From: a virus
Taxonomy: Duplodnaviria; Heunggongvirae; Uroviricota; Caudoviricetes
Length of the DNA: 30,453 nt
Reading direction: 5' to 3' (one strand)
Virus record (IMG/VR): IMGVR_UViG_2563366799_000004
Coordinates: 1-30,453 of that record
How positions within the stretch are numbered: the stretch's first letter is position 1; each line of letters starts with the position of its first letter. The position numbers were made by a program, and so were the translations under genes. This document shows positions 1 to 30,453 of the stretch, one piece after another. A model generated the notes under the pieces. The model made no database searches. It had not been told where the DNA came from and saw only the letters and a list, made by a program, of their open reading frames with translations.

Positions 1-981
1 TCACACCGCCAACCCGCCGCCGAGAGGGTTTAACGTTACTGCGTGTTGCAGGTAATCAGGTGCAAGGTGAGCATAAACCATCGTCTGTTGTATGCTGGCG
101 TGCCCCAGAATTTGCTGTAACGCAATAATGTTCCCCCCGTTCATCATGAACCAGCTTGCAAATGTATGCCGAAGCACATGCGTGGCCTGCCCGCGTGGTA
201 AATCGGGCTTAACCTGTCTGAGCCGTTCGCAGAAGTTTTCATAGTCAACTTTGAACAGTGGCCCGGTGTCGCTGGTCTTGATCTCTTTCTCCAGTTCTTC
301 CGATATGGGAACCGTGCGCTTTTTCCCATTTTTGGTCTTAAGGAACGTCACGCGCCCGTGATTAACCTGCTCACCGCGCAGCGTGCTGCCTTCACCCCAG
401 CGTGCGCCAGTGCTGAGGCATAGCAGTGCTACGCGTCGATCGTCGCCGGTCAGAGTGTCCAGTAATTTGCTGATCTCTGATTTGGCGAGATAGGTCATAG
501 CTGGGGGCGCTTCTTTCAGTGGTTCCAGACCCTTACAGGGGTTATCCTTCCTGAACTCTTCCAGCTTTATCAACGTGCTGAACATCCCGGACAAACGGTA
601 AATATCCCGATTGATCGTTGCTGCACTGATACCGTCTTCCAGCCTTTGGCTTCGGTGCTGTGCAATCATTCGCTTGTTCAGTCGGTTAACGGCTGGATCA
701 CCCAACGCCCTGATCGTTTTATTCAGGTGCCGTTTTTCAATCTCGCCATTTTCCTGAGTCTGTCCATACAGCAGCCACCAGGTATCTAACAACTCGCTTA
801 AGGTGCGGCGGTCAACGCTCGCGCCCAGCCATTCTTTTTTGTCGGCGTTGGCTAGTACATAACGCTCAAAAAGAACTGCCTCTTGTTTCTTCTCAAATCG
901 CCTGCGGATACGTTTTCCGTTACGTCCGCGCGGCCATACGTCCACTTCATATTGACCACCTTCGAGCTTCTTAATCGACAT
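1..981 (-). CDS. int: Phage integrase, tyrosine recombinase (P2 Int-like); complete, stop codon at 1..3
   Basis: 325-aa ORF with C-terminal catalytic region HVLRHTFAS...LGHASIQQTMVYAHL (R-H-R-Y type); SD AGAGGG upstream of ATG at 981; sits downstream of C as in P2. Confidence 0.9.
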   Translation of the reverse strand: MSIKKLEGGQYEVDVWPRGRNGKRIRRRFEKKQEAVLFERYVLANADKKEWLGASVDRRTLSELLDTWWLLYGQTQENGEIEKRHLNKTIRALGDPAVNRLNKRMIAQHRSQRLEDGISAATINRDIYRLSGMFSTLIKLEEFRKDNPCKGLEPLKEAPPAMTYLAKSEISKLLDTLTGDDRRVALLCLSTGARWGEGSTLRGEQVNHGRVTFLKTKNGKKRTVPISEELEKEIKTSDTGPLFKVDYENFCERLRQVKPDLPRGQATHVLRHTFASWFMMNGGNIIALQQILGHASIQQTMVYAHLAPDYLQHAVTLNPLGGGLAV

Positions 982-1050
982 AAGAAAGCCCTCTGGCGTT
1001 TATTTCTCCATCCTGATAACAGATAGTGAAAATGTAATGTTTATAAACGG

Positions 1051-1371
1051 TTAACCAGTTTGTTTCTCGGAGCGGTCTGATCCAGTTGACTCTGGCCCAA
1101 TGTGTGCGAGGGCCGGTGCGATTTGACCAGCTTGAGGGGCGGTCTTATCTGTCATGAGCCAGAGCGTGTATTTTGCAAAGCGGGGATGTTGTGTGATCTT
1201 TAACAAGATTTCACTACCAACGCCTTCTCTTCTCCCCATCTCGTAATGCTTTTGAGTGCCTGCCGGAATACCTGTCAATTCAAAGAATTGAGTTCTGGAT
1301 AGCCCTTCTGCATCCCTTATAGCTCGAATTTTTTCCCCAATCCCGCTTGACTGGGTCTCATTTGATACCAT
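1051..1371 (-). CDS. C: Immunity repressor, P2 C-like
   Basis: Motif KYTLWLMTD...GQIAPALAH matches the P2 C repressor C-terminus; start moved to ATG 1371 (SD AGGAG) instead of the track's TTG at 1395. Confidence 0.8.
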   Translation of the reverse strand: MVSNETQSSGIGEKIRAIRDAEGLSRTQFFELTGIPAGTQKHYEMGRREGVGSEILLKITQHPRFAKYTLWLMTDKTAPQAGQIAPALAHIGPESTGSDRSEKQTG

Positions 1372-1405
1372 ATCCTTCTCCTTGTTGGGTCTCAATTGAT
1401 ACCAT
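1352..1405. promoter_or_regulatory. Putative operator: two 19-bp direct repeats GGGTCTCA(T/A)TTGATACCAT at 1352..1370 and 1387..1405, in the C/cox switch region
   Basis: Direct repeat with one mismatch, 35 bp start-to-start, overlapping the C start codon and C-cox intergenic region; P2-type repressors are known to bind direct repeats. Confidence 0.5.
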
Positions 1406-1482
1406 TAAGATGAAATGGCAACCGCCAATATAAGCAGTTACAAGACGAAATAAGCGCCTAGCGCCAATGGGGATTATGACAC

Positions 1483-1764
1483 ATGACTGAGAAAGATTTA
1501 GAGGGGTTCATTGAAGTGCGTCACGCCGTTGACGCAGTTCCATACCCAAAATTCGCCGAGTTAATCGGTAAGAAGCCCGCCACGGTTAAGAGCATGATTG
1601 AAGACGGTAAGTTGCCGATCATCCCGTGGAAGAACCCGGACAGCCTGGGCGCCCGTGCTGAGAACTGGATCTATATTCCTGAGTTCAACCGCGCAATGCG
1701 TGACGCCTACTACAACCGTCCGAGAGAGCAGCGCGACGCTTGGTTGCTGTGGATCGGTCTTTGA
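1483..1764 (+). CDS. cox: Cox-like excisionase / early transcriptional regulator
   Basis: 93 aa; AVPYPKFAELIGKKPATVKSMIEDGKLPII...NWIYIPEFN...RDAWLLWIGL resembles P2 Cox; divergent from C. Confidence 0.8.
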   Translation: MTEKDLEGFIEVRHAVDAVPYPKFAELIGKKPATVKSMIEDGKLPIIPWKNPDSLGARAENWIYIPEFNRAMRDAYYNRPREQRDAWLLWIGL

Positions 1765-1774
1765 GGTTATCGCG

Positions 1775-1978
1775 ATGAGCCAGAAAACAGCCAACCACGA
1801 AAACCGGGTGCGTGAATGCAACGACATTCTGGACACCCATTTAAAAGATATGCAAACGGGCTTCATGATTCGCACCAATAGCGGCGAGTTTATGATCAGG
1901 GATAAAAAGCTGATTAAGAAAATAACCAAAGACGTGGCCCGCCATGTTGATGGTGAATTGCTTAAATTGGGAATGTGA
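1775..1978 (+). CDS. Hypothetical early protein (67 aa)
   Basis: ATG at 1775 just after the cox stop; the track ORF 1598..1978 extends upstream in a frame overlapping cox, so the internal ATG is preferred. Confidence 0.45.
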   Translation: MSQKTANHENRVRECNDILDTHLKDMQTGFMIRTNSGEFMIRDKKLIKKITKDVARHVDGELLKLGM

Positions 1979-1988
1979 GGGGGCTTTT

Positions 1989-2195
1989 GTGGCTGTGCAA
2001 TTAATACAGTTAAGTCGTCATTCATATTTATATCGTGGCTTCACTATTCAGAAATGCCCGCGTAATCCTTTTACGTTTAAGCACTCTTATCGTATTTCCA
2101 GCAATGGCGATTATTATGGGCGTGACTTTGCTTTAGCGGAAGCCATGCGCACGGTTGATCAGATGTATAAGCAAGGGGGCAGTAATGCACGATGA
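1989..2195 (+). CDS. Hypothetical small protein (GTG start; weak call)
   Basis: GTG at 1989 preceded by GAGGGGG SD; AT-rich region; no recognisable family. Confidence 0.25.
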   Translation: MAVQLIQLSRHSYLYRGFTIQKCPRNPFTFKHSYRISSNGDYYGRDFALAEAMRTVDQMYKQGGSNAR

Positions 2196-2415
2196 AGGCC
2201 CATCACTGGCAAGCCTGCTTAAGCACGGGTGCCAGGTTACACACTTCAAAAACTCACGCGGCTGGCTGGAAACACCAGACGGAAGATTTTTTAAGCCCGA
2301 ACCGGCGAAGGTTCAGTTTATCAAAGGTAAAAATAAACCATTTATTTATACCCAAAGAATAAATAAAGGCTTCCTGCTTACACTGGCTGAATTATTTAAA
2401 AAGCTAATTAAGTAA
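2185..2415 (+). CDS. Hypothetical small protein (76 aa)
   Basis: ATG 2185 preceded by AAGGGGG; lysine-rich AT-rich ORF. Confidence 0.4.
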   Translation: MHDEGPSLASLLKHGCQVTHFKNSRGWLETPDGRFFKPEPAKVQFIKGKNKPFIYTQRINKGFLLTLAELFKKLIK

Positions 2416-2501
2416 TTCGGTTTTAAAAAATCAACTCTGTTTTCTCCGCCTCTTTATCAAGTGGCGGCGGTTCAACTCATTCTTTTTTTGAGGAAGAGAT
2501 T

Positions 2502-2714
2502 ATGACCAGACGTGATCAATATAGCTTCATTTTGCATGTTCTTTTACCTGCTATCGAAAATGAAGGCTTAACCATTAAAACCCGCCGTGATGGTGAGTTA
2601 ACCCTTTCTGCCACTGGATCAGTAACCACAAATTTTATCAGCACCCTGCGCCAGCACTGCATTGAAGAATTGCAGCGCCCTTCTATTCCAGCTTCCCATT
2701 ACGGAGTCCTGTAA
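2502..2714 (+). CDS. Hypothetical small protein (70 aa)
   Basis: ATG with SD GAGGAAGAG; its stop overlaps the dam start (TAAAATG), suggesting translational coupling. Confidence 0.45.
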   Translation: MTRRDQYSFILHVLLPAIENEGLTIKTRRDGELTLSATGSVTTNFISTLRQHCIEELQRPSIPASHYGVL

Positions 2715-2715
2715 A

Positions 2716-3687
2716 ATGATCCGCCCGTTCATCAAATGGGCAGGGGGTAAAACCCGTGTCCTCCCTGACCTGCTGCCGCATCTTCCTAAAGCCGACTGCC
2801 TGATCGAACCGTTCGTAGGCGGCGCATCGGTATTTCTGGCGACTGAATACCGCCGCTATGTGCTGGCTGATATCAACCCGGATCTTATTAACCTGTATCG
2901 GGAAGTCACCCGTTACCCGGACTTAGTGATCGATGCGGCCCGCGAACTGTTCAACAGCAAGAATAGCCCGCAGGGGTACAACGAAGTCCGAGCCGCGTTC
3001 AATAAGCAGGTATGTACGGTAAAAAGCGGTGGGTTGCGTTATGGCGTCGAAATGGCGCGCATCATGCGTGCTGCTCAATTCCTGTATCTGAACCGCCACG
3101 GTTATAACGGCTTATGCCGTTACAGCCGTAAGACCGGCTTTAACGTGCCGTTTGGCAAGTATAAGAGCGTCTACTTTCCTGAAAATGAAATCCGCCTGTT
3201 TGCCGAAAAGGCCAACGATACAAAGGCAATATTTCTTTGCGCGCCGTTCCAGCGTTCTCTACAGGTCGTCACGGGTGGCGATGTTCTCGTTTACTGCGAT
3301 CCGCCTTACCTGCCTGAAAGCAAAACAGCCGATTTTACCCAATACCACACCGAACCATTCACGGAAGACAACCACCGCCAGTTAGTCCAGGCACTGCTGG
3401 AAGTTAACCGTAAGCATGGCGTGAAGGTTGTCATTTCCAACAGCGACACCGAAGCCACCCGCGCGATTTATCAGCCTTTCAAGATGCACGAAATCAGCGT
3501 GCAACGTTCCGTCAGCACTGACAAAGACAACCACCAGAAGGCCAAAGAAGTGATCGGCGTGCTGCCTGTCTGCGACTGCTGCGGGCGTTACGGCGGCGGT
3601 TGCCCTGATTGTGGCGCCGTGATGGGTGATGCGACTTACAACGCGATGGTTGCGGCAGGCACGTTTGACGATCTGGAGGAGTTTTAA
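2716..3687 (+). CDS. dam: DNA adenine methyltransferase (Dam family) with a Cys-rich C-terminal extension
   Basis: N-terminal SAM motif FIKWAGGK, catalytic DPPY motif, plus an extra C-terminal CDCCGRYGGGCPDCG tail. Confidence 0.85.
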   Translation: MIRPFIKWAGGKTRVLPDLLPHLPKADCLIEPFVGGASVFLATEYRRYVLADINPDLINLYREVTRYPDLVIDAARELFNSKNSPQGYNEVRAAFNKQVCTVKSGGLRYGVEMARIMRAAQFLYLNRHGYNGLCRYSRKTGFNVPFGKYKSVYFPENEIRLFAEKANDTKAIFLCAPFQRSLQVVTGGDVLVYCDPPYLPESKTADFTQYHTEPFTEDNHRQLVQALLEVNRKHGVKVVISNSDTEATRAIYQPFKMHEISVQRSVSTDKDNHQKAKEVIGVLPVCDCCGRYGGGCPDCGAVMGDATYNAMVAAGTFDDLEEF

Positions 3688-3866
3688 TGAATCTTGTAGA
3701 CGCCTGGATCGTTGAAATCATAAGCGTGAGTCGTGGCGAGATTGTGCCGTATTGGTTGGTTGAGGCGAAAGTAACAGCTTATGGAAGGGAGTCAATAACC
3801 ACAATTCTGAAGAAATCAGAAGAGGAAGCCAAAGCCGTTAAAGTAGGGGATGTAGTTCAAATATGA
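3687..3866 (+). CDS. Hypothetical small protein (59 aa), translationally coupled between dam and A
   Basis: ATG overlaps the dam stop (TAATG) and its TGA overlaps the A start (ATATGA); not in the ORF track because it is under 60 aa. Confidence 0.35.
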   Translation: MNLVDAWIVEIISVSRGEIVPYWLVEAKVTAYGRESITTILKKSEEEAKAVKVGDVVQI

Positions 3867-6220
3867 CCACGGCAACCCGTGGCCGTCGCGCCCCTTCTCC
3901 ACCTCCACCGTATCCGGGTAGCACTGACAATGCTATCCCTTACGCTTATGGCGGGAACAAACCATACCAGCCGATTGGCGTTGATGTAGCGCCGGGGCTG
4001 GATGGTTTCGACTATCTCACGCCGGACGGCACGCGTAAGCATATTGCGTTCAGTGAACTGGTAGCGGAGGACGAAAAGCCGGAACGCAGTAAGCTGCTGC
4101 GTCGCCGTCTGGCTTCTCTTCCGCAATATGTCCGCCGCCACTTTGCAGCGAAGCTTGATGCGCTGGATGTGAAAGACCGCAAAGCGGCAGATCACTGGCT
4201 GCTTAACACCTTTGAGCGCCACGTATTAACGCGTATTGATAGCGTGAACAGTGTTTACCAGCCTGATACTGTGATGCCCGGCATTCTGCTGCCAATTCGC
4301 GATCAGCTTTTCCGTATGCTCTGGGCAGGGAAAAAAGAGTTAAAAAGACTGGCTTATACGCTTGCCGATATCTTTACGAGCGAGTTTATACGCGAGTCCG
4401 ATCACCAGTTGGTGCGCACCGGCGATCCTGAGTTCGCGGCGCTTTCTGGCTATGGCCGTATTGCATCGCTGGCAGTGCATCTGAAAACGCCGATCCCCGG
4501 TTGGACAGCTTATTGCAATGAAGAACTTGAAGCGGAGGACGCGTTACGCGCAGTTCTCCGTCTTGAGTCACCGCAGTGGTGGTTAAACCGCCTGCGCCGT
4601 ATCCATGCCCGGTGGCGTGAGCATTTGATGATCGCAGCGGGATACGTCCAGAAAAAATCCTCCCCATACAGTAGCGCCCCGTGCCTTACGGAATGGCTGG
4701 CCCAGAAAAAAGCTAACCGTGAATACCTCAAGGCTATGGAACTGGAAGACCAGGACACGGGCGAGCGCATTTCGCTGATCGATAAAGTCGCCGGCAGTGT
4801 TGCCAATCCGGCCAACCGTCGCCGCGAACTCATGACGAGAATGCGCGGATTTGAAGATCTGGCGAAGCTGGAAGGGCTGGCCGGTGACTTCTACACGCTG
4901 ACAGCGCCTTCCCGCTATCACGCTATGCAGCATAACGGGCGCCGTAATAACAAATACTGTGGCGCGTCGCCGCGTGAGACACAGCAATATCTTTGCAAAG
5001 TCTGGGCGAGAACCCGCGCCGCATGGAAGAGAAAAGGGATCCGCGTCTTTGGTTTTCGCGTGGTCGAACCGCACCACGATGCAACGCCACACTGGCATTT
5101 ACTTCTTTTTATGCGCCCGGAATGCGTCGAGCAGGCGCGCGAAATCTTCCGTAAATATGCCCTGAAAGAAGACGGCAACGAACCGGGAGCGCAGGAAAAC
5201 CGCTTTCAGGTTGTGCCGATCGACGATGCCCACGGCAGCGCAACCGGCTACATAGCGAAATACATTTCGAAGAATATCGACGGCTTCGCGCTGGATGGTG
5301 AGAAAGACGACGAAACCGGGGAAGACCTGAAAGAAATGTCACTCCGCGTTAGCGCGTGGGCATCGCGCTGGGCTATTCGTCAGTTTCAGCAGATCGGCGG
5401 TGCGCCGGTCACGGTATATCGCGAACTTCGCCGCCTGGGCGATCGCGAACTGGTGTTACACCCTGAACTGGAAACCGCCCGGCAGGCCGCTAACGGTGGC
5501 GAATGGGATAACTACGTATTAGCCCAGGGTGGCCCATTGGTTGAGCGCGATAAGCTGCGCATCCGTCTGAATTATGAAACCACTGAAAACGGCAACGCCT
5601 ACGGCGATAACGTCCAGCGAATCACAGGTATTTACTGCCCTATTACGGGCAATGACTCTTTGATCTTCACCCGTACCACTCAATACAAAATCGTGCCGAA
5701 GCGCCAGAGCGCTGACGGTGTGGCCGTTGACGTTGGTTTTTCAGGCGGCAGCGCCGCCCCTCGGAGTTCTGTCAATAACTGTACGCGGGATCCCGCGGCA
5801 GGTGCTGACGGTGTTGAACATGCCGATCACGAAGTGGGCGAGACGGTGAATTTTGATGCGCTTTCACGGCAGGAAAAGCGAGAACTGGCACAGAGGCTAA
5901 GTGACGATGTGCGAAGTAAGCGGAAAAAACGGCCACCGGAACGGGAAGACGGGGCCGGGATATCCGTGAAAGAGCAGCAGATCAGTGAACTGCTGGCGCT
6001 GCGTGGGATTGATGCCAGCGTCGGAATGGTCAGATCGATGATGGCCGGTGCGTCAGTGGCGTGCGGCGATCTTGTTATGACAGTGCAGGATGGGCGGCTG
6101 GTATCGCGCAACCGCGCCGCGTCGGGGCTGGATAAGCTGCCGTCGCAGGTGATGGCGGCGAAGCAACAGACAAATAGTCTTATTAACCGAATGAAAAAAG
6201 CCTTTAACGGTGCGTCATAA
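3863..6220 (+). CDS. A: Replication initiation endonuclease, P2 gpA-like (rolling-circle)
   Basis: 785 aa; contains the conserved active-site tyrosine region GYIAKYISKNIDGF typical of P2 A. Confidence 0.9.
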   Translation: MTTATRGRRAPSPPPPYPGSTDNAIPYAYGGNKPYQPIGVDVAPGLDGFDYLTPDGTRKHIAFSELVAEDEKPERSKLLRRRLASLPQYVRRHFAAKLDALDVKDRKAADHWLLNTFERHVLTRIDSVNSVYQPDTVMPGILLPIRDQLFRMLWAGKKELKRLAYTLADIFTSEFIRESDHQLVRTGDPEFAALSGYGRIASLAVHLKTPIPGWTAYCNEELEAEDALRAVLRLESPQWWLNRLRRIHARWREHLMIAAGYVQKKSSPYSSAPCLTEWLAQKKANREYLKAMELEDQDTGERISLIDKVAGSVANPANRRRELMTRMRGFEDLAKLEGLAGDFYTLTAPSRYHAMQHNGRRNNKYCGASPRETQQYLCKVWARTRAAWKRKGIRVFGFRVVEPHHDATPHWHLLLFMRPECVEQAREIFRKYALKEDGNEPGAQENRFQVVPIDDAHGSATGYIAKYISKNIDGFALDGEKDDETGEDLKEMSLRVSAWASRWAIRQFQQIGGAPVTVYRELRRLGDRELVLHPELETARQAANGGEWDNYVLAQGGPLVERDKLRIRLNYETTENGNAYGDNVQRITGIYCPITGNDSLIFTRTTQYKIVPKRQSADGVAVDVGFSGGSAAPRSSVNNCTRDPAAGADGVEHADHEVGETVNFDALSRQEKRELAQRLSDDVRSKRKKRPPEREDGAGISVKEQQISELLALRGIDASVGMVRSMMAGASVACGDLVMTVQDGRLVSRNRAASGLDKLPSQVMAAKQQTNSLINRMKKAFNGAS

Positions 6221-6272
6221 CAGCGTGCCGGGGCTTCGCTTATTCATTTTCAGAAGAAACAGGAGTGACAGC

Positions 6273-6989
6273 ATGAGCAAAATTACCAGAGAACGCGCAG
6301 CAAAAATTGCAGCAGGCGGCGGATATAACTTTGATGAGGTGGAGGAGCTGGCGCGTATCGCGCTGGCATCGCTCGAAGCGGAGGAGTCAGGGCGAAATCC
6401 CGTGCTGGCCTATGCAGACAGTTACCGCGATATGGCTAAGCAGGGTGTTGAATCTATTCCTGTATGGAGCGTAATTACCGATCTGGAAAGAAATATCGCC
6501 CCGCTATACTCCGCCTCGCCAGCGCCGGTAGTTCCGGCAGAGCTTCATCCTGATACGCTGAAACTGGTGACCGACTTCAGCTCTGCCCTGGCTGAGAAGT
6601 TGTACAAGGCTCAATTAAAATATGGCTATGACGCGGACTGGAAACAAGATGGTTGGCCAAGCCAATGCCAGGCAGACTTTCAACAGCATATAGCTAAGGG
6701 AGACCCCCGGGATATTGCCGCTTACTGTGCATTTATGTGGTATCACGGCTGGAAAACTGAGCCAGCGCCGGTATCGCTGCCTGACGAGCAACATAGCGAA
6801 CGCTTCAACTGGACACTTGGGCAGTGGGCTGAACATGTTGGGGGTCATTACCAGGGAAATGATCCGGCAAACTATTACGAGTTCGGCTCATTCATGGCGG
6901 TCGCTGCAATGCTGTGCCAATTCGGCACCGTTCAGCAAAAAATTGGATGGAACGCCTGCCGCGCCGCCATGGTTAACGCAGGCCAGTGA
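6273..6989 (+). CDS. Cargo protein in the A-to-cos variable locus; C-terminal half loosely resembles DUF550-type prophage proteins (function unknown)
   Basis: 238 aa from ATG 6273 (SD AGGAGTGA); occupies the position of tin/old in P2; motifs KYGYDADW and KGDPRDIAAYCAFMWYHG; family assignment is from memory only. Confidence 0.6.
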   Translation: MSKITRERAAKIAAGGGYNFDEVEELARIALASLEAEESGRNPVLAYADSYRDMAKQGVESIPVWSVITDLERNIAPLYSASPAPVVPAELHPDTLKLVTDFSSALAEKLYKAQLKYGYDADWKQDGWPSQCQADFQQHIAKGDPRDIAAYCAFMWYHGWKTEPAPVSLPDEQHSERFNWTLGQWAEHVGGHYQGNDPANYYEFGSFMAVAAMLCQFGTVQQKIGWNACRAAMVNAGQ

Positions 6990-7138
6990 ATGGCTTTGCG
7001 GGAGTGCTGAAAATCAGTGCAAAATTTCGCGCAAAACCGCACAAATTTTATGATGGTGATTTTTCAGGAGCAGACCAGACGGGGCGGGCCTTCCGCTGGT
7101 CTGCACATTTGCACAAAAAAGCGGGGTTTCTGCGTGCG

Positions 7139-7157
7139 GGCGAGGCGGGGGAATGAG
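7139..7157. other. Putative cos (cohesive end) site
   Basis: GGCGAGGCGGGGGAATGAG closely resembles the P2 19-nt cohesive end GGCGAGGCGGGGAAAGCAC; lies between the A-side locus and portal gene as in P2. Confidence 0.5.
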
Positions 7158-7251
7158 CGCGCGCTGAGGGGTGGGATAGGGTCGGTATTATCTGCGCCGA
7201 TTTTCGCGCCGCTGCGCCTCGCTGCTGCGTCGTTTTCGGTTCGCCGTGGTG

Positions 7252-7297
7252 GGTTGAGGAAAAAGAAAAGCCCCTGCCAGCAGGCTGCTGAGGGGCT
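7252..7297 (-). terminator. Rho-independent terminator downstream of portal gene Q
   Basis: Hairpin AAGCCCCT...AGGGGCTT with inner CAGCAG/CTGCTG pairing, followed on the minus strand by TTTTCTTTTTCC. Confidence 0.6.
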
Positions 7298-7367
7298 TAC
7301 GTGCGGTGTGGTCAGTTATGGCCGTGTAGGACTTTGCGCGGTGGTGGTGGGTGTGTCCGGGCTGGCG

Positions 7368-8417
7368 TCAGATTGCTGCCTGCAACAGTGCGTAAGGGTT
7401 GAAGCGCACCACGTCGATCCCCAGCCAGTCGTTTAACTCTTTCAGGCTTTCTTGTATCGGGGCCAGTTCGTTGATGGAAAACACCTTCGCCGCTTTCTCT
7501 ACGTCGCCGAAGCCACCGGAGTTATTCGGCATTACCCCCATCAGAACGGGCGGCACGCGGTGCGCGGCTAACAGGTCGTCGCGGGTGGCGTCTTTGATGC
7601 CGGTAAACTCATCCTTCGCCGCCACCTGGCTGAACGGCATAATTTGCAGGCCGTCTTTTTTCCCGCCCGCCGCGTAGACAAACAGGTTTTTAAAAGCACC
7701 GTTGCCGCGTGCATCTTTCAGCGACTTCTTAAGCTTTTCCACATCGTTATTATTCGCCACCGGGTCAGTGAGGTAGACGATCACACCCGCATGACTGCCG
7801 TTAATGTAGTAGTTGCGGCGGAACACCGTTGCTTCACCGTTCAGCATGGCGCTTTGTAGCGCGGCCAGATATTCCGGCGCACCGTAGATCTCCTGGTGCG
7901 GGCTGGGGTTCTTGATCTGGCAGACGCTGCCCGGTTCGAACGCGTGATCGTCAACGTAGCGCGGAACAAACCAGAATTGCGCCGGGTCTATGCCGCGCCG
8001 CGTATATTTTGCCTGGCTGTGCCGCAGCTCGATCGGCTGGCCGAGTCGGTTGCGGCGGCATTCCATGTAACAGTTACCGAAAATTAAATAATCCTGCACC
8101 CAGGCGGTGAACTCCTGCCGGGTCAACAGCGGGTGCGGTATGTAGCAACTGGCGATAACATTGCGTTTAAATATCAGCGGTGACTGGTGATAGGCGGCAA
8201 CGTCGAACATGCGCGCCAGCCCGTAGGGGCTGATCGGTGGTTCATACCAGCGGCCATTGTTATGGCATTCGAGGCACTCCATAAGAGACGCGCGATCGTT
8301 GACTGCGATCGGGTCGCCAAAGCTGAAAGATTCCACGCTTTCCAGCGGGGTGGCTGCGTTGCTGGCCGTGCTGGCTGGCGCAGCAGTTGGCGCCCTGAAT
8401 TTTTTTTTGCCGCTCAA
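7368..8417 (-). CDS. Q: Portal protein, P2 gpQ-like
   Basis: 349 aa; position and family resemblance to P2 Q; directly abuts P. Confidence 0.85.
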   Translation of the reverse strand: MSGKKKFRAPTAAPASTASNAATPLESVESFSFGDPIAVNDRASLMECLECHNNGRWYEPPISPYGLARMFDVAAYHQSPLIFKRNVIASCYIPHPLLTRQEFTAWVQDYLIFGNCYMECRRNRLGQPIELRHSQAKYTRRGIDPAQFWFVPRYVDDHAFEPGSVCQIKNPSPHQEIYGAPEYLAALQSAMLNGEATVFRRNYYINGSHAGVIVYLTDPVANNNDVEKLKKSLKDARGNGAFKNLFVYAAGGKKDGLQIMPFSQVAAKDEFTGIKDATRDDLLAAHRVPPVLMGVMPNNSGGFGDVEKAAKVFSINELAPIQESLKELNDWLGIDVVRFNPYALLQAAI

Positions 8418-10130
8418 TTAAAACTCCTCCACAAAACTGCCGTTATCGCCGGTCACTTCCGCGCCGATCGGTTCGTTGTAAATGCCCTGCATAGTTGCCC
8501 ATGCCAGATCGCCGTGATTGCTGCCACGGGCCCGATCGGACTGGTAGGTAATAACGCCGCCTGCGGTGACTTTACGCACGGTCATAAACGACTGTGCGAG
8601 ATCCATCATTCCGGCGTCGAACTCAAAGCGCCCGGCACGAATGACCATCAACATTTTGAGCACCATCGACCGCTTAAGAACCGGTGAATAGTTGTATTTA
8701 ACCGCCTGCGGGAAGAACTTGATCACCAGTTGATAAACCGCATCGCCGATCCCTGTGCCGTCGATAGCAATGTGCTGCACGTTGTAGCGGGTGGTGATCT
8801 CTTTAATAAATTTGGCCTGCTCTTCGTACTCCATGCCGCGTAACTGGTGGCGTTCTACCGCGCGGAACTTGCCACCCGGCACGGCTGGCGGGGCCAGCAC
8901 AACCAGCCCGGCGCTGTCGCCTTTGCCGCTGCTGCCGTTGGGGTCATAGCTAACCCAGACAGGGCGATTACCCAGCGGGCGAGGTGCAAACGGGTTCCAG
9001 TCCGGCCACGCGTCCGGCATGTAGCCATCAACGCCGCAGCCCAAAATTGTGTTGTAGTCGAAGGCGCGTTCCCCTGCTTTAACGAAGGTACATCCGTACA
9101 GGTTGGCGTATTCGTCAAGGGAGTTTTCGCTACGGATTTCATCAATATCAACCAGATCGAAACCGAGCTTCATGGCGTCTTCCAGCGTGACTATCTGGCG
9201 CCAGATGTTATCCCCGCATAGCTTGCCGTTTTTCAGTGCCTTATAACTGGTGTCGATATCCACCCGATCGGATCGGCGGCGGCTTTCATTGAACTGATCG
9301 CCAGTCCAGAAGGGATAGGCTTCATGTTCTTCACTGGAAGGCGTCGAAAAGTAGGTGCGGCGCAGTCCTTTTTGTGTCGCCATGCCTGCGGCCACCGAGC
9401 GCAGTTTGATGAAATTACTGATCCAGAAGGCTTCATCAAGGTACAGATCGCCGGTGTAGCTCTGGGCCGTCGCGGCGGAGGTGCCGAGAAAATACAGGAT
9501 CGCACCGTTGCTTAACTCAATGGCATCACCGCCCTTAAGTTCTACTCCTATTTCCCTTGCCAGCTTCTGAATGAACCGCTTGAACTGGAACGCTTGGGCG
9601 CGGCTGGCTGACAGGAATATCTGATTATTTCCGGTTTCCAGCGCACGCAACAGCGCTTCGCGGGCAAAGTACCAGGTGGCACCAATCTGGCGCGATTTGA
9701 GGATAAAGCGGTTACGCCGGTTCCACTGTTTGAACCAGCGTTTTTGATGCTCGTATAGCGAATCAAAGATCAGGGCGCGAAGCTGAGTTATCTGTTCTTC
9801 GGTGAAATGGTTTTTCGGGGTCTTCGCCTTCTTCTCTTTCTCCTGGTCGCGTCGCTCATGCCGTTCAAAGCGGTCAAGCTGGCGCGCCAGCAGGTCAATT
9901 TCTTTAAAGTCCTTCGGGGTTTTGTCGTCCTTTTCCACTAGGCGCAGGTAACGAACGTGCGTGCGATCCTGCACCCGCTGCATGGGGGTAGCTTTATCCC
10001 ATTCATAGCGGCGGCGCCAACTGTAGATCGTGTTAATGCTCACCCCGATTTCCTTAGAAATCTGAGTGATGCTAAACGCCTGCCAGTAGAGGCTTTTGGC
10101 TTTTGTGCTGAGGTCTTCGGCTGTATTCAT
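8418..10130 (-). CDS. P: Terminase ATPase (large) subunit, P2 gpP-like
   Basis: 570 aa; region ILKSRQIGATWYFAREALL (Walker A-like) and strong similarity to P2 P throughout. Confidence 0.9.
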   Translation of the reverse strand: MNTAEDLSTKAKSLYWQAFSITQISKEIGVSINTIYSWRRRYEWDKATPMQRVQDRTHVRYLRLVEKDDKTPKDFKEIDLLARQLDRFERHERRDQEKEKKAKTPKNHFTEEQITQLRALIFDSLYEHQKRWFKQWNRRNRFILKSRQIGATWYFAREALLRALETGNNQIFLSASRAQAFQFKRFIQKLAREIGVELKGGDAIELSNGAILYFLGTSAATAQSYTGDLYLDEAFWISNFIKLRSVAAGMATQKGLRRTYFSTPSSEEHEAYPFWTGDQFNESRRRSDRVDIDTSYKALKNGKLCGDNIWRQIVTLEDAMKLGFDLVDIDEIRSENSLDEYANLYGCTFVKAGERAFDYNTILGCGVDGYMPDAWPDWNPFAPRPLGNRPVWVSYDPNGSSGKGDSAGLVVLAPPAVPGGKFRAVERHQLRGMEYEEQAKFIKEITTRYNVQHIAIDGTGIGDAVYQLVIKFFPQAVKYNYSPVLKRSMVLKMLMVIRAGRFEFDAGMMDLAQSFMTVRKVTAGGVITYQSDRARGSNHGDLAWATMQGIYNEPIGAEVTGDNGSFVEEF

Positions 10131-10143
10131 GGCAACAGGCTAT

Positions 10144-10231
10144 CGCGCTCGCGCGCGCAACAATATCGCCGCTGGTTGTCGCCTGAGTCCGACAAAGTGA
10201 AGGCTTTGCGCCTTCCGGCCGCAAAGGGAAT
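10144..10231. promoter_or_regulatory. Late promoter region between P and O: TTGT-N12-ACAA dyad (10176..10195), (GC)n tract (10150..10158), second dyad CTTTGCG-N9-CGCAAAG (10204..10226)
   Basis: The TGT-N12-ACA dyad is the known Ogr/Delta-dependent late promoter element of P2-like phages; it sits between divergent P and O. Confidence 0.55.
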
Positions 10232-10283
10232 GATTGGGGCACTGGTTAATATCAATCGCTTACCAACCCGGAGCTTTGTCACC

Positions 10284-11129
10284 ATGCCAATGACAAATTT
10301 TTTCCGCGCCGCAGTAGAGGGCGCAACCTGTGACGGTCGAGTACTGGAACGTCAGCACATCACCGAAATGGCCGAACAGTACGATCCCCAGGTATATGGC
10401 GCCCGCGTCAATCTGGAGCACATTTTAGGCTGGTCGCCGACAAGCGATTTCCGCGCGTATGGTGACGTGGTTGAAGCCAAAGCAGAAGAGATTGCCGAGG
10501 GCCCGCTAAAGGGCAAACTGGCGCTTCTGGTGAAGGTGGACGCCACGGACGAACTGGTAGAACTGAAAGGCAAACGCCAGAAAATCTACCATAGCATTGA
10601 GGTGCATCCGTCCTTTGCCGACACCGGAAAAGCCTACCTTATGGGGCTGGCCTGTACCGATAACCCGGCGAGCCTGGGCACCGAAATGATGAAGTTTTGC
10701 ACCCAGAACGCCAGCGCCAACCCACTGGCTGCGCGTCACTACGCACCTGAATGCTTCTTCACTGAAACCCTGGAATCATCCCTCGAATTTGCGCAGGAAG
10801 AGCCGCCAGCGTCCGACACCGGGAAGAATTTCTTTTCCCGTATCAAGGAAATGCTGACCGGAACCCGCCAGCACTTCGATCGTGAAAATGGCGATATCCG
10901 CCAGGCGGTTGAACTGGTAGCGGAAAGTCAGGGTGAATTGCTGGACAAGATGGAAAAACTGAGCGCAGGGCAGCTTAAGAACAAGCAGACCGCCGAAGCG
11001 GTGGATAAGTTGCGCTCTGAGTTCGACGAGATGAAAGCGCAGCTTTCTACCCAGGACGCCAGTAAATACCGCCGCCCGGAAGCGACCGGCGCAACTGAAA
11101 AATCTAACGCCCAGCTTGCTGACTGCTGA
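10284..11129 (+). CDS. O: Capsid scaffolding protein, P2 gpO-like
   Basis: Start set at ATG 10284 (GGAG 10 nt upstream); MPMTNFFRAAVEGATCDGRV matches the P2 O N-terminus; the track start at 9957 would overlap P. Confidence 0.85.
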   Translation: MPMTNFFRAAVEGATCDGRVLERQHITEMAEQYDPQVYGARVNLEHILGWSPTSDFRAYGDVVEAKAEEIAEGPLKGKLALLVKVDATDELVELKGKRQKIYHSIEVHPSFADTGKAYLMGLACTDNPASLGTEMMKFCTQNASANPLAARHYAPECFFTETLESSLEFAQEEPPASDTGKNFFSRIKEMLTGTRQHFDRENGDIRQAVELVAESQGELLDKMEKLSAGQLKNKQTAEAVDKLRSEFDEMKAQLSTQDASKYRRPEATGATEKSNAQLADC

Positions 11130-11169
11130 TCGCCGCCAGTAACGAAGGAACAGTACAGGAAATATAACT

Positions 11170-12216
11170 ATGCGTAATTCTACCCGTGAATTGTTTGATG
11201 CGTATCTTGAGCGACAAGCTGAACTGAATCACATCAATAAGTCCCACGTAACAAAGGCGTTCAGCATTGATCCGAGCGTTGAGCAGACGCTTGAAGACAA
11301 GGTGCAGCAGTCTTCCGAAATGTTGAAGAAGATTAATATCTACGGCGTTAACGATCAGTCCGGTGAAAAAATCGGTCTGGGTGTGAGCGGCCCGATCTCC
11401 AGCACCAACAATTCCACCACCGATCGCCGCCAGCCTGTTTCCGTCACGGCGCTGGATTCAAACAAGTACACCTGTAATAAGGTGAACGCGGATACTTTCG
11501 CCTCTTATGCGCAGCTTGATGCCTGGGCTAAATTCCCCGATTTCCAGCAGCGTCTGAGCAATCAGATCATCCAGCGTATCGCGCTTGATCGCATCATGAT
11601 CGGCTTTAACGGAACCAGCTACGCGGATAAGTCAGACCGCAACGCCAACCCGCTTTTGCAGGATTGTGGCATCGGCTGGCTGCAACAGTACCGCGCAAAC
11701 GCGCCGCAACGTGTAATGAAAGATATCACCGTGACCAGCCGCGACGATTCCAACCAGGTGATCGCTAAAGGTGATTACGGTAACTACGACTCGCTGGTTT
11801 ATGACGCGGTTAACTCACTGATGGACGAGTGGTACAAAGATTCGCCCAATCTGGTGGTGATCACCGGTCGTAACCTGACGGTTAGCCGTTCGTTCCCGAT
11901 CATCAACGCTGTCAGCACCAATAACCCGAACTCCGAAGCGCTGGCCGGTCAGTTGATCGCATCGCGTAAGACGATCGGCAACCTGCCTTCGTTCATCGCG
12001 CCTTTCTTCCCTGATGGCAGCATGTTTATCACTTCGTGGGAAAACCTGTCGATTTACTGGCAGGAAGGTGCGCACCGTCGCCGCATTGTGGAAGAGCCGG
12101 AATATAACCGCGTCTCTACTTACAGTTCGTCAAATGATGCCTATGTTGTTGAAGATTACGGCTTCGGCTGTCTGATCGAAGGCATTACCGCCGCCGAACC
12201 AGCACCGGCACCATAA
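11170..12216 (+). CDS. N: Major capsid protein, P2 gpN-like
   Basis: 348 aa; motifs ENLSIYW and VEDYGFGCL as in P2 N. Confidence 0.9.
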   Translation: MRNSTRELFDAYLERQAELNHINKSHVTKAFSIDPSVEQTLEDKVQQSSEMLKKINIYGVNDQSGEKIGLGVSGPISSTNNSTTDRRQPVSVTALDSNKYTCNKVNADTFASYAQLDAWAKFPDFQQRLSNQIIQRIALDRIMIGFNGTSYADKSDRNANPLLQDCGIGWLQQYRANAPQRVMKDITVTSRDDSNQVIAKGDYGNYDSLVYDAVNSLMDEWYKDSPNLVVITGRNLTVSRSFPIINAVSTNNPNSEALAGQLIASRKTIGNLPSFIAPFFPDGSMFITSWENLSIYWQEGAHRRRIVEEPEYNRVSTYSSSNDAYVVEDYGFGCLIEGITAAEPAPAP

Positions 12217-12258
12217 ATCAGCGCAGGCCAGCTAACTGCTGGCCGCTTTGGGGGCATC

Positions 12259-13107
12259 ATGTTGACACCTGCTCAACAACATTTTAACCGCGTGATGGCT
12301 GAACGCCGCCACGCCAGCCGTGAGCCGTCGCAGCTTGAAATGACGGCCTACGAAACCATGCTTCACCGCCTGCGACTGGATAAAGCCCGTTTAAGCCGTG
12401 TCCAGTCCCAGAAGGCTAAAGCGGATTTAAAACGCGAACTGCTGCCGGACTACCAGCCGTGGATCGAAGGCGTACTTACGGCAGATTCCGGCCAGTCTGA
12501 CGACGTGTTAACCACCGTCATGATCTGGTGCTGTGACTGCGGAAACATCGCTGAAGCCCTGCGCATTGGTCAGTATGTCTTGCGCCATAAGTTGCCGATG
12601 CCGGATCAGTATCGCCGCACCACTGCCACCGTACTGGTGGAAGAAATTTGCGATCCCGTCATGGCTGCATTCAAAGCTAACCCGGCTGTTGCGCCGGTCG
12701 CCGCTGACCTGCTGGAAGCGTTACGGGGCTTAACCCTGAACGAAGATATGCCGGATGAGGTGCGCTCAAAGCTGCTTAAGGCGCTGGGGTATACGCTGCG
12801 CCTGACTGACAACGTTGAATCGCTTACCGCTGCGGTTGAATACCTGCGCCAGGCGGCAGTGTTGAACCCGAAAAAAGCAGGCGTAACCCGTGATATTGAG
12901 CTTCTGCAACGTGCGCTTAAGAAGTCCGGGCAACCTGCTGACGGTGAGGGCGCAGACGGCAAGCCAGAAGCAAACAACACCGAAACCCAGACGGCAACGC
13001 CGCCAGCCCAGCCAAAAGCGAAGCGGGAAACCAAAAAGCCCGCCGCTAAAAGCAAGCCGGCAGCGAAGAAAAGAACCACGACAGCCCGCCAGAAGGCGGC
13101 GTCATAA
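12259..13107 (+). CDS. M: Terminase small (endonuclease) subunit, P2 gpM-like, with a basic Ala/Lys/Pro-rich C-terminal tail
   Basis: 282 aa; gene order after N; C-terminal ~60 aa is low-complexity (KPAAKSKPAAKKRTTTARQKAAS). Confidence 0.8.
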   Translation: MLTPAQQHFNRVMAERRHASREPSQLEMTAYETMLHRLRLDKARLSRVQSQKAKADLKRELLPDYQPWIEGVLTADSGQSDDVLTTVMIWCCDCGNIAEALRIGQYVLRHKLPMPDQYRRTTATVLVEEICDPVMAAFKANPAVAPVAADLLEALRGLTLNEDMPDEVRSKLLKALGYTLRLTDNVESLTAAVEYLRQAAVLNPKKAGVTRDIELLQRALKKSGQPADGEGADGKPEANNTETQTATPPAQPKAKRETKKPAAKSKPAAKKRTTTARQKAAS

Positions 13108-13209
13108 CCGAACGTGCCCCCGCGCACCCAGGCGGCACGGCAGGCGAAAACAGGCAACGCCGCGTCTTCGTCCTGCCGTCCACCGCCTGACTTATACGGA
13201 GTAGAGATC

Positions 13210-13698
13210 ATGAGTCTGGTAGCCACTGAGCCAGTACGGCCACCATCCGATCCAGTGCCTGATGATGGCGGCGCGAAGGTTGAAAGCCTGCCATTCTGGC
13301 CGGTCATTTCGCTGGCTGAACTACGCCGCGCGATGCGTCTTGATGGGCAGGTGACAACCGATCGCCTGATGTCGCGAACGGTGGAAGCGGTGGCCCATGT
13401 TAATGATCAGCTTTTCCTGTGGCGCCAGGTGCAGATTGATGCGGGCTATGAGTCATTGGCAGAAATTCCGGCCAGTCCGGTGAATGGCACTTCCGTGAAG
13501 GTATGGCGCTATAAAAACGCCGTGTATTCACTCACTAAGGCGCTGTTGATTGAAGGCTACCGCGATATTGACACCACCAGTAAAGGCGAAGACCACGCGG
13601 CGGCATTGAGCACGCAGATCGATACGCTGTGGCGGGATGTGCGCTGGTCAATCCGTGATATCCAGGACGAAAGCCGGGGCCTGGCGGAGTTGGTGTAA
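13210..13698 (+). CDS. L: Head completion/stabilisation protein, P2 gpL-like
   Basis: Start at ATG 13210 (SD GGAGTAGAG); the track start 13114 adds an implausible basic extension. Confidence 0.8.
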   Translation: MSLVATEPVRPPSDPVPDDGGAKVESLPFWPVISLAELRRAMRLDGQVTTDRLMSRTVEAVAHVNDQLFLWRQVQIDAGYESLAEIPASPVNGTSVKVWRYKNAVYSLTKALLIEGYRDIDTTSKGEDHAAALSTQIDTLWRDVRWSIRDIQDESRGLAELV

Positions 13699-13898
13699 TG
13701 AACGTTCAGGCGCAGCAAAACGACACGATCGACCTGCTTTGCTGGCGCTATTACGGCAGAACAGCAGGCGTTACCGAGGCGGTGATCGATGCCAATAAGG
13801 GCATTTCCGCCGCCACTGAGTTGCAGGCCGGGCAGATTGTCTACCTGCCAGAGATCCAGCCGCCAGCCCAGCGGGAAACCGTGCAGCTATGGGATTAA
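13698..13898 (+). CDS. X: Tail protein X (LysM-like), P2 gpX-like
   Basis: 66 aa; ATG overlaps the L stop; conserved position before the lysis genes. Confidence 0.8.
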   Translation: MNVQAQQNDTIDLLCWRYYGRTAGVTEAVIDANKGISAATELQAGQIVYLPEIQPPAQRETVQLWD

Positions 13899-13908
13899 GG
13901 GGGAGGGT

Positions 13909-14238
13909 ATGCACGACACACCACCGGGATTACTCGAACAAACAATGAAATGGATCGCTACTTATCTGCCGACACTGTTTGCGGCTGGTGCGGCGCTGAG
14001 TATTTCGGCGCTAATGAGCCTTTACGATGGGCAGTCTTTGCTTAAAACCGCCACCGGATCGCTGGTATGTGGGATTGTCACGCTTGCTGTGTCCGGTTCG
14101 CTGGAATATCTGGGGCTTCCGTCCAACGCAGTAACGTTCGTGGGCGCCTCCATCGGATTTATGGGAGCGGATAAAGTCCGCAACAAAGTTACTGGGTTTA
14201 TCGAAAACCGTATCGGCGGAATGAAGGGCGGGGAATAA
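13909..14238 (+). CDS. Putative holin (three predicted TM helices)
   Basis: ATG 13909 with SD AAGGGGGAGGG; 109 aa with three hydrophobic segments; first gene of the lysis cassette. Confidence 0.65.
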   Translation: MHDTPPGLLEQTMKWIATYLPTLFAAGAALSISALMSLYDGQSLLKTATGSLVCGIVTLAVSGSLEYLGLPSNAVTFVGASIGFMGADKVRNKVTGFIENRIGGMKGGE

Positions 14239-14302
14239 ATCCCATCACCTGAAATGATTTGCTGGTTGGCGGTTTTATTCACTGTCAAAGAGGAATGCAG
14301 CC

Positions 14303-14782
14303 ATGAAAGAACCATCATGGATTGTTGAAGGTCGTAAATATATTGGTGAAAAGGAAATTAAAGGGCCAGAGCATAACCCGCTAATTTTACAGTTCTGGAA
14401 GGATATAAAACGAGGCGGTATTAAGGACGACGAAACGCCGTGGTGTGCGGCTTACGTTGGGGGAGTGCTGGAACGTTCAGGTATCACATCAAGCCGCTTT
14501 GAATCAGCCGCATCTTATCTTAATTGGGGGGTGAAGCTGGATAAACCTGCATATGGTTGTGTGGTGGTATTCAGCCGTGACGGCGGCGGTCATGTTGGCT
14601 TTGTTGTTGGTCAGCAGGCAAATGGCGATTTGATGGTACTGGGTGGAAATCAGAGTGATGCGGTGAATATCCGTGCGTTTTCTACATCGCGGGTATCTGG
14701 ATATCGCTGGCCGAAAGATATTCCTGTCGATGTTCAACCATTGCCGCAGCTATCCGGTACGCGCTCCGTTTCTGAGTCGTGA
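14303..14782 (+). CDS. Endolysin-like peptidoglycan hydrolase (CHAP/NlpC-P60-like Cys-His fold)
   Basis: 159 aa; candidate catalytic Cys (ETPWCAAYVG) and His (GGGHVGFVVG); sits between holin and spanins. Confidence 0.65.
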   Translation: MKEPSWIVEGRKYIGEKEIKGPEHNPLILQFWKDIKRGGIKDDETPWCAAYVGGVLERSGITSSRFESAASYLNWGVKLDKPAYGCVVVFSRDGGGHVGFVVGQQANGDLMVLGGNQSDAVNIRAFSTSRVSGYRWPKDIPVDVQPLPQLSGTRSVSES

Positions 14783-14790
14783 TCATGTCT

Positions 14791-14862
14791 AACCGTGCTG
14801 GCCGTGCGTATCGAGCGCGGTCATTTTTGACAGTGCTCCAGCACGTACGGTAATGACAGTGC
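14791..14862 (+). repeat. ~70-bp repeat element, copy A (partner at 21314..21385)
   Basis: About 80% identity to copy B over ~70 bp in the same orientation; nested inverted repeat ACCGTGCTGG...CCAGCACGTACGGT. Confidence 0.7.
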
Positions 14863-14883
14863 GAGCTGGCGAGAGGTTTAGAT

Positions 14884-15414
14884 ATGGGGTTGTCACGCTG
14901 GAAAGTGATCGTTTGTCTTGTGCTGGCCGCTGCTGCTGTATGGGGTTTTAGCCACTGGCGTTACAGCGCCGGTTACGGTGATGCAGATCAGCACTGGCGT
15001 GAAAAGTGGGCGCAACGTGATGCACGCGACGCCACCGCGCTGGCGCAAAGGCAGGCTGAGGCCAGGACAGAAGAACAACGCCGACAAGGTGAAATTGATG
15101 CGATCAGAAAACAAACCAGTCAGCAGCTTGCTGGCGTGCAGGCTGCTGCCGATCGTGCCAGTGCTGTTTCTCGTGGGCTGCACGCCAAAGCCGACGAACT
15201 CGCCAGAAGACTGGCAGACCGTGAACGTGCCTGCGGTGCCGGAACTCCCGGCAGAAGCGAGGCAAAAGCCAGCGGTGCCGCATTGCTTGCCGACCTGTTT
15301 AAGCGGGCTGACGAGCGAGCGGGGGAACTGGCAAGAGAAGCTGATGAAGCAAGAGCCAGAGGATTAGCCTGTGAGGCTGCGTATGATGCGGTTAAGTCCG
15401 GGGGGAATAAGTAA
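14884..15414 (+). CDS. lysB: Inner-membrane spanin (Rz / LysB-like)
   Basis: N-terminal TM segment, Arg/Ala/Glu-rich coiled-coil region; embedded +1-frame lipoprotein gene. Confidence 0.8.
   Translation: MGLSRWKVIVCLVLAAAAVWGFSHWRYSAGYGDADQHWREKWAQRDARDATALAQRQAEARTEEQRRQGEIDAIRKQTSQQLAGVQAAADRASAVSRGLHAKADELARRLADRERACGAGTPGRSEAKASGAALLADLFKRADERAGELAREADEARARGLACEAAYDAVKSGGNK
15098..15367 (+). CDS. lysC: Outer-membrane lipoprotein spanin (Rz1 / LysC-like), embedded in lysB
   Basis: ATG 15098 in the +1 frame of lysB; signal peptide with lipobox LVGC; proline-rich mature part. Confidence 0.75.
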   Translation: MRSENKPVSSLLACRLLPIVPVLFLVGCTPKPTNSPEDWQTVNVPAVPELPAEARQKPAVPHCLPTCLSGLTSERGNWQEKLMKQEPED

Positions 15415-15908
15415 TGCTTAAACCCGATTTACTGCGCCAGATGATAAGCCAGCATGTGCCCTGGCTGCGCGAAAATCCCGATAATATGGCGGTTTATCTG
15501 CGAAAAGGTCGTATGGTCAGCACCGGCCAGCGTGCTGCTGCGTTTGAGTATCGCTATACGCTGGAAGTGCTGGTGATGGATTACCCTGAATCTCTGGATA
15601 CTATCAGCGTGCCGGTGCTGGCATGGGCGCGCTTATATCAGCCTGATCTGTTGTTTAACCCGGACAGACAGCAGAACGGCATAACATTCGAAGCCGATAT
15701 TCTGAGTAACAGCACGATGGACGTACTGATCCAGATTCAGGCTGATGAAGCGGTAATCGTCACCCGTGAAGATGGCGAGATCGTCACCAGTCACCGTGCT
15801 GACCCTGCACCGGGGCCGGAAATTGGCGCGTGGTCACTGGTATTTGTTGATGAGGTCAGCGGCGAAACATGGCAGGACAACAAACCGATCCCCTCTTCCA
15901 GCAGTTAG
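15414..15908 (+). CDS. R: Tail completion protein R (P2 gpR-like)
   Basis: 164 aa; ATG overlaps the lysB stop (TAATG); position as in P2. Confidence 0.8.
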   Translation: MLKPDLLRQMISQHVPWLRENPDNMAVYLRKGRMVSTGQRAAAFEYRYTLEVLVMDYPESLDTISVPVLAWARLYQPDLLFNPDRQQNGITFEADILSNSTMDVLIQIQADEAVIVTREDGEIVTSHRADPAPGPEIGAWSLVFVDEVSGETWQDNKPIPSSSS

Positions 15909-16513
15909 ACGACTGGTTAGCCAGCGTTGCCGCGCAGCTTTCGCCCGGACACCGTCGCAAGCTGACGCGCGACGTTGCGATCGGGCTGCGTAAGCGCCAG
16001 CAAAAGCGTATCGCCAGCCAGAAGAACCCCAGCGGTGAAAGCTATCAGGCCCGCCGCCGCAAAATTCTGCGCACCCAGGGCGGGATAAAATTCGTATGGA
16101 ATGATGAGGCCAGGGAGTTACGCAACTGGCGAACCACGGGCAGGGGTGAGCACCGCGCAATCACCGGCTATGACGTTGATCGCGGTGCCCTGCGCACGTT
16201 CTATAAGCGCGATATCCAGCGCTATATTGAAATCAATCTCAACCAGTCAAAGCAAAACCGCACCAGAAAGGATCCGATGTTCCGCAAGCTGCGCACCGCA
16301 CGCTTTCTTAAGGCTTACGGTACGGGCGGCATGGCAGTGGTTGGCTTTCAGGGGCATACCGCCGAAATTGCCAGCGTTCACCAGTACGGTGAAGTCGATA
16401 ACGTGGTGCCGGGTGCCCGTGCACGCTACCCGGTGCGTGAACTCCTGGGCATGACCGAGGGGGATTTAGACTGGCTGGTCGATACTGTTGTCGCCTTCAT
16501 GCAAGAGATTTGA
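15869..16513 (+). CDS. S: Tail completion / virion morphogenesis protein S (P2 gpS-like)
   Basis: 214 aa; overlaps the R 3' end as R/S do in P2. Confidence 0.7.
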   Translation: MAGQQTDPLFQQLDDWLASVAAQLSPGHRRKLTRDVAIGLRKRQQKRIASQKNPSGESYQARRRKILRTQGGIKFVWNDEARELRNWRTTGRGEHRAITGYDVDRGALRTFYKRDIQRYIEINLNQSKQNRTRKDPMFRKLRTARFLKAYGTGGMAVVGFQGHTAEIASVHQYGEVDNVVPGARARYPVRELLGMTEGDLDWLVDTVVAFMQEI

Positions 16514-16560
16514 TTGTCACCAACCCGCCACAAGGGCGCCGCGTTGTTTGCGCGCGCGCG
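16514..16560 (+). promoter_or_regulatory. Late promoter element upstream of V: TTGT-N12-ACAA followed by GCGTTGTTTG(CG)5
   Basis: Perfect TTGT-N12-ACAA dyad (16514..16533) and alternating CG tract (16551..16560), ~110 bp upstream of V. Confidence 0.6.
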
Positions 16561-16670
16561 ACTCCTGATACTGACTGCATAACCCAAAAGCCGAAACGGT
16601 CGTAAAGCCTGCTACCGGGTGGAAACGACGCCGGACAGCGTAACCGGCACCACGGGAAACAGTCAGCACT

Positions 16671-17300
16671 ATGAATTTAAACGAACTCTATCGCCTTATC
16701 TGCAATCTCGCCCGCATTGGCACCGTGCTGGAAGTGGATACGGAAAAGTATCTTGCACGCGTCGAAACCGGCGAGAACAAAACCGACTGGATCCGCTGGG
16801 CAGTGCCGCGCGCCGGTGAAGCCGTGACGTGGTGGGCGCCGACAGTGGGCGAACAGGTTTATATTTTGTGCCCCTGCGGTGAGATGGAGACGGCATTCAT
16901 TGCCGGAAGCCTTTACAGCGAAGACGCACCGCCGCCAGATGCTGGCGCTACCACCTGCGTGATCCTGCACCCGGATGGCGCCCGTATTTCATATGACCCG
17001 GAGGCCAGCGCGCTGGTTGTCAGCGGGGTAAAAACGGCAAGCGTCACCGCGTCGGAATCCATTACCGCCACCGTGCCGGTGGTAACGGTCAAGGCAGATA
17101 CGCGCGTTACCCTGGACACGCCGGAAGTGGTCTGCACCAACAAGCTGATCACCGCCACGCTGGAAGTGCAAAAGGGCGGGGAAATGAAGGGCAATATTAC
17201 CCATTCAGGCGGATCGCTTTCGTCTAATGGTGTCGTTGTCCATTCTCACAAACATAGCGGCGTCCAGTACGGTGGTAGTAATACAGGTGGCCCGGTATGA
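16671..17300 (+). CDS. V: Baseplate assembly / spike protein V
   Basis: 209 aa; gpV-like N-terminal domain; first gene of the V-W-J-I-H-G block. Confidence 0.85.
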   Translation: MNLNELYRLICNLARIGTVLEVDTEKYLARVETGENKTDWIRWAVPRAGEAVTWWAPTVGEQVYILCPCGEMETAFIAGSLYSEDAPPPDAGATTCVILHPDGARISYDPEASALVVSGVKTASVTASESITATVPVVTVKADTRVTLDTPEVVCTNKLITATLEVQKGGEMKGNITHSGGSLSSNGVVVHSHKHSGVQYGGSNTGGPV

Positions 17301-17659
17301 GTACAGTCCGTTACAGCGGCATGAATGCCAGTTCAGGCCATGCCATCACCGACAACGAGCATATAGCGCAGTCTATCGGCGATATTCTGTTAACGCCGAT
17401 CGGTTCCCGTGTAATGCGCCGCGCTTACGGTTCGCAGCTTTTCAACCTGATAGATCAGCCGGTCGATAACGCCATAACGAAGCTGCGCGTTATGTCTGCC
17501 ATCTACAGCGCCCTGTATTTATGGGAACCGCGGATCTCTCTGACCAGTATCACCCTGAGCGCGCCGGGTGCCGGTCGGCTGGTTGCCACTATCCAGGCCA
17601 ATCGCACCGACAATCAGACGCCATTTAACGCTGATATTACATTGAGGGGCCAGGCATGA
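17297..17659 (+). CDS. W: Baseplate wedge protein W (GPW/gp25 family)
   Basis: 120 aa; overlaps V stop; conserved position. Confidence 0.85.
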   Translation: MSTVRYSGMNASSGHAITDNEHIAQSIGDILLTPIGSRVMRRAYGSQLFNLIDQPVDNAITKLRVMSAIYSALYLWEPRISLTSITLSAPGAGRLVATIQANRTDNQTPFNADITLRGQA

Positions 17660-18567
17660 GCGGCACGATCGATTTATCGCAGCTACCGCCGCCCGTGGTG
17701 GTTGAACCGCTGGACTTCGAAACGCTTTTCGCGCAGCGCAAGGCGGCATTTATTGCGATGTACCCGGAAGACGAGCAGGAAGAGATCGCCCGCACGCTTG
17801 AGCTTGAATCGGAGCCGATCACCATGCTGCTGGAAGAGAATTGCTATCGCGAATTGCTGTTGCGCCAGCGGGTGAATGAAGCAGCCCGCGCGGTGATGCT
17901 GGCTTATTCCACGGATAGCGATCTGGATAATCTGGCGGTCAATTTCAACGTTGAACGTCTGACCATTCAGGAAGAAGACGACAGCGTTACACCGCCAATT
18001 GAAGCCGTGATGGAGTCAGACCCAGATTTACGCACGCGTACCCAGCAGGCTTTTGAAGGTCTGAGCGTGGCCGGGCCAACTGCGGCGTATGAATTTTGGG
18101 GGCGTTCAGCAGACGGGCGCGTAGCTGATATTTCGGCGGTGAGTCCTACGCCTGCCTGCGTCACCATTTCGGTGCTGTCGCGCGAAGGTGACGGAACGGC
18201 CAGCGATGATCTGCTTTCCGTGGTCGCTGCTGCCCTGAACGATGAAGAAGTGCGCCCGGTGGCCGACAGGGTAACGGTGCAGTCTGCGGAGATCGTGCCG
18301 TATCAGATTGATGCAACGCTTTACATCTATCCGGGGCCGGAAGCTGAACCCGTCCGGCAGGCATCGGAACAGCAGTTACAGGCGTATATTGCCGCGCAGA
18401 ATCGCTTAGGGCGCGATATCCGTCTTTCAGCTATCTACGCCGCCCTGCACGTCGAAGGCGTCCAGCGCGTGGAACTGGCGCAGCCTGTTGCGGATATTGT
18501 GCTGAGTGACTACCAGGCATCGCACTGCACCGAATACACCATAACGGTGGGTGGTTACGATGAGTAA
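17656..18567 (+). CDS. J: Baseplate protein J
   Basis: 303 aa; overlaps W stop; gpJ-like. Confidence 0.85.
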   Translation: MSGTIDLSQLPPPVVVEPLDFETLFAQRKAAFIAMYPEDEQEEIARTLELESEPITMLLEENCYRELLLRQRVNEAARAVMLAYSTDSDLDNLAVNFNVERLTIQEEDDSVTPPIEAVMESDPDLRTRTQQAFEGLSVAGPTAAYEFWGRSADGRVADISAVSPTPACVTISVLSREGDGTASDDLLSVVAAALNDEEVRPVADRVTVQSAEIVPYQIDATLYIYPGPEAEPVRQASEQQLQAYIAAQNRLGRDIRLSAIYAALHVEGVQRVELAQPVADIVLSDYQASHCTEYTITVGGYDE

Positions 18568-19174
18568 TGACCTGTTACCACCCAGCGCCAGCCGAATGGA
18601 GCGCGTCGCCGCGCGCGTCTGTGCGTCGTTGGGTGAAGTGCCCGTGCCGCTGCGCCAGTTGTGGAACCCGTGGACGTGTCGGGCTGATCTGTTGCCCTAT
18701 CTGGCGTGGGCCTTCTCCGTTGATCGCTGGGATGAGGCCTGGCCGATAAACACAAAACGAAAGGCGGTGGCCGATGCGTTTTACCTGCATAAGTACAAGG
18801 GTACAACGGGCGCCATGCGCCGGGTTGTGGAGCCGTTCGGCTTCTTCATCCGGGTTAACGAGTGGTGGAACATCGACACCGCACCGGGCACCTTCACGCT
18901 GGATATTGGCGTGGAAGACCAGGGCATTAGTGAAGAAACCTATCAGGAACTTGAACGCCTGATCGCCGATGTGAAGCCGTGCAGCCGTCATATGCTGGGA
19001 ATGTCTCTTCACCTGCAAACAACCGGCGATCTGTATATCGGCGCGGGCAGTTATTCCGGCGATACGCTAACCGTGTACCCGTATTTTCCTGAAACCATAG
19101 CCGTGGGCGGTGATGATTACACCGGGGCGGCAATCCATTTAATTGACACCGTGGAGATCGCAAGTGGCGACTAA
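18560..19174 (+). CDS. I: Baseplate/tail protein I
   Basis: ATG 18560 overlapping J stop (track start 18551 is GTG); gpI-like. Confidence 0.8.
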   Translation: MSNDLLPPSASRMERVAARVCASLGEVPVPLRQLWNPWTCRADLLPYLAWAFSVDRWDEAWPINTKRKAVADAFYLHKYKGTTGAMRRVVEPFGFFIRVNEWWNIDTAPGTFTLDIGVEDQGISEETYQELERLIADVKPCSRHMLGMSLHLQTTGDLYIGAGSYSGDTLTVYPYFPETIAVGGDDYTGAAIHLIDTVEIASGD

Positions 19175-20456
19175 ATATTATGCCGTGCTAACCAATGTGG
19201 GCGCGGCGAAACTGGCAAATGCCACGGCATTGGGTGCGCAGGTTGAAATCACCCAGATGGCTGTAGGCGATGGTAACGGCGTGTTGCCGACGCCGAACCC
19301 GGCACAAACGGCGCTGGTTCATGAGCTGCGCCGCAAGCCGCTTAATAGTCTGAGCATTGACCCGAATAACGCCAACCAGATTATTGCCGAGCAGGTGATA
19401 CCTGAAGACGAGGGCGGGTGGTGGATCCGTGAAATCGGTTTATTCGATAAAGACGGCGATATGATTGCCGTAGCCAACTGTGCGGAAACGTATAAGCCGC
19501 AGTTACAGGAGGGAAGCGGGCGCGTACAGGTTGTACGCATGATCCTGATTGTCAGCAGCACCGCTGCCGTAACGCTGAAAATTGACCCTTCGGTAGTTCT
19601 GGCAACCCGACAGTATGTTGATGATCAGATCATCCAGGTGAAAAGCTATGTTGATCAGAAAATGGCAGCGCATGTAGCTGCGGCTGATCCGCATAAACAA
19701 TACGCACCAAAAGAAAGTCCCGCTCTTACTGGCAGGCCGACTGCGCCAACGGCGGAAGGCAAAGATAGTTCTACTCAAATTGCAAATACAGCTTTCGTTC
19801 AGGCTGCTATTGCTGCTTTGGTTGGCTCTTCGCCTGAAGCGCTGGATACGCTGAATGAACTTGCTGCGGCTTTGGGTAATGATCCTAACTTTGCTACCAC
19901 CGTAACAAATTCACTCGCTGGAAAGATGGATAAATCGGCAAATGGTTCAGACATAGAAAACGTTTCTGTTTTTCTACAAAACCTTCGTTTGGGAGCAGGC
20001 GCACCAGCTATCGGTATTCCGTTCTTCTGGCCGTCCTCGGCGATGCCCAATACGGTAATGACTGAATGGGCTGATATGGTGTTTCTGAAGTTCAACGGAG
20101 CCACATTCTCAGCGTCGAATTATCCAAAACTCGCTCTGGTGTTTCCTGCATTAACACTGCCTGAATCACGGGGTGAATTTCTTCGTATCTGGGATGACGG
20201 GCGCGGAGTTGATGCAGGCCGCGGCCTGTTAAGCGCTCAGGGTTATGCCTATCAAAGCCACTCGCACCGATTGCTCATGAGCGCAGGTAGCGCAGGGAGC
20301 GGCAATGTTATTGGTATTGATGGTAGTTTAAATGGAACGCTCACTTACAACATTAACCAACCAGGCGGCGGGCAAATTCAGGCGATTGAAAATGCAGGCG
20401 GCACCGAAACACGCCCACGTAACATTGCATTCAACTTTTTAGTAAGGGCTAAATAA
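19164..20456 (+). CDS. H: Tail fibre protein H (short variant, ~430 aa)
   Basis: N-terminus (KYYAVLTNVGAAKLANA...MAVGDGNG) matches the conserved P2 H baseplate-attachment region; start set at GTG 19164 with GGAG SD; C-terminal half divergent. Confidence 0.8.
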   Translation: MATKYYAVLTNVGAAKLANATALGAQVEITQMAVGDGNGVLPTPNPAQTALVHELRRKPLNSLSIDPNNANQIIAEQVIPEDEGGWWIREIGLFDKDGDMIAVANCAETYKPQLQEGSGRVQVVRMILIVSSTAAVTLKIDPSVVLATRQYVDDQIIQVKSYVDQKMAAHVAAADPHKQYAPKESPALTGRPTAPTAEGKDSSTQIANTAFVQAAIAALVGSSPEALDTLNELAAALGNDPNFATTVTNSLAGKMDKSANGSDIENVSVFLQNLRLGAGAPAIGIPFFWPSSAMPNTVMTEWADMVFLKFNGATFSASNYPKLALVFPALTLPESRGEFLRIWDDGRGVDAGRGLLSAQGYAYQSHSHRLLMSAGSAGSGNVIGIDGSLNGTLTYNINQPGGGQIQAIENAGGTETRPRNIAFNFLVRAK

Positions 20457-21049
20457 TGAAACCTGTTTTCGATGAAAATGGACTGGCAACAGAACCGGGT
20501 GAAATCCGGTGCTATTACTACGACGCGGTGACGTTTGAATACATGGGATGGTCTGACGAATATATTAATACTGGCGTAAGTATGCCCGCCTGTTCCACTG
20601 GTATTGATCCTGGCGAAAACATTCCGGGAAGAGTGGCAGTATTTACAGGTAAGGGATGGAGCCATGAAGAAGACCATCGCAATGAGACTGTTTACTCAAT
20701 CGAAAATGGCGCAGCTGTTACAGTGGATTATATCGGTGCCATCAAAGACGGTTATGTCACGATTTCACCGTTAACGCCATACGATAAATGGGATGGTGAG
20801 AAATGGGTGACAGACACTGAGGCACAACACAGTGCCGCAGTAGACGCGGCAGAAGCACAGCGCCAGTCACTGATTGATGCAGCAATGGCTTCCATTAGTC
20901 TGATTCAGCTGAAATTACAGGCCGGGCGGAAACTGACGCAGGCAGAAACAACCCGACTTAACATTGTGCTGGATTACATTGACGCGGTGACGGCAACAGA
21001 TACCAGCACCGCGCCTGATGTCATCTGGCCTGAACTGCCGGAGGCGTAG
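20456..21049 (+). CDS. G: Tail fibre assembly chaperone G (Tfa family)
   Basis: 197 aa; ATG overlaps H stop (TAATG); C-terminus ...DTSTAPDVIWPELPEA is the Tfa signature. Confidence 0.85.
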   Translation: MKPVFDENGLATEPGEIRCYYYDAVTFEYMGWSDEYINTGVSMPACSTGIDPGENIPGRVAVFTGKGWSHEEDHRNETVYSIENGAAVTVDYIGAIKDGYVTISPLTPYDKWDGEKWVTDTEAQHSAAVDAAEAQRQSLIDAAMASISLIQLKLQAGRKLTQAETTRLNIVLDYIDAVTATDTSTAPDVIWPELPEA

Positions 21050-21260
21050 GCCATTCAATATCGGGTGCTGTTGACGTATCAACACGCATCAGCAGCACAC
21101 GGTATTTCTTCCATTGGGTGAGAGTTGAAGTTTCTTCATCAGTTGCGATACCAGCATCAACAGCATCCTGTCGCCAGGATATTTCAGCATCTGCTTTTGC
21201 ACGAAGGGTGGCTTTCATGTTTGCAGCGTCGGATTTTTGTTGTTCTGGCGTTCGCGGTGG
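21021..21260 (-). pseudogene. Truncated tail fibre assembly (Tfa) C-terminal fragment, convergent with G
   Basis: Minus-strand frame ends ...YRVLLMRVDTSTAPDIEWPTPP, the Tfa C-terminal signature; N-terminal half absent; the first ~30 codons of track ORF 21021..21347 read through the repeat element and are not Tfa-like. Confidence 0.65.
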
Positions 21261-21313
21261 TTCATCAACCCCAGCGACCAGAGATAAGAATTCCGGCACG
21301 CATGGCCGGTTAT

Positions 21314-21385
21314 AACCGTGCTGGCCGTGTGTATCGAGTACGATCACTTTTAACGGTGCTGTAGCACGGTCAGTTATGGTGGTGT
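21314..21385 (+). repeat. ~70-bp repeat element, copy B (partner at 14791..14862)
   Basis: AACCGTGCTGGCCGTG(T/C)GTATCGAG... shared with copy A; nested stem ACCGTGCT/AGCACGGT. Confidence 0.7.
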
Positions 21386-21400
21386 ATTACGGAAGACGAA

Positions 21401-21423
21401 GCGGGCAATGGCCCGCTTTTCTT
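21401..21423 (+). terminator. Rho-independent terminator between G and U
   Basis: GCGGGC-caat-GGCCCGC hairpin followed by TTTTCTT on the plus strand; abuts the U stop codon. Confidence 0.6.
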
Positions 21424-21871
21424 ATATCGAAAGGTTGGTTTTCACCAGAGAGAAGAGATCGTCGGTGGTGGTTTCAGCCAGCTTTTCCCGTATGTCCTCG
21501 CTTACCCGTTTCAGGTTGAGCGTGAAATCAATTTTCTTTGCCTTCCCGTCCTTAAAAAACTCCGTCCGGTTTTGCGTGATCTGCTCAATTACATACATGC
21601 CGTAGATCCTGCCCGTGCCTTCTATCAGGGGCCACGGGCGCCCGGAAAAAGCCATAGTTTCCAGCATGACAAGCGACACATCACCGCCGCTTATTTCGGG
21701 GTACAGCGTGCCGCTGAGTACGAACGGTTCTTCATCTGCGCCGATGAACTGATAGCGCGGGGATTTCCCCACGCGATCGTTTTTGACGTGCCGCCAGGAG
21801 TTGGTTTTATTCGCACTCTGGTAAGGTGTGGTTTGCAGTGAAAAGGGGAACATCCCCAGAATCATCATCAT
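21422..21871 (-). CDS. U: Tail protein U
   Basis: 149 aa; immediately downstream of T on the minus strand, as U follows T in P2. Confidence 0.8.
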   Translation of the reverse strand: MMMILGMFPFSLQTTPYQSANKTNSWRHVKNDRVGKSPRYQFIGADEEPFVLSGTLYPEISGGDVSLVMLETMAFSGRPWPLIEGTGRIYGMYVIEQITQNRTEFFKDGKAKKIDFTLNLKRVSEDIREKLAETTTDDLFSLVKTNLSI

Positions 21872-21880
21872 GATATTGCC

Positions 21881-24826
21881 TTAGACGTGATCGGTCAGTT
21901 GGGAGCGCTTGCGCCGGTCGGCCTGTTGCTTCGCTAACGCAAGTTCTTCGCGCACGCGCCTGATAATGGTTTCTTCATCCAGTTTCTGGCCGCTAAAGTC
22001 GAAGTTAAGGTTATATACATCGCCACCCGGAGCAGGCATCAGCGCAGCGACGGAAGCCGCAGACGGAGACGCCGAAACAGGCATCCGTGCGGCGGGCTTC
22101 TCAACCTGCCAAGGCGTAACGGAAGCGATCAGCGATCCGGCCTGCTGCGTCACCCAATCGGTAAGGGATGGTAGCTGGCGCTGCGCCTGCTTAAGCGGTT
22201 CCGAATATCCGCCACGGATCGGGATATAGGGCTGCTTATTCTTGAAGACAATTTCGCCGGGGCCGTCTTTCTTCTCCGTGGTATTGGTGGCGATCTTGTC
22301 CAGGCTGTTGCTCATCTTCGGCACGATGTTGGCCGGGCCTTTGAGCGAGTTAATTAAGCTTTCCTGCTTTTTCTGCTGGTCAATGGCCTGCTGTTGCTTC
22401 TGGTTGGTTTTCTTCTGCTGATCGTCTTTCGGCGACCAGTTCCAACCCTTTTTAACCATTTTCTTTTGCTGCGGATCCCACTCCCAGACAACAGGGTCTT
22501 TGTGCATACTTTCCGCAGCTTGCTGCGCTGCTTTTGTTGCGTCGGGGATGGCGCCGAGTTTCTCAAGTATCCATCCAATCCCGTTAGCGACGGCTTGAAT
22601 AGGTAGCGTCAGCGCGCTAATTGCGGCCCCTACAACCTTGCCGAACGTTTCCCCGGCACTGGTGCAGGATGCCAGCGCTTCACTGGAAAACTGGATCGGT
22701 TCCAGCAGTTTGGTAAACCATTCCCAGACCCCACTGATCGCGTTGCCGATACTGTCAAAAATCGGGGCCAGTGGTGCAAATACGGCGTTAAATGCCTGCG
22801 TGATTGGTTGAAGGCCAGTCATCAGGCCGGTAAAGAAGCCGCTGAAAAACGCCTGTATGGGTTGCCAGAATTTAATGACGGCCACTGCTGCCGCAGCAAA
22901 GAGCGCAATCAGCCCCCAGACGGGCGCAGAAATACCAGCCAGTAGAGTAATAAGCGGGCCGAATACCATGCGACCGGCGCTTAATAATGCCTGCATAGGC
23001 GAGCCAGCAAGCCACTGGAACGCACCACCAAGGCGCATTACTCCGCCAGTCAGCCGCGCTATTCCTCCTTCCCCGGCCAGCGTGGTGAAGCTGAGGCGAA
23101 CAAGTGCCATCGGGCCCAGCACTGCGCCGATGGACAGCATCAGGCCACCCACGACAACCAGCAACGCGCCTATGGCTGCGGTGACTTTCATGATTGAACC
23201 AACCAGCGCCGGGTTTGCCTCAACCCAACGCCGGACGCTGCCAACCACCTTACTGACGGTAAGCATGATATCCATCAGCGGTTCGCGGAGCGTTTCCCCT
23301 GCTGAACTGAATGCGTTAACCGCGCCGGTTTTGGTCAGTTGCCACTGAGCAGAAAGGGAGTCTTTATTGATATCGGATTCCCGATTCATGGAACCTTTAG
23401 CGGCAGCACCCTGCGTCAGTTCGATCTGGCGCCGAAGTTCGGGCAGGTTGTTCGCAAGTTTCTGTGCATCATCCCCGAACTCTTTACCGAAAATCTGGGT
23501 AAGGTTGGCTACCTGCTTATCTGGTGCAAGTTTTTTGGACGCTTCCAGCACTGAAATGATCGTGCCCATCGCGTCCACTGACATGCTTTTCTGGACTTTC
23601 TCAGCATTGACGCCGATCTCATCCAGAGCACCCAAAAATTTATCGCTTTGTACTGTGGCGATCGACAGTTCACGCACCATTGCATTGGTGGCGCTGGCTG
23701 CAACTTCGGCAGGTGATCCAAGCGTCAGAAAGGTGGAGCCCAGCGCGGCGGCTTGCTTGTAATCCAGTTGGCTGGCAAGCCCGCCAACGCGCTGGAGCAC
23801 GTCGATAATATCGGAGCCTTTCGACTTCGCGTTATCGTCCAGGTAGTTTATGGCGTCGCCCAACTGTTCAATATTCTGGGTAGGGATTTTATACAGCCCG
23901 GCAATCTTACCGAGACTTTCAGAAAGCTGATCGGCGGGCAGTTCAAAGGCTACCGAAGCCTTTGCCGCCATGCTGGCAAAAGCCAGCAGATCGGCTTTTT
24001 GCTTTTGCCACGGATCATTGCTGTTTGCGACGCCCATACGCGCGCCACCTTCGACCAGTGCGGCATAGTCAACAGCACCGTTTGCCATTGGCAGCTTTTC
24101 GCTGGCATCCATGATCGCCCGCTGCATTTCTTCATATTGCGGGGTGCGGTTGCCGCTGTCGTCACGCAAGCCGTTTACCTGTTTGGCTACGCCCTTCATT
24201 GCGTCTTCAAGGCTGCTGTAGGATTTAACCGCAGCGGCGACAGGTGCTAGGGTTGCCGCCCCTACTGCGGCGGTTTTCATCCCCCCGCTCATCATCTTTT
24301 CGCCGGTTTCTTTGGCGCGGCTGTAACGGGCCTGCGCCTGGTTAACAGCGTCAAGCCGTCGCTGCTGTTCGGCAAGCTGGCGGTTGTATTGCGCGGTGCG
24401 CTGGTTGATCTGTTCCGTCGCCCGGCTGGCGCTGCTGATCGCAATGCCTTCGCTGTAGAAGCTGGCCCGCAACTGGTTAAGCTGTGTCTGCTCGCCTTTC
24501 TGCTGCTGGGTTAACTGGCGAATGGCTGCACGTTGCTGATTGAGGGCGGCAACCTGTTCGGCGCTGCGCTGGCGTAACGGGCCATAGGCCGCCGCCATTT
24601 GCCGGGCCTGTTCTTTCGCCTGGGCCAGTTGTTCGGTGGTTTTTTTATTGGCTGCGGTGAGGCGGTCAAAGCTGGTTGCCTGACGCTCAAGCCCTTTAAT
24701 GCTGGTTTTAGTCTGGTTGATTTGAGACGCCAACGCGGCGGCACTCTGGCGCGCCGCGTTGACAGGGCGGGACATATTATTCAGGGCGCTGAATGCCACC
24801 CTGATATTTAAATTGCGGTCTGCCAT
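21881..24826 (-). CDS. T: Tail tape measure protein T
   Basis: 981 aa; Ala/Gln-rich coiled-coil N-terminal part, Gly/Ala-rich hydrophobic central segments; follows E/E'. Confidence 0.9.
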   Translation of the reverse strand: MADRNLNIRVAFSALNNMSRPVNAARQSAAALASQINQTKTSIKGLERQATSFDRLTAANKKTTEQLAQAKEQARQMAAAYGPLRQRSAEQVAALNQQRAAIRQLTQQQKGEQTQLNQLRASFYSEGIAISSASRATEQINQRTAQYNRQLAEQQRRLDAVNQAQARYSRAKETGEKMMSGGMKTAAVGAATLAPVAAAVKSYSSLEDAMKGVAKQVNGLRDDSGNRTPQYEEMQRAIMDASEKLPMANGAVDYAALVEGGARMGVANSNDPWQKQKADLLAFASMAAKASVAFELPADQLSESLGKIAGLYKIPTQNIEQLGDAINYLDDNAKSKGSDIIDVLQRVGGLASQLDYKQAAALGSTFLTLGSPAEVAASATNAMVRELSIATVQSDKFLGALDEIGVNAEKVQKSMSVDAMGTIISVLEASKKLAPDKQVANLTQIFGKEFGDDAQKLANNLPELRRQIELTQGAAAKGSMNRESDINKDSLSAQWQLTKTGAVNAFSSAGETLREPLMDIMLTVSKVVGSVRRWVEANPALVGSIMKVTAAIGALLVVVGGLMLSIGAVLGPMALVRLSFTTLAGEGGIARLTGGVMRLGGAFQWLAGSPMQALLSAGRMVFGPLITLLAGISAPVWGLIALFAAAAVAVIKFWQPIQAFFSGFFTGLMTGLQPITQAFNAVFAPLAPIFDSIGNAISGVWEWFTKLLEPIQFSSEALASCTSAGETFGKVVGAAISALTLPIQAVANGIGWILEKLGAIPDATKAAQQAAESMHKDPVVWEWDPQQKKMVKKGWNWSPKDDQQKKTNQKQQQAIDQQKKQESLINSLKGPANIVPKMSNSLDKIATNTTEKKDGPGEIVFKNKQPYIPIRGGYSEPLKQAQRQLPSLTDWVTQQAGSLIASVTPWQVEKPAARMPVSASPSAASVAALMPAPGGDVYNLNFDFSGQKLDEETIIRRVREELALAKQQADRRKRSQLTDHV

Positions 24827-25287
24827 TTAGTGATCTCCACCACTGCGCGCAGCCGCCTGATCACGCCATAACAGTATTTCCTGTACCGTCATGGCGTCCA
24901 TCTCTACCGGCCGCCAGTGGAATATGACGGCGATATCTGCCATCAGGTCTTCTATGCGTTCGCAGGGGCATCGGATGATTCGTTGCCCGTATCCGTCGCG
25001 GTCAGATCCGAAGAGGGTTGCAAAAAATCAACCACCGCGTTGGCTAGCTGGCAAAAATCCCAGGTATCCATACGGGCAATCTCATCGGCGGTTAGTGCCG
25101 GAGCGGTAACGCGGGGCAGCAGAATAACCAGCGCGTCATAGTTGGAAGTCAGCACGTCATAGGCTTTTAAGCCGCGCAGTGATCCAGCCTGTTTAAGCAC
25201 GGAAGTGATCGCCACTTCGGTGATTTTGGTCTTACCGCGCGTAATAGGGGCGGTAAGAATAACGGTGTTTTCTTTGGTCTTGCTCAT
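24827..25287 (-). CDS. E: Tail assembly chaperone E and its -1 frameshift product E+E' (slippery site T TTT TTG at plus coords 25021..25027)
   Basis: Zero-frame E = 24952..25287 (111 aa). Minus strand reads GAT TTT TTG at 25029..25021; hand translation of the -1 frame after it gives an open extension (...IAVIFHWRPVEMDAMTVQEILLWRDQAAARSGGDH) ending at a TAA that abuts the T start (TAAATG). Confidence 0.75.
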
Positions 25288-25301
25288 GGTGCCGGGTTTC
25301 C

Positions 25302-25817
25302 TTATAGGCCGATGTTAGCGCGGTGTTTTTCCAGCACATCCACACCGGCAACTTTGTAGATCATGTTGAGCACATCAACTTCGATAATCTCTTCGCCGTT
25401 GATGGTCAGCTTGTAATAGGTGTTTTTCAGGGTGTACTTATGCGAAGTGTCATCCCCGACTTTTGCCGAACCGGGATCCAGTTCAGTGAAGCGGCCACGC
25501 GTCTGGATTTCGCACGGTACAGCGTCGCCGGTTGCGTCGTCCTGATAGGAGCCAGCAAAACGTGTTTGCATCCCGTCCGCAGTGGTAACGCCCCATTTTT
25601 TCAGCAATCCGGCATCCAGACCGCCAAGCGTGATATCCATATCCAGGGCGCCAGCGTCGAAGCCAAGATCCACCGCAACCGAACCCGGCATACCACCCGC
25701 CTGGTAGTCTTCGGTTTTTTTTGTGAGTTTGGCGGGGGTGATTTCCGGCACCATGCCGAAGTAGTTATCCCCGTCAAAGAACATATTGAAATATTTGAGT
25801 TTCTTAGGCAGTGCCAT
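25302..25817 (-). CDS. FII: Tail tube protein FII
   Basis: 171 aa; follows the sheath gene; P2 FII-like. Confidence 0.85.
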   Translation of the reverse strand: MALPKKLKYFNMFFDGDNYFGMVPEITPAKLTKKTEDYQAGGMPGSVAVDLGFDAGALDMDITLGGLDAGLLKKWGVTTADGMQTRFAGSYQDDATGDAVPCEIQTRGRFTELDPGSAKVGDDTSHKYTLKNTYYKLTINGEEIIEVDVLNMIYKVAGVDVLEKHRANIGL

Positions 25818-25829
25818 AAGCGCCCCCGG

Positions 25830-27023
25830 TTAGTTATTCACTGCGCTGGAAAACGTAGCGAAATATTCGTCGGTGAACTCCTGTACCAGGCTGAGATTTT
25901 CCAGCGGTGGAACAGGGGTGTAGTTGTACTTAATGGTCAGTTGACCATTGCGCAGGGTTTCCGAGGTATTCGGTTCCGGGTCATACCAGCAGTGGGCGCC
26001 CAGCAGCTTGCCAGCCGTCACATATGAGGTCAGCTTCTTATTGATGCCGTCCACAATGTCCTTAACCAGCGACGGGGTAAGCGGTTTATCAACATAGGCG
26101 AAATGGGCTTCGGCGACGGTATCCGCAACGATCTGCGCGGTTCGGGTATAGCTTTCGAAGATATACGTTTCCGCGTCGCAGGTACGCGATCCCCAGATGC
26201 GGTAGCCGTCCTGCTTGATCAGCGTGGTAACGCCTGCTGCGTTCAGTTCGTCGGCGTCGGTATCGGTGCCCTGCAACGTGAAATAGATATCCCGATCCAT
26301 CCCCAGCACGTTATTAACGGGCACGTTGGAAATGGTTTTATGCCAGCCCTGCGTTGCGTCGATTTTGGCTCGCATCCCAACAGCATGGGCACCCACGGGC
26401 ACGGTGGCATTAGCCCCGGCGTTGGTGTCGTAGCAGATGAAATTAGGCCAGATAACCATCATTTCACGCTGGGAGAATTGCTCGCGGTATTCCTTCACTT
26501 CGGCGATTGTGTTGCAACCGTTCGCTGCCACGTAAGCAAACGCGCGCAGCTTTTCGGCAATGACGCCGAGTTGTGCGGCTACCGCTTCCGTATCAAGCCC
26601 TGGAACAGCCAGTACACGCGGGCGCACACCTACGCGCATTTCGGCAGACAGCAGCGCGTACATGCCGGTAAAGCGCCCGTTTGCATCGGTGCCGCCAATA
26701 ACCAGTTGATCCTGGGTCTGTGCGGTGCCGCCTTCTGGCGGTTCGATATTTGCAGCATCAGCAACGCGGATCACAATGGTTTGCGGGCTGGTCTGGTCTG
26801 AAATCGCTTTCAGGGTGGTAAACAGGGTGCCGGTTTTACCTGCCTTGCCCAGCATGTTAGCCACGCGGGTAATCAGTACAGGGGTATCCAGCGGGAACGC
26901 TGTTTCGTCCGCATCATCAGCGGTGCAGACAACGCCGATCACCGCCGAATCAATGTCGGTGATCATCGTGCTAAGGTCGGTGGTTTCCGTGACGGTTACA
27001 CCGTGATGGTAGTTAGTGGCCAT
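25830..27023 (-). CDS. FI: Contractile tail sheath protein FI
   Basis: 397 aa; motifs LRAFAYVAANGC and YTPVPPLENL match P2 FI; SD GAGG before the ATG at 27023. Confidence 0.9.
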   Translation of the reverse strand: MATNYHHGVTVTETTDLSTMITDIDSAVIGVVCTADDADETAFPLDTPVLITRVANMLGKAGKTGTLFTTLKAISDQTSPQTIVIRVADAANIEPPEGGTAQTQDQLVIGGTDANGRFTGMYALLSAEMRVGVRPRVLAVPGLDTEAVAAQLGVIAEKLRAFAYVAANGCNTIAEVKEYREQFSQREMMVIWPNFICYDTNAGANATVPVGAHAVGMRAKIDATQGWHKTISNVPVNNVLGMDRDIYFTLQGTDTDADELNAAGVTTLIKQDGYRIWGSRTCDAETYIFESYTRTAQIVADTVAEAHFAYVDKPLTPSLVKDIVDGINKKLTSYVTAGKLLGAHCWYDPEPNTSETLRNGQLTIKYNYTPVPPLENLSLVQEFTDEYFATFSSAVNN

Positions 27024-27094
27024 GTATTTGCCTCGCCAGTTTAATGACTGCGAATATCATTGCGGCAATGGCGGGCCGATGCGATGGATAAGGG

Positions 27095-27143
27095 TTGTCA
27101 GCAACCTGCAACAATGACGGGGCGTTGTTCATGCGCGCGCGCG
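27095..27143. promoter_or_regulatory. Late promoter element centred between divergent FI and D: TTGT-N12-ACAA followed by GCGTTGTTCAT(GC)5
   Basis: Perfect dyad 27095..27114 centred at 27104.5; intergenic midpoint 27102; alternating GC tract 27133..27143 on the D-proximal side. Confidence 0.6.
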
Positions 27144-27180
27144 TGGCGACGATGTACCCCATCATGATGAAGGGGTTGAT

Positions 27181-28299
27181 ATGGACACGACAGAAAACCG
27201 ATATTCGCCGCGCCCGGCGTTCAGTATTGAGATTGAAGGTAAGCAGCTTACGGCGCTGGATAACCGGCTGATCTCCCTTTCCCTGACAGATAACCGGGGC
27301 TTTGAAGCGGACACGCTGGATCTGACTCTGGATGATGCAGACGGGCAGGTAGCCTTACCATCACGCGGCGCAAAGATATCGGTGGCGCTGGGCTGGGATA
27401 ATGATCCATTGGTTTTTAAGGGAGTGTATACGGTTGACGAGATCGGACACTCTGGCCCGCCTGACCAGCTAACGATCAGTGCCAGAAGCGCAGATTTCCG
27501 CGATACCTTTAACGTGAAGAGGGAATATAGCTGGCACGATATTACCGTGGGGGATGTGGTTGCCAGCATTGCCAGCCGTTACGATCTGCGTGCGGGCGTC
27601 AGCGAAGAACTGGCGAAGATTGAGATAGATCACGCCGATCAGACGAGTGAATCAGATATCAGCTTCTTAACGCGCATGGCCGAAATGCTGGGCGCGGTGG
27701 CAACCATTAAAAACGGTATGCTTCTGTTTATCACGCCGGGCAAGGGAGTAACGCAGAGCGGCAAGCCGCTGCCGGTGATCGAGATAGTCCGGTCAAGCGG
27801 TGATAAACATCGGTTTAACGTAGCTGACCGCGACGCGTACACGGGCGTAACTGCATACTGGCTTGATCTCAACTTTGGCAAGAAACCATCCACTACCGTG
27901 AAGAAAACCACCCGCAGGCGACGAACCAGCCAGGCCAAAAAGAAAGAACCCGCATCAAGCAAAAAAGAAGGGGATTATCTGGCCGGGGCCGAAGGCAACG
28001 TTTTTGTTATCCGTAAAACCTTCAAGACGGAAAAGGCGGCGAAGCGGGCCGCTGCGGCTAAGTGGCGGGAGTTGCAGCGTGGAGCGGCGACGTTCAGCAT
28101 CACCCTGGCGCGTGGCCGCGCGGATTTGTACCCGGAACAGCCCGCCAGCGTCTACGGCTTTAAGTCCACGATCGACAGTGGGAACTGGACGATAACGCGG
28201 TGCGTTCACGATATTGGCGGGGGAGGGTTTACCACATCGCTGGAACTGGAAGTAAAAATCGACGACTGGACAGCGGAGAGTGACGATTCAACGTCTTAA
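27181..28299 (+). CDS. D: Tail protein D (late control gene D family)
   Basis: 372 aa; P2 gpD-like N- and C-terminal regions with a basic low-complexity insert (KKTTRRRRTSQAKKKEP); SD AAGGGG. Confidence 0.85.
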   Translation: MDTTENRYSPRPAFSIEIEGKQLTALDNRLISLSLTDNRGFEADTLDLTLDDADGQVALPSRGAKISVALGWDNDPLVFKGVYTVDEIGHSGPPDQLTISARSADFRDTFNVKREYSWHDITVGDVVASIASRYDLRAGVSEELAKIEIDHADQTSESDISFLTRMAEMLGAVATIKNGMLLFITPGKGVTQSGKPLPVIEIVRSSGDKHRFNVADRDAYTGVTAYWLDLNFGKKPSTTVKKTTRRRRTSQAKKKEPASSKKEGDYLAGAEGNVFVIRKTFKTEKAAKRAAAAKWRELQRGAATFSITLARGRADLYPEQPASVYGFKSTIDSGNWTITRCVHDIGGGGFTTSLELEVKIDDWTAESDDSTS

Positions 28300-28347
28300 G
28301 CGTTATACTTGCGTTGATATTAACCAGTCCTGAAAGGAGGCCCGCGT

Positions 28348-28590
28348 ATGGCAATGCGCTGTCCTCGCTGCCGTGCAATAGCAAAAACCAGAACCAGCGT
28401 TGAGCTGAGTTTGCTTGTACGGCGCAGCTATCACCAGTGTCAAAATATGTTGTGCGGGTACTGTTTCACCAGCATGACGGAAATAGACGGTTCACTAAAT
28501 CAGACCCAGCCAGCGCCCGGCGCGATGGTGCCACAAGAAGCTTTTCCACGAAGTCACCACGGCGAAGATCAGTTATCGCTGGCATTATAA
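28348..28590 (+). CDS. ogr: Late gene transcriptional activator, Ogr/Delta zinc-finger family
   Basis: 80 aa; CPRC...HQCQNMLCGYC zinc-finger pattern as in P2 Ogr; located after D. Confidence 0.8.
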   Translation: MAMRCPRCRAIAKTRTSVELSLLVRRSYHQCQNMLCGYCFTSMTEIDGSLNQTQPAPGAMVPQEAFPRSHHGEDQLSLAL

Positions 28591-28592
28591 AA

Positions 28593-28625
28593 GCGGCCCC
28601 TAAATGGGGCCGTTATTTATTTCAT
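28593..28625. terminator. Bidirectional rho-independent terminator shared by ogr (+) and the convergent gene 28617..29264 (-)
   Basis: GCGGCCCC-taaat-GGGGCCGT hairpin; T-rich on the plus side (TATTTATTT) and on the minus side (TTTTATAAT). Confidence 0.6.
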
Positions 28626-29264
28626 GTTTATGGCTACAAACCTTGATCGTGTAAGGTTTTCACTTAAATATTGATCGCCACTATCCCCGGCCTTTTTGCC
28701 CCAGATATCACACGAAGATTCACCGCCCTGAAAAACGTAGCCTTTGGTTAAAATGTCGTTAGTCACATAAATATGATCGAATAAACCAGCCTTCCAAGCC
28801 CTGTTAGATTCCCCGTGATTGAAATAGCTGATGCATACGGACTGAACGGCACTTTTCGCCTGTAGTTCTTCTATGCTGTCAAAATTGAATGCAACTACTA
28901 AGGCTTTGTTGTAAATGACTGGTTTAACTGTGAGATTCAGATCTCCGAGCGCCTTGGATAAGGCAAGGGGAAGTTGATTAGTCGCTTCTGAAAAGTCGAT
29001 AGTGGTTGTTAATTGTTCTTTGGGTTTAGCCGCGGGTTGTGTTTGTTCTGTGTTTGTCACTGCTGGCTGGGGTTTATTTTCAGCAACAGCTTTCGGCGCG
29101 ACTGGTGCAACCATTGAACCTATGATTGCTGCCAAGAGGCACACCCCGAAGTAGATAGCAGATGAGCGCTTTCGATTTGGCATAAAAACCCATTTGGGAT
29201 TGATTAGCCCAACCCAAAAAGCGATCCCAGCAACAGCGGCGATAACGGTGATGATTGTTTCCAT
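28617..29264 (-). CDS. Hypothetical membrane-anchored protein (two N-terminal TM helices, Pro/Thr/Gln-rich linker, ~130-aa C-terminal domain); AT-rich cargo gene
   Basis: 215-aa ORF; visibly lower GC than both the prophage and fieF; not recognisable as CpxP or any phage structural protein. Confidence 0.6.
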   Translation of the reverse strand: METIITVIAAVAGIAFWVGLINPKWVFMPNRKRSSAIYFGVCLLAAIIGSMVAPVAPKAVAENKPQPAVTNTEQTQPAAKPKEQLTTTIDFSEATNQLPLALSKALGDLNLTVKPVIYNKALVVAFNFDSIEELQAKSAVQSVCISYFNHGESNRAWKAGLFDHIYVTNDILTKGYVFQGGESSCDIWGKKAGDSGDQYLSENLTRSRFVAINMK

Positions 29265-29442
29265 TGAGTACCCTCCGTATTAAGGCGGGTATTATTGTCG
29301 ATGGTGCTCAAAAACGGAACAGCCAAGCGCGGTGCGCCTGGCTGCTTCTTTGTCGAAGTGTAGTCAAAATGTAGACGAAGTTTAGAATAAATCCTTTTAT
29401 TCCATTATGTTACTGGCTGGATTTCTTCACCATCCCTGTCTT

Positions 29443-29469
29443 CCCCCACATGATGTGGGGGTTTTTTTT
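29443..29469 (+). terminator. Orphan rho-independent terminator with no upstream same-strand gene
   Basis: CCCCCACA-tga-TGTGGGGG hairpin followed by TTTTTTTT; the nearest upstream plus-strand gene ends at 28590. Confidence 0.6.
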
Positions 29470-29550
29470 ATCCTCAATTTGCCTGCTGCTTAATGCATTG
29501 CAGATGATTTGCTTCCGTTATACTAGCGTCAGTTGATAGCGGGAGTATTT

Positions 29551-30453
29551 ATGAATCAATCTTATGGACGGCTGGTCAGTCGGGCGGCGATGGCTGCGAC
29601 GGCGATGGCTTCGTTGCTATTGCTGATTAAAATTTTTGCATGGTGGTATACCGGGTCGGTGAGTATTCTCGCCGCGCTGGTGGATTCGCTGGTGGATATC
29701 GGCGCGTCGTTGACGAATTTACTGGTGGTGCGATATTCCCTGCAACCTGCCGACGATAATCACTCGTTTGGTCACGGTAAAGCTGAGTCCCTCGCGGCGC
29801 TGGCGCAAAGTATGTTTATCTCCGGTTCGGCACTATTCCTGTTTTTGACGGGTATTCAACATCTGGTATCTCCAACACCGATGACAGATCCAGGCGTCGG
29901 GGTTATCGTGACAATTGTGGCGCTAATTTGTACGATTATCCTTGTCTCGTTTCAGCGGTGGGTGGTGCGCCGGACGCAAAGCCAGGCGGTGCGGGCTGAT
30001 ATGCTACATTACCAGTCTGATGTTATGATGAACGGCGCAATTCTGCTGGCGCTGGGGTTGTCCTGGTACGGCTGGCATCGCGCCGATGCTCTGTTTGCAT
30101 TGGGAATCGGCATCTATATTTTATATAGCGCGTTACGCATGGGATATGAGGCGGTACAGTCATTACTGGATCGCGCATTGCCTGATGAGGAACGGCAAGA
30201 AATTATTGATATCGTGACTTCCTGGCCGGGTGTTAGCGGCGCTCACGATCTTCGCACGCGGCAGTCAGGGCCGACCCGCTTTATTCAGATTCATTTGGAA
30301 ATGGAAGACTCTCTGCCTTTGGTTCAGGCACATATGGTGGCGGATCAGGTAGAGCAGGCTATTTTACGGCGTTTTCCGGGATCGGATGTAATTATCCATC
30401 AGGACCCCTGTTCCGTCGTACCCAGGGAGGGTAAACGGTCTATGCTTTCATAA
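29551..30453 (+). CDS. fieF: Cation-diffusion-facilitator family Fe(II)/Zn(II) efflux transporter FieF (YiiP); host gene
   Basis: Starts [13 protein letters not shown]..., TM-rich N-terminal domain with HSFGHGKAE and cytoplasmic C-terminal domain; ATG 29551 with GGGAG SD (track start 29533 is TTG). Confidence 0.9.

Follow-up and report, generated by a model that had tools for sequence, protein, structure and literature searches.

A direct-repeat pair over the early promoter as the probable C repressor operator of a P2-like prophage

Two copies of a 20-nt direct repeat near the left end of the stretch of viral DNA analysed here (30,453 nt in full, referred to as the window) are very probably the bipartite O1/O2 operator of this prophage's P2-type immunity repressor C, as judged by comparing the sequence with those of related prophages and phages. 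The repeat, TGGGTCTCA(T/A)TTGATACCAT (= TGGGTCTCAWTTGATACCAT), lies on the plus strand at positions 1352-1371 and 1386-1405, the two copies being identical at 19/20 positions, 34 bp apart from start to start and separated by 14 nt. Copy 1 (TGGGTCTCATTTGATACCAT), the proposed O1, fills the spacer of the predicted early promoter (Pe), and copy 2 (TGGGTCTCAATTGATACCAT), the proposed O2, is non-coding, lies at approximately +3 to +22 of the predicted early transcript and falls inside the leader of the C mRNA. An earlier note on this DNA had described tandem 19-bp direct repeats, 35 bp apart, overlapping the C start codon. Both 19-mers quoted there are exact in the sequence, GGGTCTCAATTGATACCAT at 1387-1405 as given and GGGTCTCATTTGATACCAT at 1353-1371 and not at 1352-1370, an error of one base; the actual period is 34 bp and the repeat extends one base leftward to a length of 20 nt. 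The copies are indeed direct repeats, but they are spaced and not head-to-tail, so the term 'tandem' is loose. The overlap with the start codon was borne out, as copy 1 contains the ATG (complement of 1369-1371) within codons 1-7 of C.

The left end of the window holds the int-C / cox switch of a P2-type prophage resembling SEN4/5; these Salmonella phages (SEN4/SEN5, Peduoviridae) align with 85% of the window's first 25 kb at 94.8% identity. The immunity repressor gene C (1051-1371, minus strand) encodes a helix-turn-helix (HTH) protein of 106 aa with its recognition helix at approximately residues 37-45 (AGTQKHYEM). Among solved structures its only relative is P2 C (2XCJ/2L49), which is matched at full length (residues 8-106) with E=2e-25; identity is 60% to WPhi C and 49% to P2 C, the match to Pfam HTH_31 is weak, and the protein is a P2-type C repressor. 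Translation starts at the ATG at 1371, with no alternative start further in, and the same start is given in the NCBI annotation of identical E. coli prophages; a Shine-Dalgarno sequence, AAGGAG (1378-1383, minus strand), stands 6 nt before the ATG and is conserved in the DNA alignment. Because C starts at 1371, copy 1 encodes codons 1-7 of C on the opposite strand. [quoted passage not shown] The tyrosine integrase gene int (1-981, minus strand; Pfam Int_N and Phage_integrase) lies downstream of C in the lysogenic operon. Two features of a P2-type switch, a repressor of ~100 aa with an HTH and homology to P2 C and the gene order int-C / cox, are thus both present.

The repeat pair stands out clearly from its surroundings. 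No further match to the 20-mer with up to three mismatches was found elsewhere in the 30,453-nt window, and hence no distal or extra operators at this threshold, and there were 0 such matches in 100 dinucleotide-preserving shuffles. The repeat score was 17; when the local 205 nt were shuffled 200 times, the score averaged 6.3 and never rose above 9. Within the viral collection, paired occurrences of the exact 16-mer were confined to the switch of this prophage type; four matches in viral contigs outside the switch, each single, unpaired and in unrelated sequence, were rejected as chance. A 186-type CI switch was also considered. Such switches have a two-domain CI of ~190 aa, inverted-repeat operators and distal flanking sites (PMC1904263), and this candidate was discarded on the grounds of a 106-aa repressor that is a P2 C homologue and of the lack of further operator-like sites in 30 kb.

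A promoter scan placed the predicted Pe on the plus strand with the -35 hexamer TTGACT at 1347-1352, inside the C reading frame, and the -10 hexamer TATCCT at 1371-1376, overlapping the C start codon by one base. Copy 1 occupies exactly the 18-nt spacer between the two hexamers. The early transcript is predicted to start at ~1383-1384, which places copy 2 in its first bases as described above. The scan itself was without enrichment over shuffles (2 sites found against 1.4 expected) and TATCCT agrees with the consensus at only 3/6 positions. However, the placement, weak from the scan alone, is strengthened by conservation across the three types of switch cassette (A, B and C; the window carries type A), making Pe a well-supported prediction. 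The hexamers are TTGACT/TATCCT in type A, TTGACG/TAACAT in type B and TTGACA/TATATT in type C, the last pair being near consensus; TTGAC, TAnnnT and the 18-nt spacer length are kept in all three types and the spacer sequence changes. Two direct repeats over the Pe core, 22-34 bp from centre to centre, are a feature of P2-type switches and are present here with a period of 34.

The repressor promoter Pc could be assigned only tentatively. A minus-strand match, TTGAGA (1395-1390) / TATGGT (1372-1367), was rejected as Pc because its transcript, which would start downstream of the C ATG, could not express C; the match arises from the sequence of the repeat itself. Inspection by eye of several hexamer pairings in the interval 1417-1502 yielded no convincing -35, and none of these pairings is kept in all three types and in the relatives that carry insertions; a candidate Pc -10, TATATT (complement of 1427-1432), from which a transcript start at ~1420 would be predicted, is accompanied by a poor -35. 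The earlier note had spoken of a divergent promoter region. It is the genes that are divergent, but Pe and Pc are convergent (face to face) in P2-type switches (PMC1904263), where their transcripts overlap. Both repeats lie on Pe and inside the C leader and first codons.

In its geometry the switch is closest to that of WPhi, whose mapped operator (immunity class III) consists of TTGACA, O1 TATTGGTGAC, TTATAT and O2 34 bp after O1 (PMC1904268). In both there are two direct repeats 34 bp apart from centre to centre, with O1 between the Pe -35 and -10 and O2 downstream of the -10, and both have the order int-C / cox; binding of WPhi C to one half-site alone is possible (PMC1904263), which fits one dimer per site. 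The site sequences, however, are unrelated (TATTGGTGAC in WPhi, GGTCTCAWTTGATACC in the window), and the repeated unit of the window is 20 nt long and clearly dyad-symmetric, compared with 10 in WPhi. The C protein of the window has in addition an N-terminal extension of 8-9 residues, which brings the -35 and all of O1 within the C reading frame and the -10 into overlap with the start codon, whereas the WPhi -35 starts just outside the ATG. The resemblance to P2 is more distant. P2 C is homologous, its helix 3 aligning with residues 37-45 of the window's protein, two direct repeats flank the Pe -10 in both, and the P2 switch has convergent Pe and Pc together with Cox, an arrangement that the window's switch probably shares; however, the half-sites of P2, of 8 bp each, lack palindromic symmetry and lie at a distance of 22 bp. 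The comparison with P2 and other immunity groups suggested by the earlier note thus gave an operator plan held in common with WPhi and a site sequence unrelated to it, and the direct-repeat operator that it had proposed for a P2-type repressor is supported by all the comparisons made, namely gene context, homology of C to P2 C, WPhi-like geometry and co-variation with the HTH (see below).

Switch regions were compared across 24 loci from reference genomes, 80 from viral contigs, 4 E. coli prophages and annotated phages by running a repeat finder on the region around each C start. The published operators of P2 (GTTTAGAT twice, period 22) and WPhi (TATTGGTGAC twice, period 34) were recovered as top matches, which validates the approach. 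Type A (period 34) comprises the window, a Kosakonia locus (L005), E. coli loci L029-L031 and viral contigs L033-L037. Type B (period 33), with repeats GGGTAGGGATCTCTACCAT and GGGTGGTAATCTCTACCAT, was found in phiT5282H, SEN4/5 and ~27 loci in all, and type C (period 33), with repeats GGGATTCATATGACACCAT and GGGTGTCAA(A/T)TGACACC(G/A)T, in L038 and L052. Compared with the window, types B and C have Int proteins 96-99% identical, Cox proteins 96-98% identical wherever a Cox match was scored and C proteins only 85-91% identical, and in both types the two copies are altered in concert at the same position as the window's repeats. In the DNA alignment divergence is confined to the HTH-encoding half of C and the repeat interiors; the rest of C, which encodes its C-terminal half, and all sequence rightward of copy 2 are near-identical. 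Loci L061/L062 provide the reciprocal case: the flanking DNA has diverged, with C at 80% identity (only the tail having diverged), Cox at 65% and Int at 87%, but HTH residues 13-75 match the window's except for A37S, and the two 20-mers match the window's at every position. Since types B and C on the one hand and L061/L062 on the other dissociate these components, the repeats co-vary with the DNA-binding domain of C and not with Cox or Int. An operator that co-varies with the recognition helix, as between immunity classes, is a P2-type feature and is present here as three types on a near-identical backbone. The expectation that the repeats define immunity specificity is therefore supported by their co-variation with the HTH domain of C across relatives, and would apply to the C repressor.

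The recognition helices read AGTQKHYEM in type A, AGTQKYYET in type B and ASTQKQYET in type C. Residue 42 is H, Y or Q respectively and aligns with Tyr36 of P2 C, which is positioned for DNA contact and whose replacement in Y36A abolishes operator binding (PMC2995052). We infer from the co-variation that specificity is conferred through the inner bases of the 8-nt arm (GGT-MTCA-A), chiefly by residues 42 and 45. The closest sequenced phages, SEN4/SEN5 and Enterobacter phage phiT5282H, have a near-identical backbone (Int 99%, Cox 96-98%) and the same promoter and operator layout, but differ in carrying the type B cassette with its period of 33, a C protein 85-87% identical and the helix 3 sequence AGTQKYYETGR, and are predicted to be heteroimmune to the window's prophage; in the literature searched, no studies of their operators were found. 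The arms of types A and C are little different (GGTMTCAA and GGTGTCAW), and these two types may not be fully heteroimmune. Residues 3-7 of C also change with the type (SNETQ in A, EIPTP in B, SYESL in C): as O1 is part of the C coding sequence, no change of immunity specificity can leave them unaltered.

The earlier note had left it undecided between the repressor and Cox as the protein bound. Binding by Cox, which would then shut off the C promoter, might be expected from the position of the repeats between C and cox in the switch region and from the directly repeated boxes near Pc that P2 Cox binds (PMC3936717). However, Cox is almost unchanged in relatives with different repeats and is only 65% identical in L061/L062, where the repeats are identical to the window's. 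The architecture is also different, since Cox binds arrays in which six or more 9-bp boxes recur every 10-11 bp and 70 bp or more are protected (PMC3936717), and the repeats, two 20-mers 34 bp apart, do not show the features of such an array (at least 4-6 boxes, 10-11 bp pitch, ~70 bp). A separate array with a 10-bp pitch (1431-1457, plus strand; TAAGCAG at 1431, CAAGACG at 1441 and TAAGCGC at 1451) co-varies with Cox instead, being kept in types A, B and C (Cox >=96%) and absent in L061/L062; it overlaps the candidate Pc -10 and is a low-confidence candidate for Cox binding, separate from the C operator. The repressor half of the alternative therefore stood and the Cox half did not: the double dissociation and the cox-box architecture rule the latter out as a working explanation and leave it a very slight probability. 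Binding of the repeats by some other protein, such as Int at arm-type sites, a host factor or a satellite-encoded regulator, has a precedent in the directly repeated arm sites bound by Int in P2-like phages (PMC3448106). The P2-type arm consensus tgTGGaCa (PMC3448106) is absent from the repeats, though, Int is 99% identical in type B relatives with different repeats, and the repeats sit on the Pe core promoter, where a repressor operator would lie, so that this explanation is extremely improbable.

The pattern of conservation is also relevant to a further explanation, namely that a 34-bp duplication affecting the 5' end of C (start codon and six codons) left the repeat behind without any function. 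Copy 2 does reproduce the C ATG and first codons and opens a reading frame of 15 codons, and in types B and C the reading frame of C is shared by the upstream ATG, which the SEN5 record gives as the start. However, across six type-A haplotypes variable columns number 0/20 in copy 2, 1/20 in copy 1, 3/14 in the gap and 15/20 in the 20 nt to the right of copy 2, so that type-A copy 2, although non-coding (out of frame and without a Shine-Dalgarno sequence), is invariant next to 20 nt that are 75% variable. Three types carry different repeats at the same position with both copies changed together, and the change of period between 33 and 34 means that the frame of the upstream ATG is not conserved (out of frame in A, in frame in B and C). 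The dyad symmetry described below is moreover upheld by matching changes in both arms, and the layout is the same as that of the proven WPhi operator. A functionless duplication is accordingly considered very unlikely. As regards the conservation itself, copy 1 is coding sequence, so part of its conservation could be protein-driven, and the outer GGGT and TACCAT common to all three types include the start codon and are subject to other constraints too.

Each copy of the proposed operator contains a 16-bp near-palindrome (GGTCTCAATTGATACC), a symmetry that the earlier note had not recorded. The core of copy 1 (1354-1369; GGTCTCAT and TTGATACC on the two sides of the centre) has 6/8 symmetric pairs and that of copy 2 (1388-1403; GGTCTCAA and TTGATACC) has 7/8. 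Only 17 of the 30,438 16-mers in the window (0.056%), the core of copy 2 among them, reach 7/8 symmetry, and the arm GGTMTCAA occurs exactly three times in the 30-kb window, each time as an arm of one of the two copies. The type B core has the same centre with different inner bases (GGTAGGGA and TCTCTACC, 7/8), and the type C cores are symmetric at 7/8 and, in L052, at a perfect 8/8 (GGTGTCAA and TTGACACC). As symmetry is kept in types B and C with different inner bases, the inner bases have therefore changed jointly in both arms. A survey across the family was mixed: the repeats are palindromic in the L013 type (GGAACCTATATAGGTTCC) and in L008/L068 (TTCCTATTTAGGAA), and those of L015 and P2 are not, and dyad symmetry is not claimed here as general across the P2-type C family. 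In this clade, the short (8-10 bp) half-sites without internal dyad symmetry of the P2 paradigm are replaced by 20-nt units with 16-bp symmetric cores.

Near-palindromes located within both overlapping transcripts, one of them directly at the C start codon, could in principle act as RNA hairpins in the C leader or the early transcript and affect translation or stability. However, folding of both leaders was no better than that of shuffled sequences (z = -1.25 for the C leader and +0.06 for the early leader), on which basis this reading was ruled out as an account of the repeats. The palindromes are without a loop (centre AATT), their arm mismatches are C-U or A-G and not G-U, and hairpins leave the co-variation with the C recognition helix unexplained. 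The probability of an RNA role is hence judged to be very small, and the symmetry is taken up here as a property of the DNA sites proposed for C.

Because each copy is a 16-bp near-palindrome, it is proposed that each copy is bound by a single symmetric dimer of C, both monomers of which make specific contacts. P2 C is a symmetric dimer that resembles palindrome binders such as P22 c2 (PMC2995052), superimposing on DNA-bound P22 c2 with an RMSD of 1.9 Å and a helix spacing of 26 Å (PMC2995052). In the model for P2 C one dimer binds each half-site with only one monomer reading the sequence, the P2 repeats being non-palindromic (PMC2995052); in contrast, the window's copies offer two symmetric arms. 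We give about an even chance to the stronger statement that each 'half-site' of this clade is a full dyad-symmetric site, on which a single symmetric C dimer makes specific contacts through both of its recognition helices, and that the direct-repeat operator would be two palindromic operators in direct register, three helical turns apart. Such sites would resemble those of the HTH repressors 434 and P22 c2, with a dyad-symmetric site of 14-18 bp bound by one symmetric dimer and two adjacent sites that would allow cooperative binding. The differences are that C, at ~100 aa, has a single domain and a dimer interface of its own, that there are only two sites here, in direct register and 34 bp apart, and that Cox does not use the sites of C as Cro uses those of CI. 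If the dyad reading is true, the short half-sites of P2 and WPhi would represent degenerate forms that have lost one arm by decay, and the clade would be a natural system for studying how the symmetric P2 C dimer reads non-palindromic repeats.

With the two copies as the C operator, a mechanism can be proposed in which C binding, its stoichiometry and cooperativity and its effects on Pc are inferred from known systems. In the lysogen, C dimers would occupy both sites on roughly the same face of the DNA, ~3.2 helical turns apart, where they would probably touch, bend the DNA and exclude RNA polymerase from Pe. Silencing of Pe would keep cox and the replication genes off and render the cell immune to phages with the same sites; it would also remove head-on transcription into the weaker leftward Pc, so that C and Int would stay expressed. 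Because both sites are in the C leader and first codons, very high occupancy by C could obstruct Pc transcripts and result in negative autoregulation, as reported for P2. Promoter interference at Pc and autoregulation are suggested for this prophage by analogy with P2 and WPhi.

P2, P2 Hy dis and WPhi are the only phages of this family with experimentally mapped operators (PMC1904268). The cassette was found in 9/5,426 complete E. coli genomes, next to cpxP, as well as in Kosakonia and in viral contigs, and among deposited phage records no C exceeds 90% identity to the window's. Immunity classes I-VII and their predicted repeats were reportedly defined by Karlsson et al. in 2006; the immunity type of the window is uncharacterised and may correspond to one of the predicted classes IV-X. 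On those features that can be assessed from sequence, the switch belongs to the P2-type C/O1-O2 kind, and relative to P2 and WPhi the elements that differ are the site sequence (and hence the specificity), the 20-nt unit, the internal dyad symmetry and the N-terminal extension of C, the architecture being otherwise what a specialist would expect of a P2-type switch.

The repeat is thus the probable operator, and with it the probable determinant of superinfection-immunity specificity, of an uncharacterised class of P2-like prophages. The three near-isogenic cassettes A, B and C, which differ essentially in a few recognition-helix residues and inner arm bases, are a convenient natural set from which the recognition code of P2-type C repressors could be deciphered, and the palindromic units make the engagement and stoichiometry of the C dimer on direct-repeat operators directly testable. 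The operator types would also predict which prophages are immune to which phages, which may be of use in work with P2-like phages or satellites.

Upstream of cox, three direct repeats (TAAGCAG, CAAGACG and TAAGCGC) were located at 1431-1457 with a pitch of exactly 10 bp, and a fourth box resembling them is found at 1406-1412. The repeats at 1431-1457 overlap the candidate -10 element of the leftward, lysogenic promoter Pc (TATATT, complement of 1427-1432). The 10-bp-pitch array is kept in all relatives with a Cox identity of at least 96%, but L061/62, two loci with a nearly identical C HTH and identical repeats in which Cox is only 65% identical, lack it. The array at 1431-1457 is probably the Cox operator.

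Within copy 2 (1386-1405), the cox-proximal of the two repeats proposed as operators O1 and O2 of the repressor C, the ATG at 1403-1405 is a duplicate which starts a 15-codon ORF (MVSIETQQGEGYGIK) out of frame with C. In cassette types B and C, which differ from the window's type A in C HTH and repeats and have a period of 33, the copy 2 ATG shares the reading frame of C, and the SEN5 record (L002 1552-1905) takes it as the start of a 117-aa C. C starts are therefore annotated differently from record to record. Dyad-symmetric repeat units were also identified in further P2-type switch classes, among them the L013-type loci (n=11), L008 and L068; the repeat units of L015 and P2 are without dyad symmetry. 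One such unit, CCTATATAGG, occurs twice with a period of 34 and its second copy extends into a perfect 18-bp palindrome (GGAACCTATATAGGTTCC), while TTCCTATTTAGGAA is another. The O1 of WPhi (GTAACCTATTGGTGAC) is similar to one arm of the L013 palindrome.

A 341-aa ORF of the early operon (2662-3687) is annotated in relatives as a Dam-type DNA methyltransferase. GATC lies at the centre of the type B O1 in phiT5282H (GGTAGGGATCTCTACC), is lost from that of SEN5 (GATTTC) and does not occur in the window's own proposed operator copies. All four E. coli prophages of the group that were compared (L029-L032) directly adjoin cpxP with int proximal, and cassette types A and B are both found at this integration site in E. 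coli.

In many close relatives (L005, L007, L002, L029/L030, L038 and L052), the switch and cox are separated by an insertion of 0.45-0.85 kb that holds one to three small ORFs. Its breakpoint corresponds to about 1466-1470 of the window, and it lies at 1977-2772 in SEN5 (L002) and at 1789-2025 in L029/L030. It is missing from the window, phiT5282H, L031 and L032. The site is a variable cargo slot separating the predicted early promoter Pe from its first gene, cox. A small GC-rich hairpin on the minus strand at 1453-1465 (GGCGCTAGGCGCT), followed by a T-rich run and flagged as terminator-like, overlaps the third candidate Cox box and is conserved across cassette types A, B and C. If Pc lies to the right of this hairpin, the hairpin would be within the C leader.

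Follow-up and report, generated by a model that had tools for sequence, protein, structure and literature searches.

The 940-nt segment at positions 1775–2714 is probably an accessory block at the promoter-proximal end of an early lytic operon, that of a prophage of the P2/186 family (Peduoviridae, Novemvirus-like), and in it a Fil and a Dhr-like protein would act together in host shutoff. The window, by which we mean the whole stretch of 30,453 nt that was analysed, is almost an entire P2-like prophage, and the segment consists of four tightly packed ORFs of 67, 68, 76 and 70 aa on the plus strand, between cox and dam. The features on which the argument draws are listed here by position in the window.

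1–981, minus strand: integrase, at the window start
1051–1395, minus strand: C-type repressor
1483–1764, plus strand: cox, which opens the early operon and encodes an excisionase and repressor of the Cox type (Pfam Phage_Cox, E 2.9e-23)
1775–1978, plus strand: ORF1, 67 aa, ATG start, phrog_29148
1989–2195, plus strand: ORF2, 68 aa, GTG start, DUF4761
2185–2415, plus strand: ORF3, 76 aa, Fil family
2446–2467, plus strand: conserved hairpin in the 86-nt fil–ORF4 spacer (2416–2501), CCGCC-T-CTT, loop TATC, AAG-T-GGCGG
2476–2498, plus strand: second, weaker hairpin, found in the minimum free energy (MFE) fold, in which a conserved CTCAT motif and a T-run are predicted to pair with the ORF4 ribosome-binding site GAGGAAGAG
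2502–2714, plus strand: ORF4, 70 aa, taken as a divergent Dhr homologue
2716–3687, plus strand: dam, D12-class N6-adenine DNA methyltransferase with a Cys-rich C-terminal tail (PF02086, MethyltransfD12, E 4.8e-63; phrog_56, E 1e-100)
3687–3866, plus strand: orf59, 59 aa, between dam and A (phrog_8110, E 2.7e-12; annotated in phiT5282H)
3863–6220, plus strand: gene A, rolling-circle replication initiator (Pfam Phage_GPA, E 5.7e-106)
29533, near the window end: host cation-efflux gene

Gene content and conservation of the cluster

The genes of the segment follow one another closely, with gaps of 10 nt between cox and ORF1, 10 nt between ORF1 and ORF2, 86 nt between ORF3 and ORF4 and 1 nt between ORF4 and dam, and with an 11-nt overlap of ORF2 and ORF3. 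No 940-nt stretch of the window has a lower GC content than this segment, at 0.430 (mean 0.541, sd 0.035), and only 0.14% of such stretches are as low. Median dN/dS against diverged alleles of related loci was 0.075 for ORF1, 0.040 for ORF2, 0.098 for ORF3 and 0.175 for ORF4, so that all four are under purifying selection and, with values of 0.04–0.18 throughout, protein-coding. The AT-rich cluster of four small ORFs between cox and dam reported in the earlier note is thus real, although the size range given there, 59–77 aa, is slightly off: the four products span 67–76 aa, and the sole ORF of 59 aa is found beyond dam, at 3687–3866.

The closest named phage is the Enterobacter phage phiT5282H (Peduoviridae, Novemvirus), which shares 97% nucleotide identity with the window over 1400–3900 and whose annotation has the identical four genes in identical order. 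Identity to the Salmonella phages SEN4 and SEN5 (Peduoviridae) is 92% over the same stretch, which is also present in 39 of 5426 complete E. coli genomes. In phiT5282H and SEN4/SEN5, the four ORFs are annotated as hypothetical, DUF4761, cell division inhibitor and hypothetical, and they differ from those of the window only as alleles; SEN4 and SEN5, unlike the window, carry an additional cytosine methyltransferase nearby. More widely, the four-ORF order recurs in dozens of P2-like prophages. Its DUF4761–fil–ORF4–dam part is nearly constant, recurring in most of the 72 IMG/VR loci found to have a relative of ORF4 and also in 39 E. coli genomes, and ORF1 is found in about two thirds of these 72 loci, namely those that share the cox type of the window. 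The low dN/dS values (0.04–0.18) and the conserved gene order rule out spurious ORFs. A 154-aa antisense ORF (1561–2025, minus strand) that overlaps cox and ORF1 is open in many close relatives and has internal stops in 10 of 40 distinct variants, and is most likely a shadow ORF of the constrained sense frames.

NCBIfam and PADLOC returned no match for any of the four ORFs, and an Rfam scan of 1000–4000 gave none either. The literature that was searched contained nothing on DUF4761, nor on the function of Dhr or Fil, and statements on Fil and Dhr function made below rest on the annotation of the phage 186 record (NC_001317).

Some observations concern the genes around the cluster. The longest frame of the repressor, starting with TTG at 1395, would encode 114 aa (1051–1395, minus strand), and the phiT5282H repressor product is annotated as 106 aa, which corresponds to a start at the ATG at 1371. 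A promoter-like TTGACT-18-TATCCT on the plus strand (1347–1376) overlaps the repressor start, much as Pe overlaps the start of C in P2. At the other end of the cluster, Dam carries a C-terminal extension (residues about 282–323; window 3550–3687) that contains a CxxC...CxxC motif and finishes in the acidic sequence F-D-D-L-E-E-F; it is this tail, not the methylase domain, that matches the exonuclease-annotated PHROGs phrog_20376, phrog_2082 and phrog_607, which suggests a common zinc-ribbon or partner-binding module. Further downstream, between gene A and the portal gene and at the position of the P2 tin/old defence hotspot, two plus-strand ORFs of 259 and 139 aa (6210–6989 and 7017–7436) had no match in Pfam or PADLOC, and the 259-aa ORF matched only PHROGs of unknown function.

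Fil and Dhr-like proteins and the spacer between their genes

Within the early lytic operon, ORF3 comes after the excisionase/repressor gene, in the order int, C, cox, ORF1, ORF2, ORF3. Its product is clearly a member of the Fil family, the cell-division inhibitor family of phage 186, as judged from its matches to Pfam Phage_186_Fil (PF10893; E 4.4e-20, 71.6 bits against a cut-off of 25, profile positions 2–52 of 56) and to phrog_816 'cell division inhibitor' (E 2.1e-21). Similarity to 186 Fil itself (33% identity over the N-terminal 43 aa) is limited to the N-terminal two thirds. Overexpression of 186 fil blocks cell division according to the NC_001317 annotation, and ORF3 is linked to this activity by homology.

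ORF4, annotated as hypothetical in every database seen and with no match in Pfam or NCBIfam, is taken as a divergent homologue of 186 Dhr at the superfamily level, outside the narrow Dhr PHROG. This assignment draws together a blastp alignment to 186 Dhr (31% identity over 65 aa), a weak HMM match to phrog_6069 (Dhr family; E 0.05), an hhalign comparison of the ORF4 family (81 members) with the Dhr family (24 variants) that gave a probability of 93.8% and E 1.8e-7 over 62 of 66 columns, and the location of ORF4 3' of fil, which holds in most of the 72 related loci. Reciprocal HMM searches between the two families scored 16–23 bits. The two proteins, of 70 aa and about 66 aa, are colinear over their full length (residues 4–66 aligned to 3–64) and have in common an N-terminal M-[ST]-R-(R)-D and a hairpin E-G-[FL]-x-I-K-T-R-x-D-G. 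W-[ED]-C-C-K, which forms part of the Dhr motif E-W-[ED]-C-C-K, is kept in all 24 Dhr variants, and the ORF4 family alignment has no Cys pair at this position. Because the Cys-Cys motif is missing, ORF4 was filed as a divergent relative and not as a member of the narrow Dhr family. Given this difference, the identity of ~31% and the E of 0.05 for phrog_6069, its activity may differ from that of 186 Dhr, which according to the NC_001317 annotation inhibits host DNA replication and to which ORF4 is linked by homology.

In contig L157, which alone carries P0183, a distant relative of ORF1, the gene after fil (2687–2818) begins with an N-terminus like that of Dhr and ORF4 (SKRDQLNFILHKLIPAIVEEGI) but loses the resemblance beyond it and ends after 43 aa; it looks like a decayed dhr-like gene.

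The cluster is by no means unrecognisable: ORF3 belongs to the Fil family and ORF2 to DUF4761, and ORF4 is assigned as a divergent Dhr homologue. Profile searches, as the earlier note had proposed for each ORF, found families for these three, and AlphaFold2 (AF2) models of ORF1 and ORF2 had no informative neighbours. The note's suggestion of host takeover appears plausible, with homology behind it for two genes (Fil and Dhr-like); its other suggestion, anti-defence, found neither a PADLOC match nor an informative structural match.

Between fil and ORF4, the hairpin at 2446–2467 is a candidate for a regulated terminator or RNA element. In an alignment of 19 spacer variants, 98% of cells at its eight pairs were paired, with compensatory changes at four of the eight, and its covariation score was reached by 0 of 500 shuffles. 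The G-U pairs are valid on the plus strand only, which suggests that the element acts as RNA in the early transcript. The hairpin takes the place that the terminator after B has in P2 and tR1 has in 186, and it resembles both in sequence, with a CACTTAATT-type loop followed by TTCTTTTT. Its T-run begins 15 nt past the stem, so that it is not a textbook intrinsic terminator, and a terminator pattern scan flagged no canonical intrinsic terminator in the spacer. The MFE fold of the whole spacer was not significant (z = −0.96), and support for the hairpin is confined to alignment-based covariation. On its 3' side, the ACTCA of an ACTCA(T) motif is nearly invariant among the same 19 variants, and, judging from the sequences, this motif can pair with the ribosome-binding site of the following gene, in relatives as well as in the window.

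The spacer also receives cargo. About 15 related loci (L129–L143, L146, L148, L151, L153) have an insert of 745–845 nt just downstream of the hairpin, which makes this a recurrent cargo-insertion site. Most of the inserts encode a RefSeq-called TerB family protein and also what looks like a small membrane protein; that of L153 is different from the others.

ORF1, ORF2 and alternative readings

ORF1 is, as far as sequence searches reach, a near-orphan. It matched phrog_29148 (E 6e-50), its family comprises only 37 clusters, all at least 81% identical, and a profile search of 1.84 billion representatives returned only this family and one true distant relative, P0183, which occupies the same cox–ORF1–DUF4761–Fil slot. 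The AF2 model (pLDDT 82) has the order helix, beta-hairpin, helix, and a structure search with it gave no informative neighbour. In hhalign, the comparison of ORF1 with the Dhr family gave P 3e-4 and a probability of 30–40%, with 0 of 60 shuffles reaching the score, in an alignment centred on the shared hairpin G-F-x-I-[KR]-T-x-x-G. ORF1 is therefore a possible distant Dhr-like paralogue, which we treat as a lead and not as a result. Sequence searches of the PDB with the profiles of ORF1, ORF2 and ORF4 yielded nothing significant. P0117, a metagenomic variant encoded on a 1078-nt ENA contig, joins residues 1–48 of ORF1 in frame to the last 37 residues of ORF2, a fusion that evidently arose by deletion across the ORF1/ORF2 junction.

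ORF2 matched PF15958 (DUF4761) with E 8.7e-11 and 42.3 bits against a cut-off of 27. All 36 aligned sequences (35 family members and a protein of phage P88) also hit PF15958, and the family is distributed across Enterobacterales. Its GTG start is preceded, six bases upstream, by GAGGGGG and is backed by the family alignment. The AF2 model (pLDDT 78) has five strands and a C-terminal helix, and fold searches with it gave no informative neighbour and did not return 9e4w, the structure of the Acb4 protein (gp1.3) of phage SPO1.

This protein matters for a reading that we judge improbable, namely that the cluster, or at least ORF1 with ORF2, is an anti-defence island, in which DUF4761 would be a distant relative of the Acb4 (PF13876) cyclic-nucleotide sponges and neutralise CBASS-type immunity, with dam adding anti-restriction. 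SPO1 Acb4 was the best PDB sequence match of the DUF4761 profile (E 0.79), and hhalign of DUF4761 against the single Acb4 sequence gave P 4e-4 and a probability of 34–42%, a score that 0 of 100 column shuffles reached. In this alignment, Y34 and G44-R45-D46 of ORF2, which are invariant, and A48-L49, which are conserved, align to Y57 and G67-R68-D69-x-A71-L72 of Acb4 (G-R-D-F-A-L against G-R-D-T-A-L), and Y57 is a residue that contacts the ligand phosphate (PMC11722364). The low GC content and early position of the cluster also resemble those of anti-defence islands, and Acb4/PF13876 sponges, like DUF4761, are small early phage proteins, the two sharing the local motif Y...G-R-D-x-A-L..A. However, hhalign of DUF4761 against a diverse, 11-member PF13876 family profile gave a probability of only 11%, PF13876 was matched by none of the 36 DUF4761 sequences in a scan at E up to 10, the predicted topology of ORF2 differs from the alpha-beta-beta-beta-alpha core of the Acb4-like fold, and PADLOC found nothing in the cluster. 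The two families thus have neither a significant family-level match nor a fold match, and after ten extra loci and a family profile had been added the Acb4 link stayed weak, a low-probability lead only. A Ralstonia phage homologue of Acb4, checked as a P2-like parallel, had no P2-like genes nearby.

To two remote readings we would likewise give a small chance. In one, DUF4761, a widespread small protein encoded after cox in many P2-like prophages of enterobacteria, would be a very divergent branch of Acb4 and serve temperate phages as an anti-CBASS factor. In the other, ORF1 and ORF4 would be two paralogues within a Dhr superfamily, each aimed at a different component of host replication.

Still less probable is that ORF1 and ORF2 are regulators of lysis-lysogeny or of replication, stand-ins for 186 CII or P2 gpB and not directed at the host. 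They do stand at the position of cII in 186 and of orf78–B in P2, DUF4761 directly follows cox in P88 and phages of its type, and both genes are strongly conserved (dN/dS 0.04–0.075), but neither has a helix-turn-helix or other DNA-binding signature in Pfam or among structural matches, neither is similar to CII or gpB, and ORF1 is missing from about a third of the related prophages that retain the other genes of the module, which makes an essential role in regulation less likely.

The reading that we favour, an accessory segment with Fil and Dhr-like host shutoff, may be envisaged as follows. Upon derepression, the early promoter upstream of cox would drive a transcript through cox, ORF1, ORF2 (DUF4761) and ORF3 (Fil); transcription would then meet the conserved RNA hairpin and go on into ORF4 (Dhr-like), dam, orf59 and gene A, and the short gaps and overlaps suggest translational coupling along the way. 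Fil would block host cell division and the Dhr-like protein would lower host chromosome replication, and together they would free the cell for rolling-circle replication of the phage by A, with ORF1 and ORF2 as probable conserved accessory proteins. Without the P2 gpB helicase loader, the phage, like 186, probably relies on the host loader. We infer the timing of expression, the two host-shutoff activities and the dependence on the host loader from the 186 annotation and from homology.

The cluster belongs to the ordinary variable portion of the genome in a well-known phage family and is already annotated, and the current understanding of P2-like phages is unchanged. What is new here is the Dhr link for ORF4, the covarying hairpin with its insertion site, and two weak remote-homology leads. 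The main gain is one of annotation, in that about 85 'hypothetical' protein clusters from Enterobacterales prophages can now be linked to Dhr, the host-replication inhibitor of 186. The fil–dhr host-shutoff pair would thereby be extended from 186-type to cox-type P2-like phages, and the second, divergent branches of Fil and Dhr offer conserved positions to guide mutagenesis and target hunting.

Comparison with phages 186 and P2

Phage 186, not P2, is the right comparator for this region. The gene order is apl, cII, fil, dhr, terminator tR1, CP79–84, A in 186 (NC_001317), and cox, orf78, B, terminator, orf80–83, A in P2 (NC_001895). The window and 186 are alike in having a fil homologue, a Dhr homologue just downstream of it and a hairpin in the same part of the operon, and in having no P2-type gene B; moreover, the A protein of the window is 43% identical to that of 186, compared with 37% for P2 A. 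They differ in the first gene, which is a P2-type cox in the window (its product 48% identical to P2 Cox) but apl in 186, and in what follows it, since 186 cII does not occur in the window and ORF1 and the DUF4761 gene are found in its place. In the window, the hairpin is located in the 86-nt spacer that separates fil from ORF4, the dhr-like gene; in 186, it comes after dhr, and dhr overlaps fil. Downstream of the dhr-like gene, the window has the dam methylase and 186 the CP79–CP84 genes.

With P2, the window shares the int–C–cox switch layout, the direction of the operon and a hairpin that has a TTCTTTTT tail and lies midway to A. No homologue of P2 orf78, B or orf80–83 was found in the window. 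The earlier note had described gene B as absent and the P2 orf78–B slot as occupied by other genes, and this is borne out: in tblastn of P2 gpB against the whole window, the best match had E 0.11 and lay on an unrelated strand at an unrelated position, and none of the early ORFs matched phrog_235 (gpB helicase loader). Phage 186 is likewise without gene B, so the lack of this gene is nothing unusual in this branch of the family; 186 depends on the DnaC of its host, whereas P2 uses gpB. By its gene complement, the window is a mixture: the switch (C, cox) is of P2 type, the accessory genes (fil and a putative dhr-like gene) are of 186 type, and A is nearer to that of 186.

Follow-up and report, generated by a model that had tools for sequence, protein, structure and literature searches.

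Why does the Dam methyltransferase of a prophage carry a Cys-rich C-terminal tail that chromosomal Dam lacks, and what might such a tail do? The question is raised by a gene located at positions 2716..3687 (+ strand) of a 30,453-nt stretch of viral DNA (IMGVR_UViG_2563366799_000004), which as a whole will be named hereafter the window. The window is a complete P2-like (Peduoviridae) prophage, in which the genes for the integrase, Cox, Fil and the gpA replication protein surround the Dam gene. From left to right, it encodes the integrase (positions 1-981, - strand, at the left end of the prophage), a repressor-like HTH protein, Cox, Fil, small ORFs, Dam, a 59-aa ORF, gpA and the morphogenesis genes, and a host cation-efflux gene is found at the right end. 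The Dam gene is part of the early operon of this prophage, whose hosts are E. coli and relatives, and lies just upstream of gene A. When the region covering positions 1-25,000 was used as query, the DNA was 94.8% identical to that of Salmonella phage SEN4/SEN5 over 85% of the 25 kb, and the Dam protein shares 98% identity, tail included, with its counterpart in Enterobacter phage phiT5282H. The gene itself is an intact ORF of 323 codons plus stop (TAA at positions 3685-3687), preceded by a GGAG ribosome-binding site read from the sequence at positions 2703..2706 (+ strand), 9 nt before the ATG. Upstream lies an ORF of 70 aa (positions 2502-2714), whose stop codon at 2712-2714 ends one base before the Dam ATG at 2716, which suggests translational coupling.

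The methyltransferase core comprises residues 1-281 (positions 2716..3558, + strand), as delimited by Pfam, TIGR00571 and the alignment to E. coli Dam (PDB 2g1p). Both motifs by which an earlier sequence-only reading had recognised a prophage Dam are present, FIKWAGGK at residues 5-12 and the catalytic DPPY at residues 195-198 (positions 3298..3309, + strand; aligned with the DPPY of E. coli Dam), and this identification holds, with P2-like prophage genes on either side and a match to Pfam MethyltransfD12 (PF02086) over residues 8-265 (E = 5e-63, 213.7 bits against a cut-off of 22). The protein also passed the NCBIfam Dam subfamily model TIGR00571 (271.2 bits; cut-off 114.85), and its score of 276.6 bits with NF008152, the chromosomal Dam equivalog, lay below the cut-off of 441; judged from these models, it belongs to the Dam family without being an orthologue of the housekeeping Dam. 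Using phmmer, E. coli Dam (278 aa) could be aligned to residues 3-281 (E = 5e-70), with the AdoMet-binding motif I (EPFVGGASV, residues 31-39) falling on the same motif of the E. coli enzyme. The segment at positions 3103..3162 (+ strand) contains most of the GATC-recognition residues, namely Y130, N131, L133, R135, P145 and Y149, which correspond to E. coli Dam Y119, N120, L122, R124, P134 and Y138 and are all identical, as is K7 (positions 2734-2736, + strand), the equivalent of K9. The roles of these seven E. coli Dam residues in GATC recognition have been described (PMC4417163). Since all GATC-contact residues are identical, GATC specificity would be the default expectation, and on the strength of the conserved residues the protein looks like an active, GATC-specific N6-adenine methyltransferase.

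E. coli Dam (PDB 2g1p, 4gol) and the window Dam thus belong to the same D12/alpha-group fold family, with the same DPPY, motif I and GATC-contact residues, but the former is encoded at the chromosomal dam locus whereas the latter lies in a prophage early operon and has a 14-residue insertion, at about residues 101-114, as well as a Cys-rich extension. The insertion and the score under the equivalog cut-off leave room for enzyme properties that may be altered. Among eight close 323-aa alleles, a small sample, pN/pS in the core was 0.06, and the intact ORF is subject to purifying selection. AF2 prediction of the whole protein from its single sequence gave no usable model (pLDDT 34).

The extension, which had been estimated at ~45 residues from the sequence alone, measures 42 (residues 282-323) and takes the place of the final 12 residues of the E. 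coli enzyme, whose alignment stops at residue 281, so that the claim that chromosomal Dam lacks this tail is borne out as well. It is made up of a 3-residue linker (VLP, residues 282-284, positions 3559..3567) between the part alignable to E. coli Dam and what follows, a 29-residue four-Cys mini-domain (VCDCCGRYGGGCPDCGAVMGDATYNAMVA, residues 285-313, positions 3568..3654) and a 10-residue acidic tip (AGTFDDLEEF, residues 314-323, positions 3655..3684), all on the + strand. Five of the ten Cys of the protein fall within 14 residues of the tail, where the Cys-rich motif CDCCGRYGGGCPDCG can be read at residues 286-300 (positions 3571-3615, + strand). This Cys cluster is no chance feature, since it is kept in relatives and in unrelated proteins (see below). 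The mini-domain, which we will refer to as the module, follows the motif CxxCG..GGG.CPDCG[AP]VMGDATYxxM, the first knuckle being formed by C286 and C289, with an extra C288, and the second by C296 and C299. Among the eight close alleles, again a small sample, pairwise comparison of the module yielded no nonsynonymous difference against 14 synonymous ones, whereas the last ten residues showed a pN/pS of 0.46; the module is under purifying selection, and the tip evolves faster and is under a weaker protein-level constraint.

In 46 diverse module sequences, C296, P297, D298, C299, G300, G304, T307 and Y308 are invariant, and C286, G290 and G295 nearly so. C286 is present in 43 of the 46; the first Cys is missing in the three others and also in five viral loci (L043, L055, L076, L081 and L091), and strict Cys4 ligation is therefore not universal. 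The fourth Cys is located either at C289 (38 sequences) or at C293 (8 sequences), in no case at both and in no case at neither (n = 46; Fisher p = 4e-9, a value that overstates the independence of the sequences because they are related), a pattern that fits a putative tetrahedral Cys4 metal site. We infer that the four Cys could bind one zinc ion and thereby hold a knuckle-plus-helix fold. When the tail was modelled by AF2 with an alignment (mean pLDDT 67), a short turn was predicted at CPDC and a helix at D305-A313, the latter at a pLDDT of ~80. In such a small domain, the conservation of GAVMGDATY could be structural only.

A possible zinc-ribbon had been proposed from the sequence alone, and this proposal fits what was found, given the two CxxC knuckles and the fourth Cys that is always present. 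When PDB was searched with the sequence and with a profile of the tail, nothing significant was returned (E 0.04-1), the weak matches all being zinc ribbons, and a Foldseek search of the tail model against PDB and BFVD gave no significant neighbour (E > 1). With the known Cys4 zinc ribbons (the TFIIB ribbon, the PIN-associated ribbon 2lcq, DUF1610 and the rubredoxin knuckles) the likeness consists in the two CxxC knuckles; in TFIIB, CPECGLVVGD resembles the second knuckle of the module (CP[DE]CG followed by two hydrophobic residues, G and D), as a weak match that is not significant. Compared to generic zinc ribbons, however, the module has a Gly-rich inter-knuckle loop of 6-7 residues and a helix, DATYxxM, after the second knuckle. 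By its sequence, then, the module has a zinc ribbon or knuckle pattern and matches no described family. Library searches found no Pfam, NCBIfam or PDB entry for it as a domain, and no description was met in the literature searched, mostly open-access papers; an earlier account of the RecE motif elsewhere is possible.

The 120 closest Dam relatives (53-98% identity) all come from Enterobacterales prophages, and most of them are 305-335 aa long with Cys-rich tails. A tail that is ordinary among Dam orthologues had been named in the sequence-only reading as speaking against it, and here the outcome is divided, the tail being absent from chromosomal Dam but present in most of these 120 closest prophage relatives. 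The commonest type of tail is that of the window (VCxxCGRxGGGxCPDCG[PA]xMGDATYxxM...); a second type ends in ...CPDCGPCAGYS...SDVLPGYWESEENPIPL, the SEN4/SEN5 type contains ten Cys, and further types exist among the relatives, as do Cys-free ends and forms without a tail. The Dam genes of P2-like phages and prophages (phiT5282H, SEN4/SEN5, SW3/SI7 and Klebsiella prophages) occupy the same slot upstream of gene A, but their tails are interchangeable, with SEN4/SEN5 switching to the 10-Cys tail past the Gly loop. A DNA alignment shows near identity between the window and phage SEN5 as far as an approximate mosaic junction at positions 3592..3600 (~3598, in the Gly-rich loop) and no relationship after it, where SEN5 continues with its 10-Cys tail and then a Dcm gene. 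Because this junction falls within the tail, the tail is a recombination-prone, exchangeable region.

The module is also found outside the methyltransferases. A tblastn search with the last 65 residues of the window Dam matched RecE (exonuclease VIII) genes of Rac-like prophages and phages with ~64% identity; BLASTP of the whole Dam against the RecE of Rac-SA53 aligned residues 285-319 to RecE residues 540-570 (64% identity, E = 1e-10), and the tail matches the NCBIfam RecE model (NF007259) at positions 527-553. In a RecE of K-12 length (866 aa), the module corresponds to residues 517-545, between the N-terminal region and the nuclease domain, and is outside the solved RecE structure, which covers residues 605-866 only (3h4r). 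The resemblance goes no further, as the window protein gave no match to Pfam Exonuc_VIII or DUF3799 and only 26-36 residues match RecE; the common part is a 30-residue module, CxxCG..GGxCPDCGAVMGDATYxxxF, and nothing else. Moreover, the module is internal and N-terminal of the nuclease domain in RecE, but C-terminal to the methyltransferase in the window Dam. By these comparisons the window protein is not a member of the RecE family, with which it has one module in common. When a degenerate DNA pattern for CPDCGAVMGDATY was searched, at least 120 viral contigs were retrieved, most matches lying in RecE and about ten in Dam, and many synonymous codon variants were found to encode CPDCGAVMGDATY among them. 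That the core of the tail is a module in common with RecE and other phage proteins had been missed in the sequence-only reading.

A profile of the tail was compared with 1.84 billion representative proteins and gave 87 hits at E ≤ 1e-3, ~45 of which are single, full-length module matches. About 40 others, although high-scoring, lie in giant proteins with Listeria-Bacteroides-type repeats (GWTPxxxAVTGDATYTAxF), which are Cys-free and match over many weak stretches, and were rejected as spurious. The carriers of the module include D12 methyltransferases, RecE proteins (Exonuc_VIII plus DUF3799), phrog_27803 proteins, in which it is internal, and a fusion (P0046) in which it precedes an Rv2179c-like DEDD 3'-5' exonuclease domain. 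It also forms the extreme C-terminus of many early-operon proteins of 90-190 aa from temperate phages. These small module-bearing proteins match two PHROG exonuclease families via the module, and one of them is encoded in a prophage early operon beside a DUF3799 nuclease, RecT, another Dam and RdgC. Both in RecE and in the other carriers, the module sits in linkers that are acidic or of low complexity. The hosts belong to the Enterobacterales, the Aeromonadales (an Aeromonas phage, Oceanisphaera) and the Pasteurellales (an Actinobacillus phage). By protein similarity, the core of the tail is homologous to an internal segment of RecE, and the mini-domain is a mobile module.

As to function, we consider it reasonably probable that the protein is a GATC methylase of a P2-like prophage bearing a zinc-stabilised, shuffled accessory module, which would dock early enzymes on a common partner and leave their specificity unchanged. 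Here, the four Cys would bind one zinc and hold the knuckle-plus-helix fold, and the module would serve as an accessory tether that brings early phage DNA enzymes onto this partner, as its context and charge suggest, the sequence specificity of the methylase remaining the same. Given that the module is acidic and set in acidic linkers, the partner is more likely to be a host or phage protein than DNA. The methylase could top up GATC methylation while GATC-rich phage DNA is being rapidly replicated (the prophage contains 200 GATC sites, where dinucleotide shuffles predict 103.5 ± 8.6), and the extra methylation would protect the phage DNA from enzymes that attack un- or hemimethylated GATC. Host Dam has been reported to be limiting for high-copy DNA, and the same work reported Dam and RecE as anti-restriction functions and as triggers of retron-Sen2, using tail-less host and P1 Dam and, in vitro, a truncated RecE (bioRxiv 10.1101/2020.06.22.160242). 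Since the reported triggers are a tail-less Dam and a truncated RecE, the module is not implicated, and a link between the module and retron triggering was rejected.

Other explanations of the tail must be weighed against docking by an accessory module. The idea that the tail is a zinc-ribbon DNA-binding domain, which would retarget the methylase or raise its DNA affinity or processivity, draws on the two CxxC knuckles, on the weak profile likeness to zinc ribbons associated with nucleic acid, e.g. that of TFIIB, and on the fact that all enzyme partners of the module (Dam, RecE, the DEDD exonuclease) work on DNA. It seems unlikely to us, however, as the module is net acidic (mean charge -2.3, range -6 to +1) without any conserved basic residue, lies within a strongly acidic linker in RecE, and is also carried by small proteins that have no recognisable DNA enzyme. 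In particular, the retargeting suggested in the sequence-only reading is unlikely because the GATC-contact residues of the core are unchanged and the module is acidic. A regulatory role, be it as a tag for degradation or stability, as an autoinhibitory lid covering the DNA cleft, or as a redox- or metal-responsive switch that restricts the early enzymes in time, has a very low probability in our view: an internal position between two large domains, as in RecE, poorly suits a terminal degron, even though only early-operon proteins carry the module, it is rich in Cys, and an acidic tail might act as a DNA mimic in the cleft of the methylase. Least probable, to the point of being nearly negligible, is that the tail has no function and is a mere by-product of mosaic recombination where the Dam gene ends. 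The junction with SEN5 inside the tail would agree with such an origin, as would the occurrence, within one Dam clade, of forms without a tail next to several tail types that are unrelated, but the module shows no nonsynonymous difference against 14 synonymous ones among alleles, its protein sequence is kept with varied codons in unrelated proteins, and the compensating fourth Cys is always present. Furthermore, PGAP splits the gene into two 'pseudogenes' in one E. coli genome, which would speak for this reading, but the ORF there is intact; the two 'pseudogenes' are one unbroken gene, which accounts for this annotation problem.

The acidic end of the tail calls for a separate explanation. Its last codons coincide with a signal for translation: the L-E-E codons of Dam contain GGAGG (positions 3675..3679, + strand), the ribosome-binding site of the downstream 59-aa ORF (positions 3687..3866, + strand), which is translationally coupled, its ATG at 3687-3689 overlapping the Dam stop codon as TAATG, and which is followed by replication gene A (gpA, positions 3863-6220). 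In tails ending in -E-x-F, a GAG codon and the next G form GGAGG or AGGAG 7-9 nt before an ATG, and the downstream ATG overlaps the Dam stop (TAATG or TGATG); this was the case in the window and in all of a further 12 distinct Dam loci examined, behind which five different reading frames follow. The embedded Shine-Dalgarno of the next gene means that a constraint at the DNA level accounts for the acidic -E-x-F end, so that the '-LEEF' terminus appears best explained by the ribosome-binding site of the next gene. Alternatively, FDDLEEF-COOH could imitate the C-terminal tip of the host SSB, MDFDDDIPF-COOH, a sequence taken from PMC10018359, or the acidic Phe tails of T7 replication proteins, and so dock Dam on SSB-binding replisome or repair proteins. 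The Dam tip does agree with that of SSB in its Phe at -7 and -1 and its Asp at -6 and -5, and of 110 relatives with a tail, 52 have Phe as their last residue and 74 have Phe, Leu or Trp, mostly following acidic residues and in more than one type of tail. Yet the -E-x-F end coincides with a downstream Shine-Dalgarno whatever the next gene is, the tip, with a pN/pS of 0.46, changes more rapidly than the module, the Dam tip lacks the Pro that SSB has at -2, and neither RecE nor the small module proteins have a tip of this kind. SSB-tip mimicry is thus largely explained away by the embedded ribosome-binding site, and we keep it as a rival of decidedly low probability. The 59-aa ORF, for its part, gave no Pfam or NCBIfam match; it was considered as a dedicated partner of the module and rejected, being present in phiT5282H only within the phage collection, with other type-A tails preceding different genes.

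Going beyond the window, it is conceivable, if tentative, that the Cys4 module constitutes a docking domain not described so far, shuffled horizontally, which brings early DNA enzymes to one common host target. Such a domain would operate in temperate phages of Dam-positive gamma-proteobacteria, on Dam, RecE, the DEDD exonuclease and small Rec-module proteins, and the candidate targets would be a hub of the replisome or of repair, or else a defence protein. That a methylase, exonucleases of two kinds and several small early proteins all bear the same module points to a partner, or a place in the infected cell, that they share. The RecE region upstream of the nuclease domain is not known to have an assigned function, yet it reportedly influences linear-linear recombination (Fu et al. 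2012). If the idea of a docking domain is true, a single function would be common to the tails of prophage Dam and to the N-terminal part of RecE. What may be new is that the Dam tail is a discrete, conserved, putative metal-binding module in common with RecE, a much-used recombineering enzyme. Prophage Dam matters for anti-restriction, mismatch repair, retron triggering and host epigenetics, and a domain that controls where or when Dam acts would be relevant to these.

While the gene is already in databases, the shared module and its distribution appear to be undescribed in the libraries and papers searched. The databases contain, from E. coli and under the name of Dam family methyltransferase, a protein identical to the 323-aa Dam, which falls in a 90%-identity cluster of 1,261 members, and the gene was found in 30 of 5,426 complete E. 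coli genomes.

The tail of the window's Dam (residues 282–323 of 323) contains a mosaic junction, located at approximately window 3592–3600 by comparison with the corresponding locus of phage SEN5 (L123:2739–4728). That is, the Dam proteins of SEN4 and SEN5 are nearly identical to the window's Dam as far as the Gly loop, whereas beyond this loop they carry a different tail with 10 Cys residues (…HCAQCCPGIAACEEGWSFDCCGNCDICEPSDNPETW). The exchange is accompanied by a difference downstream, where the window has a 59-aa ORF but SEN4 and SEN5 encode a cytosine methylase, Dcm. This ORF (3687–3866) is translationally coupled to Dam (TAATG), has no family match in Pfam or NCBIfam, and within the phage collection is carried by phiT5282H only. 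A second common tail type was also seen among the Dam relatives (P0104, P0106, P0126, P0130, P0142 and others), in which the first half is the same as in the window's tail (…CGRHGGGxCPDCGPCAGYS…) and the terminus is acidic, …SDVLPGYWESEENPIPL, ending in I-P-L-COOH.

The core differs from E. coli Dam as well, by 14 extra residues (TVKSGGLRYGVEMA; residues ~101–114, window 3016–3057), which the alignment places between the DNA-recognition segment and the N-terminal helices. In E. coli 0H26 (NZ_CP081782), the RefSeq/PGAP annotation breaks L142:3001–3972 into two pseudogenes, each labelled a partial 'DNA adenine methylase', but translation of this region gives an intact 323-aa ORF with no interruption. 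The tail therefore appears to mislead the pipeline, and the split annotation seems to be due to it.

The Cys4 module of the tail is also found at the end of P0028, a 179-aa protein encoded in a prophage early operon (L125:1–7541) together with a DUF3799 nuclease, RecT, a PF05869-type Dam and RdgC; P0028 is followed by a 334-aa protein with a weak match to the DnaJ CXXCXGXG motif. Giant repeat proteins (P0002, P0003, P0005 and others) scored against the tail profile through their 'GWTPxxxAVTGDATYTAxF' units, because the string AV.GDATY..F is common to both. These proteins lack Cys and were rejected as relatives of the module, their sequence likeness to the tail probably being due to chance.

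The Dam-carrying prophage is strongly enriched for GATC, with 200 sites over the whole window (one per 152 bp) against 103.5 ± 8.6 expected from dinucleotide-preserving shuffles; no GATC avoidance was seen across positions 1–30453.

In P2 relatives, the slot that separates replication gene A from the portal gene holds variable cargo or defence genes. Here it is occupied by two ORFs (259 and 139 aa; 6210–7436), for which a Pfam search returned no match. With an integrase at the left end (1–981) and a host FieF-like cation-efflux gene (Cation_efflux and ZT_dimer domains; 29533–30453) at the right end, the window covers the whole prophage and one junction.

Follow-up and report, generated by a model that had tools for sequence, protein, structure and literature searches.

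In phage P2, the tin and old genes lie in the slot between replication gene A and cos, and the wider locus bounded by gpA and gpQ is a documented anti-phage hotspot, with 1,650 arrangements in 18,150 loci (PMC9122126). Genes of the ea22 type are mosaic, non-essential modulators that carry portable domains such as DUF551 and are transcribed from pL minutes after infection, and the Ea22 proteins themselves are acidic, oligomeric and expressed early (PMC10834534). In Acinetobacter phage SH-Ab 15497, the Pfam family PF18909 (dGTP_diPhyd_N, formerly DUF5664) makes up the N-terminal domain of a dATP/dGTP diphosphohydrolase, and in Arthrobacter phage Wayne it is a stand-alone enzyme. The Wayne protein, which consists of PF18909 alone, is a Mn/Mg-dependent hydrolase converting dNTP to dNMP and PPi, with a kcat of 0.48 s-1 and a Km of 20 uM on dATP (PMC12884076).

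We analysed a 238-aa protein gene situated in the A-cos slot of a P2-like prophage. The window, i.e. the whole stretch of DNA that was analysed, comprises 30,453 nucleotides, and all coordinates below refer to it. The reading we prefer, to which we assign a probability of roughly 0.5, is that the gene encodes a mosaic early accessory protein of the ea/nin type with a PF18909-like nucleotide-binding or nucleotide-hydrolysing core, and that it serves the phage and was captured in the P2 A-cos hotspot.

A cargo cassette between gene A and cos

The prophage is inserted between E. coli cpxP and fieF. To the left of the gene are those for integrase, Cox, Fil, Dam methylase and the Phage_GPA endonuclease, while the portal, terminase, scaffold and capsid genes follow to the right on the opposite strand. 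The features of the locus are:

3863-6220, plus strand: replication endonuclease gene A (785 aa, Phage_GPA)
6251-6970, plus strand: exchangeable cargo cassette, consisting of its own Shine-Dalgarno sequence and the ORF minus the last 6 codons (blastn junctions, sequence comparison)
6261-6265, plus strand: Shine-Dalgarno sequence AGGAG, 8 nt 5' of the ATG (read directly from the sequence)
6273-6989, plus strand: CDS of the mosaic accessory protein (238 aa; acidic, with a pI of 5.0)
7139-7157, no strand: cos cohesive-end site GGCGAGGCGGGGGAATGAG (start of the SEN4/SEN5 linear records)
7368-8417, minus strand: portal gene Q, a backbone gene and the other boundary of the hotspot
8418-10130, minus strand: terminase gene

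The ORF runs intact from the ATG at 6273 to the TGA at 6989 on the plus strand (238 codons plus stop), and its ATG lies 52 nt beyond the stop codon of gene A, with which the backbone genes of the early operon end. A longer start at GTG-6210 is unnecessary and would run into gene A. The ORF is a real coding sequence: an identical protein is encoded on at least 24 assembled contigs, and codon comparison (see below) shows strong purifying selection on its core. For Salmonella phages SEN4 and SEN5, the linear GenBank records have as their first base position 7139 of the window (GGCGAGGCGGGGG...), and since these records begin there, cos is placed 150 bp past the stop codon and the order becomes A - gene - cos - Q, with the 238-aa gene as the sole cargo between gene A and cos. 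The cos site we take to be 19 nt long and similar to the P2 cos sequence. A hairpin at 7070-7104, in the interval between the gene and cos, was considered as a terminator and dropped because its stability was close to that of shuffled sequences (z -1.6, no significant extra stability) and it has no T-run.

In the sister P2-like prophages of E. coli TOK-001 and 2020N21-246 the same slot holds a Dam-type orphan methylase, with or without a 102-aa ORF. Comparison by blastn shows that TOK-001 is homologous to the window up to 6250 and again from 6971, and that the left junction of 2020N21-246 is earlier, at 6173 within the end of gene A, homology also resuming at 6971. The cassette hence starts 22 nt ahead of the ATG and includes the Shine-Dalgarno sequence, and the last 6 codons (...AGQ*) are common to the 238-aa ORF and to the unrelated Dam cargo ORFs of the sister prophages. 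A consensus scan of the stretch from gene A to the ATG found no promoter-like site, nor was there a terminator behind gene A, so far as can be told from sequence, and the cassette therefore appears to have no promoter of its own. Because it brings only its own Shine-Dalgarno sequence, gene A lies directly upstream and no promoter or terminator was detectable, the gene would be transcribed at the distal end of the early (replication) operon when the phage grows lytically or is induced, and not from the repressed prophage. The base composition of the cargo gene (GC 0.54, GC3 0.54) is close to that of gene A (0.56 and 0.59, respectively). The cargo was found in only 3 of 5,426 complete E. coli genomes, and the contigs encoding the identical protein always had the same context. 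In this P2-like backbone lineage, the slot thus seems to hold either a promoterless early gene of lambdoid type or an orphan methylase. An earlier sequence-only reading of this DNA had described a single 238-aa gene in the A-to-cos slot and had taken the slot for the variable hotspot of P2; the former is confirmed by the ORF, its Shine-Dalgarno sequence and the position of cos, and the latter by the published survey (PMC9122126) and by the differing cargo in close relatives.

A conserved core between variable modules

Neither the 238-aa protein nor its core matched any Pfam family at E<=1, and a search of NCBIfam with the 238-aa protein gave no match. The PHROGs divided the protein into three parts, all with function-less annotations, namely an N-terminal part (aa 1-92), a middle part (aa 82-166; phrog_16519 at 4e-47 and phrog_4838 at 7e-45) and a weak C-terminal part (aa 176-218). 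The modules are:

6273-6524, plus strand: N-terminal variable module, aa 1-84 (PHROGs 660, 5117 and 3323, function not annotated)
6525-6761, plus strand: conserved core domain, aa 85-163 (PHROGs 16519, 4838 and also 60)
6762-6989, plus strand: C-terminal variable module, aa 164-238, with the terminal junction motif WNACRAAM

The N-terminal module carries the junction motifs MSKITRE and ELARIALASLEAE, and the weak match of the C-terminal module is to phrog_11500, which has no annotated function. Two motifs had been singled out in the sequence-only reading and placed in the C-terminal half. Both are present, KYGYDADW at aa 116-123 (6618-6641) and KGDPRDIAAYCAFMWYHG at aa 142-159 (6696-6749), but they are located in the middle of the protein and not strictly C-terminally.

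A search of 5.8 billion proteins yielded 2,546 relatives, mostly from prophages of Klebsiella, Enterobacter, Salmonella and E. coli. When aligned, they share a near-invariant core (aa ~85-163), and the sequences on either side of it are unrelated. Short motifs recur at the module joins (MSTITRE, ELARIALASLEAEPV and WNACRAAML), and many relatives have extra domains (DUF551, DUF550, Ead_Ea22, Lar); the 238-aa protein is itself a mosaic built from modules common to DUF551, DUF550 and Ead proteins. The exchange of modules can be seen directly in variant P0004, which occupies the same P2 slot and encodes an 83% identical protein: its DNA is about 99.3% identical outside aa 38-76, and these residues of the N-terminal module have been cleanly replaced. 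Compared with a gene of a P22-like phage, the core differs hardly at all in its DNA (dS 0.02), the N-terminal module has a dS of 0.25 and the C-terminal module is unrelated, and compared with a homologue from a Klebsiella lambdoid phage the core has a dN of 0.06 and a dS of 1.5 (dN/dS about 0.04). This pattern indicates that the core is under strong purifying selection and has recently been exchanged, and that the flanks can be exchanged and are poorly constrained. Module traffic between unrelated temperate phage groups is shown by the near-identity of the core DNA in a P22-like and a P2-like phage.

Structure prediction, which the sequence-only reading had suggested as a check, failed for the whole protein and succeeded for the core. 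The full-length AlphaFold model had a mean pLDDT of 48.9 and was unusable, and no fold is therefore proposed for the N- and C-terminal modules. The core-only model, made from an 84-sequence alignment, was confident (pLDDT 89.7, pTM 0.73) and predicts helix a1 (93-117), the KYG..W loop, helix a2 (128-142), the KGDP turn and helix a3 (145-158).

An exhaustive phmmer search of 1.84 billion cluster representatives, with the core (91 aa) as query, returned 1,932 representative proteins at E<=1e-3 and 1,520 at E<=1e-10, each standing for a cluster at 50% identity. These proteins are 124-586 aa long, and the core is found anywhere from residue 1 to about residue 300. The core defines a widespread phage domain family that has no name in Pfam or NCBIfam, with about 1,900 clusters extending from enterobacterial prophages to cyanophages and virulent phages of 150-200 kb. 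Divergent members occur in phages of Burkholderia, Pseudomonas (166 kb), Yersinia and Vibrio/Aeromonas, in T5-like phages and in a 209-kb cyanophage, and there the gene adjoins genes for helicase, topoisomerase, DNA polymerase I, exonuclease or thymidylate synthase. Residues K109, K116, W128, H139, K142, G143, D144, P145, D147, A153 and F154 are invariant across the divergent members, E108 is replaced, and helix 1 has no conserved acidic residue. In helix a3, conservation extends over all faces. Among 222 close members a Cys/His metal site (C132-H139-C152-H158) seemed not to vary, but in the divergent ones it is not obligatory, C132 being absent from the Pseudomonas and Burkholderia phages, C152 from the Yersinia phage and H158 from Burkholderia vB_E177.

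Possible relation of the core to nucleotide pyrophosphohydrolases

When the core was compared with a viral structure library using Foldseek, the best matches were unnamed members of its own family. Among the first 50 matches were 8 proteins named 'dATP/dGTP diphosphohydrolase (N-terminal domain)', including that of Acinetobacter phage SH-Ab 15497, all of them individually non-significant. Foldseek gave nothing significant against the PDB, and sequence and profile searches of PDB chains gave only chance matches (best E 0.49). The SH-Ab 15497 enzyme contains PF18909 at residues 3-98 and PF04447 (DUF550) at residues 170-244, and its PF18909 stretch (...GEQKYGRSNW...RHIAQIEKGEDID...) matches the two motifs noted above. 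The Pfam model of PF18909 did not match the 238-aa protein at E<=1, the SH-Ab 15497 protein scoring 85.9 bits as positive control. Profile comparison by hhalign of a 27-sequence core profile gave a probability of 64.7% (E 6e-5) against the single SH-Ab 15497 sequence and of 50% (P 1.6e-4, 47 columns) against an alignment of PF18909 from 11 phages; the latter value dropped to 24% with a 222-sequence, more redundant core alignment. The controls remained at 0.2% (reversed), 1.3% (DUF550) and 0.5% (reversed DUF550). The PF18909 alignment was made from phage tblastn matches, a word-indexed search having given one protein only.

The positions aligned by hhalign are K116-Y117(-G), W123, H139 and G143-D144-x-x-D147. 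From the PF18909 signature, which reads G-x2-KY...NW, RH and GExxD-x-ESG-x2-H-x2-H, three elements align and do not vary within the core family, namely KY(G)..W, H139 and G143-D144-x-x-D147; the ESGxxHxxH segment that follows GExxD is absent from the core, and the K-x-D-x-GK lead-in at the N-terminus could not be recognised. Both domains are phage-borne and all-helical, about 90 aa long, with a K-Y-(G)-x2-3-W loop, a [DE]-L-x-P lead-in and a conserved His two turns ahead of a G-[DE]-x-x-D turn, and both are often fused to DUF550 in one polypeptide. In contrast, helix 1 of the core is about two turns longer, and PF18909 sits in Z-genome or nucleotide-metabolism modules while most occurrences of the core are in mosaic ea/nin proteins from temperate phages of enterobacteria. 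A further point of comparison is AF0060 (PDB 2P06), which forms its own family in the all-alpha NTP pyrophosphohydrolase superfamily (MazG/HisE/dimeric dUTPase); the identity is 14%. With regard to the MazG-like ExxE.../ExxD motifs of that superfamily, D144-x-x-D147 on the a2/a3 turn is invariant, but the metal-binding motif of helix 1 is not conserved in the core.

Its three helices, its KYG..W loop and its H-x2-KGDPxD turn make it probable that the core is distantly related to PF18909, in a shortened form, within the all-alpha NTP pyrophosphohydrolase fold. It should be underlined that this is a lead and not a demonstrated membership, the evidence for the relationship being suggestive. The proposal of the sequence-only reading that the protein resembles nucleotide pyrophosphohydrolases thus survives as a moderate lead and the best available one, by way of PF18909 and AF0060 and not, as had been put forward, by way of DUF550. 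As a lead it is biochemically testable, and it could serve to annotate thousands of 'hypothetical' phage proteins.

That the motifs themselves are of DUF550 type, as had been claimed, did not hold. No PF04447 match was found in the 238-aa protein even at E<=1, whereas true DUF550 domains in homologues scored 135-148 bits, and the hhalign probability of the core against DUF550 was 1.0-1.3%, no better than the reversed control. Core and DUF550 occur together in 25 of 238 collected homologues, with the core first in 13 and DUF550 first in 12, and overlap was never seen; in every homologue with a PF04447 match the domain lies outside the stretch aligned to the 238-aa protein. Membership of the core in DUF550 was consequently rejected. 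PF04447 (DUF550, or MazZ-type dATP/dGTP pyrophosphohydrolase) resembles the core in being a small helical phage domain from the world of NTP pyrophosphohydrolases, but it is a distinct domain found on either side of the core. The association with DUF550 proteins was in itself correctly perceived, since DUF550 is a neighbour domain in homologues. One phage record names a homologue of 477 aa 'dATP/dGTP pyrophosphohydrolase'; here the core spans about residues 136-227, PF04447 residues 220-313 and DUF551 residues 408-472, and the label most likely stems from the neighbouring domain.

Genomic homes of the homologues and possible functions

All six contexts of temperate-phage homologues that were sampled lie inside an early operon. 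Two are in the nin region, between replication genes and ninB/ninE/rusA, three are in the pL-side ea/exo-xis region beside Ead_Ea22 genes and xis/int, and one precedes a GPA-type replication gene in an early region. The homologues of the 238-aa protein thus share the genomic home of Ea22/Ead-type proteins and adjoin their genes, and the proteins are alike in their modular build, their portable DUF551/DUF550 domains and their acidity. Some homologues even have Ead_Ea22 (PF13935) N-terminal to the core. The 238-aa protein differs in having no PF13935 coiled coil (no Pfam match), and its gene differs in its unusual location in a P2-like A-cos hotspot, after an early replication gene.

The protein consists of three modules with short conserved motifs at the joins, the modules at the N- and C-terminus being interchangeable and the central ~80 aa conserved. 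According to our preferred reading of a captured ea/nin-type accessory gene, it would bind, and possibly hydrolyse, nucleotides around DNA replication, be it to shape the pool, for house-cleaning or in counter-defence. A lytic, phage-serving gene that is co-transcribed with A would fit three observations taken together: the cassette is promoterless, the domain occurs in virulent phages and the alternative cargo is an orphan methylase. A further reading, that the core is a hitherto unrecognised minimal catalytic branch of the PF18909/all-alpha NTP pyrophosphohydrolase lineage working through K109, K116, H139, K142, D144 and D147, with a substrate that differs from bulk dNTPs, perhaps an immune signalling nucleotide or alarmone, we consider doubtful. 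If it were true, the family of ~1,900 clusters would represent a counter-defence module widespread among phages or, alternatively, in the P2 hotspot, a nucleotide-depleting exclusion gene.

Since architecture, partner domains and neighbourhood are as in mosaic Ea22-type proteins, the core might instead be a non-catalytic module for oligomerisation or host-protein binding, and the protein a developmental modulator that tunes lysis-lysogeny, host replication or stress responses in an Ea22/exo-xis-like manner, with no action on nucleotides. The acidity of Ea22 proteins (PMC10834534), which the 238-aa protein shares, would agree with this, as would the conservation of helix a3 on every face, which is expected for an interface, and the loss of the canonical MazG acidic motif from helix 1. 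We regard such a role as possible, though tentatively so, for the invariant residues are mostly polar or charged (the six just listed) and align with conserved positions of an enzyme family, the domain is also found in virulent phages that have no lysogeny decision, beside genes of replication and nucleotide metabolism, and the PF13935 coiled coil is lacking.

The position of the gene between gpA and gpQ beside cos, in a documented anti-phage hotspot (PMC9122126), had led the sequence-only reading to propose a single-gene defence, which as hotspot cargo would be expressed by the prophage and exclude other phages, for example by depleting or modifying nucleotides on infection. Only unknown genes are present at the main defence loci of 19% of P2 elements, and when 8 such loci of P4 were tested, 6 proved protective (PMC13586616); the predicted nucleotide-hydrolase-like fold would also be compatible with depletion. 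On the other hand, only 3 of 8 additional P2 hotspot systems that were cloned by Rousset et al. (2022) gave defence (PMC9122126). The HMM searches of Pfam and PADLOC that had been suggested as a check both came out without a match, PADLOC-DB giving 0 matches to the 238-aa protein with either start. Moreover, the cassette has no promoter, sensor or regulator partner, its GC content is like that of the backbone and unlike that of typical morons, and the alternative cargo in the backbone lineage is an orphan methylase and not a defence system. The relatives are placed in the early operons of lambdoid prophages, which are repressed, and in virulent phages, and are not enriched in defence islands or prophage cargo loci, a pattern that points to genes serving the phage. 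The 238-aa protein has no sequence, domain or architectural similarity to the tin and old products. These two genes are known to act from the prophage, unlike, in our preferred reading, the cassette described here. Defence is thus unlikely and, beyond location, unsupported: nothing found marks the gene as anti-phage, and a position in the A-cos hotspot is by itself insufficient to name a defence gene. A functionless, decaying remnant, i.e. a truncated piece of a longer mosaic protein, is highly improbable. Many homologues are indeed longer, with additional C-terminal domains, and RefSeq labels the copy in E. coli 730V1 a pseudogene ('incomplete; missing C-terminus'). Full-length homologues of similar size (220-259 aa) nevertheless exist, the protein is found identical on many contigs and in an in-frame variant, and the intact ORF with its Shine-Dalgarno sequence, the lack of any lesion in the 730V1 copy and the purifying selection on the core effectively refute this explanation. 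The 730V1 copy is 99.8% identical, with 3 substitutions and neither frameshift nor stop, so that its sequence offers no explanation for the flag, which probably reflects comparison with longer mosaic relatives; mosaic genes of such build may confuse automated annotation.

Module exchange within the cargo gene family

Alleles and homologues of the cargo gene (window 6273-6989, +) were seen at the following loci:

L018 6001-6936: lambdoid homologue gene of a P22-like phage, metagenome contig
L015 6001-6663: P0004 variant, a 220-aa allele in the same P2 slot
L033 5001-9900: early region with a 375-aa homologue, Salmonella contig DAAUQG010000004.1
L001 8474-8998: 99.8%-identical copy of the cargo gene (ID627_RS26640, NZ_CP061764.1), corresponding to window 6273-6797

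The core-domain DNA of the P22-like gene is almost identical to that of the window (dS 0.02), while its N module has diverged and its C module is unrelated. As judged from these sequences, the combination of a near-identical core with diverged or unrelated flanks points to a recent exchange of a module of about 240 bp between P22-like and P2-like phages. The P0004 allele is approximately 99.3% identical to the cargo gene in DNA outside aa 38-76, and this stretch has been cleanly swapped for a shorter unrelated segment bordered by the motifs ...ASLEAE and PLY.A.PAP.

With regard to the Salmonella homologue, its early region holds RecE-like exonuclease VIII and PAPS reductase-like genes, and downstream of it lie pRha, ASH and a Phage_GPA replication gene. 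This locus is a second, independent link of the cargo protein family with GPA-type replication modules. In the genome search, two places in E. coli SZQ1 (NZ_CP173996.1) matched the query, so this strain may hold an additional, partial copy or another P2-like prophage. The copy ID627_RS26640 is labelled a pseudogene by RefSeq ('incomplete; missing C-terminus'), a label that we rejected as the ORF was found intact; the flag probably stems from comparison with longer mosaic relatives.

The right-hand junction and alternative cargo

Two sister P2-like prophages carry other cargo in the slot between gene A and cos:

L002 1945-3110 and L003 2085-2813: alternative cargo, with an orphan Dam-type methyltransferase
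Window 6971-6989, L002 3092-3110 and L003 2795-2813: common 3' end (...AGQ*)

The methyltransferase matches PADLOC MTase_II/oMTase and is accompanied by a 102-aa ORF in some, but not all, of these slots; a Dam methylase is already present in the window's own early operon (2716-3687). The cargo gene and this unrelated methylase have their final six codons and stop (...AGQ*) in common, which places the right-hand swap junction within the coding 3' end. There are two readings: the ORF terminus is provided by the backbone, or ...AGQ* is a short common stretch used in recombination.

Features near cos and at the attR end

Window 7070-7104 (+): hairpin with a 13-bp stem, GCAGACCAG.CGG...CCGCTGGTCTGC, between the cargo gene stop and cos
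Window 7269-7286 (-): terminator-like hairpin followed by TTTCTTTTTC, directly downstream of the portal gene
Window 28617-29264 (-): ORF of 215 aa (hydrophobic helix at the N terminus), between ogr and host fieF

The first hairpin (dG about -27 kcal/mol, 76-nt stretch folded) has no T-run, and its stability against shuffles reached a z of only -1.6; it may serve as an accessory site for terminase/cos, or have no role at all. The Q-P late transcript probably ends at the second hairpin. The 215-aa ORF produced no match in Pfam or PADLOC. It is encoded on the opposite strand, with ogr (28348-28590) on one side and fieF (from 29533) on the other, in a patch with a GC content of about 45% compared to about 55% for the backbone. 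In appearance it resembles a classic moron or cargo for lysogenic conversion, carried at the attR end.

Follow-up and report, generated by a model that had tools for sequence, protein, structure and literature searches.

The question raised by this locus is how 153 bp of intergenic DNA (10131-10283) can serve the two divergent genes P and O, and what each of the two inverted repeats lying there contributes. The region belongs to a stretch of 30,453 nucleotides (IMGVR_UViG_2563366799_000004:1-30453), called the window here, the whole of which is, on the grounds of its sequence, a P2-like prophage. Over 1 kb surrounding the P/O region, identity to the Salmonella phages SEN4 and SEN5 (Peduoviridae, Senquatrovirus) was 95.8%. 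The following genes of the window are needed below:

8418-10130, minus strand: gene P, terminase large subunit, 570 aa (Pfam Terminase_6N, Terminase_6C and Terminase_5; SEN5 annotation)
10284-11129, plus strand: gene O, capsid scaffold, 281 aa from the ATG at 10284 (Pfam Phage_GPO, E = 1.9e-96)
16671-17300, plus strand: gene V, baseplate spike (Pfam)
25830-27023, minus strand: gene FI, sheath (Pfam)
27181-28299, plus strand: gene D (Pfam)
28348-28590, plus strand: Ogr/Delta-family zinc-finger gene (PF04606 Ogr_Delta, E = 1.5e-13, 50.9 bits against a cutoff of 26.3)

The P protein has a conserved N-terminal helix-turn-helix from about residue 10. For O we favour the ATG at 10284, which makes the gene 18 codons shorter than in the SEN5 RefSeq annotation; this start is preferred because of the homology to P2 gpO (MAKKVSKFF vs MPMTNFF) and the GGAG at 10270.

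The inverted repeat nearer the middle of the region has the form of a binding site for an Ogr-type activator:

10176-10195, no strand assigned: first dyad TTGTCGCCTGAGTCCGACAA, TTGTCG-N8-CGACAA, with perfect 6-bp arms (sequence reading)

It contains a perfect match to TGT-N12-ACA at 10177-10194, the only such site in the P/O intergenic region. TGT-N12-ACA alone was not enriched in the window (5 observed, 5.98 expected), which leaves the extended 20-mer TTGT-N12-ACAA as the only informative statistic. Three copies of the 20-mer were present against 0.44 expected, and none of 100 shuffled sequences contained at least three. All three copies are intergenic and lie upstream of late operons, one in the P/O region, one before V and one between FI and D. 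The product of 28348-28590 is the presumed ligand of the first dyad.

The Ogr protein of P2 recruits RNA polymerase through the C-terminal domain of the alpha subunit, and Christie and Calendar are said to have described, in 1983 and 1985, a single Ogr/Delta activator site shared by the divergent P2 late promoters pP and pO. The GenBank record of P2 (NC_001895) carries one feature, 'activator binding site; pO, pP promoters', at 3057-3087, with the start of the P operon at 3016 on the minus strand and that of the O operon at 3127 on the plus strand. The centre of the P2 20-mer (3062-3081) is 55.5 bp from each of these mapped starts. From P2 pP and pO a rule was derived in which the 20-mer is followed by 33 nt, a hexamer, 6 nt and then +1, that is, centre + 55.5. 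It returns both P2 starts (3016 and 3127) exactly and is off by 1 nt for P2 V and by 1-3 nt for P2 F; its tolerance is about ±1-3 nt, and all transcription starts given for the present phage are predictions transferred from P2 in this way. Applied to the window, the rule met -10-like hexamers together with a purine at +1 for O, P, V and F, and a C/A for D.

The centre of the first dyad, at 10185.5, is 55.5 bp from the predicted start of P and equally far from that of O. It is also 46 bp from the centres of both candidate -10 elements (TAGCCT at 10142..10137 and AATGAT at 10229-10234). The first dyad is thus predicted to be one activator site serving both P and O, as annotated for P2 pP/pO. The first-pass annotation had considered a shared bidirectional element as one option, and a single predicted site equidistant from both core promoters, as in the P2 annotation, bears this out; a comparison with the P2 P/O region, which it had suggested, gave the same single-site layout and the same -10 distances. 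The correspondence goes further. Both phages have a single dyad between divergent P and O with its centre 55.5 bp from the starts (predicted ones in our case), the hexamer TAGCCT as the -10 of pP, a GC-rich pP spacer (cgcggggcgcg in P2), no consensus -35/-10 pair, and a gene for an Ogr-family activator in the same genome. In contrast to the perfect dyad found here (TTGT...ACAA), that of P2 is imperfect (TTGT...CCAT). A shared site has also been inferred from sequence for Stenotrophomonas phage Smp131, where PP' and PO' occupy the same TGT-N12-ACA coordinates on opposite strands (4398-4381 and 4381-4398), with citation of the TGT-N12-ACA consensus, although that report contains no geometry, leader analysis or core-promoter asymmetry (PMC3931495).

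On the O side these core promoter elements are predicted, and the second inverted repeat overlaps them:

10206-10211, plus strand: predicted -35 of pO, TTGCGC, in the left arm of the second dyad (TTG in relatives, 17 bp from the -10)
10229-10234, plus strand: predicted -10 of pO, AATGAT, exactly 33 nt after the 20-mer
10241, plus strand: predicted start of pO, an A (from the centre + 55.5 rule, which gives the P2 start 3127)
10204-10226, no strand assigned: second dyad CTTTGCG-N9-CGCAAAG, 7/7 perfect, corresponding to -37 to -15 of predicted pO

From the predicted start the O leader measures 43 nt and contains the Shine-Dalgarno sequence GGAG at 10270-10273. Relatives for comparison of the P/O region were gathered from GTDB genomes and IMG/VR. 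Their O sides are built alike, with the 20-mer, some 10 nt ending in 'aaggyt', a TTG at -35, a spacer of 17 bp, a -10 of the form GAnnAT or AATGAT, and 6 nt. Among 23 distinct O-side sequences, 20 have the TTG at -35, invariably separated from the -10 by 17 bp, and nearly all relatives have an A at the predicted +1 of pO. P2 pO differs in lacking a TTG at -35 (TGGCGG).

Some minor features of the O leader may be recorded here. A perfect 7-bp inverted repeat, TTTGTCA-N9-TGACAAA, occupies 10275-10297 and places the O ATG (10284) in the predicted hairpin loop; it occurs in the closest relatives only. In the close relative L021 the leader carries a tandem duplication, 'ttaatatcaatcg', at approximately +10 to +35 of pO. 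In the SEN5 RefSeq record (L001) the scaffold gene is given as 3092-3991, equivalent to window 10230-11129. Its start is an ATG (10230) within the predicted -10 hexamer of pO and upstream of the predicted transcription start.

The second dyad had been described in the first-pass annotation; like the oriented motif with the first dyad, it is present where that annotation placed it, in its case at 10204..10226. Its left arm coincides with the conserved -35 block, while its right arm falls in the spacer and is not conserved in distant relatives. We conclude that this repeat is part of the predicted pO core promoter, made up of the -35 element and the GC-rich spacer.

It seems unlikely that the second dyad is instead a separate operator for a lineage-specific dimeric regulator, or a cruciform, which would repress or time the O operon independently of Ogr. 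A perfect 7-bp palindrome extending over -37 to -15 does occupy the classic position for a repressor, and when it is folded as DNA the window clade gives z values of about -2 (L003: -1.43). The more distant L058 has a similar stem, TTGCGCC...GGCGGCAA, around another loop (z = -1.6), and L007, L008 and L065 fold at z <= -1.5. Over 19 lineages, however, the mean z of the DNA fold is only -0.5, many values being close to 0. Nor does the repeat recur, since other matches in the window (at 3 mismatches) were at chance level only. When the 153-bp intergenic region was shuffled, 12% of the copies contained a perfect 7-bp inverted repeat; the RNA fold has a z of only -0.96. Most close relatives have an imperfect dyad, TGCAAAG replacing CGCAAAG as the right arm at 20 of 27 loci, and the left arm is already accounted for by the conserved 'aaggyt-TTG' -35 block.

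The two functions originally proposed for the repeat, an O-specific site (for Ogr) or an RNA hairpin in the O leader, fared worse. Its RNA would fold at -11.9 kcal/mol, and in the C-to-T variant common among relatives the O-sense strand can still pair G with U, the P-sense strand being left with a C-A mismatch, but both functions are hardly credible, as the conserved O geometry has transcription begin at 10241 and leaves the repeat 15 nt upstream, 31 of 200 shuffles fold as well, an Rfam search of 9900-10500 (E <= 1) gave no match, TGT-N12-ACA is absent from the repeat, there is no second window copy, and the right arm is unconserved in distant relatives.

A superficial likeness exists to Psid of satellite phage P4, for which Julien and Calendar reportedly found, in 1995, a second Delta site near -18; in both cases a second element lies over the core promoter, downstream of a site at -55. 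The second site of Psid is of the TGT-N12-ACA type, whereas the second dyad has neither those half-sites nor their spacing. Two further roles were rejected. As an activator site for P, the second dyad (centre 10215) would call for a P start near 10160 and lies 60 bp from the start derived from the GATATT motif discussed below, a misfit, besides having no TGT/ACA half-sites and no conservation. As an intrinsic terminator or insulator it has no T-run on either strand, and a terminator scan of the region was empty.

The P side departs from this arrangement:

10137-10142, minus strand: predicted -10 of pP, TAGCCT, the same hexamer as in P2 pP (TAGCCT/TAATCT conserved in relatives)
10128-10130, minus strand: start codon ATG of P; A10130 is also the predicted pP transcription start (P2 geometry)

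In P2 the TAGCCT of pP ends 7 nt before the mapped start 3016, and A10130 likewise lies 7 nt after TAGCCT. The TAG of this hexamer is at the same time an in-frame stop, 12 nt upstream of the P ATG, so that the ATG at 10130 is the sole possible start of P. In CGCGATAGCCTGTTGCC, which precedes this ATG, a Shine-Dalgarno sequence was looked for and none was found, there being no purine-rich stretch. Our analysis therefore suggests that the mRNA of P (terminase/portal) is probably leaderless or has a leader of at most 2 nt. The first-pass annotation had spoken of a very short leader; the conserved geometry agrees and predicts a start on the A of the ATG, with a leader of zero. Since the ATG of several relatives lies at +2 or +3 of the predicted start, P may instead have a leader of 1-2 nt.

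Comparison among relatives is consistent with this prediction. The P ATG begins 0-2 nt downstream of the rule start (at +1, +2 or +3) in every lineage with a P identity of at least 61%. This set consists of the window/SEN4 group, L036/L063, L065, L066/L113, Photorhabdus, Xenorhabdus, Morganella, L067 and L111, from Salmonella, Citrobacter, Photorhabdus, Xenorhabdus, Morganella and IMG/VR contigs. The spacing of 6-7 nt between -10 and ATG is kept in these approximately nine lineages (61-99% P identity), which are phylogenetically related, so that lineage counts overstate their independence, while the -10 itself varies (TAGCCT, TAATCT, GAAAGT, TAGTCT). The P start codon is ATG, not GUG or UUG, in every lineage of the clade. 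Outgroup P leaders, by contrast, measure 20-28 nt (P2 23 nt, the L068 group 20 nt, L105/L106 28 nt) and possess a Shine-Dalgarno sequence, GAGG in P2 and GGAGG or GGGGAG in the others; P2 pP thus has a 23-nt leader where the present phage has its ATG at the predicted +1.

As a separate observation, the P match in a Photorhabdus luminescens prophage extends over about 2.5 kb (L005 1501-4012, L041 1201-3712) instead of 1.7 kb, as if an intein, an intron or a homing element of about 800 bp had been inserted in the large-terminase gene.

The P core promoter contains no TTG at -35. A TTGTTG is present at 15 bp, instead of 17 bp, from TAGCCT, and this spacing makes the P core promoter a poor match to sigma-70 promoters. 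A scan of the P/O region for constitutive sigma-70 consensus promoters gave no site. Further upstream in the P direction, window positions 10162-10167 (minus strand) read GATATT, corresponding to -38 to -33 of pP, an AT-rich patch amid GC-rich DNA. It could be a docking patch for the alpha C-terminal domain or an alternative -10.

If GATATT (10167..10162) were the -10, P would not be leaderless; transcription would start near 10155 and give a GC-rich leader of about 25 nt lacking a Shine-Dalgarno sequence, with the Ogr dyad near -30. The motif is closer to TATAAT than TAGCCT is, and it is conserved in four lineages (the window group, L036/L063, L065 and Photorhabdus). We nevertheless regard such an upstream start as quite unlikely. 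A dyad near -30 would occlude the promoter, against the evidence of all four mapped P2 late promoters. GATATT is missing from Xenorhabdus, Morganella, L066/L113, L067 and L111, where the distance from dyad to ATG is the same. A leader of this kind would fold into a stable (CG)n hairpin and have no Shine-Dalgarno sequence immediately ahead of the AUG, and the sigma-70 consensus scan was empty at this place. A start on or next to the P ATG remains the preferred reading.

Between the first dyad and the -10 of pP lie two further elements:

10159-10163, minus strand: TTGTT, -33 to -29 of pP
10144-10158, minus strand: (CG)n spacer box GCGCGCGCGAGCGCG, -28 to -14 of pP

Read in the P sense, the dyad is followed by TTGTT (10163..10159) and then by GCGCGCGCG-A-GCGCG (10158..10144). 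The same order of dyad, TTGTT and (GC)n occurs at V and D, in agreement with the first-pass annotation, which had also placed the end of the tract about 18 nt before the P ATG; the distance is 19 nt for the uninterrupted run and 13 nt for the whole tract. TTGTT follows the dyad after 12 nt at P as opposed to 10 nt at V and D. At the latter two promoters TTGTTn occupies -35 to -30, and at P it is shifted by 2 nt. D sides, and within the window clade V sides too, keep TTGTT at -35; on P sides it is not conserved. The sequence CGCGCGCG is found in four places in the window, three of which adjoin the copies of the 20-mer.

The distribution of the (CG)n box among relatives follows the individual promoter faces. 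In the segment from -35 to -13, CGCGCG is present in 15/20 distinct P-side and 15/24 distinct D-side sequences, as against 0/23 on the O side and 3/30 on the F side. The box is conserved in the P promoters of all relatives, and in those of outgroups ('gatCGCGCGCGGGG-TAATCT') and in P2 pP ('cgcggggcgcg') as well. The earlier claim that the motif of the P/O region is oriented toward P therefore holds for the TTGTT(CG)n sequence, which is on the P side; it fails for the dyad as a P-only site, since the symmetric dyad is placed equally well for O. The orientation given by TTGTT(CG)n is a property of the core promoter and not of the activator site. Faces with (CG)n precede genes for low-copy products (terminase and portal, baseplate, D), and faces free of it precede scaffold and capsid or sheath and tube, from which we infer that the box attenuates promoter strength.

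The other two copies of the 20-mer in the window are these:

16514-16533, plus strand: sister site of the V promoter, followed by TTGTTT (16544-16549), (CG)n and the -10 GATACT (16567-16572)
27095-27114, no strand assigned: FI/D sister site TTGTCAGCAACCTGCAACAA, perfect and shared, between FI (minus strand) and D (plus strand)

The FI/D region (27024-27180) has the layout of the P/O region, with -10-like hexamers exactly 33 nt from the site on both sides. Toward D the site is followed by TTGTTC (27125-27130), (CG)n and GACGAT (27148-27153), and transcription is predicted to begin near 27160; toward F it is followed by AATGAT (27061..27056), and A27049 is the predicted start. This phage differs from P2 in that D is separate from the F operon and possesses a promoter of its own. 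At V the predicted start is A16579, which gives a leader of 92 nt (16579-16670). A small hypothetical ORF is annotated in SEN5 opposite the stretch of the V leader (9265-9417).

A late gene of this family that starts on its own first base is known from P2, in which the V coding sequence opens with the annotated transcription start, 10308 (NC_001895). Like the predicted pP of the window, P2 pV is an Ogr-dependent late promoter with its start on the A of the AUG and the dyad centre 55.5-56.5 bp upstream. The two cases differ in the gene, which is the V spike and not the terminase P, and in that the start was mapped in P2 and is predicted here. V itself is leaderless in P2, whereas a leader of 92 nt is predicted for it in the window. 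In L251 and L287 (positions ~525-605) the V ATG is at +1 of the rule start. The D ATG is at +1/+2 in a different clade of P2-like contigs, L198-L219 with the exception of L199-L201, L203, L206, L208 and L217 ('CAAAAT tacccc Atgcaa...', ~535-605). Judging by these V and D cases, leaderless late genes seem to have arisen repeatedly in the phage family. The AUG may fall on +1 in different genes according to clade, in V (P2 and others), in P (SEN4-like phages, Photorhabdus, Xenorhabdus, Morganella) and in D (another clade).

Taken as a whole, 10131-10283 can with good probability be read as a divergent late promoter pair of the P2 type built on one symmetric site, with P probably leaderless and the second dyad forming part of the pO core. 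The Ogr-family protein encoded at 28348-28590 would bind TTGT-N12-ACAA at 10176-10195 and recruit the sigma-70 RNA polymerase of the host in both directions. On the O face the polymerase would meet TTGCGC, a GC-rich spacer of 17 bp and AATGAT, start at A10241 and produce the 43-nt leader with GGAG. On the P face it would meet the conserved (CG)n spacer box and the weak -10 TAGCCT, and start at A10130, the A of the P AUG. One site would in this way feed two unequal faces, a strong one leading to scaffold, capsid and other genes and a weak one leading to terminase and portal, both of them products in catalytic amounts. The weak face would be attenuated twice, in transcription by the (CG)n spacer and in translation by the absence of a leader.

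The (CG)n box may mark the low-output face, namely P, D and V in this clade, being absent from the high-output O and F, and it could act through spacer rigidity, Z-DNA or sensitivity to supercoiling. Only tentatively can this be extended to the late promoters of the Peduoviridae in general, where the (CG)n box and recurrent loss of the leader would be two conserved devices, hitherto undescribed, that set very different outputs from one symmetric site. Were both devices true, leaderless translation would be a regular and evolvable means of tuning expression across a phage family, the large terminase included.

The region is ordinary in itself and for the most part confirms known biology, since it corresponds, in a phage of the SEN4/SEN5 type, to the textbook P2 pP/pO pair. 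What goes beyond the knowledge of P2 is the leaderless terminase message, which has probably not been reported. The searchable literature, outside which the primary P2 promoter papers lay, contained no paper joining leaderless mRNA with Ogr or P2-like phages, and the paper on SEN4/5 has nothing on promoters or ogr. The prediction of a leaderless terminase/portal mRNA concerns a sizeable clade of enterobacterial P2-like prophages. It bears on the annotation of these genes, in that gene callers which need a ribosome-binding site may shift the start, and on how their expression level is interpreted. The contrast between a (CG)n face and a face with a TTG at -35 offers a testable handle on how catalytic and structural proteins are made in unequal amounts from one site.

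Inverted repeats with perfect 7-bp arms and loops of 3-15 nt numbered 43 over the whole window against 28.8 ± 6.9 in dinucleotide shuffles. Clusters with the look of terminators or regulatory hairpins are situated at 2331-2367, 21399-21418, 23944-23999, 24732-24760, 25230-25258 and 28594-28612.

Follow-up and report, generated by a model that had tools for sequence, protein, structure and literature searches.

The two copies of a direct repeat analysed here belong to a family of intergenic elements built from 22-bp palindromic boxes. This family is confined to one P2-like (Peduoviridae) prophage lineage of Enterobacterales, in which its members fill a few fixed slots beside the 3′ ends of genes and, in most slot classes, separate a uniform from a variable module. 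The whole stretch of DNA analysed, 30,453 nt long and referred to below as the window, is a P2-like prophage of Escherichia coli, whose closest sequenced phages are the Salmonella phages SEN4 and SEN5 (Peduoviridae, Senquatrovirus); copies of the element with 100% identity are present on E. coli chromosomes. The repeat is not mentioned in the SEN4/5 genome paper or in a 2026 survey of P2-like viruses, no description of the element was found in the literature searched, and the family was apparently undescribed before. The explanation that we favour, with a probability of roughly 0.45, is that the element is a REP/BIME-like repeat private to this phage lineage, which would attenuate or terminate transcription, probably stabilise the mRNA upstream of it, and offer homology for the exchange of gene cassettes.

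Identification and extent of the repeat

Repeat search of the window returned a direct repeat of 66 nt with 80% identity (14790-14855 and 21313-21378), which was by far the longest of the window, the runner-up having 31 nt at 71%. In the MAFFT pairwise alignment, the similarity began abruptly at TAACCG and faded after ≈ 72 nt. The number of such pairs expected by chance in 30 kb was ≈ 2 × 10−11 (binomial estimate for at least 53 matches of 66 over all position pairs of a 30-kb sequence). So, the original prediction of two copies of about 70 bp, ≈ 80% identical, in the same orientation and too similar for chance, was right as to the repeat itself; the proposed length was too short, as homology with the other family members extended from ≈ 14777 to 14876 in copy A and from ≈ 21291 to 21385 in copy B. 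The intergenic position claimed for both copies was also confirmed, with copy A lying between the endolysin gene and lysB, and copy B between a relic carrying the Caudo_TAP domain and gpU. The neighbouring genes are as follows.

14303-14782: endolysin gene, CHAP/TIGR02594 type; 5′ neighbour of copy A
14884-15414: lysB, DUF2514 Rz-like; 3′ neighbour of copy A
20456-21049: G, tail-fibre-assembly gene, upstream of the relic and copy B
21422-21871, minus strand: gpU, far-side neighbour of copy B and last gene of the tail operon

The relic is a truncated tail-fibre-assembly gene (21021-21347, minus strand) directly after G that matches only positions 53-130 of the Pfam Caudo_TAP profile. It looks like what is left of a fibre cassette that was swapped or could once be inverted, and it ends at the left edge of copy B.

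Box structure of the element

The building unit of the element is a 22-bp palindromic box with the consensus GCACCGTCA-N4-TGACGGTGC, and two or three such units form a cluster in the order box 0, a 16-nt linker (TGGCCrTnnnyATCGA), box 1, a tetranucleotide linker within TGCAG and, often, box 2; the motif TGGCCrT..yATCGAG thus precedes box 1 and TGCAG follows it. The start-to-start spacing of the boxes is fixed at 38 and 26 bp. A position-weight matrix of the box had four matches in the window, three of them in copies A and B and one in the large-terminase gene, against 0.3 hits per 30 kb in shuffled sequence. The parts of the two copies and their surroundings, recognised by matrix, half-site, pattern and terminator scans, are listed below (boxes are given without a strand where they are palindromic).

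14777..14798, plus strand: copy A box 0, degenerate; right half TAACCGTGC, left half overlapping the endolysin TGA (14780-14782)
14799..14828, plus strand: copy A terminator-like hairpin, TGGCCGTGC-GTATCGA-GCGCGGTCA, then TTTTT
14815..14836: copy A box 1, GCGCGGTCA-TTTT-TGACAGTGC; best matrix score in the window, 25.3
14841..14862: copy A box 2, GCACGTACG-GTAA-TGACAGTGC; 4 nt past box 1, from the half-site scan
14863..14876, plus strand: copy A right extension, GAGCTGGCGAGAGG, carrying the lysB Shine-Dalgarno sequence
21291..21312: copy B left end, a hairpin or degenerate box, TTCCGGCACGCATGGCCGG; pattern match at 21293-21308
21313..21337, plus strand: copy B box 0 right half, TAACCGTGC, with linker TGGCCGTGTGTATCGA; inner hairpin degraded
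21338..21359: copy B box 1, GTACGATCA-CTTT-TAACGGTGC; score 21.1
21364..21385: copy B box 2, GCACGGTCA-GTTA-TGGTGGTGT; score 12.4
21398..21419, plus strand: separate canonical terminator past copy B, outside the repeat, GAAGCGGGCAATGGCCCGCTTTTCTT; from the terminator scan
7306..7327: possible solitary box, GTGTGGTCA-GTTA-TGGCCGTGT (GTGTGGTCAGTTATGGCCGTGT); pattern match, membership uncertain

In copy A, the degenerate box 0 is matched by the pattern GTCATTTTTRACNGTGCTG at 14782-14800 with three mismatches, and a cleaner form of this box, TGATCATTTTTAACTGTGC, is found in the A copies of the SEN5 type. Box 2 of copy A, whose SEN5 equivalent has a matrix score of 9.4, is paired to box 1 when the whole copy is folded. 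According to the alignments of A and C copies, the right extension of copy A is homologous to the sequence upstream of the methyltransferase gene in the C-slot copies (the slots are defined below). In copy B, position 21291 is the common left edge, at which homology to SEN5 and to the other B copies starts, and a minus-strand terminator-like site (21309-21293) was called in this left end by the terminator scan. The separate terminator past copy B is, in the alignments, conserved beside all copies of slot B in the plus orientation.

The self-complementarity noticed earlier is real: the outer stem, CGTGCTGG/CCAGCACG, and an inner stem are both present. Both are explained by the box anatomy, since the outer stem is the right half of box 0 paired with the left half of box 2, and the inner one is the box-like right half TGGCCGTGC paired with the left half of box 1. 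Such pairing simply follows from the repetition of palindromic half-sites.

The possible solitary box at 7306..7327 has the portal stop codon (7368) on one side and the P-Q operon terminator on the other, beside the presumed cos region; it scores below the matrix threshold and is conserved in a few related loci. Additionally, a box-like palindrome, GCACGGTCATAAACGACTGTGC, with a score of 18.5 lies inside the large-terminase gene (8576-8597) and is conserved in SEN5 (1438-1459), and SEN5 has a further box-like palindrome inside gene A (30524-30545). These palindromes inside the terminase and A genes may be due to chance or may be functional.

Distribution of the element family and its slots

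The loci around lysB homologues were fetched and searched with a profile made from copies A and B, which brought up more copies, in either orientation and in further gaps between genes. A scan of viral contigs with the core ATCGRGNNCNGTCAYTTTTRRYNGTRC gave at least 119 stretches and at least 117 distinct contexts. The same scan over one genome per species (185,579 genomes) gave 25 stretches, 23 of them from Enterobacterales (Citrobacter, Yokenella, Kluyvera, Enterobacter, Erwinia, Kosakonia, Dryocola, Salmonella, Hafnia, Klebsiella, Izhakiella, Mixta and Raoultella) and two from metagenome bins. Among complete E. coli genomes, 28 of 5426 carried the element, with a median of two places per genome, and in the one carrier genome that was inspected both copies were within the prophage. 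A host chromosomal repeat (REP, ERIC and similar) was rejected on this count. Among phage records, the element was found in SEN4/5 and in SI7/SW3/SW5 only. So, the conservation in related phages that had been proposed as a check came out clearly.

Nearly all of the at least 117 distinct contexts fell into fixed slots, as assigned by tblastn of the flanking genes, and the contexts were intergenic and beside gene 3′ ends. The numbers of unique contexts given here are those among the matches listed.

Slot A: endolysin/lysB, sense; 19 unique contexts
Slot B+: G/U convergent junction, sense to G; 23 unique contexts
Slot B-: G/U convergent junction, sense to U; 10 unique contexts
Slot C: after replication gene A, upstream of a D12-class adenine methyltransferase gene of ≈ 227 aa, sense; 47 unique contexts
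Slot D: S/V, abutting the Ogr dyad of the V promoter, always antisense; 12 unique contexts
Slot E: just downstream of int, antisense

In slots D and E, both neighbouring genes run opposite to the element. The window has the A and B copies only; it contains no methyltransferase gene, and slot E would be beyond its left edge. Since at least five slots are occupied in related phages, the bracketing of the lysB-to-G segment by the two copies, on which the earlier description had remarked, is incidental. We take slot B as the counterpart of Z/fun in P2, slot D as that of orf30, and slot C as lying on the replication-gene side of the old/tin region. The A and B copies retain 14 slot-specific diagnostic positions, which argues that they are old positional orthologues and not recent transpositions.

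Beside the E-slot copy downstream of int in Izhakiella australiensis, there is an A+T-rich stretch (locus positions 6350-6470) with repeated GTAACCCG/TTGTAAC motifs. Judged from its sequence, this stretch appears typical of integrase arm-type sites, which would place the element inside the attP arm region in some relatives.

Module borders and recombination between copies

For the border test, the 300 nt on each side of the element were clustered separately for every slot.

Slot A: upstream 3 clusters, downstream 1
Slot B+: upstream 7 clusters, downstream 1
Slot B-: upstream 1 cluster, downstream 8
Slot C: upstream 11 clusters, downstream 1
Slot D: upstream 1 cluster, downstream 1

Four of the five slot classes had one uniform and one heterogeneous flank. 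The variable sides were the lysis cassette, the site equivalent to Z/fun with the tail-fibre genes, and the region after gene A, which is the side of the hotspot equivalent to old/tin. The homology of SEN5 to the window begins at 14780 and 21291, i.e., at the left edges of the two copies, and an E. coli relative has an acyltransferase cargo gene inserted between G and copy B.

Internal deletions between direct repeats were seen among the copies. At the same time, one A-slot copy (locus L017, 8897-8991) has the B-slot bases at several diagnostic positions (CTGCAG, GTTCAGT), and this chimera suggests, as far as its bases tell, a gene conversion between two copies of one genome. Together, the internal deletions and the A/B chimera show that the repeats do recombine. 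In the explanation that we favour, the conserved ≈ 100 bp would serve as homology patches in the exchange of lysis, tail-fibre and cargo cassettes over evolution, which would give the element a causal role in recombination.

P2-like prophages rank with the most common ones in enterobacteria, and their hotspots show a fast turnover of defence and conversion genes. Against this background, the element is a concrete, testable candidate for a recombination linker combined with a transcriptional insulator, and it could be used as a module-boundary marker in the annotation and engineering of phages.

Predicted effects on transcription

The terminator scan recognised in copy A a hairpin of nine pairs, six of them G-C, with a loop of 7 nt and a run of five T residues. 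Such a hairpin abutting T5 was present in all 19 unique A-slot copies, with a mean energy of −15.4 kcal/mol; on the sense strand, 99% of its cells were paired, and 23% of these pairs were G.U. In slot D, the hairpin of box 1 (−12.2 kcal/mol) stands on the S-sense strand and is followed by a T6 run, which takes the place of the usual linker in most D copies. No terminator of the hairpin-plus-U-run type was found in the C-slot copies and in most B copies, copy B of the window included. The box positions that deviate from Watson-Crick pairing were G.U-compatible on the sense strand of the upstream operon in slots A, B+, B- and D; this strand asymmetry was absent in slot C, and few independent lineages stand behind it.

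The criterion used for a P2 late promoter dependent on Ogr/Delta was a TGT-N12-ACA dyad ≈ 55 bp upstream of the start, and no such dyad occurs in or near either copy, so a promoter of this kind was rejected. In the window, clean TTGT-N12-ACAA dyads are present only at 10176, 16514 and 27095, exactly at the P/O, S/V and FI/D junctions, where late promoters were expected. A sigma-70 promoter was rejected as well, none being called at copies A and B or in the relatives scanned. A small leader ORF starting from the ATG at 14853 was discarded, as no Shine-Dalgarno sequence precedes it, and the N-terminus “MTV” that it has in common with the C-slot copies is due to DNA homology.

The lysB-R-S genes have no Ogr dyad of their own and need read-through from upstream; thus, copy A must be leaky, and it would be an internal attenuator of the O-to-S late operon. 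The mechanism that we propose starts from the position of the element in transcribed intergenic DNA on the 3′ side of genes or operons, where it would fold into stable hairpins. These hairpins would attenuate or terminate transcription, and the mRNA upstream would probably be shielded from 3′ exonucleases. Copy A, with its hairpin and U5 after the lysis genes, would act as a leaky attenuator inside a long late operon, and copy B lies where the V-G and FI-U operons converge, directly ahead of a strong terminator. In this respect, copy A draws attention to a putative late-operon attenuator that would set the ratio between the transcripts for head and lysis and those for tail completion.

Comparison with known repeat systems

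The nearest known counterparts of the element are the REP/BIME sequences of enterobacterial chromosomes and the PeSL cassettes. The phage element resembles REP/BIME sequences in several ways. Both are built from imperfect palindromic units that are clustered and joined by conserved linkers; both are found in transcribed DNA outside genes, between cistrons or where operons end; their density is comparable, at about one cluster per 8-10 kb, and both tend to mark rearrangement points. REP units are ≈ 35-40 bp long, occur in hundreds of chromosomal copies and are associated with RAYT (TnpA-REP) transposases; stabilisation of mRNA and the binding of gyrase or IHF are further REP/BIME properties. 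In contrast, the phage element has a 22-bp unit without sequence relationship to REP, is present in one to four copies per genome and is absent from the E. coli chromosome outside the prophage. No transposase was noticed among the Pfam-scanned proteins, the annotated genes of SEN5 or those of the E. coli relative. Lacking a chromosome-wide distribution and a noticed RAYT, the element is not a REP; rather, it shows that a phage genome of 30 kb can have a repeat family of its own with an architecture of the REP/BIME type.

The PeSL cassettes of T4-type phages are intergenic repeats of ≈ 100 bp with a terminating stem-loop, situated beside variable genes, and they were proposed to be linkers for modular shuffling (Arbiol, Comeau et al. 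2010; PMC2839356). A terminator stem-loop and a variable gene flank are also found in the present element. However, the defining feature of PeSLs is a strong sigma-70 early promoter, which was not detected here; PeSLs are co-oriented with transcription and number dozens, whereas this element consists of repeated palindromic boxes and occurs in both orientations. Having no promoter, it is not a PeSL.

The A-slot copies are like intrinsic terminators in their G+C-rich stem of 9 bp, 7-nt loop and U5, but the conserved sequence runs ≈ 60 nt past the terminator, and copy B and the C-slot copies have no competent hairpin followed by a U-run. Another likeness is to the RNase III sites of T7, which are also repeated intergenic hairpins, as the B-type copies can form two helices of ≈ 9 bp with a 4 × 4 internal loop. 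The T7 sites are all sense-oriented and were shown to be cleaved, whereas the orientation of the present element varies. Finally, in the cluster A mycobacteriophages, which are temperate, a single site, the stoperator, is likewise repeated many times in short gaps between genes. Each stoperator is an asymmetric 13-bp version of the immunity operator and is bound by the repressor, and all lie in one orientation; unlike in those phages, the immunity region here has no box.

Folding, sequence conservation and a protein-bound alternative

On the plus strand, copies A and B of the window folded much better than shuffled sequences (z = −4.0 and −3.2, respectively). Copy B folded equally well on the minus strand (z = −4.0), which is to be expected of a cluster of palindromes. 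The hairpin of copy A had an energy of −15.7 kcal/mol against −7.1 kcal/mol for the inner hairpin of copy B, which is essentially lost (z = −0.17). In the 37 distinct A and B copies, the nested stems of the original prediction were 86% paired, compared with 85.4% in the shuffle control, and the long hairpin based on the boxes was 83% paired; for both models, pairing was far above the slid controls and equal to the shuffle controls. Boxes 1 and 2 of the B type can form one long hairpin, in which the L1:R2 helix is 89% paired, and the central position of the boxes is mostly mismatched. No compensatory changes were found in these 37 copies (0/14 and 0/18 pairs altered on both sides). Minimum-energy folds differed between the slots, and a single consensus RNA fold was rejected on the disagreement of the slot folds and the absence of covariation. 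Thus, the original prediction had named the right pair of options, a structured RNA or a protein-binding site; what did not survive was one conserved nested fold supported by covarying pairs.

The loops and linkers (TTTT, ATCGAG, TGGCC, TGCAG) were conserved at least as well as the stems, with the proviso that conservation estimates for the core are inflated by the retrieval of many copies with a core pattern, and they were kept between phages whose A proteins are only ≈ 40-46% identical. Conserved loops, linkers and half-sites, together with uncompensated changes in the stems, are what one would expect of recognition by a sequence-specific protein rather than of a bare hairpin.

The main alternative, possible if somewhat unlikely, is that the boxes are DNA operators for a dimeric sequence-specific protein of the phage or of the host, in the latter case for instance gyrase or a nucleoid protein, as at BIMEs. 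Bound by it, the boxes would act independently of orientation as a roadblock, an insulator or a topological/architectural site at the borders of modules. The occurrence of the same half-site in boxes 0, 1 and 2 of all slots and in both orientations, the conservation of the non-palindromic linkers and of the loop, the stem substitutions that go uncompensated, the fixed spacing of 38 and 26 bp, and the antisense placement of the D and E copies would all suit such a site. However, no candidate binding protein was found in the loci, which were fetched in part; the window keeps copies A and B, yet has no methyltransferase gene, which is the neighbour of the commonest copy; and the G.U asymmetry in favour of the sense strand is not expected of a DNA site. 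The immunity region at 1395-1483 (Pc/Pe) has no box, which makes the immunity repressor C an unlikely binder, and an operator of that repressor was rejected on this ground. Resemblances to known sites were dismissed after a comparison by eye with consensus sequences: for IHF, Fis, LexA, CRP, NtrC and Tus/Ter, no more than 6-8 bases fitted, and the same was true, again by eye, of XerCD dif, the hix/gix invertase sites, integron attC and the type I-E/I-F CRISPR repeats. The REP/BIME-like explanation and a protein-bound one would not be mutually exclusive, as REP/BIME elements themselves illustrate.

A stronger proposition, which we consider rather doubtful, is that boxes and linkers are the site of a dedicated trans-acting factor, of phage or host, that marks the borders of cassettes and promotes or channels recombination or insulates transcription. 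The cassettes concerned would, with the same reserve, be those for lysis and tail fibres and the cargo hotspots that follow genes A and G. If this were true, P2-like phages would have a cassette-border system comparable to the attC sites of integrons, and the border factor could explain the high level of gene exchange at P2 hotspots. The mechanism of this rapid exchange was stated to be unknown by Rousset et al. (2022; PMC9122126).

Improbable alternatives

It is quite improbable that the element works as a terminator-promoter cassette like the PeSLs of T4, with the hairpin stopping transcription and a TTGACA-18 nt-TAATGA promoter restarting it for lysB-R-S. Copy A does have a perfect TTGACA (14826-14831) directly past the U-run, with a stem-loop in the spacer, and this hexamer occurs only in the A copies, the ones that need downstream expression; PeSLs, too, have stem-loops between their −35 and −10 boxes (PMC2839356). 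Nevertheless, the −10 candidates (TAATGA, TATTGA and TTATGG) do not end in the invariant T, neither copy is called by the promoter scan, and copy B would fire straight into a terminator. The −35-like hexamer is, moreover, part of the box half-site, which reads TTAACA, TTAACG or TTGGCG elsewhere.

We also give very little credit to a selfish or relic sequence without phage function, be it a MITE-like element or the leftovers of an old duplication. The palindromic ends, the occurrence of either orientation at the G/U junction and the filling of only some slots in each phage could be read in this way, but the copies occupy the same few slots with slot-specific diagnostic bases, as positional orthologues do; the window contains no transposase; and the core persists from Hafnia to Salmonella, while the neighbouring proteins fall to ≈ 40% identity. 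No target-site duplication was seen when filled and empty S/V sites were compared, and a MITE was rejected on the fixed slots, the lack of a target duplication and the lack of a transposase.

The least probable explanation, with hardly any weight left, is a discrete structured RNA, i.e., a small or cis-regulatory RNA with one conserved nested fold, for which the plus-strand folding of both window copies much better than shuffles and one pair with a G-C/G-U/A-U series (columns 47-57) can be cited, but which is opposed by the lack of any pair changed on both sides, the variation of the minimum-energy folds by slot, the equally good minus-strand fold of copy B with copies in both orientations, and the absence of a promoter and of an Rfam match (with Rfam 15, nothing in the window reached the gathering score, and only SorX and asponA appeared at E ≈ 1, which is chance level).

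Additional features of the window

The tail operon FI-FII-E-T-U (21422-27023, minus strand) is inverted in comparison with P2. A single Ogr-type dyad, TTGTCAGCAACCTGCAACAA (27095-27114), stands between the divergent genes FI (ATG 27023, minus strand) and D (ATG 27181, plus strand), so this one activator site may serve two late promoters. At ≈ 30 bp from each Ogr dyad, on the promoter side, there is an alternating (CG)n tract, GCGCGCGCG (10150-10158, 16550-16560 and 27133-27143), which is a feature common to the late promoters of this lineage. Two cargo-like genes without a Pfam match were noted as candidates for moron or defence genes: one of 238 aa (6273-6989), located between gene A and the portal gene in the hotspot equivalent to old/tin, and one of 215 aa (28617-29264, minus strand), which follows ogr.

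Follow-up and report, generated by a model that had tools for sequence, protein, structure and literature searches.

P2 late promoters (PP, PO, PV and PF), which depend on Ogr, Delta or B, carry a TGT-N12-ACA dyad near -55. In the window studied here (i.e. the whole 30,453-nt stretch of IMG/VR record IMGVR_UViG_2563366799_000004), each dyad of this type stands beside a run of alternating G and C, which raises the question of what this run does in a late promoter. The initial annotation had described the arrangement (dyad, TTGTT and 9-11 nt of alternating G/C) at three sites and proposed, among other ideas, that the run serves as a structural spacer. We assessed this arrangement in the window, placed it in the register of the P2 promoters and followed it among relatives.

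Sequences and comparisons

Relatives were fetched by gpD, gpV or gpP homology, and not by the motif, and their promoters were clustered at less than 85 % mutual identity. Motif counts in the window were compared with those of 100 shuffles, which were dinucleotide-preserving for the composite motif. Promoter register was taken from the P2 record. There, pO and pP diverge from one activator site whose centre is 55-56 bp away from their mapped starts, and the spacing is similar for pV and pF.

Genome context

The window is a P2-like prophage of Senquatrovirus type (Peduoviridae), and Salmonella phages SEN4 and SEN5 (Peduoviridae, Senquatrovirus) are ~95 % identical to it over the late region. Its early genes are ordered int, C-like repressor, cox, DUF4761, fil, Dam-like methylase and A. 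The DUF4761 ORF of this early operon (1944-2195) is common to SEN5, P88 and 3LV2017, all of them tract-bearing, and the P2 annotation does not include it; such phyletic co-occurrence is by itself no evidence of a link to the tract.

In the late region, Q and P (minus strand) come first, then O-N-M-L-X-lysis-R-S and V-W-J-I-H-G, then U-T-E-FII-FI (minus strand), with D and ogr last. The FI-U block is inverted relative to P2; D is thereby left with a promoter region of its own, which adjoins that of FI in divergent orientation. The activator gene was identified as follows:

28348..28590, plus strand: ogr-family activator gene, 80 aa, CX2CX22CX4C, PF04606 match with E = 1.5e-13

Its product is 30 % identical to P2 Ogr. 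Since ogr lies directly 3' of D, behind pD, it is probably transcribed from pD too. Such a position behind an Ogr-dependent, tract-bearing promoter (27181-28590) implies positive autoregulation of the activator.

Composite sites in the window

Direct reading gave the following three arrangements. Site 16514-16533 is TTGTCACCAACCCGCCACAA, followed by 10 nt, TTGTTT (16544-16549) and GCGCGCGCGCG (16550-16560). Site 27095-27114 is TTGTCAGCAACCTGCAACAA, followed by 10 nt, TTGTTC (27125-27130), AT and GCGCGCGCGCG (27133-27143). On the minus strand, site 10195-10176 is TTGTCGGACTCAGGCGACAA, followed by 12 nt, TTGTT (10163-10159), GCGCGCGCG (10158-10150), A and GCGCG (10148-10144). The composite described initially was borne out by this reading and by the shuffles below, with one correction: the gap between dyad and TTGTT, given as 11-19 bp, is actually 10, 10 and 12 nt.

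Exactly three TTGT-N12-ACAA dyads are present in the whole window, at the P/O, S/V and FI/D junctions, for a shuffle expectation of 0.44; this number was reached in 0/100 shuffles. All GCGCGCGCG matches (i.e. alternating G/C of at least 9 nt) adjoin one of these dyads. By itself the count of (GC)n runs is unremarkable (equalled in 10/100 shuffles), and the composite dyad-N14-20-GCGCGCGC was found three times against 0.00 in the 100 dinucleotide-preserving shuffles. The signal is the fixed placement of the runs beside the dyads, not their number. When purine/pyrimidine runs of at least 12 nt were considered, only 0.27 % of the 30-nt segments of the window were found to hold one.

Register of the predicted promoters

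In P2, the -10 of PP is TAGCCT and ends 7 nt before the mapped start. The window has TAGCCT at 10142-10137 (minus strand), 33 nt past the dyad, matching this element, and an xAxxxT hexamer occurs at the identical offset in all five directions (TAGCCT in pP, GATACT in pV, GACGAT in pD, AATGAT in pO and pFI). From dyad centre to -10 hexamer the distance is ~45 bp, equal to that of P2, and transcription starts in the window were predicted accordingly. Given these hexamers at a P2-like offset, the tract falls at about -30 to -14. The predicted elements of the three tract-bearing promoters are listed below.

16514..16533, plus strand: pV Ogr-type dyad TTGTC-N10-(G/C)ACAA, beginning right after the gene S stop codon
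16544..16549, plus strand: pV hexamer TTGTTT at the -35 position, by register; TTGTTT, TTGTCT, TTGCTT or TTGCGC in relatives
16549..16560, plus strand: pV alternating tract; G/C run 16550-16560 (11 nt), purine/pyrimidine run of 12 nt
16550-16566, plus strand: pV 17-bp spacer, tract at about -30 to -19
16567..16572, plus strand: pV -10 GATACT by P2 geometry; predicted start ~16579, V start codon 16671
27095..27114, both strands: pD/pFI bidirectional Ogr-type dyad (pD plus strand, pFI minus strand)
27125..27130, plus strand: pD -35 hexamer TTGTTC; TTGYYY across lineages
27130..27145, plus strand: pD alternating tract; G/C run 27133-27143 (11 nt), purine/pyrimidine run CATGCGCGCGCGCGTG (16 nt)
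27131-27147, plus strand: pD 17-bp spacer, tract spanning about -30 to -15
27148..27153, plus strand: pD -10 GACGAT; predicted start ~27160, D start codon 27181
10176..10195, both strands: pP/pO bidirectional Ogr-type dyad (pP minus, pO plus), as annotated for P2 pO/pP
10143..10159, minus strand: pP 17-bp spacer TGCGCGCGCGAGCGCGA; G/C run 10158-10150 at -28 to -20, GCGCG 10148-10144 at -18 to -14
10137..10142, minus strand: pP -10 TAGCCT, same as P2 PP -10; predicted start 10130, the A of the P start codon

With the starts so predicted, most of the 17 bp that separate -35 from -10 in pP, pV and pD are taken up by the (GC)n run (about -29 to -19 in pV, -27 to -17 in pD and -28 to -14 in pP). 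The purine/pyrimidine runs are uninterrupted, measure 10, 12 and 16 nt and contain CG steps. As far as position goes, the run is literally a structural spacer, as had been suggested. Judging from the predicted starts, it is not transcribed from any late promoter and must therefore act as DNA within the core promoter.

The identification of the dyad as an Ogr-type site also held: an Ogr/Delta zinc-finger gene is present, and the distance from dyad centre to -10 is that of the mapped P2 promoters. P2-type dyads upstream of the late operons and an Ogr-family zinc-finger gene of its own, which are marks of late promoters in this family, were both found in the window. No sigma-70 consensus promoter was detected in the P/O region of the window, as expected for promoters that depend on an activator.

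The separate status of TTGTT did not hold. It forms a TTG-type -35 hexamer in pV and pD, while the corresponding position at pP is not conserved (TATTGT, TATTCT, AAGCGA or TGGAGG), and by this comparison its occurrence at pP is coincidental. Neither a motif in its own right nor an additional (third) Ogr half-site was retained as a reading, since TTGTT is conserved only as a -35 of the TTG type at pV and pD, not at pP. The pV -10 is conserved among relatives as GATACT or GAAACT.

Two further observations concern pP. First, the A of the P start codon (10130) lies 7 nt past the end of TAGCCT, and the P mRNA is accordingly predicted to be leaderless; this geometry is kept in several lineages, whereas the P leaders of P88 and 3LV2017 are ~24 nt and that of P2 23 nt long. 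Second, a GATATT upstream of the tract (10167-10162, minus strand, about -38 to -33) is conserved in P promoters of the TAGCCT group, in the form CGATATTGT, AGATATTCT or AGATATTTT, and bears no resemblance to a -35 hexamer. That GATATT might be the true -10 of pP, in which case the tract would be transcribed, was ruled out, since TAGCCT matches the mapped -10 of P2 PP and stands just as far from the dyad.

At pV, the predicted leader (16579-16670) is ~92 nt long, against a leaderless V mRNA in P2, in whose record the annotated V start site coincides with the V start codon. The distance from the pV dyad to the start codon ranges from 88 to 159 nt among relatives.

Partner promoters without the tract

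The tract had been reported at all three late promoter regions. This is correct for the regions, which however hold five promoters, and two of them have no run:

10206..10234, plus strand: pO core promoter without tract, i.e. TTGCGC (10206-10211), spacer CTTCCGGCCGCAAAGGG and -10 AATGAT (10229-10234)
27056..27084, minus strand: pFI core promoter without tract, i.e. TCGCAT (27084-27079), spacer CGGCCCGCCATTGCCGC and -10 AATGAT (27061-27056)

The two have an identical -10 hexamer at the same offset and N17 spacers that are GC-rich but non-alternating. Transcription is predicted to start at ~10241 for pO and ~27049 for pFI. The FI start codon is at 27023, and the O start was placed at ATG 10284 by homology with P2 gpO, with GGAG before it. 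When O is taken from this homologous ATG, the predicted leaders are ~43 nt for O and ~26 nt for FI, compared with 40 and ~25 nt in P2. All five spacers of the window are GC-rich (71-82 %), so that GC content alone does not separate the tract-bearing from the tract-free type.

The SEN5 record differs at several of these places. Its RefSeq version starts gene O at an ATG within the predicted pO -10 (window 10230; L001 3092), small antisense ORFs (SEN5_13 and SEN5_27) are annotated over the pV and pD promoters, and the 'ogr' note sits on the wrong strand. All of these are likely annotation artefacts.

Distribution among relatives

In close relatives, all three tracts were found in place. The Enterobacter soli (L005) and Dryocola (L030) prophages, with gpJ only 83-85 % identical, retain the three of them, with differences in the dyad interiors and in the bases between elements. 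The tract is also retained in the relatives picked by gpD, gpV or gpP homology, without the motif. The absence from close relatives that was to refute the initial reading was thus not seen, and the view of the run as a conserved companion of the dyad is upheld. Counts by cluster, which are not independent as the lineages are of common ancestry, were as follows:

P class: CG-cored alternating run in 8/8 genuine clusters, 8-13 nt, P protein identity down to 63 %
D class: alternating run in 8/10 clusters, 12-16 nt
V class: alternating run in 2/2 dyad-bearing clusters, 12 and 16 nt
O class (on P-class dyads): alternating run in no cluster, at most 6 nt
FI class (on D-class dyads): alternating run in no cluster, at most 8 nt

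At P- and D-type promoters, the tract persists to ~63-66 % protein identity, at which the flanking bases have diverged. Its carriers include Senquatrovirus, Escherichia phage P88 (Xuanwuvirus), Klebsiella phage 3LV2017 (Reginaelenavirus) and contigs of 45 % GC. In the P class nearly the entire spacer is conserved, as CGCGCG(R)GCGCG. O and FI spacers vary freely from lineage to lineage; short alternating runs are also found in P88 pFI and 3LV2017 pO, where the class rule is blurred.

Another P2-like lineage (L035 10220-10300 and ~20 similar IMG/VR loci) has a leaderless V promoter of the form TTGTGCCATCCCTCACACAA-N10-ATGCCG-CGCGCGCCCGTAGGCGG-CACACT-GGCCGC-ATG. Here a (CG)4 block lies at the junction of -35 and spacer, and the downstream ORFs are homologues of V, W, J and I.

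The tract is absent elsewhere. The four P2 promoters are without it, the P2 PP spacer having only CGCGGGGCGCG, and the P2/186-type lineage (gpP ~43 % identical) keeps TAGCCT with PP spacers that are ordinary and variable. Serratia prophage L006 has a pV with the same -35 and -10 and no tract, this pV being the sole promoter within the fetched locus, and a vestige is all that remains in a D-promoter lineage whose -10, TAAAAT, is near consensus. Its absence from the P2/186-type lineage and from L006 pV indicates that the tract is not essential to an Ogr-type promoter. On this comparison of sequences, it is a clade-specific addition, which the Ogr-type promoter plan can do without.

Leaderless V promoters of the P2/186 type (L253-L312) have their -35/-10 spacer filled by a GC-rich inverted repeat, GCCGCCGG-N5-6-CCGGCGGC. 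This repeat could be the terminator of the O operon, lying within pV, or a structured spacer of another kind.

Substitution pattern and spacer length

The tract varies in sequence with its alternation intact, as in TGCGCGCGCGTGTGTG (V class), ACGCGCACGCGC, ACGTGCGCGCACG and TACGCGCGCGTA (D class), GCGTACGCG (P class) and GCACGCACATGCG (P88 pD). Among pairwise differences in the D class, transitions and transversions number 59:18 in the spacer, 34:60 in the 10 nt upstream and 32:86 in the leader; transition-only variable columns amount to 7/10 in the spacer vs 2/21 in the flanks (Fisher p = 0.0013), figures drawn from few representatives of lineages that share ancestry, in which mutational bias could partly explain the excess. 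The P class follows the same trend, with 28:14 in the spacer vs 16:42 and 19:34 in the flanks. The property conserved is thus purine/pyrimidine alternation over 10-16 nt in these alignments, and not the letters G and C: the tract is indeed conserved, as first described, but not as G/C as such.

These data bear on the possibility that the tract is neutral, i.e. a GC-rich filler inherited by descent, perhaps with gene conversion between paralogous promoters, whose alternation is mimicked by transition-biased mutation. It would fit that all tract-bearing promoters of a class are homologous, and that the P2-type lineage and L006 pV do without the tract. Yet substitutions, for the most part transversions, have saturated the adjacent positions free of contacts (dyad interior, the 10 nt from dyad to -35, leader), no constraint is seen in the O and FI spacers of the very same dyads, and the tract survives in genomes of 45 % GC. 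Neutrality is hard to reconcile with flanks so saturated, and we hold it to be very unlikely. Coding constraint from the small antisense ORFs of SEN5 was likewise set aside as unlikely, given the indels in the leaders and the saturation of the columns next to the tract by transversions.

Spacer length is the second constant. The dyad end lies 33 nt from the -10 in 183/184 tract-bearing promoters, and tract length changes by substitution only. Dinucleotide repeats in promoter spacers are a known device of phase variation in other bacteria, e.g. the (TA)n repeat between -35 and -10 of the divergent hifA/hifB pair of Haemophilus influenzae, and slippage in the tract could in principle alter spacer length and so switch a promoter on or off. 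The window resembles hifA/hifB in having a dinucleotide repeat at this place, and differs in its fixed spacer length. The constant 33 nt and the lack of repeat-number polymorphism contradict this explanation, to which we give practically no credence.

In contrast to the spacer, the tract itself has no fixed frame: its length, its place within the spacer and its alternation phase relative to the -10 differ among classes and lineages. The change of phase with promoter class argues against a base-specific contact in fixed register, and this touches the idea that the tract is an operator, i.e. that a phage or host protein (a late-gene repressor, a timer or a second Ogr contact) recognises CGCGCG-like DNA in the core promoter. 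Conservation that is strong and class-specific, above all the almost wholly conserved P-class spacer, is what an operator would give; the Ogr of this clade is just 30 % identical to that of P2, and tract-bearing phages have early genes in common that are missing from P2, such as DUF4761 (a phyletic co-occurrence only). An operator is nevertheless at odds with a length of 8-16 nt, a spacer position and an alternation phase that all vary across classes and lineages, and CGCGCG is missing from some tracts, e.g. that of P88 pD; the self-complementarity of the tract is trivial, with nothing beyond it. We regard an operator as possible but unlikely.

Other sequence-specific roles were considered. 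Methylation of GCGC or CGCG by a cytosine methyltransferase would make the promoters methylation-sensitive, and three DNA methyltransferases are annotated in SEN5. The sole recognisable methyltransferase of the window is a D12-class N6-adenine (Dam-like) enzyme, other candidate ORFs being without a methyltransferase match, and this role was rejected as highly improbable. A hairpin, terminator or cruciform was rejected because there is no inverted repeat beyond the trivial (CG)n palindromy and no T-run. Control through spacer twist is exemplified by promoters of the MerR/CueR family (PMC8169799) and by Mu mom with C protein. These promoters have over-long spacers of 19-20 bp in which the regulator is bound, and as in the reading proposed below, spacer geometry is what is regulated or limits initiation. 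The window differs from these in its 17-bp spacer and in having the activator at -55, and a MerR-like spacer operator was rejected on the spacer length and for want of a dyad beyond (CG)n self-complementarity.

Possible role of the tract

The alternating tract looks like an undescribed structural part of the pP, pV and pD promoters as they are predicted here. Alternation that is kept while phase and length vary, within a spacer of fixed length, favours a structural role over a base-specific operator. We propose that the tract is a cis-acting, DNA-mechanical spacer module tuning pP, pV and pD among the Ogr-dependent promoters, and we see even chances for this proposal. It would act through the mechanics of DNA instead of base-specific recognition: pyrimidine-purine steps that recur every two positions in a very GC-rich duplex would set the twist, the deformability and the supercoiling dependence of the spacer. 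Its effect, and the direction of this effect, may be to lower intrinsic activity, and thereby to tune the pP, pV and pD operons relative to those of pO and pFI.

The distribution of gene products could provide a rationale in terms of stoichiometry. Terminase and portal would be made from pP, baseplate and fibre from pV, D and ogr from pD; pO and pFI, with the same activator dyads and unconstrained spacers, would serve bulk structural proteins. Going by P2 biology in general, terminase, portal, baseplate, D and ogr would be low-copy products, and capsid, sheath and tube would be made from pO and pFI.

An effect of spacer composition on initiation has precedents. Synthetic GC blocks placed in the spacer are said to reduce open-complex formation, in work by Auble & deHaseth of 1988. 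Spacer GC content sets the supercoiling sensitivity of sigma-70 promoters, GC-rich spacers needing negative supercoiling for their deformation (Klein et al. 2021, PMC8695583), and R451 of sigma-70 senses the spacer at -18 (Singh et al. 2011, PMC3130263). The proposal shares with these studies the principle that a spacer sequence free of contacts modulates the promoter via DNA conformation. They deal with synthetic or single promoters and with GC content or single positions, whereas the window offers a natural, conserved alternating block in one class of activator-dependent phage promoters. Further points stand against a mechanical module. The published prior on spacers concerns GC content, not alternation; weak promoters can be built in many ways, and conservation this specific might point to a specific binding factor.

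A more radical form of structural role is a switch between B- and Z-DNA. Under negative superhelical stress the tract would turn to left-handed Z-DNA, the geometry between -35 and -10 would be lost, and pP or pD would be shut off. One possible source of such stress is transcription from the strong divergent partner, which starts ~85-110 bp away, so that a weak promoter would be coupled to its partner or to topology. Alternating purines and pyrimidines with a CG core are the classic Z-forming sequence, drift to TG/CA steps with intact alternation is the outcome expected from selection for Z-potential, and a divergent promoter adjoins 2/3 tracts. The same features (alternation, CG core, drift to TG/CA steps) are those of the (CG)n/(TG)n 'flipons'. 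In single-molecule assays, (CG)11 and (TG)11 flip to Z at modest negative superhelicity, with a junction penalty of ~10 kcal/mol (PMC8053131). The tracts differ from flipons shown to flip in being much shorter (9-16 bp vs the 22 bp of those assays, PMC8053131) and in lying inside a bacterial core promoter. As the junction cost of ~10 kcal/mol is fixed, short tracts need far more torque, which disfavours the switch; it also counts against it that pV has no divergent partner, gene S ending at the dyad. We therefore judge a B-Z switch to be unlikely, and return to the mechanical module, which we prefer, for what follows.

Conclusions

The dyad, the bidirectional site, the TAGCCT -10 and the Ogr-family activator are known features, and by sequence they place the promoters of the window in the P2 late-promoter family. 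As in P2, one dyad serves divergent P and O, and by the predicted starts it would also lie ~55 bp upstream of transcription; TAGCCT is the PP -10, an activator of the form CX2CX22CX4C is encoded nearby and the same morphogenetic operons follow. Unlike in P2, FI-U is inverted, the D promoter shares the FI dyad and the P mRNA is predicted to be leaderless. Where P2 and its close relatives have ordinary variable spacers, three promoters of the window have a conserved alternating tract. This conserved alternating spacer lies outside the description of that family. Full-text literature searches gave no description of the tract, and the classic P2/P4 promoter papers may hold an early remark.

Promoter spacers are usually taken as sequence-neutral. 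Here a spacer is conserved across several temperate-phage genera while neighbouring bases are scrambled, and it is kept as a purine/pyrimidine pattern in just one of the two promoters at each shared activator site. The tract offers a simple signature by which late promoters can be annotated in P2-like prophages that do not belong to the P2/186 lineage; current annotations put spurious small ORFs or over-extended starts over such promoter sites. Should the tract govern promoter strength or dependence on supercoiling, this would account for the different outputs obtained from one activator, i.e. low-copy products and bulk structural proteins, and the tract would be a naturally occurring example of a core promoter with DNA mechanics written into it. 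More doubtfully, the tract could be a torsion-sensing element of the core promoter, i.e. a natural prokaryotic 'flipon' or a torsionally soft spring. If so, pP, pD and pV would read the superhelicity of their template, including negative supercoils from the strong divergent pO or pFI, and one activator dyad would give rise to two different, topology-coupled outputs.

Follow-up and report, generated by a model that had tools for sequence, protein, structure and literature searches.

The closest described counterparts of the locus studied here are the G segment of Mu with its invertase Gin, the C segment of P1 with Cin, and the P segment of e14 with Pin. In these systems a constant 5' part of the tail-fibre gene carries a crossover site within the gene, and it is followed by two convergent sets of fibre tip and tail fibre assembly (Tfa) gene, a second crossover site, and an invertase of ~190 aa. 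The sites share an AAACC-NN-GGTTT core, and in gin, cin, and hin a Fis-dependent recombinational enhancer sits in the 5' part of the gene. In other lineages, the opposite-strand fibre and Tfa homologues beside stf-tfa of phage lambda (orf-314/orf-194) and the tfa pseudogenes of the K-12 cryptic prophages are interpreted as leftovers of earlier invertible segments. Among P2-like phages, intact segments are carried by Escherichia phage 500465-2 (Gemsvirus), pro483, and prophages of E. coli 1332KP, 730V1, and EPEC E2348/69; experiments have demonstrated that such segments do invert in P2-like prophages of E. coli, including those of EPEC E2348/69 (PMC4272514). Tfa proteins are described, in the part of PMC9608196 that cites work on Mu Tfa, as having a variable N-terminal beta-sandwich that binds the fibre and conserved C-terminal helices that trimerise.

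The DNA analysed here (the window: 30,453 nucleotides, IMG/VR record IMGVR_UViG_2563366799_000004) is a P2-like (Peduoviridae-type) prophage of E. coli, and over its first 8 kb it shares 96-98% identity with prophages of strains EC09 and 730V1. Window and intact P2-like segments have a common order, V W J I H G facing G' H', then the invertase facing gpU T, and the sister prophages 1332KP and 730V1 share the Mu/P1/e14 architecture, including the core of the crossover sites. In contrast to Mu, P1, and e14, the locus in the window is dead: it holds one site with an imperfect right half, 46 nt of an invertase gene, no alternative tip, and a second Tfa gene without its N-domain. We regard it as highly probable that this feature is the non-functional scar of a Gin/Pin-type invertible host-range segment. 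As such it is an ordinary, already known kind of prophage decay that alters no open question, but it offers a clean, base-resolved case among independent decays of the host-range switch in one P2-like prophage lineage. The features are collected in Table 1.

Table 1. Features of the decayed host-range locus and its surroundings, in window coordinates.
Feature	Coordinates	Strand	Remarks
V, W, J, I, H, G	16671-21049	+	facing the minus-strand tail operon
Tail-fibre gene H	19143..20456	+	437-aa ORF, TTG start
Surviving Gin/Cin/Pin-type crossover site	19972..19997	+	inside H; TTCTACAAAACC-TT-CGTTTGGGAGCA
Variable (host-range) 3' part of H	19986..20456	+	at present fused in frame to the constant part
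G, active tail-fibre assembly chaperone	20456..21049	+	197 aa, intact; Caudo_TAP E = 1.2e-26
Tail-to-tail overlap of the two Tfa 3' ends	21021..21049		29 bp; remnant stop 21021-21023 inside G
Truncated second Tfa gene (G' remnant)	21021..21269	-	C-terminal 82 codons and stop
Minus-strand ORF	21021-21347	-	108 aa, C-terminal ...RVDTSTAPDIEWPTPPAVQAR
Deletion/recombination junction	21269..21272		CCCC run; left, Tfa'; right, invertase 3' end
DNA invertase 3' remnant	21270..21315	+	third base of a Phe codon, 14 codons (PATRDKNSGTHGRL), stop
Spurious 5' extension of the minus-strand ORF	21270..21347	-	residues 1-26, antisense to invertase remnant and downstream spacer
Intrinsic terminator	21398..21427	+	stem GAAGCGGGC/GCCCGCTTT, then T-run
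gpU tail gene	21422..21871	-	Pfam Phage_P2_GpU, E = 4.7e-39
Tape measure	21881-24826	-	in the tail operon
Tail operon sheath-tube-E-T-U		-	convergent with the V-G block

The best comparator is the prophage of E. coli 1332KP, which is 99.87% identical to window positions 17000-19999 and 99.4% identical to positions 21270-22377. Its locus runs from a variable H tip through G (197 aa), G' (146 aa), H' (99 aa, Gp53-like_C), and a second site to an intact invertase of 193 aa that has Resolvase and HTH_7 domains and matches Mu Gin (PDB 3UJ3) with E = 1.6e-85; the crossover sites flanking the segment are AAACCTTGGTTTGGGAG and, inverted, AAACGTTGGTTTGGGAG. E. coli 730V1 has the same backbone with the whole inter-site segment flipped relative to 1332KP and, since the two prophages are in opposite orientations, both switch states occur in nature. 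Paired inverted sites are also present in EC09 and in the relatives with handles L001 and L003. The backbone shared by 1332KP, 730V1, and the window is 96-99.9% identical, whereas the G/G' alleles differ. Relative to 1332KP, the window lacks the interval from ~4462 to 5616 in 1332KP coordinates, roughly 1155 bp (~1.15 kb): G' has lost its 64 N-terminal codons and the invertase ~179 codons, and both H' and the right-hand crossover site are gone. A sequence-only reading of the window had taken the convergent Tfa fragment to be the footprint of a lost Gin/Cin/Pin-type invertible segment, and had looked to relatives retaining the full switch for comparison; 1332KP and 730V1, which hold the full set on the same backbone and between them display both orientations, bear this out.

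The left side of the locus is the tail-fibre gene itself, which consists of a constant N-terminal part and a variable receptor-binding tip. The former contains the Pfam Phage_tail_fib N-terminal domain (E = 3.3e-65), and the NCBI gene call for H in the sister assembly L012 is 430 aa. At the DNA level, H is 99.87% identical to its 1332KP counterpart up to position 19999 and divergent beyond, and its variable part is 45% identical in protein sequence to the H' tip of 730V1. The G protein, matched exactly, is found in a 3975-sequence cluster under the name tail fiber assembly protein. The conserved right-hand flank of the variable locus is gpU.

That a Tfa-type fragment lies on the minus strand is real and far beyond chance. 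The 108-aa ORF matches Pfam PF02413 (Caudo_TAP) with E = 3e-27, over profile positions 53-130 of 131 only, and it matches residues 107-174 of the 175-residue Mu Tfa protein U (PDB 5YVQ_B; E = 7.8e-9), so that the similarity to Tfa proteins expected from the letters alone is found at the C-terminus. The remnant keeps only the conserved alpha-helical C-terminal domain of the family; the N-terminal fibre-binding domain (64 codons), which chaperone specificity requires, is gone. Its 249 nt show no difference from the sequence for residues 65-146 of the full-length 146-aa Tfa' of E. coli 21AR0133, in whose prophage the complete gene is on the minus strand and window positions 20415-21275 are matched at 96.3%. 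Although the fragment had been recognised correctly, its size and end had not: it comprises 82 codons reaching position 21269, rather than ~70 residues reaching 21260. The 29-bp overlap with the end of G (stop codon at 21047-21049), on the other hand, was described exactly. This overlap is annotated in all of the relatives compared, i.e., phages 500465-2, SfIV, and pro483 and six E. coli strains (21AR0133, EC09, 730V1, ECONIH5, 1332KP, and CX12), and a tail-to-tail overlap of 29 bp is the canonical arrangement of invertible segments.

The overlap lies within a block of ~300 bp (20768-21083) that encodes both Tfa C-terminal domains in tail-to-tail arrangement and that phages of Escherichia, Klebsiella, Salmonella, Citrobacter, and Shigella share at 91-95% identity. 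Its left edge, 20768, is the border between the N- and C-domains of G and the exact start of many matches, and the metagenome contig L011 also diverges there. The block looks like a shared recombination module for exchanging chaperone N-domains.

Upstream of its Tfa residues, the minus-strand ORF is not Tfa at all. Residues 1-26 have no Tfa homology, and the 108-aa ORF, like its 118-aa form in sister strains, is a chimeric pseudogene. In the sister assemblies an ATG ten codons further upstream opens an uninterrupted ORF of 118 aa, which gene callers name 'tail fiber assembly protein' (WP_077767400.1), whereas the window has ATA at that place. This single SNP (21375-21377; ATG in GCA_043431835.1 and relatives) shortens the called ORF from 118 to 108 aa, and it may be the sole mismatch between the window and L012 over 16.4 kb. 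The feature is of value mainly as a neat case of switch loss and for the correction of this annotation: the RefSeq-type call WP_077767400.1 (118 aa) describes a chimeric pseudogene and not a chaperone.

The 108-aa ORF is probably unexpressed. Neither the GTG at 21347 nor the ATG used by the sisters is preceded by a promoter-like site or a Shine-Dalgarno sequence, and the hairpin at 21398-21419, a good intrinsic terminator on the plus strand, also folds on the minus strand after gpU, so that the ORF sits behind it. The terminator once belonged to the invertase gene; today it stops the H-G transcript, which crosses the G' remnant in the antisense direction. Very little weight can be given to the idea that the truncated Tfa' is a functional C-terminal trimerisation-domain protein, made by read-through from the gpU operon, that modulates or poisons the G trimer or fibre assembly. 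It is true that the reading frame is open and undecayed, that the part kept is the conserved oligomerisation domain, and that the ATG-initiated 118-aa ORF of the sisters is annotated as a protein by RefSeq; but, besides the lack of expression signals and the intervening hairpin, the first 26-36 residues are antisense invertase and spacer with homology to nothing, the window has ATA in place of the ATG of the sisters, the junction is rare in databases, and relatives drop the region freely at many breakpoints, which argues against selection. The remnant is without stop codons or frameshifts and matches its intact homologue at every nucleotide, and sister copies reach 99.9% identity or more. Such a lack of decay is expected for a recent event and yet may be compatible with a retained function. 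We attribute the perfect preservation to recency, because the junction is rare and its copies are at least 99.9% identical.

The right side of the junction is the end of an invertase gene. The invertases of 1332KP and 730V1 end in ...FPATRDKNSGTHGRL followed by the stop codon, the C-terminus of the intact invertase being ...LYKKFPATRDKNSGTHGRL and stop. From position 21270 on, the window is 99.8% identical to the prophages of CX12 and 730V1; positions 21270-21900 correspond, at 99.8% identity to prophages of the window's own lineage, to the end of a 'recombinase family protein' gene and then gpU. A derivation of 21270-21315 from something other than an invertase was excluded by this 99.8% identity. 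Each side of the junction thus has its counterpart in intact relatives with this backbone, in which the components missing from the window keep the two counterparts apart. When the window is aligned three ways with 21AR0133, 730V1, and 1332KP, a microhomology of 2-3 nt falls at the junction, which reads ...TCATCAACCCCAGCGACC in the window, against ...TCATCAACCCAAGC in 21AR0133 and ...AAATTCCCAGCGACC in both 1332KP and 730V1. Inverted or direct repeats that might explain the deletion were sought around the junction, and only short matches at chance level were found.

The junction has next to no chance of being an assembly artefact or a sequencing chimera, a possibility that had been raised for this region and is rejected here. 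Tail-to-tail Tfa modules do recur between the prophages of one genome (median 1, up to 7 places) and may mislead assemblers, but the same join recurs, base for base, in three separate NCBI assemblies of E. coli (at least three in all), which differ by 1-12 SNPs over 16 kb, as well as in two contigs from metagenomes, and is thus replicated in independent genomes and metagenomes. GCA_043431835.1 has 1 mismatch and GCA_052997105.1 has 12 mismatches in 16,357 bp; one third contig, the ENA metagenome contig L011, and the IMG/VR contig L010 have the same junction. All were recovered through IMG/VR and an exact-protein look-up only. Exact-junction scans gave 0 matches in the species-representative genome collection with a 35-mer and a 23-mer and 0 matches in the JGI metagenome collection, and in 5,426 complete E. 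coli genomes no place covered at least 80% of window positions 20900-21900.

The surviving crossover site in H is the sole match in the window to the 19-mer consensus TTCTCCCAAACCAAGGTTT with up to 3 mismatches; 0 are expected from 100 shuffles. Its left half and upstream flank are identical to those of 1332KP and 730V1, and its right half departs from GGTTTGGGAGAA at two positions, one of them the conserved G beside the central dinucleotide. Residual crossover sequences had been envisaged both in H and near 21260. The one in H (19972-19997) was found, but the same 19-mer scan of the whole window (up to 3 mismatches) revealed no second site near 21260. A further scan with AAACCNNGGTTT, allowing up to 1 mismatch, gave three matches, none by the junction and in a number not above chance.

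No serine recombinase is found elsewhere in the window: tblastn with the 730V1 invertase matches only the 3' remnant (~21270-21312), and the 5' ~536 nt of the gene are absent. The recombinational enhancer was probably lost along with that 5' part, judging from its location in related genes. Likewise, tblastn of H' matches H alone, and no alternative tip is present in the window. The absence of the alternative tip and of the N-terminal half of the second Tfa had been correctly noted, whereas the invertase is not wholly absent, as had been thought, its last 14 codons and stop remaining at 21270-21315. The window therefore has neither an adjacent invertase (Resolvase and HTH_7, ~190 aa), nor two inverted sites, nor two sets of tip and Tfa. 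With its single site and with neither an invertase nor an alternative tip, the segment cannot invert, and the fibre set H + G is fixed; the sequence-only reading was right that the fibre is locked in one configuration, and only one, unchanging receptor specificity should be assumed for the prophage.

We picture the route by which the locus reached this state as a deletion. The ancestral locus would have contained, in order, the constant part of H, a crossover site, one tip and chaperone (Hv-A and G-A), a convergent second set (G'-B and Hv'-B), the other site, and an invertase convergent with gpU. The serine invertase would have flipped the inter-site segment, fusing either tip with its chaperone to the constant part of H. 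A single illegitimate join at the 2-3 nt CCC microhomology may then have fused G' at its codon 65 to the last 46 nt of the invertase gene, removing ~1.15 kb: the N-domain of G', the Hv' tip, the right-hand site, and the first ~179 invertase codons, presumably with the enhancer. One imperfect site in H, the intact H and G pair, 82 codons of G', and 46 nt of the invertase would have been left over. We infer that this was a deletion in an ancestor with these very alleles and not an import. The simple-deletion step is undocumented directly because no such ancestor, with this backbone, the exact G/G' alleles, and an intact H' and invertase, was found among complete E. coli genomes.

The same end state could have been reached if the block 19986-21269 (the variable part of H, G, and part of G') had come from another prophage, a route that we consider less likely but a serious alternative. 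The left exchange would have taken place at the crossover site, either through site-specific recombination driven by some invertase present in the cell or through homologous recombination within the conserved site. The right join would have been illegitimate, within the invertase gene's 3' end, and the resident invertible segment and its invertase would have been replaced in one event. Cassette boundaries do coincide with the invertase crossover site: the window follows its closest backbone relative, at 99.87% identity, precisely as far as the central dinucleotide, and the left half-site is that of the backbone whereas the right half-site is cassette-specific. The G' remnant is, moreover, 100% identical in nucleotide sequence to the Tfa' of an unrelated, non-P2 prophage by tonB (21AR0133), the adjacent G having 24 nt differences, and in contig L010 a wholly different baseplate is joined to this cassette at the very same site. 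Mosaic fibre-gene boundaries at invertase sites have a precedent as well, being attributed to Sandmeier in the passage of PMC8986868 that cites that work. In 1332KP the cassette corresponding to 19986-21269 differs, with G ~90% identical and another G' allele, and this divergence fits import equally well. Against import, the cassette alleles of the sister prophages also differ from one another, so that an unsampled ancestor with these alleles and an invertase is just as plausible; the one-step version needs one legitimate and one illegitimate crossover; and L010 is possibly a chimeric metagenome assembly. Deletion and import lead to the same present structure and the same functional conclusion.

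Contig L010 (IMGVR_UViG_3300029878_000071; 6,964 bp) is 99.92% identical to window positions 19979-24818, the G' and invertase remnants, the deletion junction, and P2-type gpU/T included, with three of its four mismatches in the first 30 bp. Upstream of the site, its positions 1-2160 encode an SfV/Mu-like baseplate (baseplate J, DUF2612) and a different N-terminal part of the fibre. The contig may be a chimera of metagenome assembly; otherwise it is a genuine recombinant between prophages at the crossover site. It is decidedly improbable, in our view, that the breakpoint pattern records invertase-catalysed exchange between different prophages and that the orphan site is still active. If L010 is real, Pin-family invertases acting in trans would recombine the orphan sites of locked prophages with the sites of other prophages, and host-range cassettes would be shuffled or chromosome segments inverted.

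Loss of the switch is commonplace in this lineage. EC09 has G' and a fragment of H' with no invertase, ECONIH5 has a 116-aa Tfa' remnant, and MS 57-2 retains just H, G, and 26 nt of the invertase gene. SWYHX138 carries an acyltransferase in this position, CX12 contains pseudogenes and a ClpP-like insertion, and EcPF16 and AR_0128 have H, a Tfa gene, and an orphan invertase. In 1332KP coordinates, the right-hand breakpoint is at 5617 in the window, 5637 in MS 57-2, 5655 in SWYHX138, and 5787 in both EC09 and ECONIH5; because the breakpoints differ, the losses are taken to be independent events.

The interval between G and gpU (equivalent to window positions 21050-21420) is occupied by a ClpP-like protease subunit in CX12 (4957-5508 of L004) and by the acyltransferase in SWYHX138 (2893-3984 of L015). 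Unrelated cargo is thus found between G and gpU, and the locus is therefore a cargo and variability hotspot as well as a host-range switch. A piece of ~51 bp from the spacer after the invertase (window ~21334-21384) is inverted in EC09 (5919-5969) and in ECONIH5 (3879-3930), in both of which the invertase gene is gone; in EC09 it adjoins the right-hand crossover site (5888-5904). The inverted piece may be a trace of a different rearrangement that removed the invertase. EcPF16 and AR_0128 (locus 5465-6046) have an intact invertase and no alternative set of tip and Tfa, and the crossover site in H of AR_0128 is degenerate (AAACCTTCAATTGGGAG). Their orphan invertases could act in trans on other prophages.

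Follow-up and report, generated by a model that had tools for sequence, protein, structure and literature searches.

A three-hairpin repeat at module borders of P2-like prophages, with a tentative role at mRNA ends

What is a short conserved sequence doing at the point where two gene blocks of a prophage converge, and why does the same sequence recur between two of its lysis genes? The stretch of DNA analysed here (the window, 30,453 nt in its full length) raises this question through a pair of repeat copies: copy A between the endolysin gene and Rz, and copy B between the tail-fibre genes and the tail gene U. The preliminary description of the window proposed that copy B either marks a recombination breakpoint or insulates convergent transcription units from each other.

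The two copies and their neighbours

The window represents a prophage of E. coli that belongs to the P2-like phages (Peduoviridae). Among phage records it is closest to Salmonella phages SEN4 and SEN5, of the genus Senquatrovirus, whose U gene shares 95.6% DNA identity with that of the window, and E. coli chromosomes carry near-identical prophages beside fieF. Genes of the left part run in the order int, C, early genes, A, Q/P, O-N-M-L-X-holin-endolysin-Rz-R-S, and V-W-J-I-H-G; in the right part the minus strand carries U-T-E-FII-FI, after which D and ogr follow on the plus strand. Near the prophage end, positions 29351–29472 match Enterobacter phage phiT5282H (L002, 9180–9301, within its cpdA-int interval) at 96.7% identity over 122 nt, while the two are otherwise ~65% identical; this interval is probably the attachment-site region.

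A repeat search returned a single long direct repeat in the window, pairing 14790–14855 with 21313–21378 at 80% identity over 66 nt. When a covariance model built from relatives (R1) was run over both strands, it matched exactly two places, both on the plus strand. Opposite-strand scores were no higher than 9.3 bits, at the copy A site, and none was listed at the copy B site. The two-copy match is far above chance and bears out the earlier recognition of copy B as a repeat of copy A, although the extent first given for copy B (21314–21385) lies inside the element and lacks its first hairpin. Coordinates of the copies and of surrounding features are collected in Table 1.

Table 1 Features of the window around element copies A and B.
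Feature	Position	Strand	Basis and remarks
Endolysin gene (TIGR02594-type), variable, 5' of copy A	14303..14782	+	PHROG 1259; CX12 annotation
Element copy A, filling the endolysin-Rz gap	14772..14875	+	R1, 74.7 bits, E ~4e-18
Rz-like spanin gene, conserved, 3' of copy A	14884..15414	+	PHROG 312, E 2.4e-48
cix/gix-like invertase crossover site TTCTACAAAACCTTCGTTTGGGAGCA, where the constant part of H meets the variable part	19972..19997	+	Alignment with L026 TTCTACAAAACCTTGGTTTAGGAGAA
Tail-fibre assembly gene G/Tfa, final gene of the V-G operon	20456..21049	+	PHROG 105, E 2.5e-83
Inverted C-terminal remnant of a second tail-fibre assembly gene (Tfa')	21021..21269	-	PHROG 188/105, residues 27-107 only
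3'-end remnant of a serine (Hin/Gin-type) invertase gene	21270..21315	+	Pseudogene in E. coli CX12; homology to L026 restarts here
Element copy B, full extent	21295..21398	+	R1, 91 bits, E ~1e-22
Copy B, hairpin 1 (HP1)	21300-21305 / 21316-21321	+	Helix columns of alignment A2 mapped onto the sequence
Copy B, linker GGCCGTGTGTATCG	21323-21336	+	
Copy B, hairpin 2 (HP2), loop CTTT	21337-21346 / 21351-21360	+	A2 helix columns
Copy B, hairpin 3 (HP3), loop GTTA	21363-21372 / 21377-21386	+	A2 helix columns
Predicted V-G operon terminator between the convergent operons, hairpin GAAGCGGGCAATGGCCCGCTTT then TCTTAT	21398..21419	.	Terminator scan; G+C-rich
Tail gene U, final gene of the FI-U block	21422..21871	-	PHROG 76, E 1.9e-64

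PHROG matches and the terminator scan confirmed that copy B sits at the junction of a Tfa remnant, a terminator and the inverted U gene, as had been described. To its left are the inverted Tfa remnant and the final ~45 nt of an otherwise deleted invertase gene; to its right are the terminator and the stop codon of the convergent U. The Tfa remnant belongs to an open reading frame at 21021–21347 on the minus strand, in which matches to tail-fibre-assembly families are confined to residues 27–107, corresponding to 21027–21269. The terminator has a good T-tract on the plus strand only, and many contigs, as well as SEN5 and phiT5282H, have conserved it along with the element.

Recombination around copy B

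Copy B lies where the V-G block meets the inverted FI-U block, and could for that reason of position at the G|U junction be read as a scar or marker of the rearrangement that inverted FI-U, which is how the preliminary description saw it. We searched viral contigs with U proteins, confirming 579 relatives and retaining 80 loci. Tfa/H is convergent with U wherever tail-fibre genes were detected beside U in these 80 loci, and D never follows U. The inversion is thus common to the retained loci, yet the covariance model detected the element strongly in only ~27 of them and weakly in another ~5, with ~45 having none; one of the element-free loci (L190) has ~47 nt separating the stop codons of Tfa and U. 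Named phages give the same picture, with FI-U on the strand opposite V-G and D in place in SEN5, phiT5282H (Novemvirus) and Klebsiella phage 3LV2017 (Reginaelenavirus). The FI|D junction of the window, which is the other end of the inverted block, holds no inverted element copy. Conversely, phages with the canonical H...FI order, one from Rahnella (L098) and one from Escherichia sp. ESNIH1 (L114), carry the element without the inversion, the element occupies five other kinds of site, and SW5, which has a different tail module, carries it as type C only. These comparisons indicate that the FI-U inversion is ancestral and that the element is not its marker. They effectively refute the idea of an inversion scar, to which we attach hardly any probability.

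The proposal of a breakpoint at copy B nonetheless contains a correct observation, that of a junction in the immediate vicinity. In the nearest relative compared (L026, 99.7–99.9% identical), homology to the window is lost just after the crossover site in H at 19972–19997 and is back exactly at 21270. The gap in homology therefore delimits 20001–21269 as a swapped tail-fibre module, with the crossover site as its left breakpoint. The module comprises the variable part of H, Tfa and the inverted Tfa remnant, and stands in place of the 2.65-kb invertible tail-fibre segment and invertase of relatives. As judged from this alignment, the true recombination junction is at 21269/21270, 25 nt left of copy B, and it stems from the tail-fibre module swap and not from the FI-U inversion. 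The same swap also destroyed the inversion switch.

Both sides of the junction preserve parts of that switch. On the right is the invertase remnant, overlooked in the preliminary description, whose last codons (NSGTHGRL*) extend into the element and end with a TAA stop at 21313–21315; in L026, L078 and others an intact invertase of 193 aa has the same end point. On the left, Tfa' is a leftover of the invertible tail-fibre segment, and paired Tfa genes are likewise found in SfIV, pro483 and others. Across the dead switch as a whole (19972–21315), the crossover site in H and the Tfa' fragment survive. Missing are the right crossover site, the second variable segment of H and the invertase gene apart from its last ~45 nt. 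In relatives with 99.7–99.9% identity in the flanking DNA, the 2.65-kb switch is intact. Crossover sites of the hix/gix/cix type were defined as a 26-bp imperfect dyad, TTCNNNCAAANN NN NNTTTGNNNGAA. None lies within the element itself, and cix-like sites adjoin it in L090, L093, L142 and L150.

Distribution, folding and conservation of the element family

Instances of the element were collected by BLAST and two pattern scans of viral contigs and phage records, giving 96 instances (70 unique). Another 25 genuine instances occur in species-representative bacterial genomes, all from Enterobacterales, and the same scan produced ~4 chance matches elsewhere. Among complete E. coli genomes 36 of 5426 are positive, and the positive ones have the element at a median of two places. 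The patterns demanded ATCG[AG]G and GTGCT, so that the invariance of these motifs is partly built in, and the unbiased sets are the BLAST hits and the U-anchored loci only. Copies A and B belong to a family of non-coding elements of ~100 nt in one clade of P2-like (Peduoviridae) phages of Enterobacterales. Rfam 15 yielded no match at gathering thresholds, and a permissive search only chance-level ones (E 1.5–6.6). The literature on P2 hotspots, as far as it could be searched, contains no description of the element.

Six intergenic contexts are recorded for the element in P2-like prophages of Enterobacterales, if the interval between tail fibre and U is counted once for its two orientations. 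Context A is the gap between endolysin and Rz, where three unrelated endolysin families fill the upstream slot. In context B the element lies 3' of Tfa or the invertase and is followed by the terminator and convergent U. Context C is 3' of the replication gene A or of a 185-aa ORF that terminates within the element, and 5' of a gene for a 230-aa DNA methylase. Element copies of context D lie 3' of U and co-oriented with it, either adjoining a cix-like site or abutting the Tfa stop. Context E is the S|V gap, with the element on the strand opposite the late genes, and context F is downstream of ogr, beside int. The interval from H/Tfa to FI in the canonical P2 order (context G) is occupied in the Rahnella and ESNIH1 phages mentioned above. 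In contexts A to C the upstream flank is variable and the downstream flank constant. Most contexts are operon ends or P2 variation hotspots, and several of the sites are known variable hotspots of P2-like phages. This variation of the upstream flanks lends partial support to the earlier reading of copy B as lying at a rearrangement boundary.

Two placements merit separate mention. In the ECONIH4/Dryocola lineage (L093, 18054–18150; L104, 1332–1431), the S|V copy opposite the late genes overlaps the last codons of S. A near-identical copy convergent with an integrase gene, beside an 889-aa ORF, was seen at 956–1057 of L097 and in L100, L109 and L115, in a mobile element that may be a P2-like phage. 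The contigs are attributed to Kluyvera, Candidatus Erwinia dacicola, Izhakiella and, probably through contamination, a 'Bacillota' MAG.

The element consists of three similar hairpins in tandem, with stems of ~9–10 bp (AGCAC.GTCA / TGAC.GTGCT) and loops of 4–5 nt, and a conserved single-stranded linker of 14–16 nt, GGCC[A/G]T..GTATCG, separates hairpins 1 and 2. It is composed of alternating 10-mers, TGAC.GTGCT and the complement AGCAC.GTCA, so arranged that mutually exclusive pairings are possible; in degenerate form the 10-mer has seven matches in the window against 1.05 expected. An A at 21343, specific to the window, disrupts a G:C pair that is intact in HP2 of the closest relatives.

Two fold models were counted on an alignment of 54 diverse copies and compared with shuffles (n = 500) uncorrected for relatedness. 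Model 1, with the three local hairpins, has 74.5% of its cells paired, and its covariation of 0.211 exceeds the 0.178 ± 0.007 of such shuffles (0/500 reach it), as do its double-sided changes (71 versus 49 ± 5); it is also clearly better than slid registers. Model 2, a terminator-like fold in which the GGTCA segment pairs upstream ahead of the T-run, shows no excess covariation, with 439 of the 500 shuffles reaching its value. In a closer set of sequences RNAalifold chose the long-range helix, albeit weakly (-5.6 kcal/mol) and with 0 compensatory pairs, and support for the hairpins emerged only once diverged copies were added. Most stem changes are one-sided transitions. The covariation supports local hairpins over the terminator-like fold, and because the controls ignore relatedness we take the hairpins as supported, not proven.

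Diverged copies retain HP2 as its loop changes from TTTT to GATC, CTTC or AAATC, and stems change by way of G:T intermediates (GTCA/TGAC, GTCA/TGGC, GCCA/TGGC). Copy A folds to -41.3 kcal/mol (z -3.2) on the plus strand, against -27.7 (z -1.1) on the minus strand. HP2 of type A has 22 G:T and 0 A:C mismatches. In two S|V copies, which are inverted relative to the late genes, the counts are 4 A:C and 0 G:T on the strand of the model, which corresponds to G:U in the mRNA; HP1 and types B and D give mixed counts. This strand evidence modestly favours hairpins that form in the local transcript.

Conservation of the element exceeds that of the structural genes around it. Between the window and phiT5282H, identity reaches 87% across the 143 nt of copy B plus terminator, compared with 65–68% at the DNA level for FI, D and U, which we take as evidence of constraint. 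Copy A contains an arginine-rich ORF of 22 codons (14786–14854, ATG at 14786; MSNRAGRAYRARSFLTVLQHVR) and copy B a similar peptide in the same frame, a small-peptide reading that we rejected on finding the frame not conserved in relatives. Copies of the SEN5 type have no start codon for this ORF, and type C carries a 1-nt indel in the most conserved stretch. We therefore regard the element as non-coding, given a frame-shifting indel and no conserved start codon.

The element rearranges in place. Between the same two stop codons, those of Tfa and U, it has the orientation of the window in 18 U loci and is flipped in nine, including L141 and L142, whose U is 94% identical to that of the window; elsewhere it is located between co-directional genes. 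Insulation, the other role named in the preliminary description, may yet apply. The HP2 module alone is flipped in L177, L012 has a deletion between 8-nt direct repeats, and L092 has lost most of HP2. Enterobacter bugandensis L121 (4750–4927) carries a tandem duplication, with two units upstream of the methylase gene, and Klebsiella phage 3LV2017 (L088, 9130–9256) a partial repeat of HP3. A replication-polar signal was discarded as a candidate, being contradicted by the ECONIH4/Dryocola lineage, in which orientation relative to gene A and to the genome is reversed. Filled and empty endolysin|Rz sites differ by replacement of a segment that includes the N-terminus of Rz, with no duplication and no clean insertion; a MITE-like mobile element was likewise rejected, this comparison offering neither a clean empty site nor a target-site duplication.

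Candidate roles at module borders

We tentatively favour, at somewhat less than even confidence, the view that the element is a stem-loop array which, once transcribed, serves to protect, process or insulate the ends of mRNAs where modules or operons end. The element would be co-transcribed within phage operon mRNAs and would work as RNA. Its hairpins might block 3'-to-5' exonucleases, or the array might be a point of processing or partial termination, so fixing the 3' end of a message, or the limit of one of its segments, on the downstream side of an often-exchanged module. Transcripts of variable cargo, or of a convergent operon, would thereby be kept apart from neighbouring conserved genes. 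As the nearest conserved sequence to the right of several variable slots, the element would also end up as the right-hand crossover region for module swaps, which would help to keep it homogeneous. An action on mRNA ends is consistent with the contexts of the family, the 87% conservation, the hairpin covariation, the loop changes, the strand bias and the non-coding status. Against it, stem sequences are more conserved than a simple exonuclease barrier requires, and the asymmetric linker has no explanation in such a role. With a canonical terminator within 12 nt 3', copy B is presumably not needed for termination at its own site.

The most serious alternative, though in our judgement unlikely, is that the element has no role in gene expression and is a recombination linker or selfish palindromic repeat, junk of the REP kind that intergenic DNA tolerates, kept uniform as a patch of shared homology at the right border of modules or as palindromes spread and rearranged via template switching. 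In favour of this reading, upstream flanks vary and downstream flanks are constant, several independent hotspots are occupied, the module-swap breakpoint is 25 nt from copy B, and the element rearranges in place (whole flips, the HP2 flip of L177, the losses in L012 and L092, the duplications in L121 and 3LV2017). Against it, hairpin pairing is kept with covariation, and high identity ends at the terminator and U stop instead of tapering into coding DNA. Genomes have only one or two copies, at orthologous sites, and the endolysin|Rz comparison shows segment replacement instead of clean insertion with target duplication. A site acting at the level of DNA, either a cluster of palindromic binding sites for a phage or host protein or a single-strand signal for lagging-strand initiation in P2-type rolling-circle replication, we regard as improbable. 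The five 10-mer copies in alternating orientation form 24-bp near-perfect palindromes, stem sequence is conserved besides pairing, and both copies of a genome are co-oriented in the lineages examined. Yet orientation is reversed in ECONIH4/Dryocola and between close relatives with 94% identical U, compensatory paths through G:T suit a single-stranded hairpin better than a duplex protein site, and no candidate binding protein was identified.

Termination itself must also be weighed. As a conditional intrinsic terminator or attenuator, the element would pair its GGTCA-ending segment with the upstream TGAC.GTGCT or TGGCCGTGC ahead of UUUUU, and the alternative hairpins 1 and 2 would allow read-through, perhaps depending on a ribosome that stops at the upstream stop codon in or beside hairpin 1. 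The terminator scan does flag 14799–14823 of copy A followed by TTTTT (9-bp stem), type A copies without exception pair the long-range helix at 9/9 positions, ~21 of 25 copies collected with a pattern that put no constraint on the loop retain the T-run, and hairpin 1 contains the stop codons of the invertase, of the 185-aa ORF and of two types of endolysin. On the other hand, this helix lacks covariation and is poorly paired in types B and C, and diverged copies keep HP2 but replace the T-run. Copy A would moreover terminate inside the late O operon, upstream of the essential R and S, with no Ogr-type TGT-N12-ACA following it before 15649, a position in R; and between Tfa and U the element is present in both orientations. 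A conditional terminator is thus a possible reading for type A, unsupported across the family by these comparisons, and overall we consider it less probable than not by a wide measure.

Known systems offer partial parallels to the favoured action on mRNA ends. REPs stabilise upstream mRNA against 3' exonucleases. Like REP/BIME sequences of E. coli and Salmonella, the element is a cluster of imperfect palindromes in intergenic DNA, presumably transcribed, found in either orientation and prone to local inversion, deletion and duplication. Unlike them, it shows no similarity to their consensus (compared by eye), has one or two copies per phage genome as opposed to hundreds per chromosome, is confined to P2-like prophages, has a fixed order of three hairpins with a conserved asymmetric linker, and is associated with no RAYT-type transposase. 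Of the features by which REP/BIME are recognised, it shares extragenic palindromic clustering and occurrence in both orientations, not high copy number or consensus similarity. The RNase III sites of T7 (R0.3, R1.1 and others) and lambda sib are co-transcribed hairpins, repeated in phage operons, that define stable mRNA 3' ends. The element resembles the T7 sites as a set of similar hairpins repeated at several intergenic positions, and copy A is predicted to be able to fold into an irregular hairpin of ~26 bp; it differs from these sites and sib in having no Rfam or sequence match, and types B and C do not preserve the extended duplex. With intrinsic terminators and attenuators it has in common a G+C-rich stem before a T-run, location at operon ends and mutually exclusive pairings. 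The stem and U-tract pattern is present in copy A and weakly so in copy B, with a helix that does not covary; in contrast to such terminators, the T-run here is the loop of a covarying hairpin, dispensable in diverged copies, and sequence conservation is far above the usual. In its proposed manner of working the element would resemble REP/BIME units or the T7 RNase III sites.

A further parallel is with integron attC sites and the linkers of mosaic lambdoid phages, where a structured palindrome or short conserved sequence lies directly 3' of exchangeable genes and marks the border at which modules cross over. It invites a more speculative proposal, to which we give little credence at present: a portable bistable 'cassette end', of RNA or single-stranded DNA, that would insulate operons from upstream cargo and serve as a recombination handle for exchange between hotspots and genera. 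Such an end might sense a ribosome terminating on the stop codon inside hairpin 1, its handle might serve the exchange of endolysins, tail-fibre sets and defence cargo, and it would be a phage counterpart of attC without a dedicated integrase. An integron attC proper was rejected. The inverse core sought at the 5' end was RYYYAAC, and copy A begins with GTCTAAC, but neither copy ends in GTTRRRY, and by eye the ends do not fit the R''/L''-L'/R' core with that motif; no integron integrase is present, nor an extra tyrosine recombinase near the element. In the window the junction lies 25 nt outside the element, which differs from attC and linkers in this respect and in showing no evidence of site-specific recombination at the element.

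P2-like prophages are a main reservoir of anti-phage defence cargo, which they carry in few hotspots, and how cargo is swapped without disturbing phage gene expression is not understood. A non-coding element more conserved than the structural genes, bordering several of these hotspots on their downstream side and likewise the endolysin and tail-fibre slots, makes a concrete candidate for a border or insulator. Should it prove to be merely a palindromic hitch-hiker, it would still be a useful marker for delimiting modules and annotating the clade.

Promoter motifs were scanned for as well. A sigma-70 promoter was rejected for both copies, with no scan match and hexamers and spacings that are poor by eye, and resemblance to CRISPR repeats is fragmentary, also by eye, so that mimicry of such repeats was set aside. 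The Ogr-type pattern TGT-N12-ACA has five matches in the window against six expected, among them the expected positions 10177, 16515 and 27096, and none at either element copy, which excludes an Ogr-type late promoter of this form there. A match at 15649–15666, inside R and downstream of copy A, may be chance. The match at 27096–27113 is a single Ogr-type dyad, TGTCAGCAACCTGCAACA, midway between the divergent genes FI (start 27023, minus strand) and D (start 27181, plus strand) and ~55 nt from plausible start sites on either side, so that a single activator site might act on both of the promoters to which the FI-U inversion gave rise.

Follow-up and report, generated by a model that had tools for sequence, protein, structure and literature searches.

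An inverted tail gene block is the inherited order of a SEN4/SEN5-type group of P2-like phages, with a probably bidirectional Ogr site between FI and D

The window, which here means the whole analysed stretch of 30,453 nucleotides, is an Escherichia coli prophage adjoining fieF; it is of the SEN4/SEN5 type, Senquatrovirus-like and a member of the Peduoviridae. We are confident that it carries the gene order normal for its clade, that this order derives from one ancestral and fixed inversion of the tail genes FI to U, and that the Ogr site shared by FI and D most likely acts in both directions. The inverted tail block is the normal inherited order of a large known P2-like group, neither an assembly error nor a recent event. 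The sequences themselves show how the genes are arranged, where this arrangement occurs, that the inverted loci are monophyletic, and that the promoter elements are conserved in sequence and spacing; from this we infer the firing of the putative D promoter, P_D, its dependence on Ogr and the start sites.

The genes of the tail region were assigned as follows:

16671-21049, plus strand: V-W-J-I-H-G baseplate and tail-fibre operon (open reading frames, Pfam for H and G, tblastn to relatives)
21422-21871, minus strand: gpU tail protein, final gene of the inverted operon (Phage_P2_GpU, PF06995, 4.7e-39)
21881-24826, minus strand: gpT tape measure protein (PhageMin_Tail, PF10145, 4.1e-21)
24827-24943, minus strand: E' reading frame, frameshift extension of E (38-aa open reading frame)
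24952-25287, minus strand: gpE tail assembly chaperone (Phage_TAC_7, PF10109, 7.9e-5, under the Pfam cut-off)
25302-25817, minus strand: gpFII tail tube (Phage_tube, PF04985, 3.4e-61)
25830-27023, minus strand: gpFI tail sheath, first gene of the inverted operon (PF04984, PF17482, PF22671)
27181-28299, plus strand: gpD baseplate hub ('late control D'), separated from the F operon (Phage_GPD, PF05954, 7.3e-19)
28348-28590, plus strand: ogr-type zinc-finger late activator (Ogr_Delta, PF04606, 1.5e-13)

Homologues of FI, FII, E/E', T, U, D and ogr form a complete contractile-tail module of the Peduoviridae, assigned by Pfam with a weak match for E, and by its open reading frame for E'. The gpE call was backed by position and by 97-100% identity to the E proteins of close relatives, in which the counterpart of E' is annotated as 'GpE family phage tail protein'. 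Compared with the P2 proteins, those of the tail module in the window are 48-57% identical. Open reading frames and Pfam domains confirmed the strands given in the earlier note, with FI..U (21422-27023) on minus and V..G and D-ogr on plus. The V..G operon runs convergently toward the inverted block, and FI and D diverge, as the earlier note had also described, across an intergenic region of 157 bp (27024-27180). The contrast that it drew with P2 is genuine, since the P2 record annotates FI-FII-E-E'-T-U-D as a single operon on the V..G strand. Canonical phages keep U and D coupled, -4 to +8 nt apart; in the window itself D does not lie directly 3' of U and the block is not co-oriented with V..G. 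Composition skew tracks the coding strand and is uninformative on the age of the inversion. The cargo open reading frames at 28617-29264 and 6210-7436 had no Pfam or PADLOC matches.

The unusualness implied by the earlier note is not supported: the arrangement is the standard order of a described P2-like clade, a finding that the note itself had named as refuting, and is shared by ICTV-classified phages. The inverted layout was shared by all 143 other loci with a D protein matching that of the window at 59% identity or more, while the canonical order was found in 163 of 163 scored loci with a more distant D. IMG/VR loci with D at 65-100% identity were inverted throughout (80/80), and GTDB species representatives were inverted at D identities of at least 59% (56/56) and canonical at 58% or less (24/24). 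Around P2-type and RSY1-type D proteins 139 of 141 further loci were canonical, P88 and phiSM being the only inverted ones, and no independent inversions elsewhere in the Peduoviridae were found around P2-type or Ralstonia-type D proteins. The inverted layout was present in SEN5, 3LV2017, ST16-OXA48phi5.4, P88 and Shae_phiSM, and also in the E. coli chromosomes 2020N21-246 and KMi029. The canonical order was found in ENT90 and RSY1 and in all five phages that had been proposed for comparing the strand of FI..U with that of D (P2, 186, PSP3, Fels-2 and Wphi), which makes these five the wrong reference set for the clade. Delimited by D similarity, the inverted clade comprises 49 phage records; it spans four ICTV genera (Senquatrovirus, Xuanwuvirus, Reginaelenavirus and Reipivirus), and its prophages occur in Enterobacterales of some 30 genera. 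Among complete E. coli genomes, 30 out of 5,426 contained 80% or more of the region. SEN4/5 produce virions (PMC5261728), and P88 and phiSM are active temperate phages (PMC6456863). The inversion is undescribed in the papers on SEN4/5, P88, phiSM, Burkholderia P2-like phages and global P2-like diversity, a set outside which Casjens and Grose 2016 falls.

Simple NJ trees with a single outgroup were calculated for the tail proteins. The inverted loci formed one clade in the trees of D, FI and FII, with no canonical tips under their common ancestor, and the three sequences of the window sat within the SEN4/P88/3LV2017-type clade. A single old and fixed inversion is therefore the simplest reading. 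The inverted clade was not recovered in the NJ trees of U and J, which fits mosaicism or short proteins; 'clade' therefore denotes the tail-tube/hub module and not whole genomes. The suggestion of an ancestral inversion or a distinct P2-like lineage is upheld by these trees and by the counts (144/144 clade loci with the window included, against 0/163 outside), whereas the unusualness that it implied is not.

Three features flank the inverted block and the D-ogr pair:

21021-21347, minus strand: truncated second tail-fibre-assembly gene G' (Caudo_TAP match)
21398-21419, no strand assigned: GC-rich hairpin where the G/G' and U ends converge (terminator scan, RNA folds)
28592-28614, no strand assigned: two-way terminator hairpin 3' of ogr (terminator scan; folds of -19.8 and -16.5 kcal/mol)

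The hairpin at 21398-21419 looks like a two-way intrinsic terminator, with folds of -18.9 kcal/mol on the plus strand (z -4.15) and -15.7 kcal/mol on the minus strand (z -3.1); by a crude test, 51 of the 110 distinct clade sequences have a hairpin 3' of U. A DNA-invertase gene has been deleted from the window. Its last ~46 nt remain at 21270-21316, and homology to the E. coli relatives L002 and L003 restarts at 21270, within the 3' end of their recombinase gene.

In the proposed course of events, a segment made up of P_F, the sheath promoter, and FI-FII-E/E'-T-U would have been inverted once in the ancestor of the clade and then fixed, with one breakpoint immediately 5' of the activator site of P_F and the other at the tightly coupled U/D junction. 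The V..G and FI..U operons would thereafter converge on a common hairpin terminator, D and ogr would keep their original strand, and the palindromic Ogr-binding dyad of P_F would end up midway between FI and D. Beyond the dyad, a second core promoter, P_D, of the same type as the P_P and P_V promoters of the clade, would point at D. The invertase gene adjoins P_F in canonical relatives (Fels-2) and U in inverted ones (P88, phiSM). An invertase-mediated origin of the inversion was set aside as speculation, since the invertase gene has kept its orientation and a pseudo-site was not detectable.

The regulatory elements of the FI/D spacer and of ogr are:

27046-27084, minus strand: predicted P_F core promoter (aligns with P2 P_F and 186 pJ)
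27095-27114, no strand assigned: Ogr-type activator dyad TTGTCAGCAACCTGCAACAA (TGT-N12-ACA; sequence match, conserved spacing)
27124-27163, plus strand: predicted P_D core promoter (conserved in 39 non-redundant clade sequences)
28280-28309, plus strand: sigma-70-like promoter match upstream of ogr (consensus scan, 9/12; consensus match only)

The motif TGT-N12-ACA is the late-promoter consensus of Ogr, B and Delta (PMC3931495). The dyad of the window, the only one in the 157-bp spacer, has the form TTGT-N12-ACAA; measured from its centre, the FI ATG is 81.5 nt away and the D ATG 76.5 nt, and conserved cores flank it on either side. In 142 of 142 inverted loci, window included, the distance from the dyad centre to the FI ATG was 75.5-88.5 nt (mode 81.5-83.5), compared with 78.5-85.5 nt in those canonical loci that have a good dyad (P2 82.5). 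The P_F dyad travelled with the inverted block and retained its P2 distance from FI. The distance to the first D ATG was looser than that on the FI side (39.5-88.5 nt). An exact TGT-N12-ACA was lacking in 27 of 108 distinct FI-D intergenic sequences, and 29 of 142 loci scored 6 or less on an 8-position TTGT/ACAA half-site score; the P_F dyad of P2 is likewise imperfect. The sequence past the P_F dyad is variable in canonical phages, consisting of a terminator, the end of an invertase gene or cargo.

The dyad at 27095-27114 agrees with the spacing of Ogr/B/Delta late promoters, the site lying ~55-58 nt upstream of the predicted start. Promoters of this class by definition require the activator and the alpha subunit of RNA polymerase. 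The predicted P_F contains a -10-like GATATT (reverse complement of 27053-27058) and would start at ~27046, a spacing borrowed from the 186 annotation with its transcription start 49 nt beyond the site. The predicted P_D is composed of TTGTTC, an alternating GCGCGCGCGCG block at 27133-27143 and a weak -10-like element at 27148-27156 (GACGAT or GATGTA), and its start would fall at ~27160-27163. The CGCGCGCG block, the -10-like element, the Shine-Dalgarno sequence and the ATG on the D side are conserved in 39 non-redundant sequences. The CGCGCGCG block is invariant and at equal offset in P_D, P_V and P_P, and is not present in the late promoters of P2 and 186; in the cores of these three promoters it may mark a distinct activator-dependent sub-type. 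The inversion model leaves the ~60-nt P_D core without a source.

The spacer shows the layout of a bidirectional promoter, one activator site midway between two divergent predicted cores; with a single dyad between two outward cores, one Ogr-bound site most likely activates both ways. Judged from these elements, the spacer is most likely a bidirectional late promoter like P_P/P_O of P2 and p12/pV of 186. It is somewhat probable that P_D was acquired by the clade as a fifth late promoter under Ogr control; it would share the palindromic site of P_F and serve hub D and ogr in one direction, with sheath and tube in the other. The late transcription units would then become five, compared with four, and ogr would be reached by read-through from P_D, in place of the P_F read-through known in P2. 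The rewired late transcription considered in the earlier note is plausible in the light of the conserved promoter elements. No description of P_D as a fifth promoter or of a CGCGCGCG promoter sub-type was found among the papers searched.

An ordinary Ogr-independent promoter (constitutive, early or middle) could instead drive D-ogr, in which case the dyad would serve P_F alone and the circuit would not be bidirectional; we consider this unlikely, though deserving of serious attention. The ogr gene of P2 owns a sigma-70 promoter, and the sigma-70-like match that precedes ogr in the window lies at the same position (ogr -35/-10 in the P2 record). The D side also offers a TTG-type -35 and a -10-like hexamer with 17 bp spacing, and its distance to the dyad is less fixed than that of FI. 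However, the D-side core is conserved clade-wide and shares its unusual architecture and dyad offset with P_P and P_V of the same genomes, and D is a structural late protein. In addition, ~55-58 nt separate the dyad centre from each predicted start, as in P2 P_P/P_O and 186 p12/pV.

The alternatives to a single inherited inversion are less likely still. Repeated inversion at a fragile U/D junction could account for the ungrouped inverted loci in the U and J trees, P2-like phages being mosaic and other late-operon rearrangements being known, e.g. in Smp131 (PMC3931495). It is nevertheless improbable given the clean split by D identity (at least 59% versus at most 58%), the monophyly of D, FI and FII, the P_D core common to the whole clade and the lack of any inverted locus among the 163 outside it. 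Still harder to credit is a programmed segment FI..U flipped by a Gin/Hin-type invertase, of which the window would represent one of two states. Relatives do hold a DNA invertase gene beside the U end of the block, and the adjacent G/G' fibre segment occurs in both orientations across two E. coli genomes, but the orientation of the block relative to D was identical in every clade locus, the window has lost the invertase gene, and a flipped FI..U would lose the dyad geometry. A search for inverted repeats at the block borders found none pairing 21350-21421 with 27024-27180; an active invertase switch of FI..U was rejected on the missing repeats, the invariant orientation and the lost invertase. 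The misassembly raised in the earlier note has virtually no probability left. Both junctions fall within one colinear 99.9% alignment to the complete E. coli chromosome KMi029. The layout also recurs in phages that were isolated and sequenced, as well as in over 140 contigs of independent origin; within the reach of sequence comparison, this rules out misassembly.

For annotation, caution is advised in taking P2, 186, PSP3, Fels-2 and Wphi as representative of every P2-like gene order. Convergent V..G and FI..U operons with divergent FI and D are expected in a widespread enterobacterial clade and warrant no flag for rearrangement or misassembly. If real, the shared P_F/P_D site would decouple the dosage of D from the sheath operon and retain positive feedback on ogr. 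The palindromic activator site of a single promoter may have been co-opted after the inversion for a second, opposite-facing promoter, which would illustrate how a late-gene circuit can be rewired with little new sequence.

The window is ~94% identical to the Salmonella phages SEN4/SEN5, and its D is 99.5% identical to theirs. Against SEN4 the identity was 94.8% over 85% of the first 25 kb, corresponding to roughly 80% intergenomic similarity as a rough value that is not of the VIRIDIC type; by ICTV convention the genus level lies at ~70% or more genome-wide nucleotide similarity, and the value is compatible with Senquatrovirus. SEN4/SEN5 and the E. coli fieF prophages (e.g. KMi029) share with the window 94-99.9% nucleotide identity over most of its length, the order and strands of V..G, U-T-E'-E-FII-FI and D-ogr, and an identical 157-bp FI/D spacer with its dyad. 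They differ from it in a mosaic H/G tail-fibre region, which in SEN5 contains a macro-domain gene; the E. coli relatives retain a G'/H'/invertase switch that the window has lost. Xuanwuvirus (P88, P884B11, Citrobacter phiSM), Reginaelenavirus (Klebsiella 3LV2017) and Reipivirus (ST16-OXA48phi5.4) have the same inverted tail block and a divergent FI/D spacer with the dyad ~80-85 nt from FI (imperfect in ST16-OXA48phi5.4, with a half-site score of 6/8) and a conserved D-side core. Their sheath and D proteins are just 55-63% identical to those of the window, D is N-terminally longer in some, and cargo and fibre genes differ.

The canonical F operon of P2, Wphi, 186, PSP3 and Fels-2 has homologous genes in the internal order FI-FII-E/E'-T-U, a TGT-N12-ACA site ~82 nt upstream of FI, and ogr after D. 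There, a single transcription unit on the V..G strand runs from FI through U to D, with translational coupling of U and D, whereas in the window the FI..U genes are turned around and D is preceded by an upstream region of its own. Invertible fibre segments of the Mu G, P1 C and Fels-2 type resemble those of the window's relatives, in which segment and invertase lie directly beside the block and of which the window keeps the G' remnant. Such switches flip the variable parts of H/G between crossover sites, whereas the 5.7-kb FI..U block lacks flanking repeats and has one fixed orientation. The geometry of the FI/D spacer matches that of P_P/P_O of P2 (activator site 3057-3087, start sites 3016 and 3127 in the P2 record) and p12/pV of 186 (B-protein site 3798-3817, 'activation of pV and p12'), in both of which one activator site lies between outward late promoters with starts ~110 bp apart. 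The spacer has a P_P-type GC-block core on one side and a P_O/P_F-type core on the other. The P2 and 186 pairs control head and packaging genes and were studied experimentally, whereas the FI/D pair is predicted and would control tail genes.

The window is an Escherichia coli prophage and belongs to a known type of phage. An integrase gene forms its left end and fieF (29533-30453, 99.3-99.6% identical to E. coli) its right end, and the Salmonella phages SEN4 and SEN5 (Peduoviridae, Senquatrovirus) match it at ~94-95% identity over 85% of its length. At least 80% of the tail region was present in 30 of 5,426 complete E. coli genomes. A 215-aa ORF (28617-29264, minus strand) between the ogr terminator and the prophage end had no Pfam or PADLOC match and no match in the comparison with SEN5; it is kept in E. 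coli relatives (WP_016246766.1) and is probably a cargo gene. Two plus-strand ORFs between replication gene A and portal gene Q (6210-6989 and 7017-7436), likewise without Pfam or PADLOC match, occupy the position of the old/tin-type cargo in P2.

Late genes of the window, from the ORF list and Pfam (E' located as a reading frame)
16671-21049, plus strand, V-W-J-I-H-G
21422-21871, minus strand, gpU
21881-24826, minus strand, gpT
24827-24943, minus strand, E' frame
24952-25287, minus strand, gpE
25302-25817, minus strand, gpFII
25830-27023, minus strand, gpFI
27024-27180, 157 bp, FI-D spacer
27181-28299, plus strand, gpD
28348-28590, plus strand, ogr

The reference record of P2 groups FI, FII, E, E', T, U and D into a single annotated operon on the strand of V..G. 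The strand contrast with P2 described in the earlier note is therefore real and was borne out by the ORFs and Pfam matches, but the arrangement is not unusual. It is the standard gene order of a known, ICTV-classified group, which the earlier note itself had named as a finding that would refute its reading. The same layout, with U-T-E'-E-FII-FI on the strand opposite to that of V..G and D, is annotated for SEN5, Klebsiella phages 3LV2017 (Reginaelenavirus) and ST16-OXA48phi5.4 (Reipivirus), Escherichia phage P88, Citrobacter phage Shae_phiSM (both Xuanwuvirus) and two E. coli chromosomes; ogr lies on the strand of D where the records annotate it. By D similarity, 49 phage records fell into the inverted-layout group (four with D at least 99% identical, 45 with D at 60-80%). 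Scoring of strand relations by tblastn within fetched loci gave an inverted block in every one of the 80 IMG/VR loci whose D was 65-100% identical. Among GTDB contigs (one genome per species), all 56 loci whose D reached at least 59% were inverted and all 24 with D at 58% or below canonical, that is, in P2 order; the inverted ones came from ~30 Enterobacterales genera and one Aeromonas MAG. Around P2-type or Ralstonia RSY1-type D, 139 of 141 further scoreable loci were canonical, the inverted ones being only P88 and phiSM. P2, 186, PSP3, Fels-2 and Wphi, named for comparison in the earlier note, were canonical throughout, as were ENT90 and RSY1. In the open literature searched, the papers on SEN4/5, P88, phiSM and global P2-like diversity pass over the inversion without comment.

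Several records deserve a remark. The Aeromonas MAG contig (JBOFMA010000066.1, L144) carries the inverted layout outside Enterobacterales. A Firmicute-labelled contig ('Vagococcus sp. WN89Y', NZ_JBQPOM010000071.1, L130) holds an enterobacterial-type prophage of the clade (D 63%, inverted), and its label probably reflects contamination or mislabelling. Two public records contain annotation slips: in the SEN5 RefSeq record (L001) a 120-nt minus-strand ORF (13155-13274) bears the note for ogr while the real ogr is unannotated, and the Shae_phiSM record (L170, 7605-10056) gives the name 'late control gene D protein' to the sheath and 'ogr' to D.

The misassembly considered in the earlier note is contradicted by the E. 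coli KMi029 chromosome, which matches a 7.8-kb tail region at 99.9% identity in one colinear piece through both junctions. A programmed invertible segment is contradicted as well, since no inverted repeats pairing the two block borders were found and the opposite orientation occurred in none of the 144 loci of the clade (window included). In relatives, a Gin/Hin-type invertase gene adjoins the U end of the block, where it serves the neighbouring G/G'-H' tail-fibre segment, which lies in opposite orientations in E. coli 2020N21-246 and KMi029. Close E. coli relatives keep the full G'/H'/invertase fibre switch at the corresponding place. In the window this switch is deleted, which locks the tail fibre, and two remnants are left:

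21021-21347, truncated, inverted second tail-fibre-assembly gene G'
21270-21316, last ~46 nt of the DNA-invertase gene

Neighbor-joining trees of D, FI and FII, rooted with RSY1, placed the inverted loci in one clade with zero canonical tips inside; this clade was not resolved with U, which is short, or J, which is mosaic. The single D/FI/FII clade and the clean split by D identity contradict several independent inversions; on the simplest account, a single old inversion became fixed in the clade's ancestor. An origin by aberrant action of the invertase would be attractive, given the presence of its gene in the neighbourhood of the block, but is speculative. The inverted layout is functional, since SEN4/5 form myovirus particles (PMC5261728) and P88 and phiSM are active temperate phages (PMC6456863).

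In P2, late transcription relies on four promoters that depend on Ogr and contain a TGT-N12-ACA element (PMC3931495). In the window, perfect TTGT-N12-ACAA dyads were located at exactly three late-promoter positions:

10176-10195, between P and O
16514-16533, upstream of V
27095-27114, in the FI/D spacer

Only ~55 nt separate the called start of terminase gene P (10130) from the P/O dyad centre. With a transcription start at about -55, no leader would fit in between; P may in truth start elsewhere, or the P/O promoter geometry may differ. Measured from its centre, the FI/D dyad stands 81.5 nt away from the start codon of FI. The distance between FI and the best dyad-like site ranged from 75.5 to 88.5 nt over all 142 inverted loci, the window among them, and from 78.5 to 85.5 nt over canonical loci with a good dyad (P2, 82.5 nt). 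This similar distance indicates that the sheath promoter P_F moved together with the block, and the FI-side core of the window aligns with P2 P_F and 186 pJ. Beyond the P_F dyad, canonical phages carry, variably, the V-operon terminator, an invertase gene end or cargo; their U-D gap is -4 to +8 nt and U and D are translationally coupled.

On the far side of the dyad, the inverted clade shows an element conserved over 39 non-redundant spacers, which comprises a TTG-type hexamer, an alternating CGCGCGCG block, a -10-like element, a Shine-Dalgarno sequence and the D start codon. Between the dyad centre and the first in-frame D ATG there are mostly 68-80 nt; the window has 76.5 nt. The same core, with CGCGCGCG invariant at equal offset, recurs in P_P and P_V of the window and in P_P of 3LV2017, and the D-side element thus belongs to the clade's own late-promoter class. 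In the P_D, P_V and P_P cores the block lies 20-27 nt beyond the dyad:

27133-27143, 16550-16560 and about 10145-10155, window
about 32041-32049 and about 13248-13256, comparison locus L004

In L004, L119, L124, L126-L128, L139, L140 and L143 the D frame starts ~18-35 codons further upstream, directly after the conserved promoter core; the N-terminal extension of D is thus variable among subclades.

Judged from these sequence features, a single Ogr site would drive transcription to the left into FI..U and to the right into D-ogr. The leftward transcript would stop at the 21398-21419 hairpin, shared with the convergent V..G operon, and the rightward one at the 28592-28614 hairpin. A promoter of D-ogr independent of Ogr appears rather unlikely. 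A sigma-70-like match precedes ogr at 28280-28309, the position of ogr's own promoter in P2. The bidirectional prediction is a small side result that is cheap to test.

The gene order itself is already known, and only two points may be new: the CGCGCGCG hallmark in part of the clade's late promoters, a feature that neither the P_F and P_O sides nor the late promoters of P2 and 186 have, and the proposal that the FI/D spacer serves as a fifth late promoter, shared in both directions. In the 186 record pJ starts 49 nt beyond its site, and the 186 site-to-start spacing predicts starts at ~27046 (minus strand, P_F) and ~27160-27163 (plus strand, P_D). Sharing of one site is recorded in both reference phages: in P2 the divergent promoters P_P and P_O, whose start sites are at 3016 and 3127, are annotated with a common activator site (3057-3087), and in 186 a single site for the B protein carries the label 'for activation of pV and p12'.
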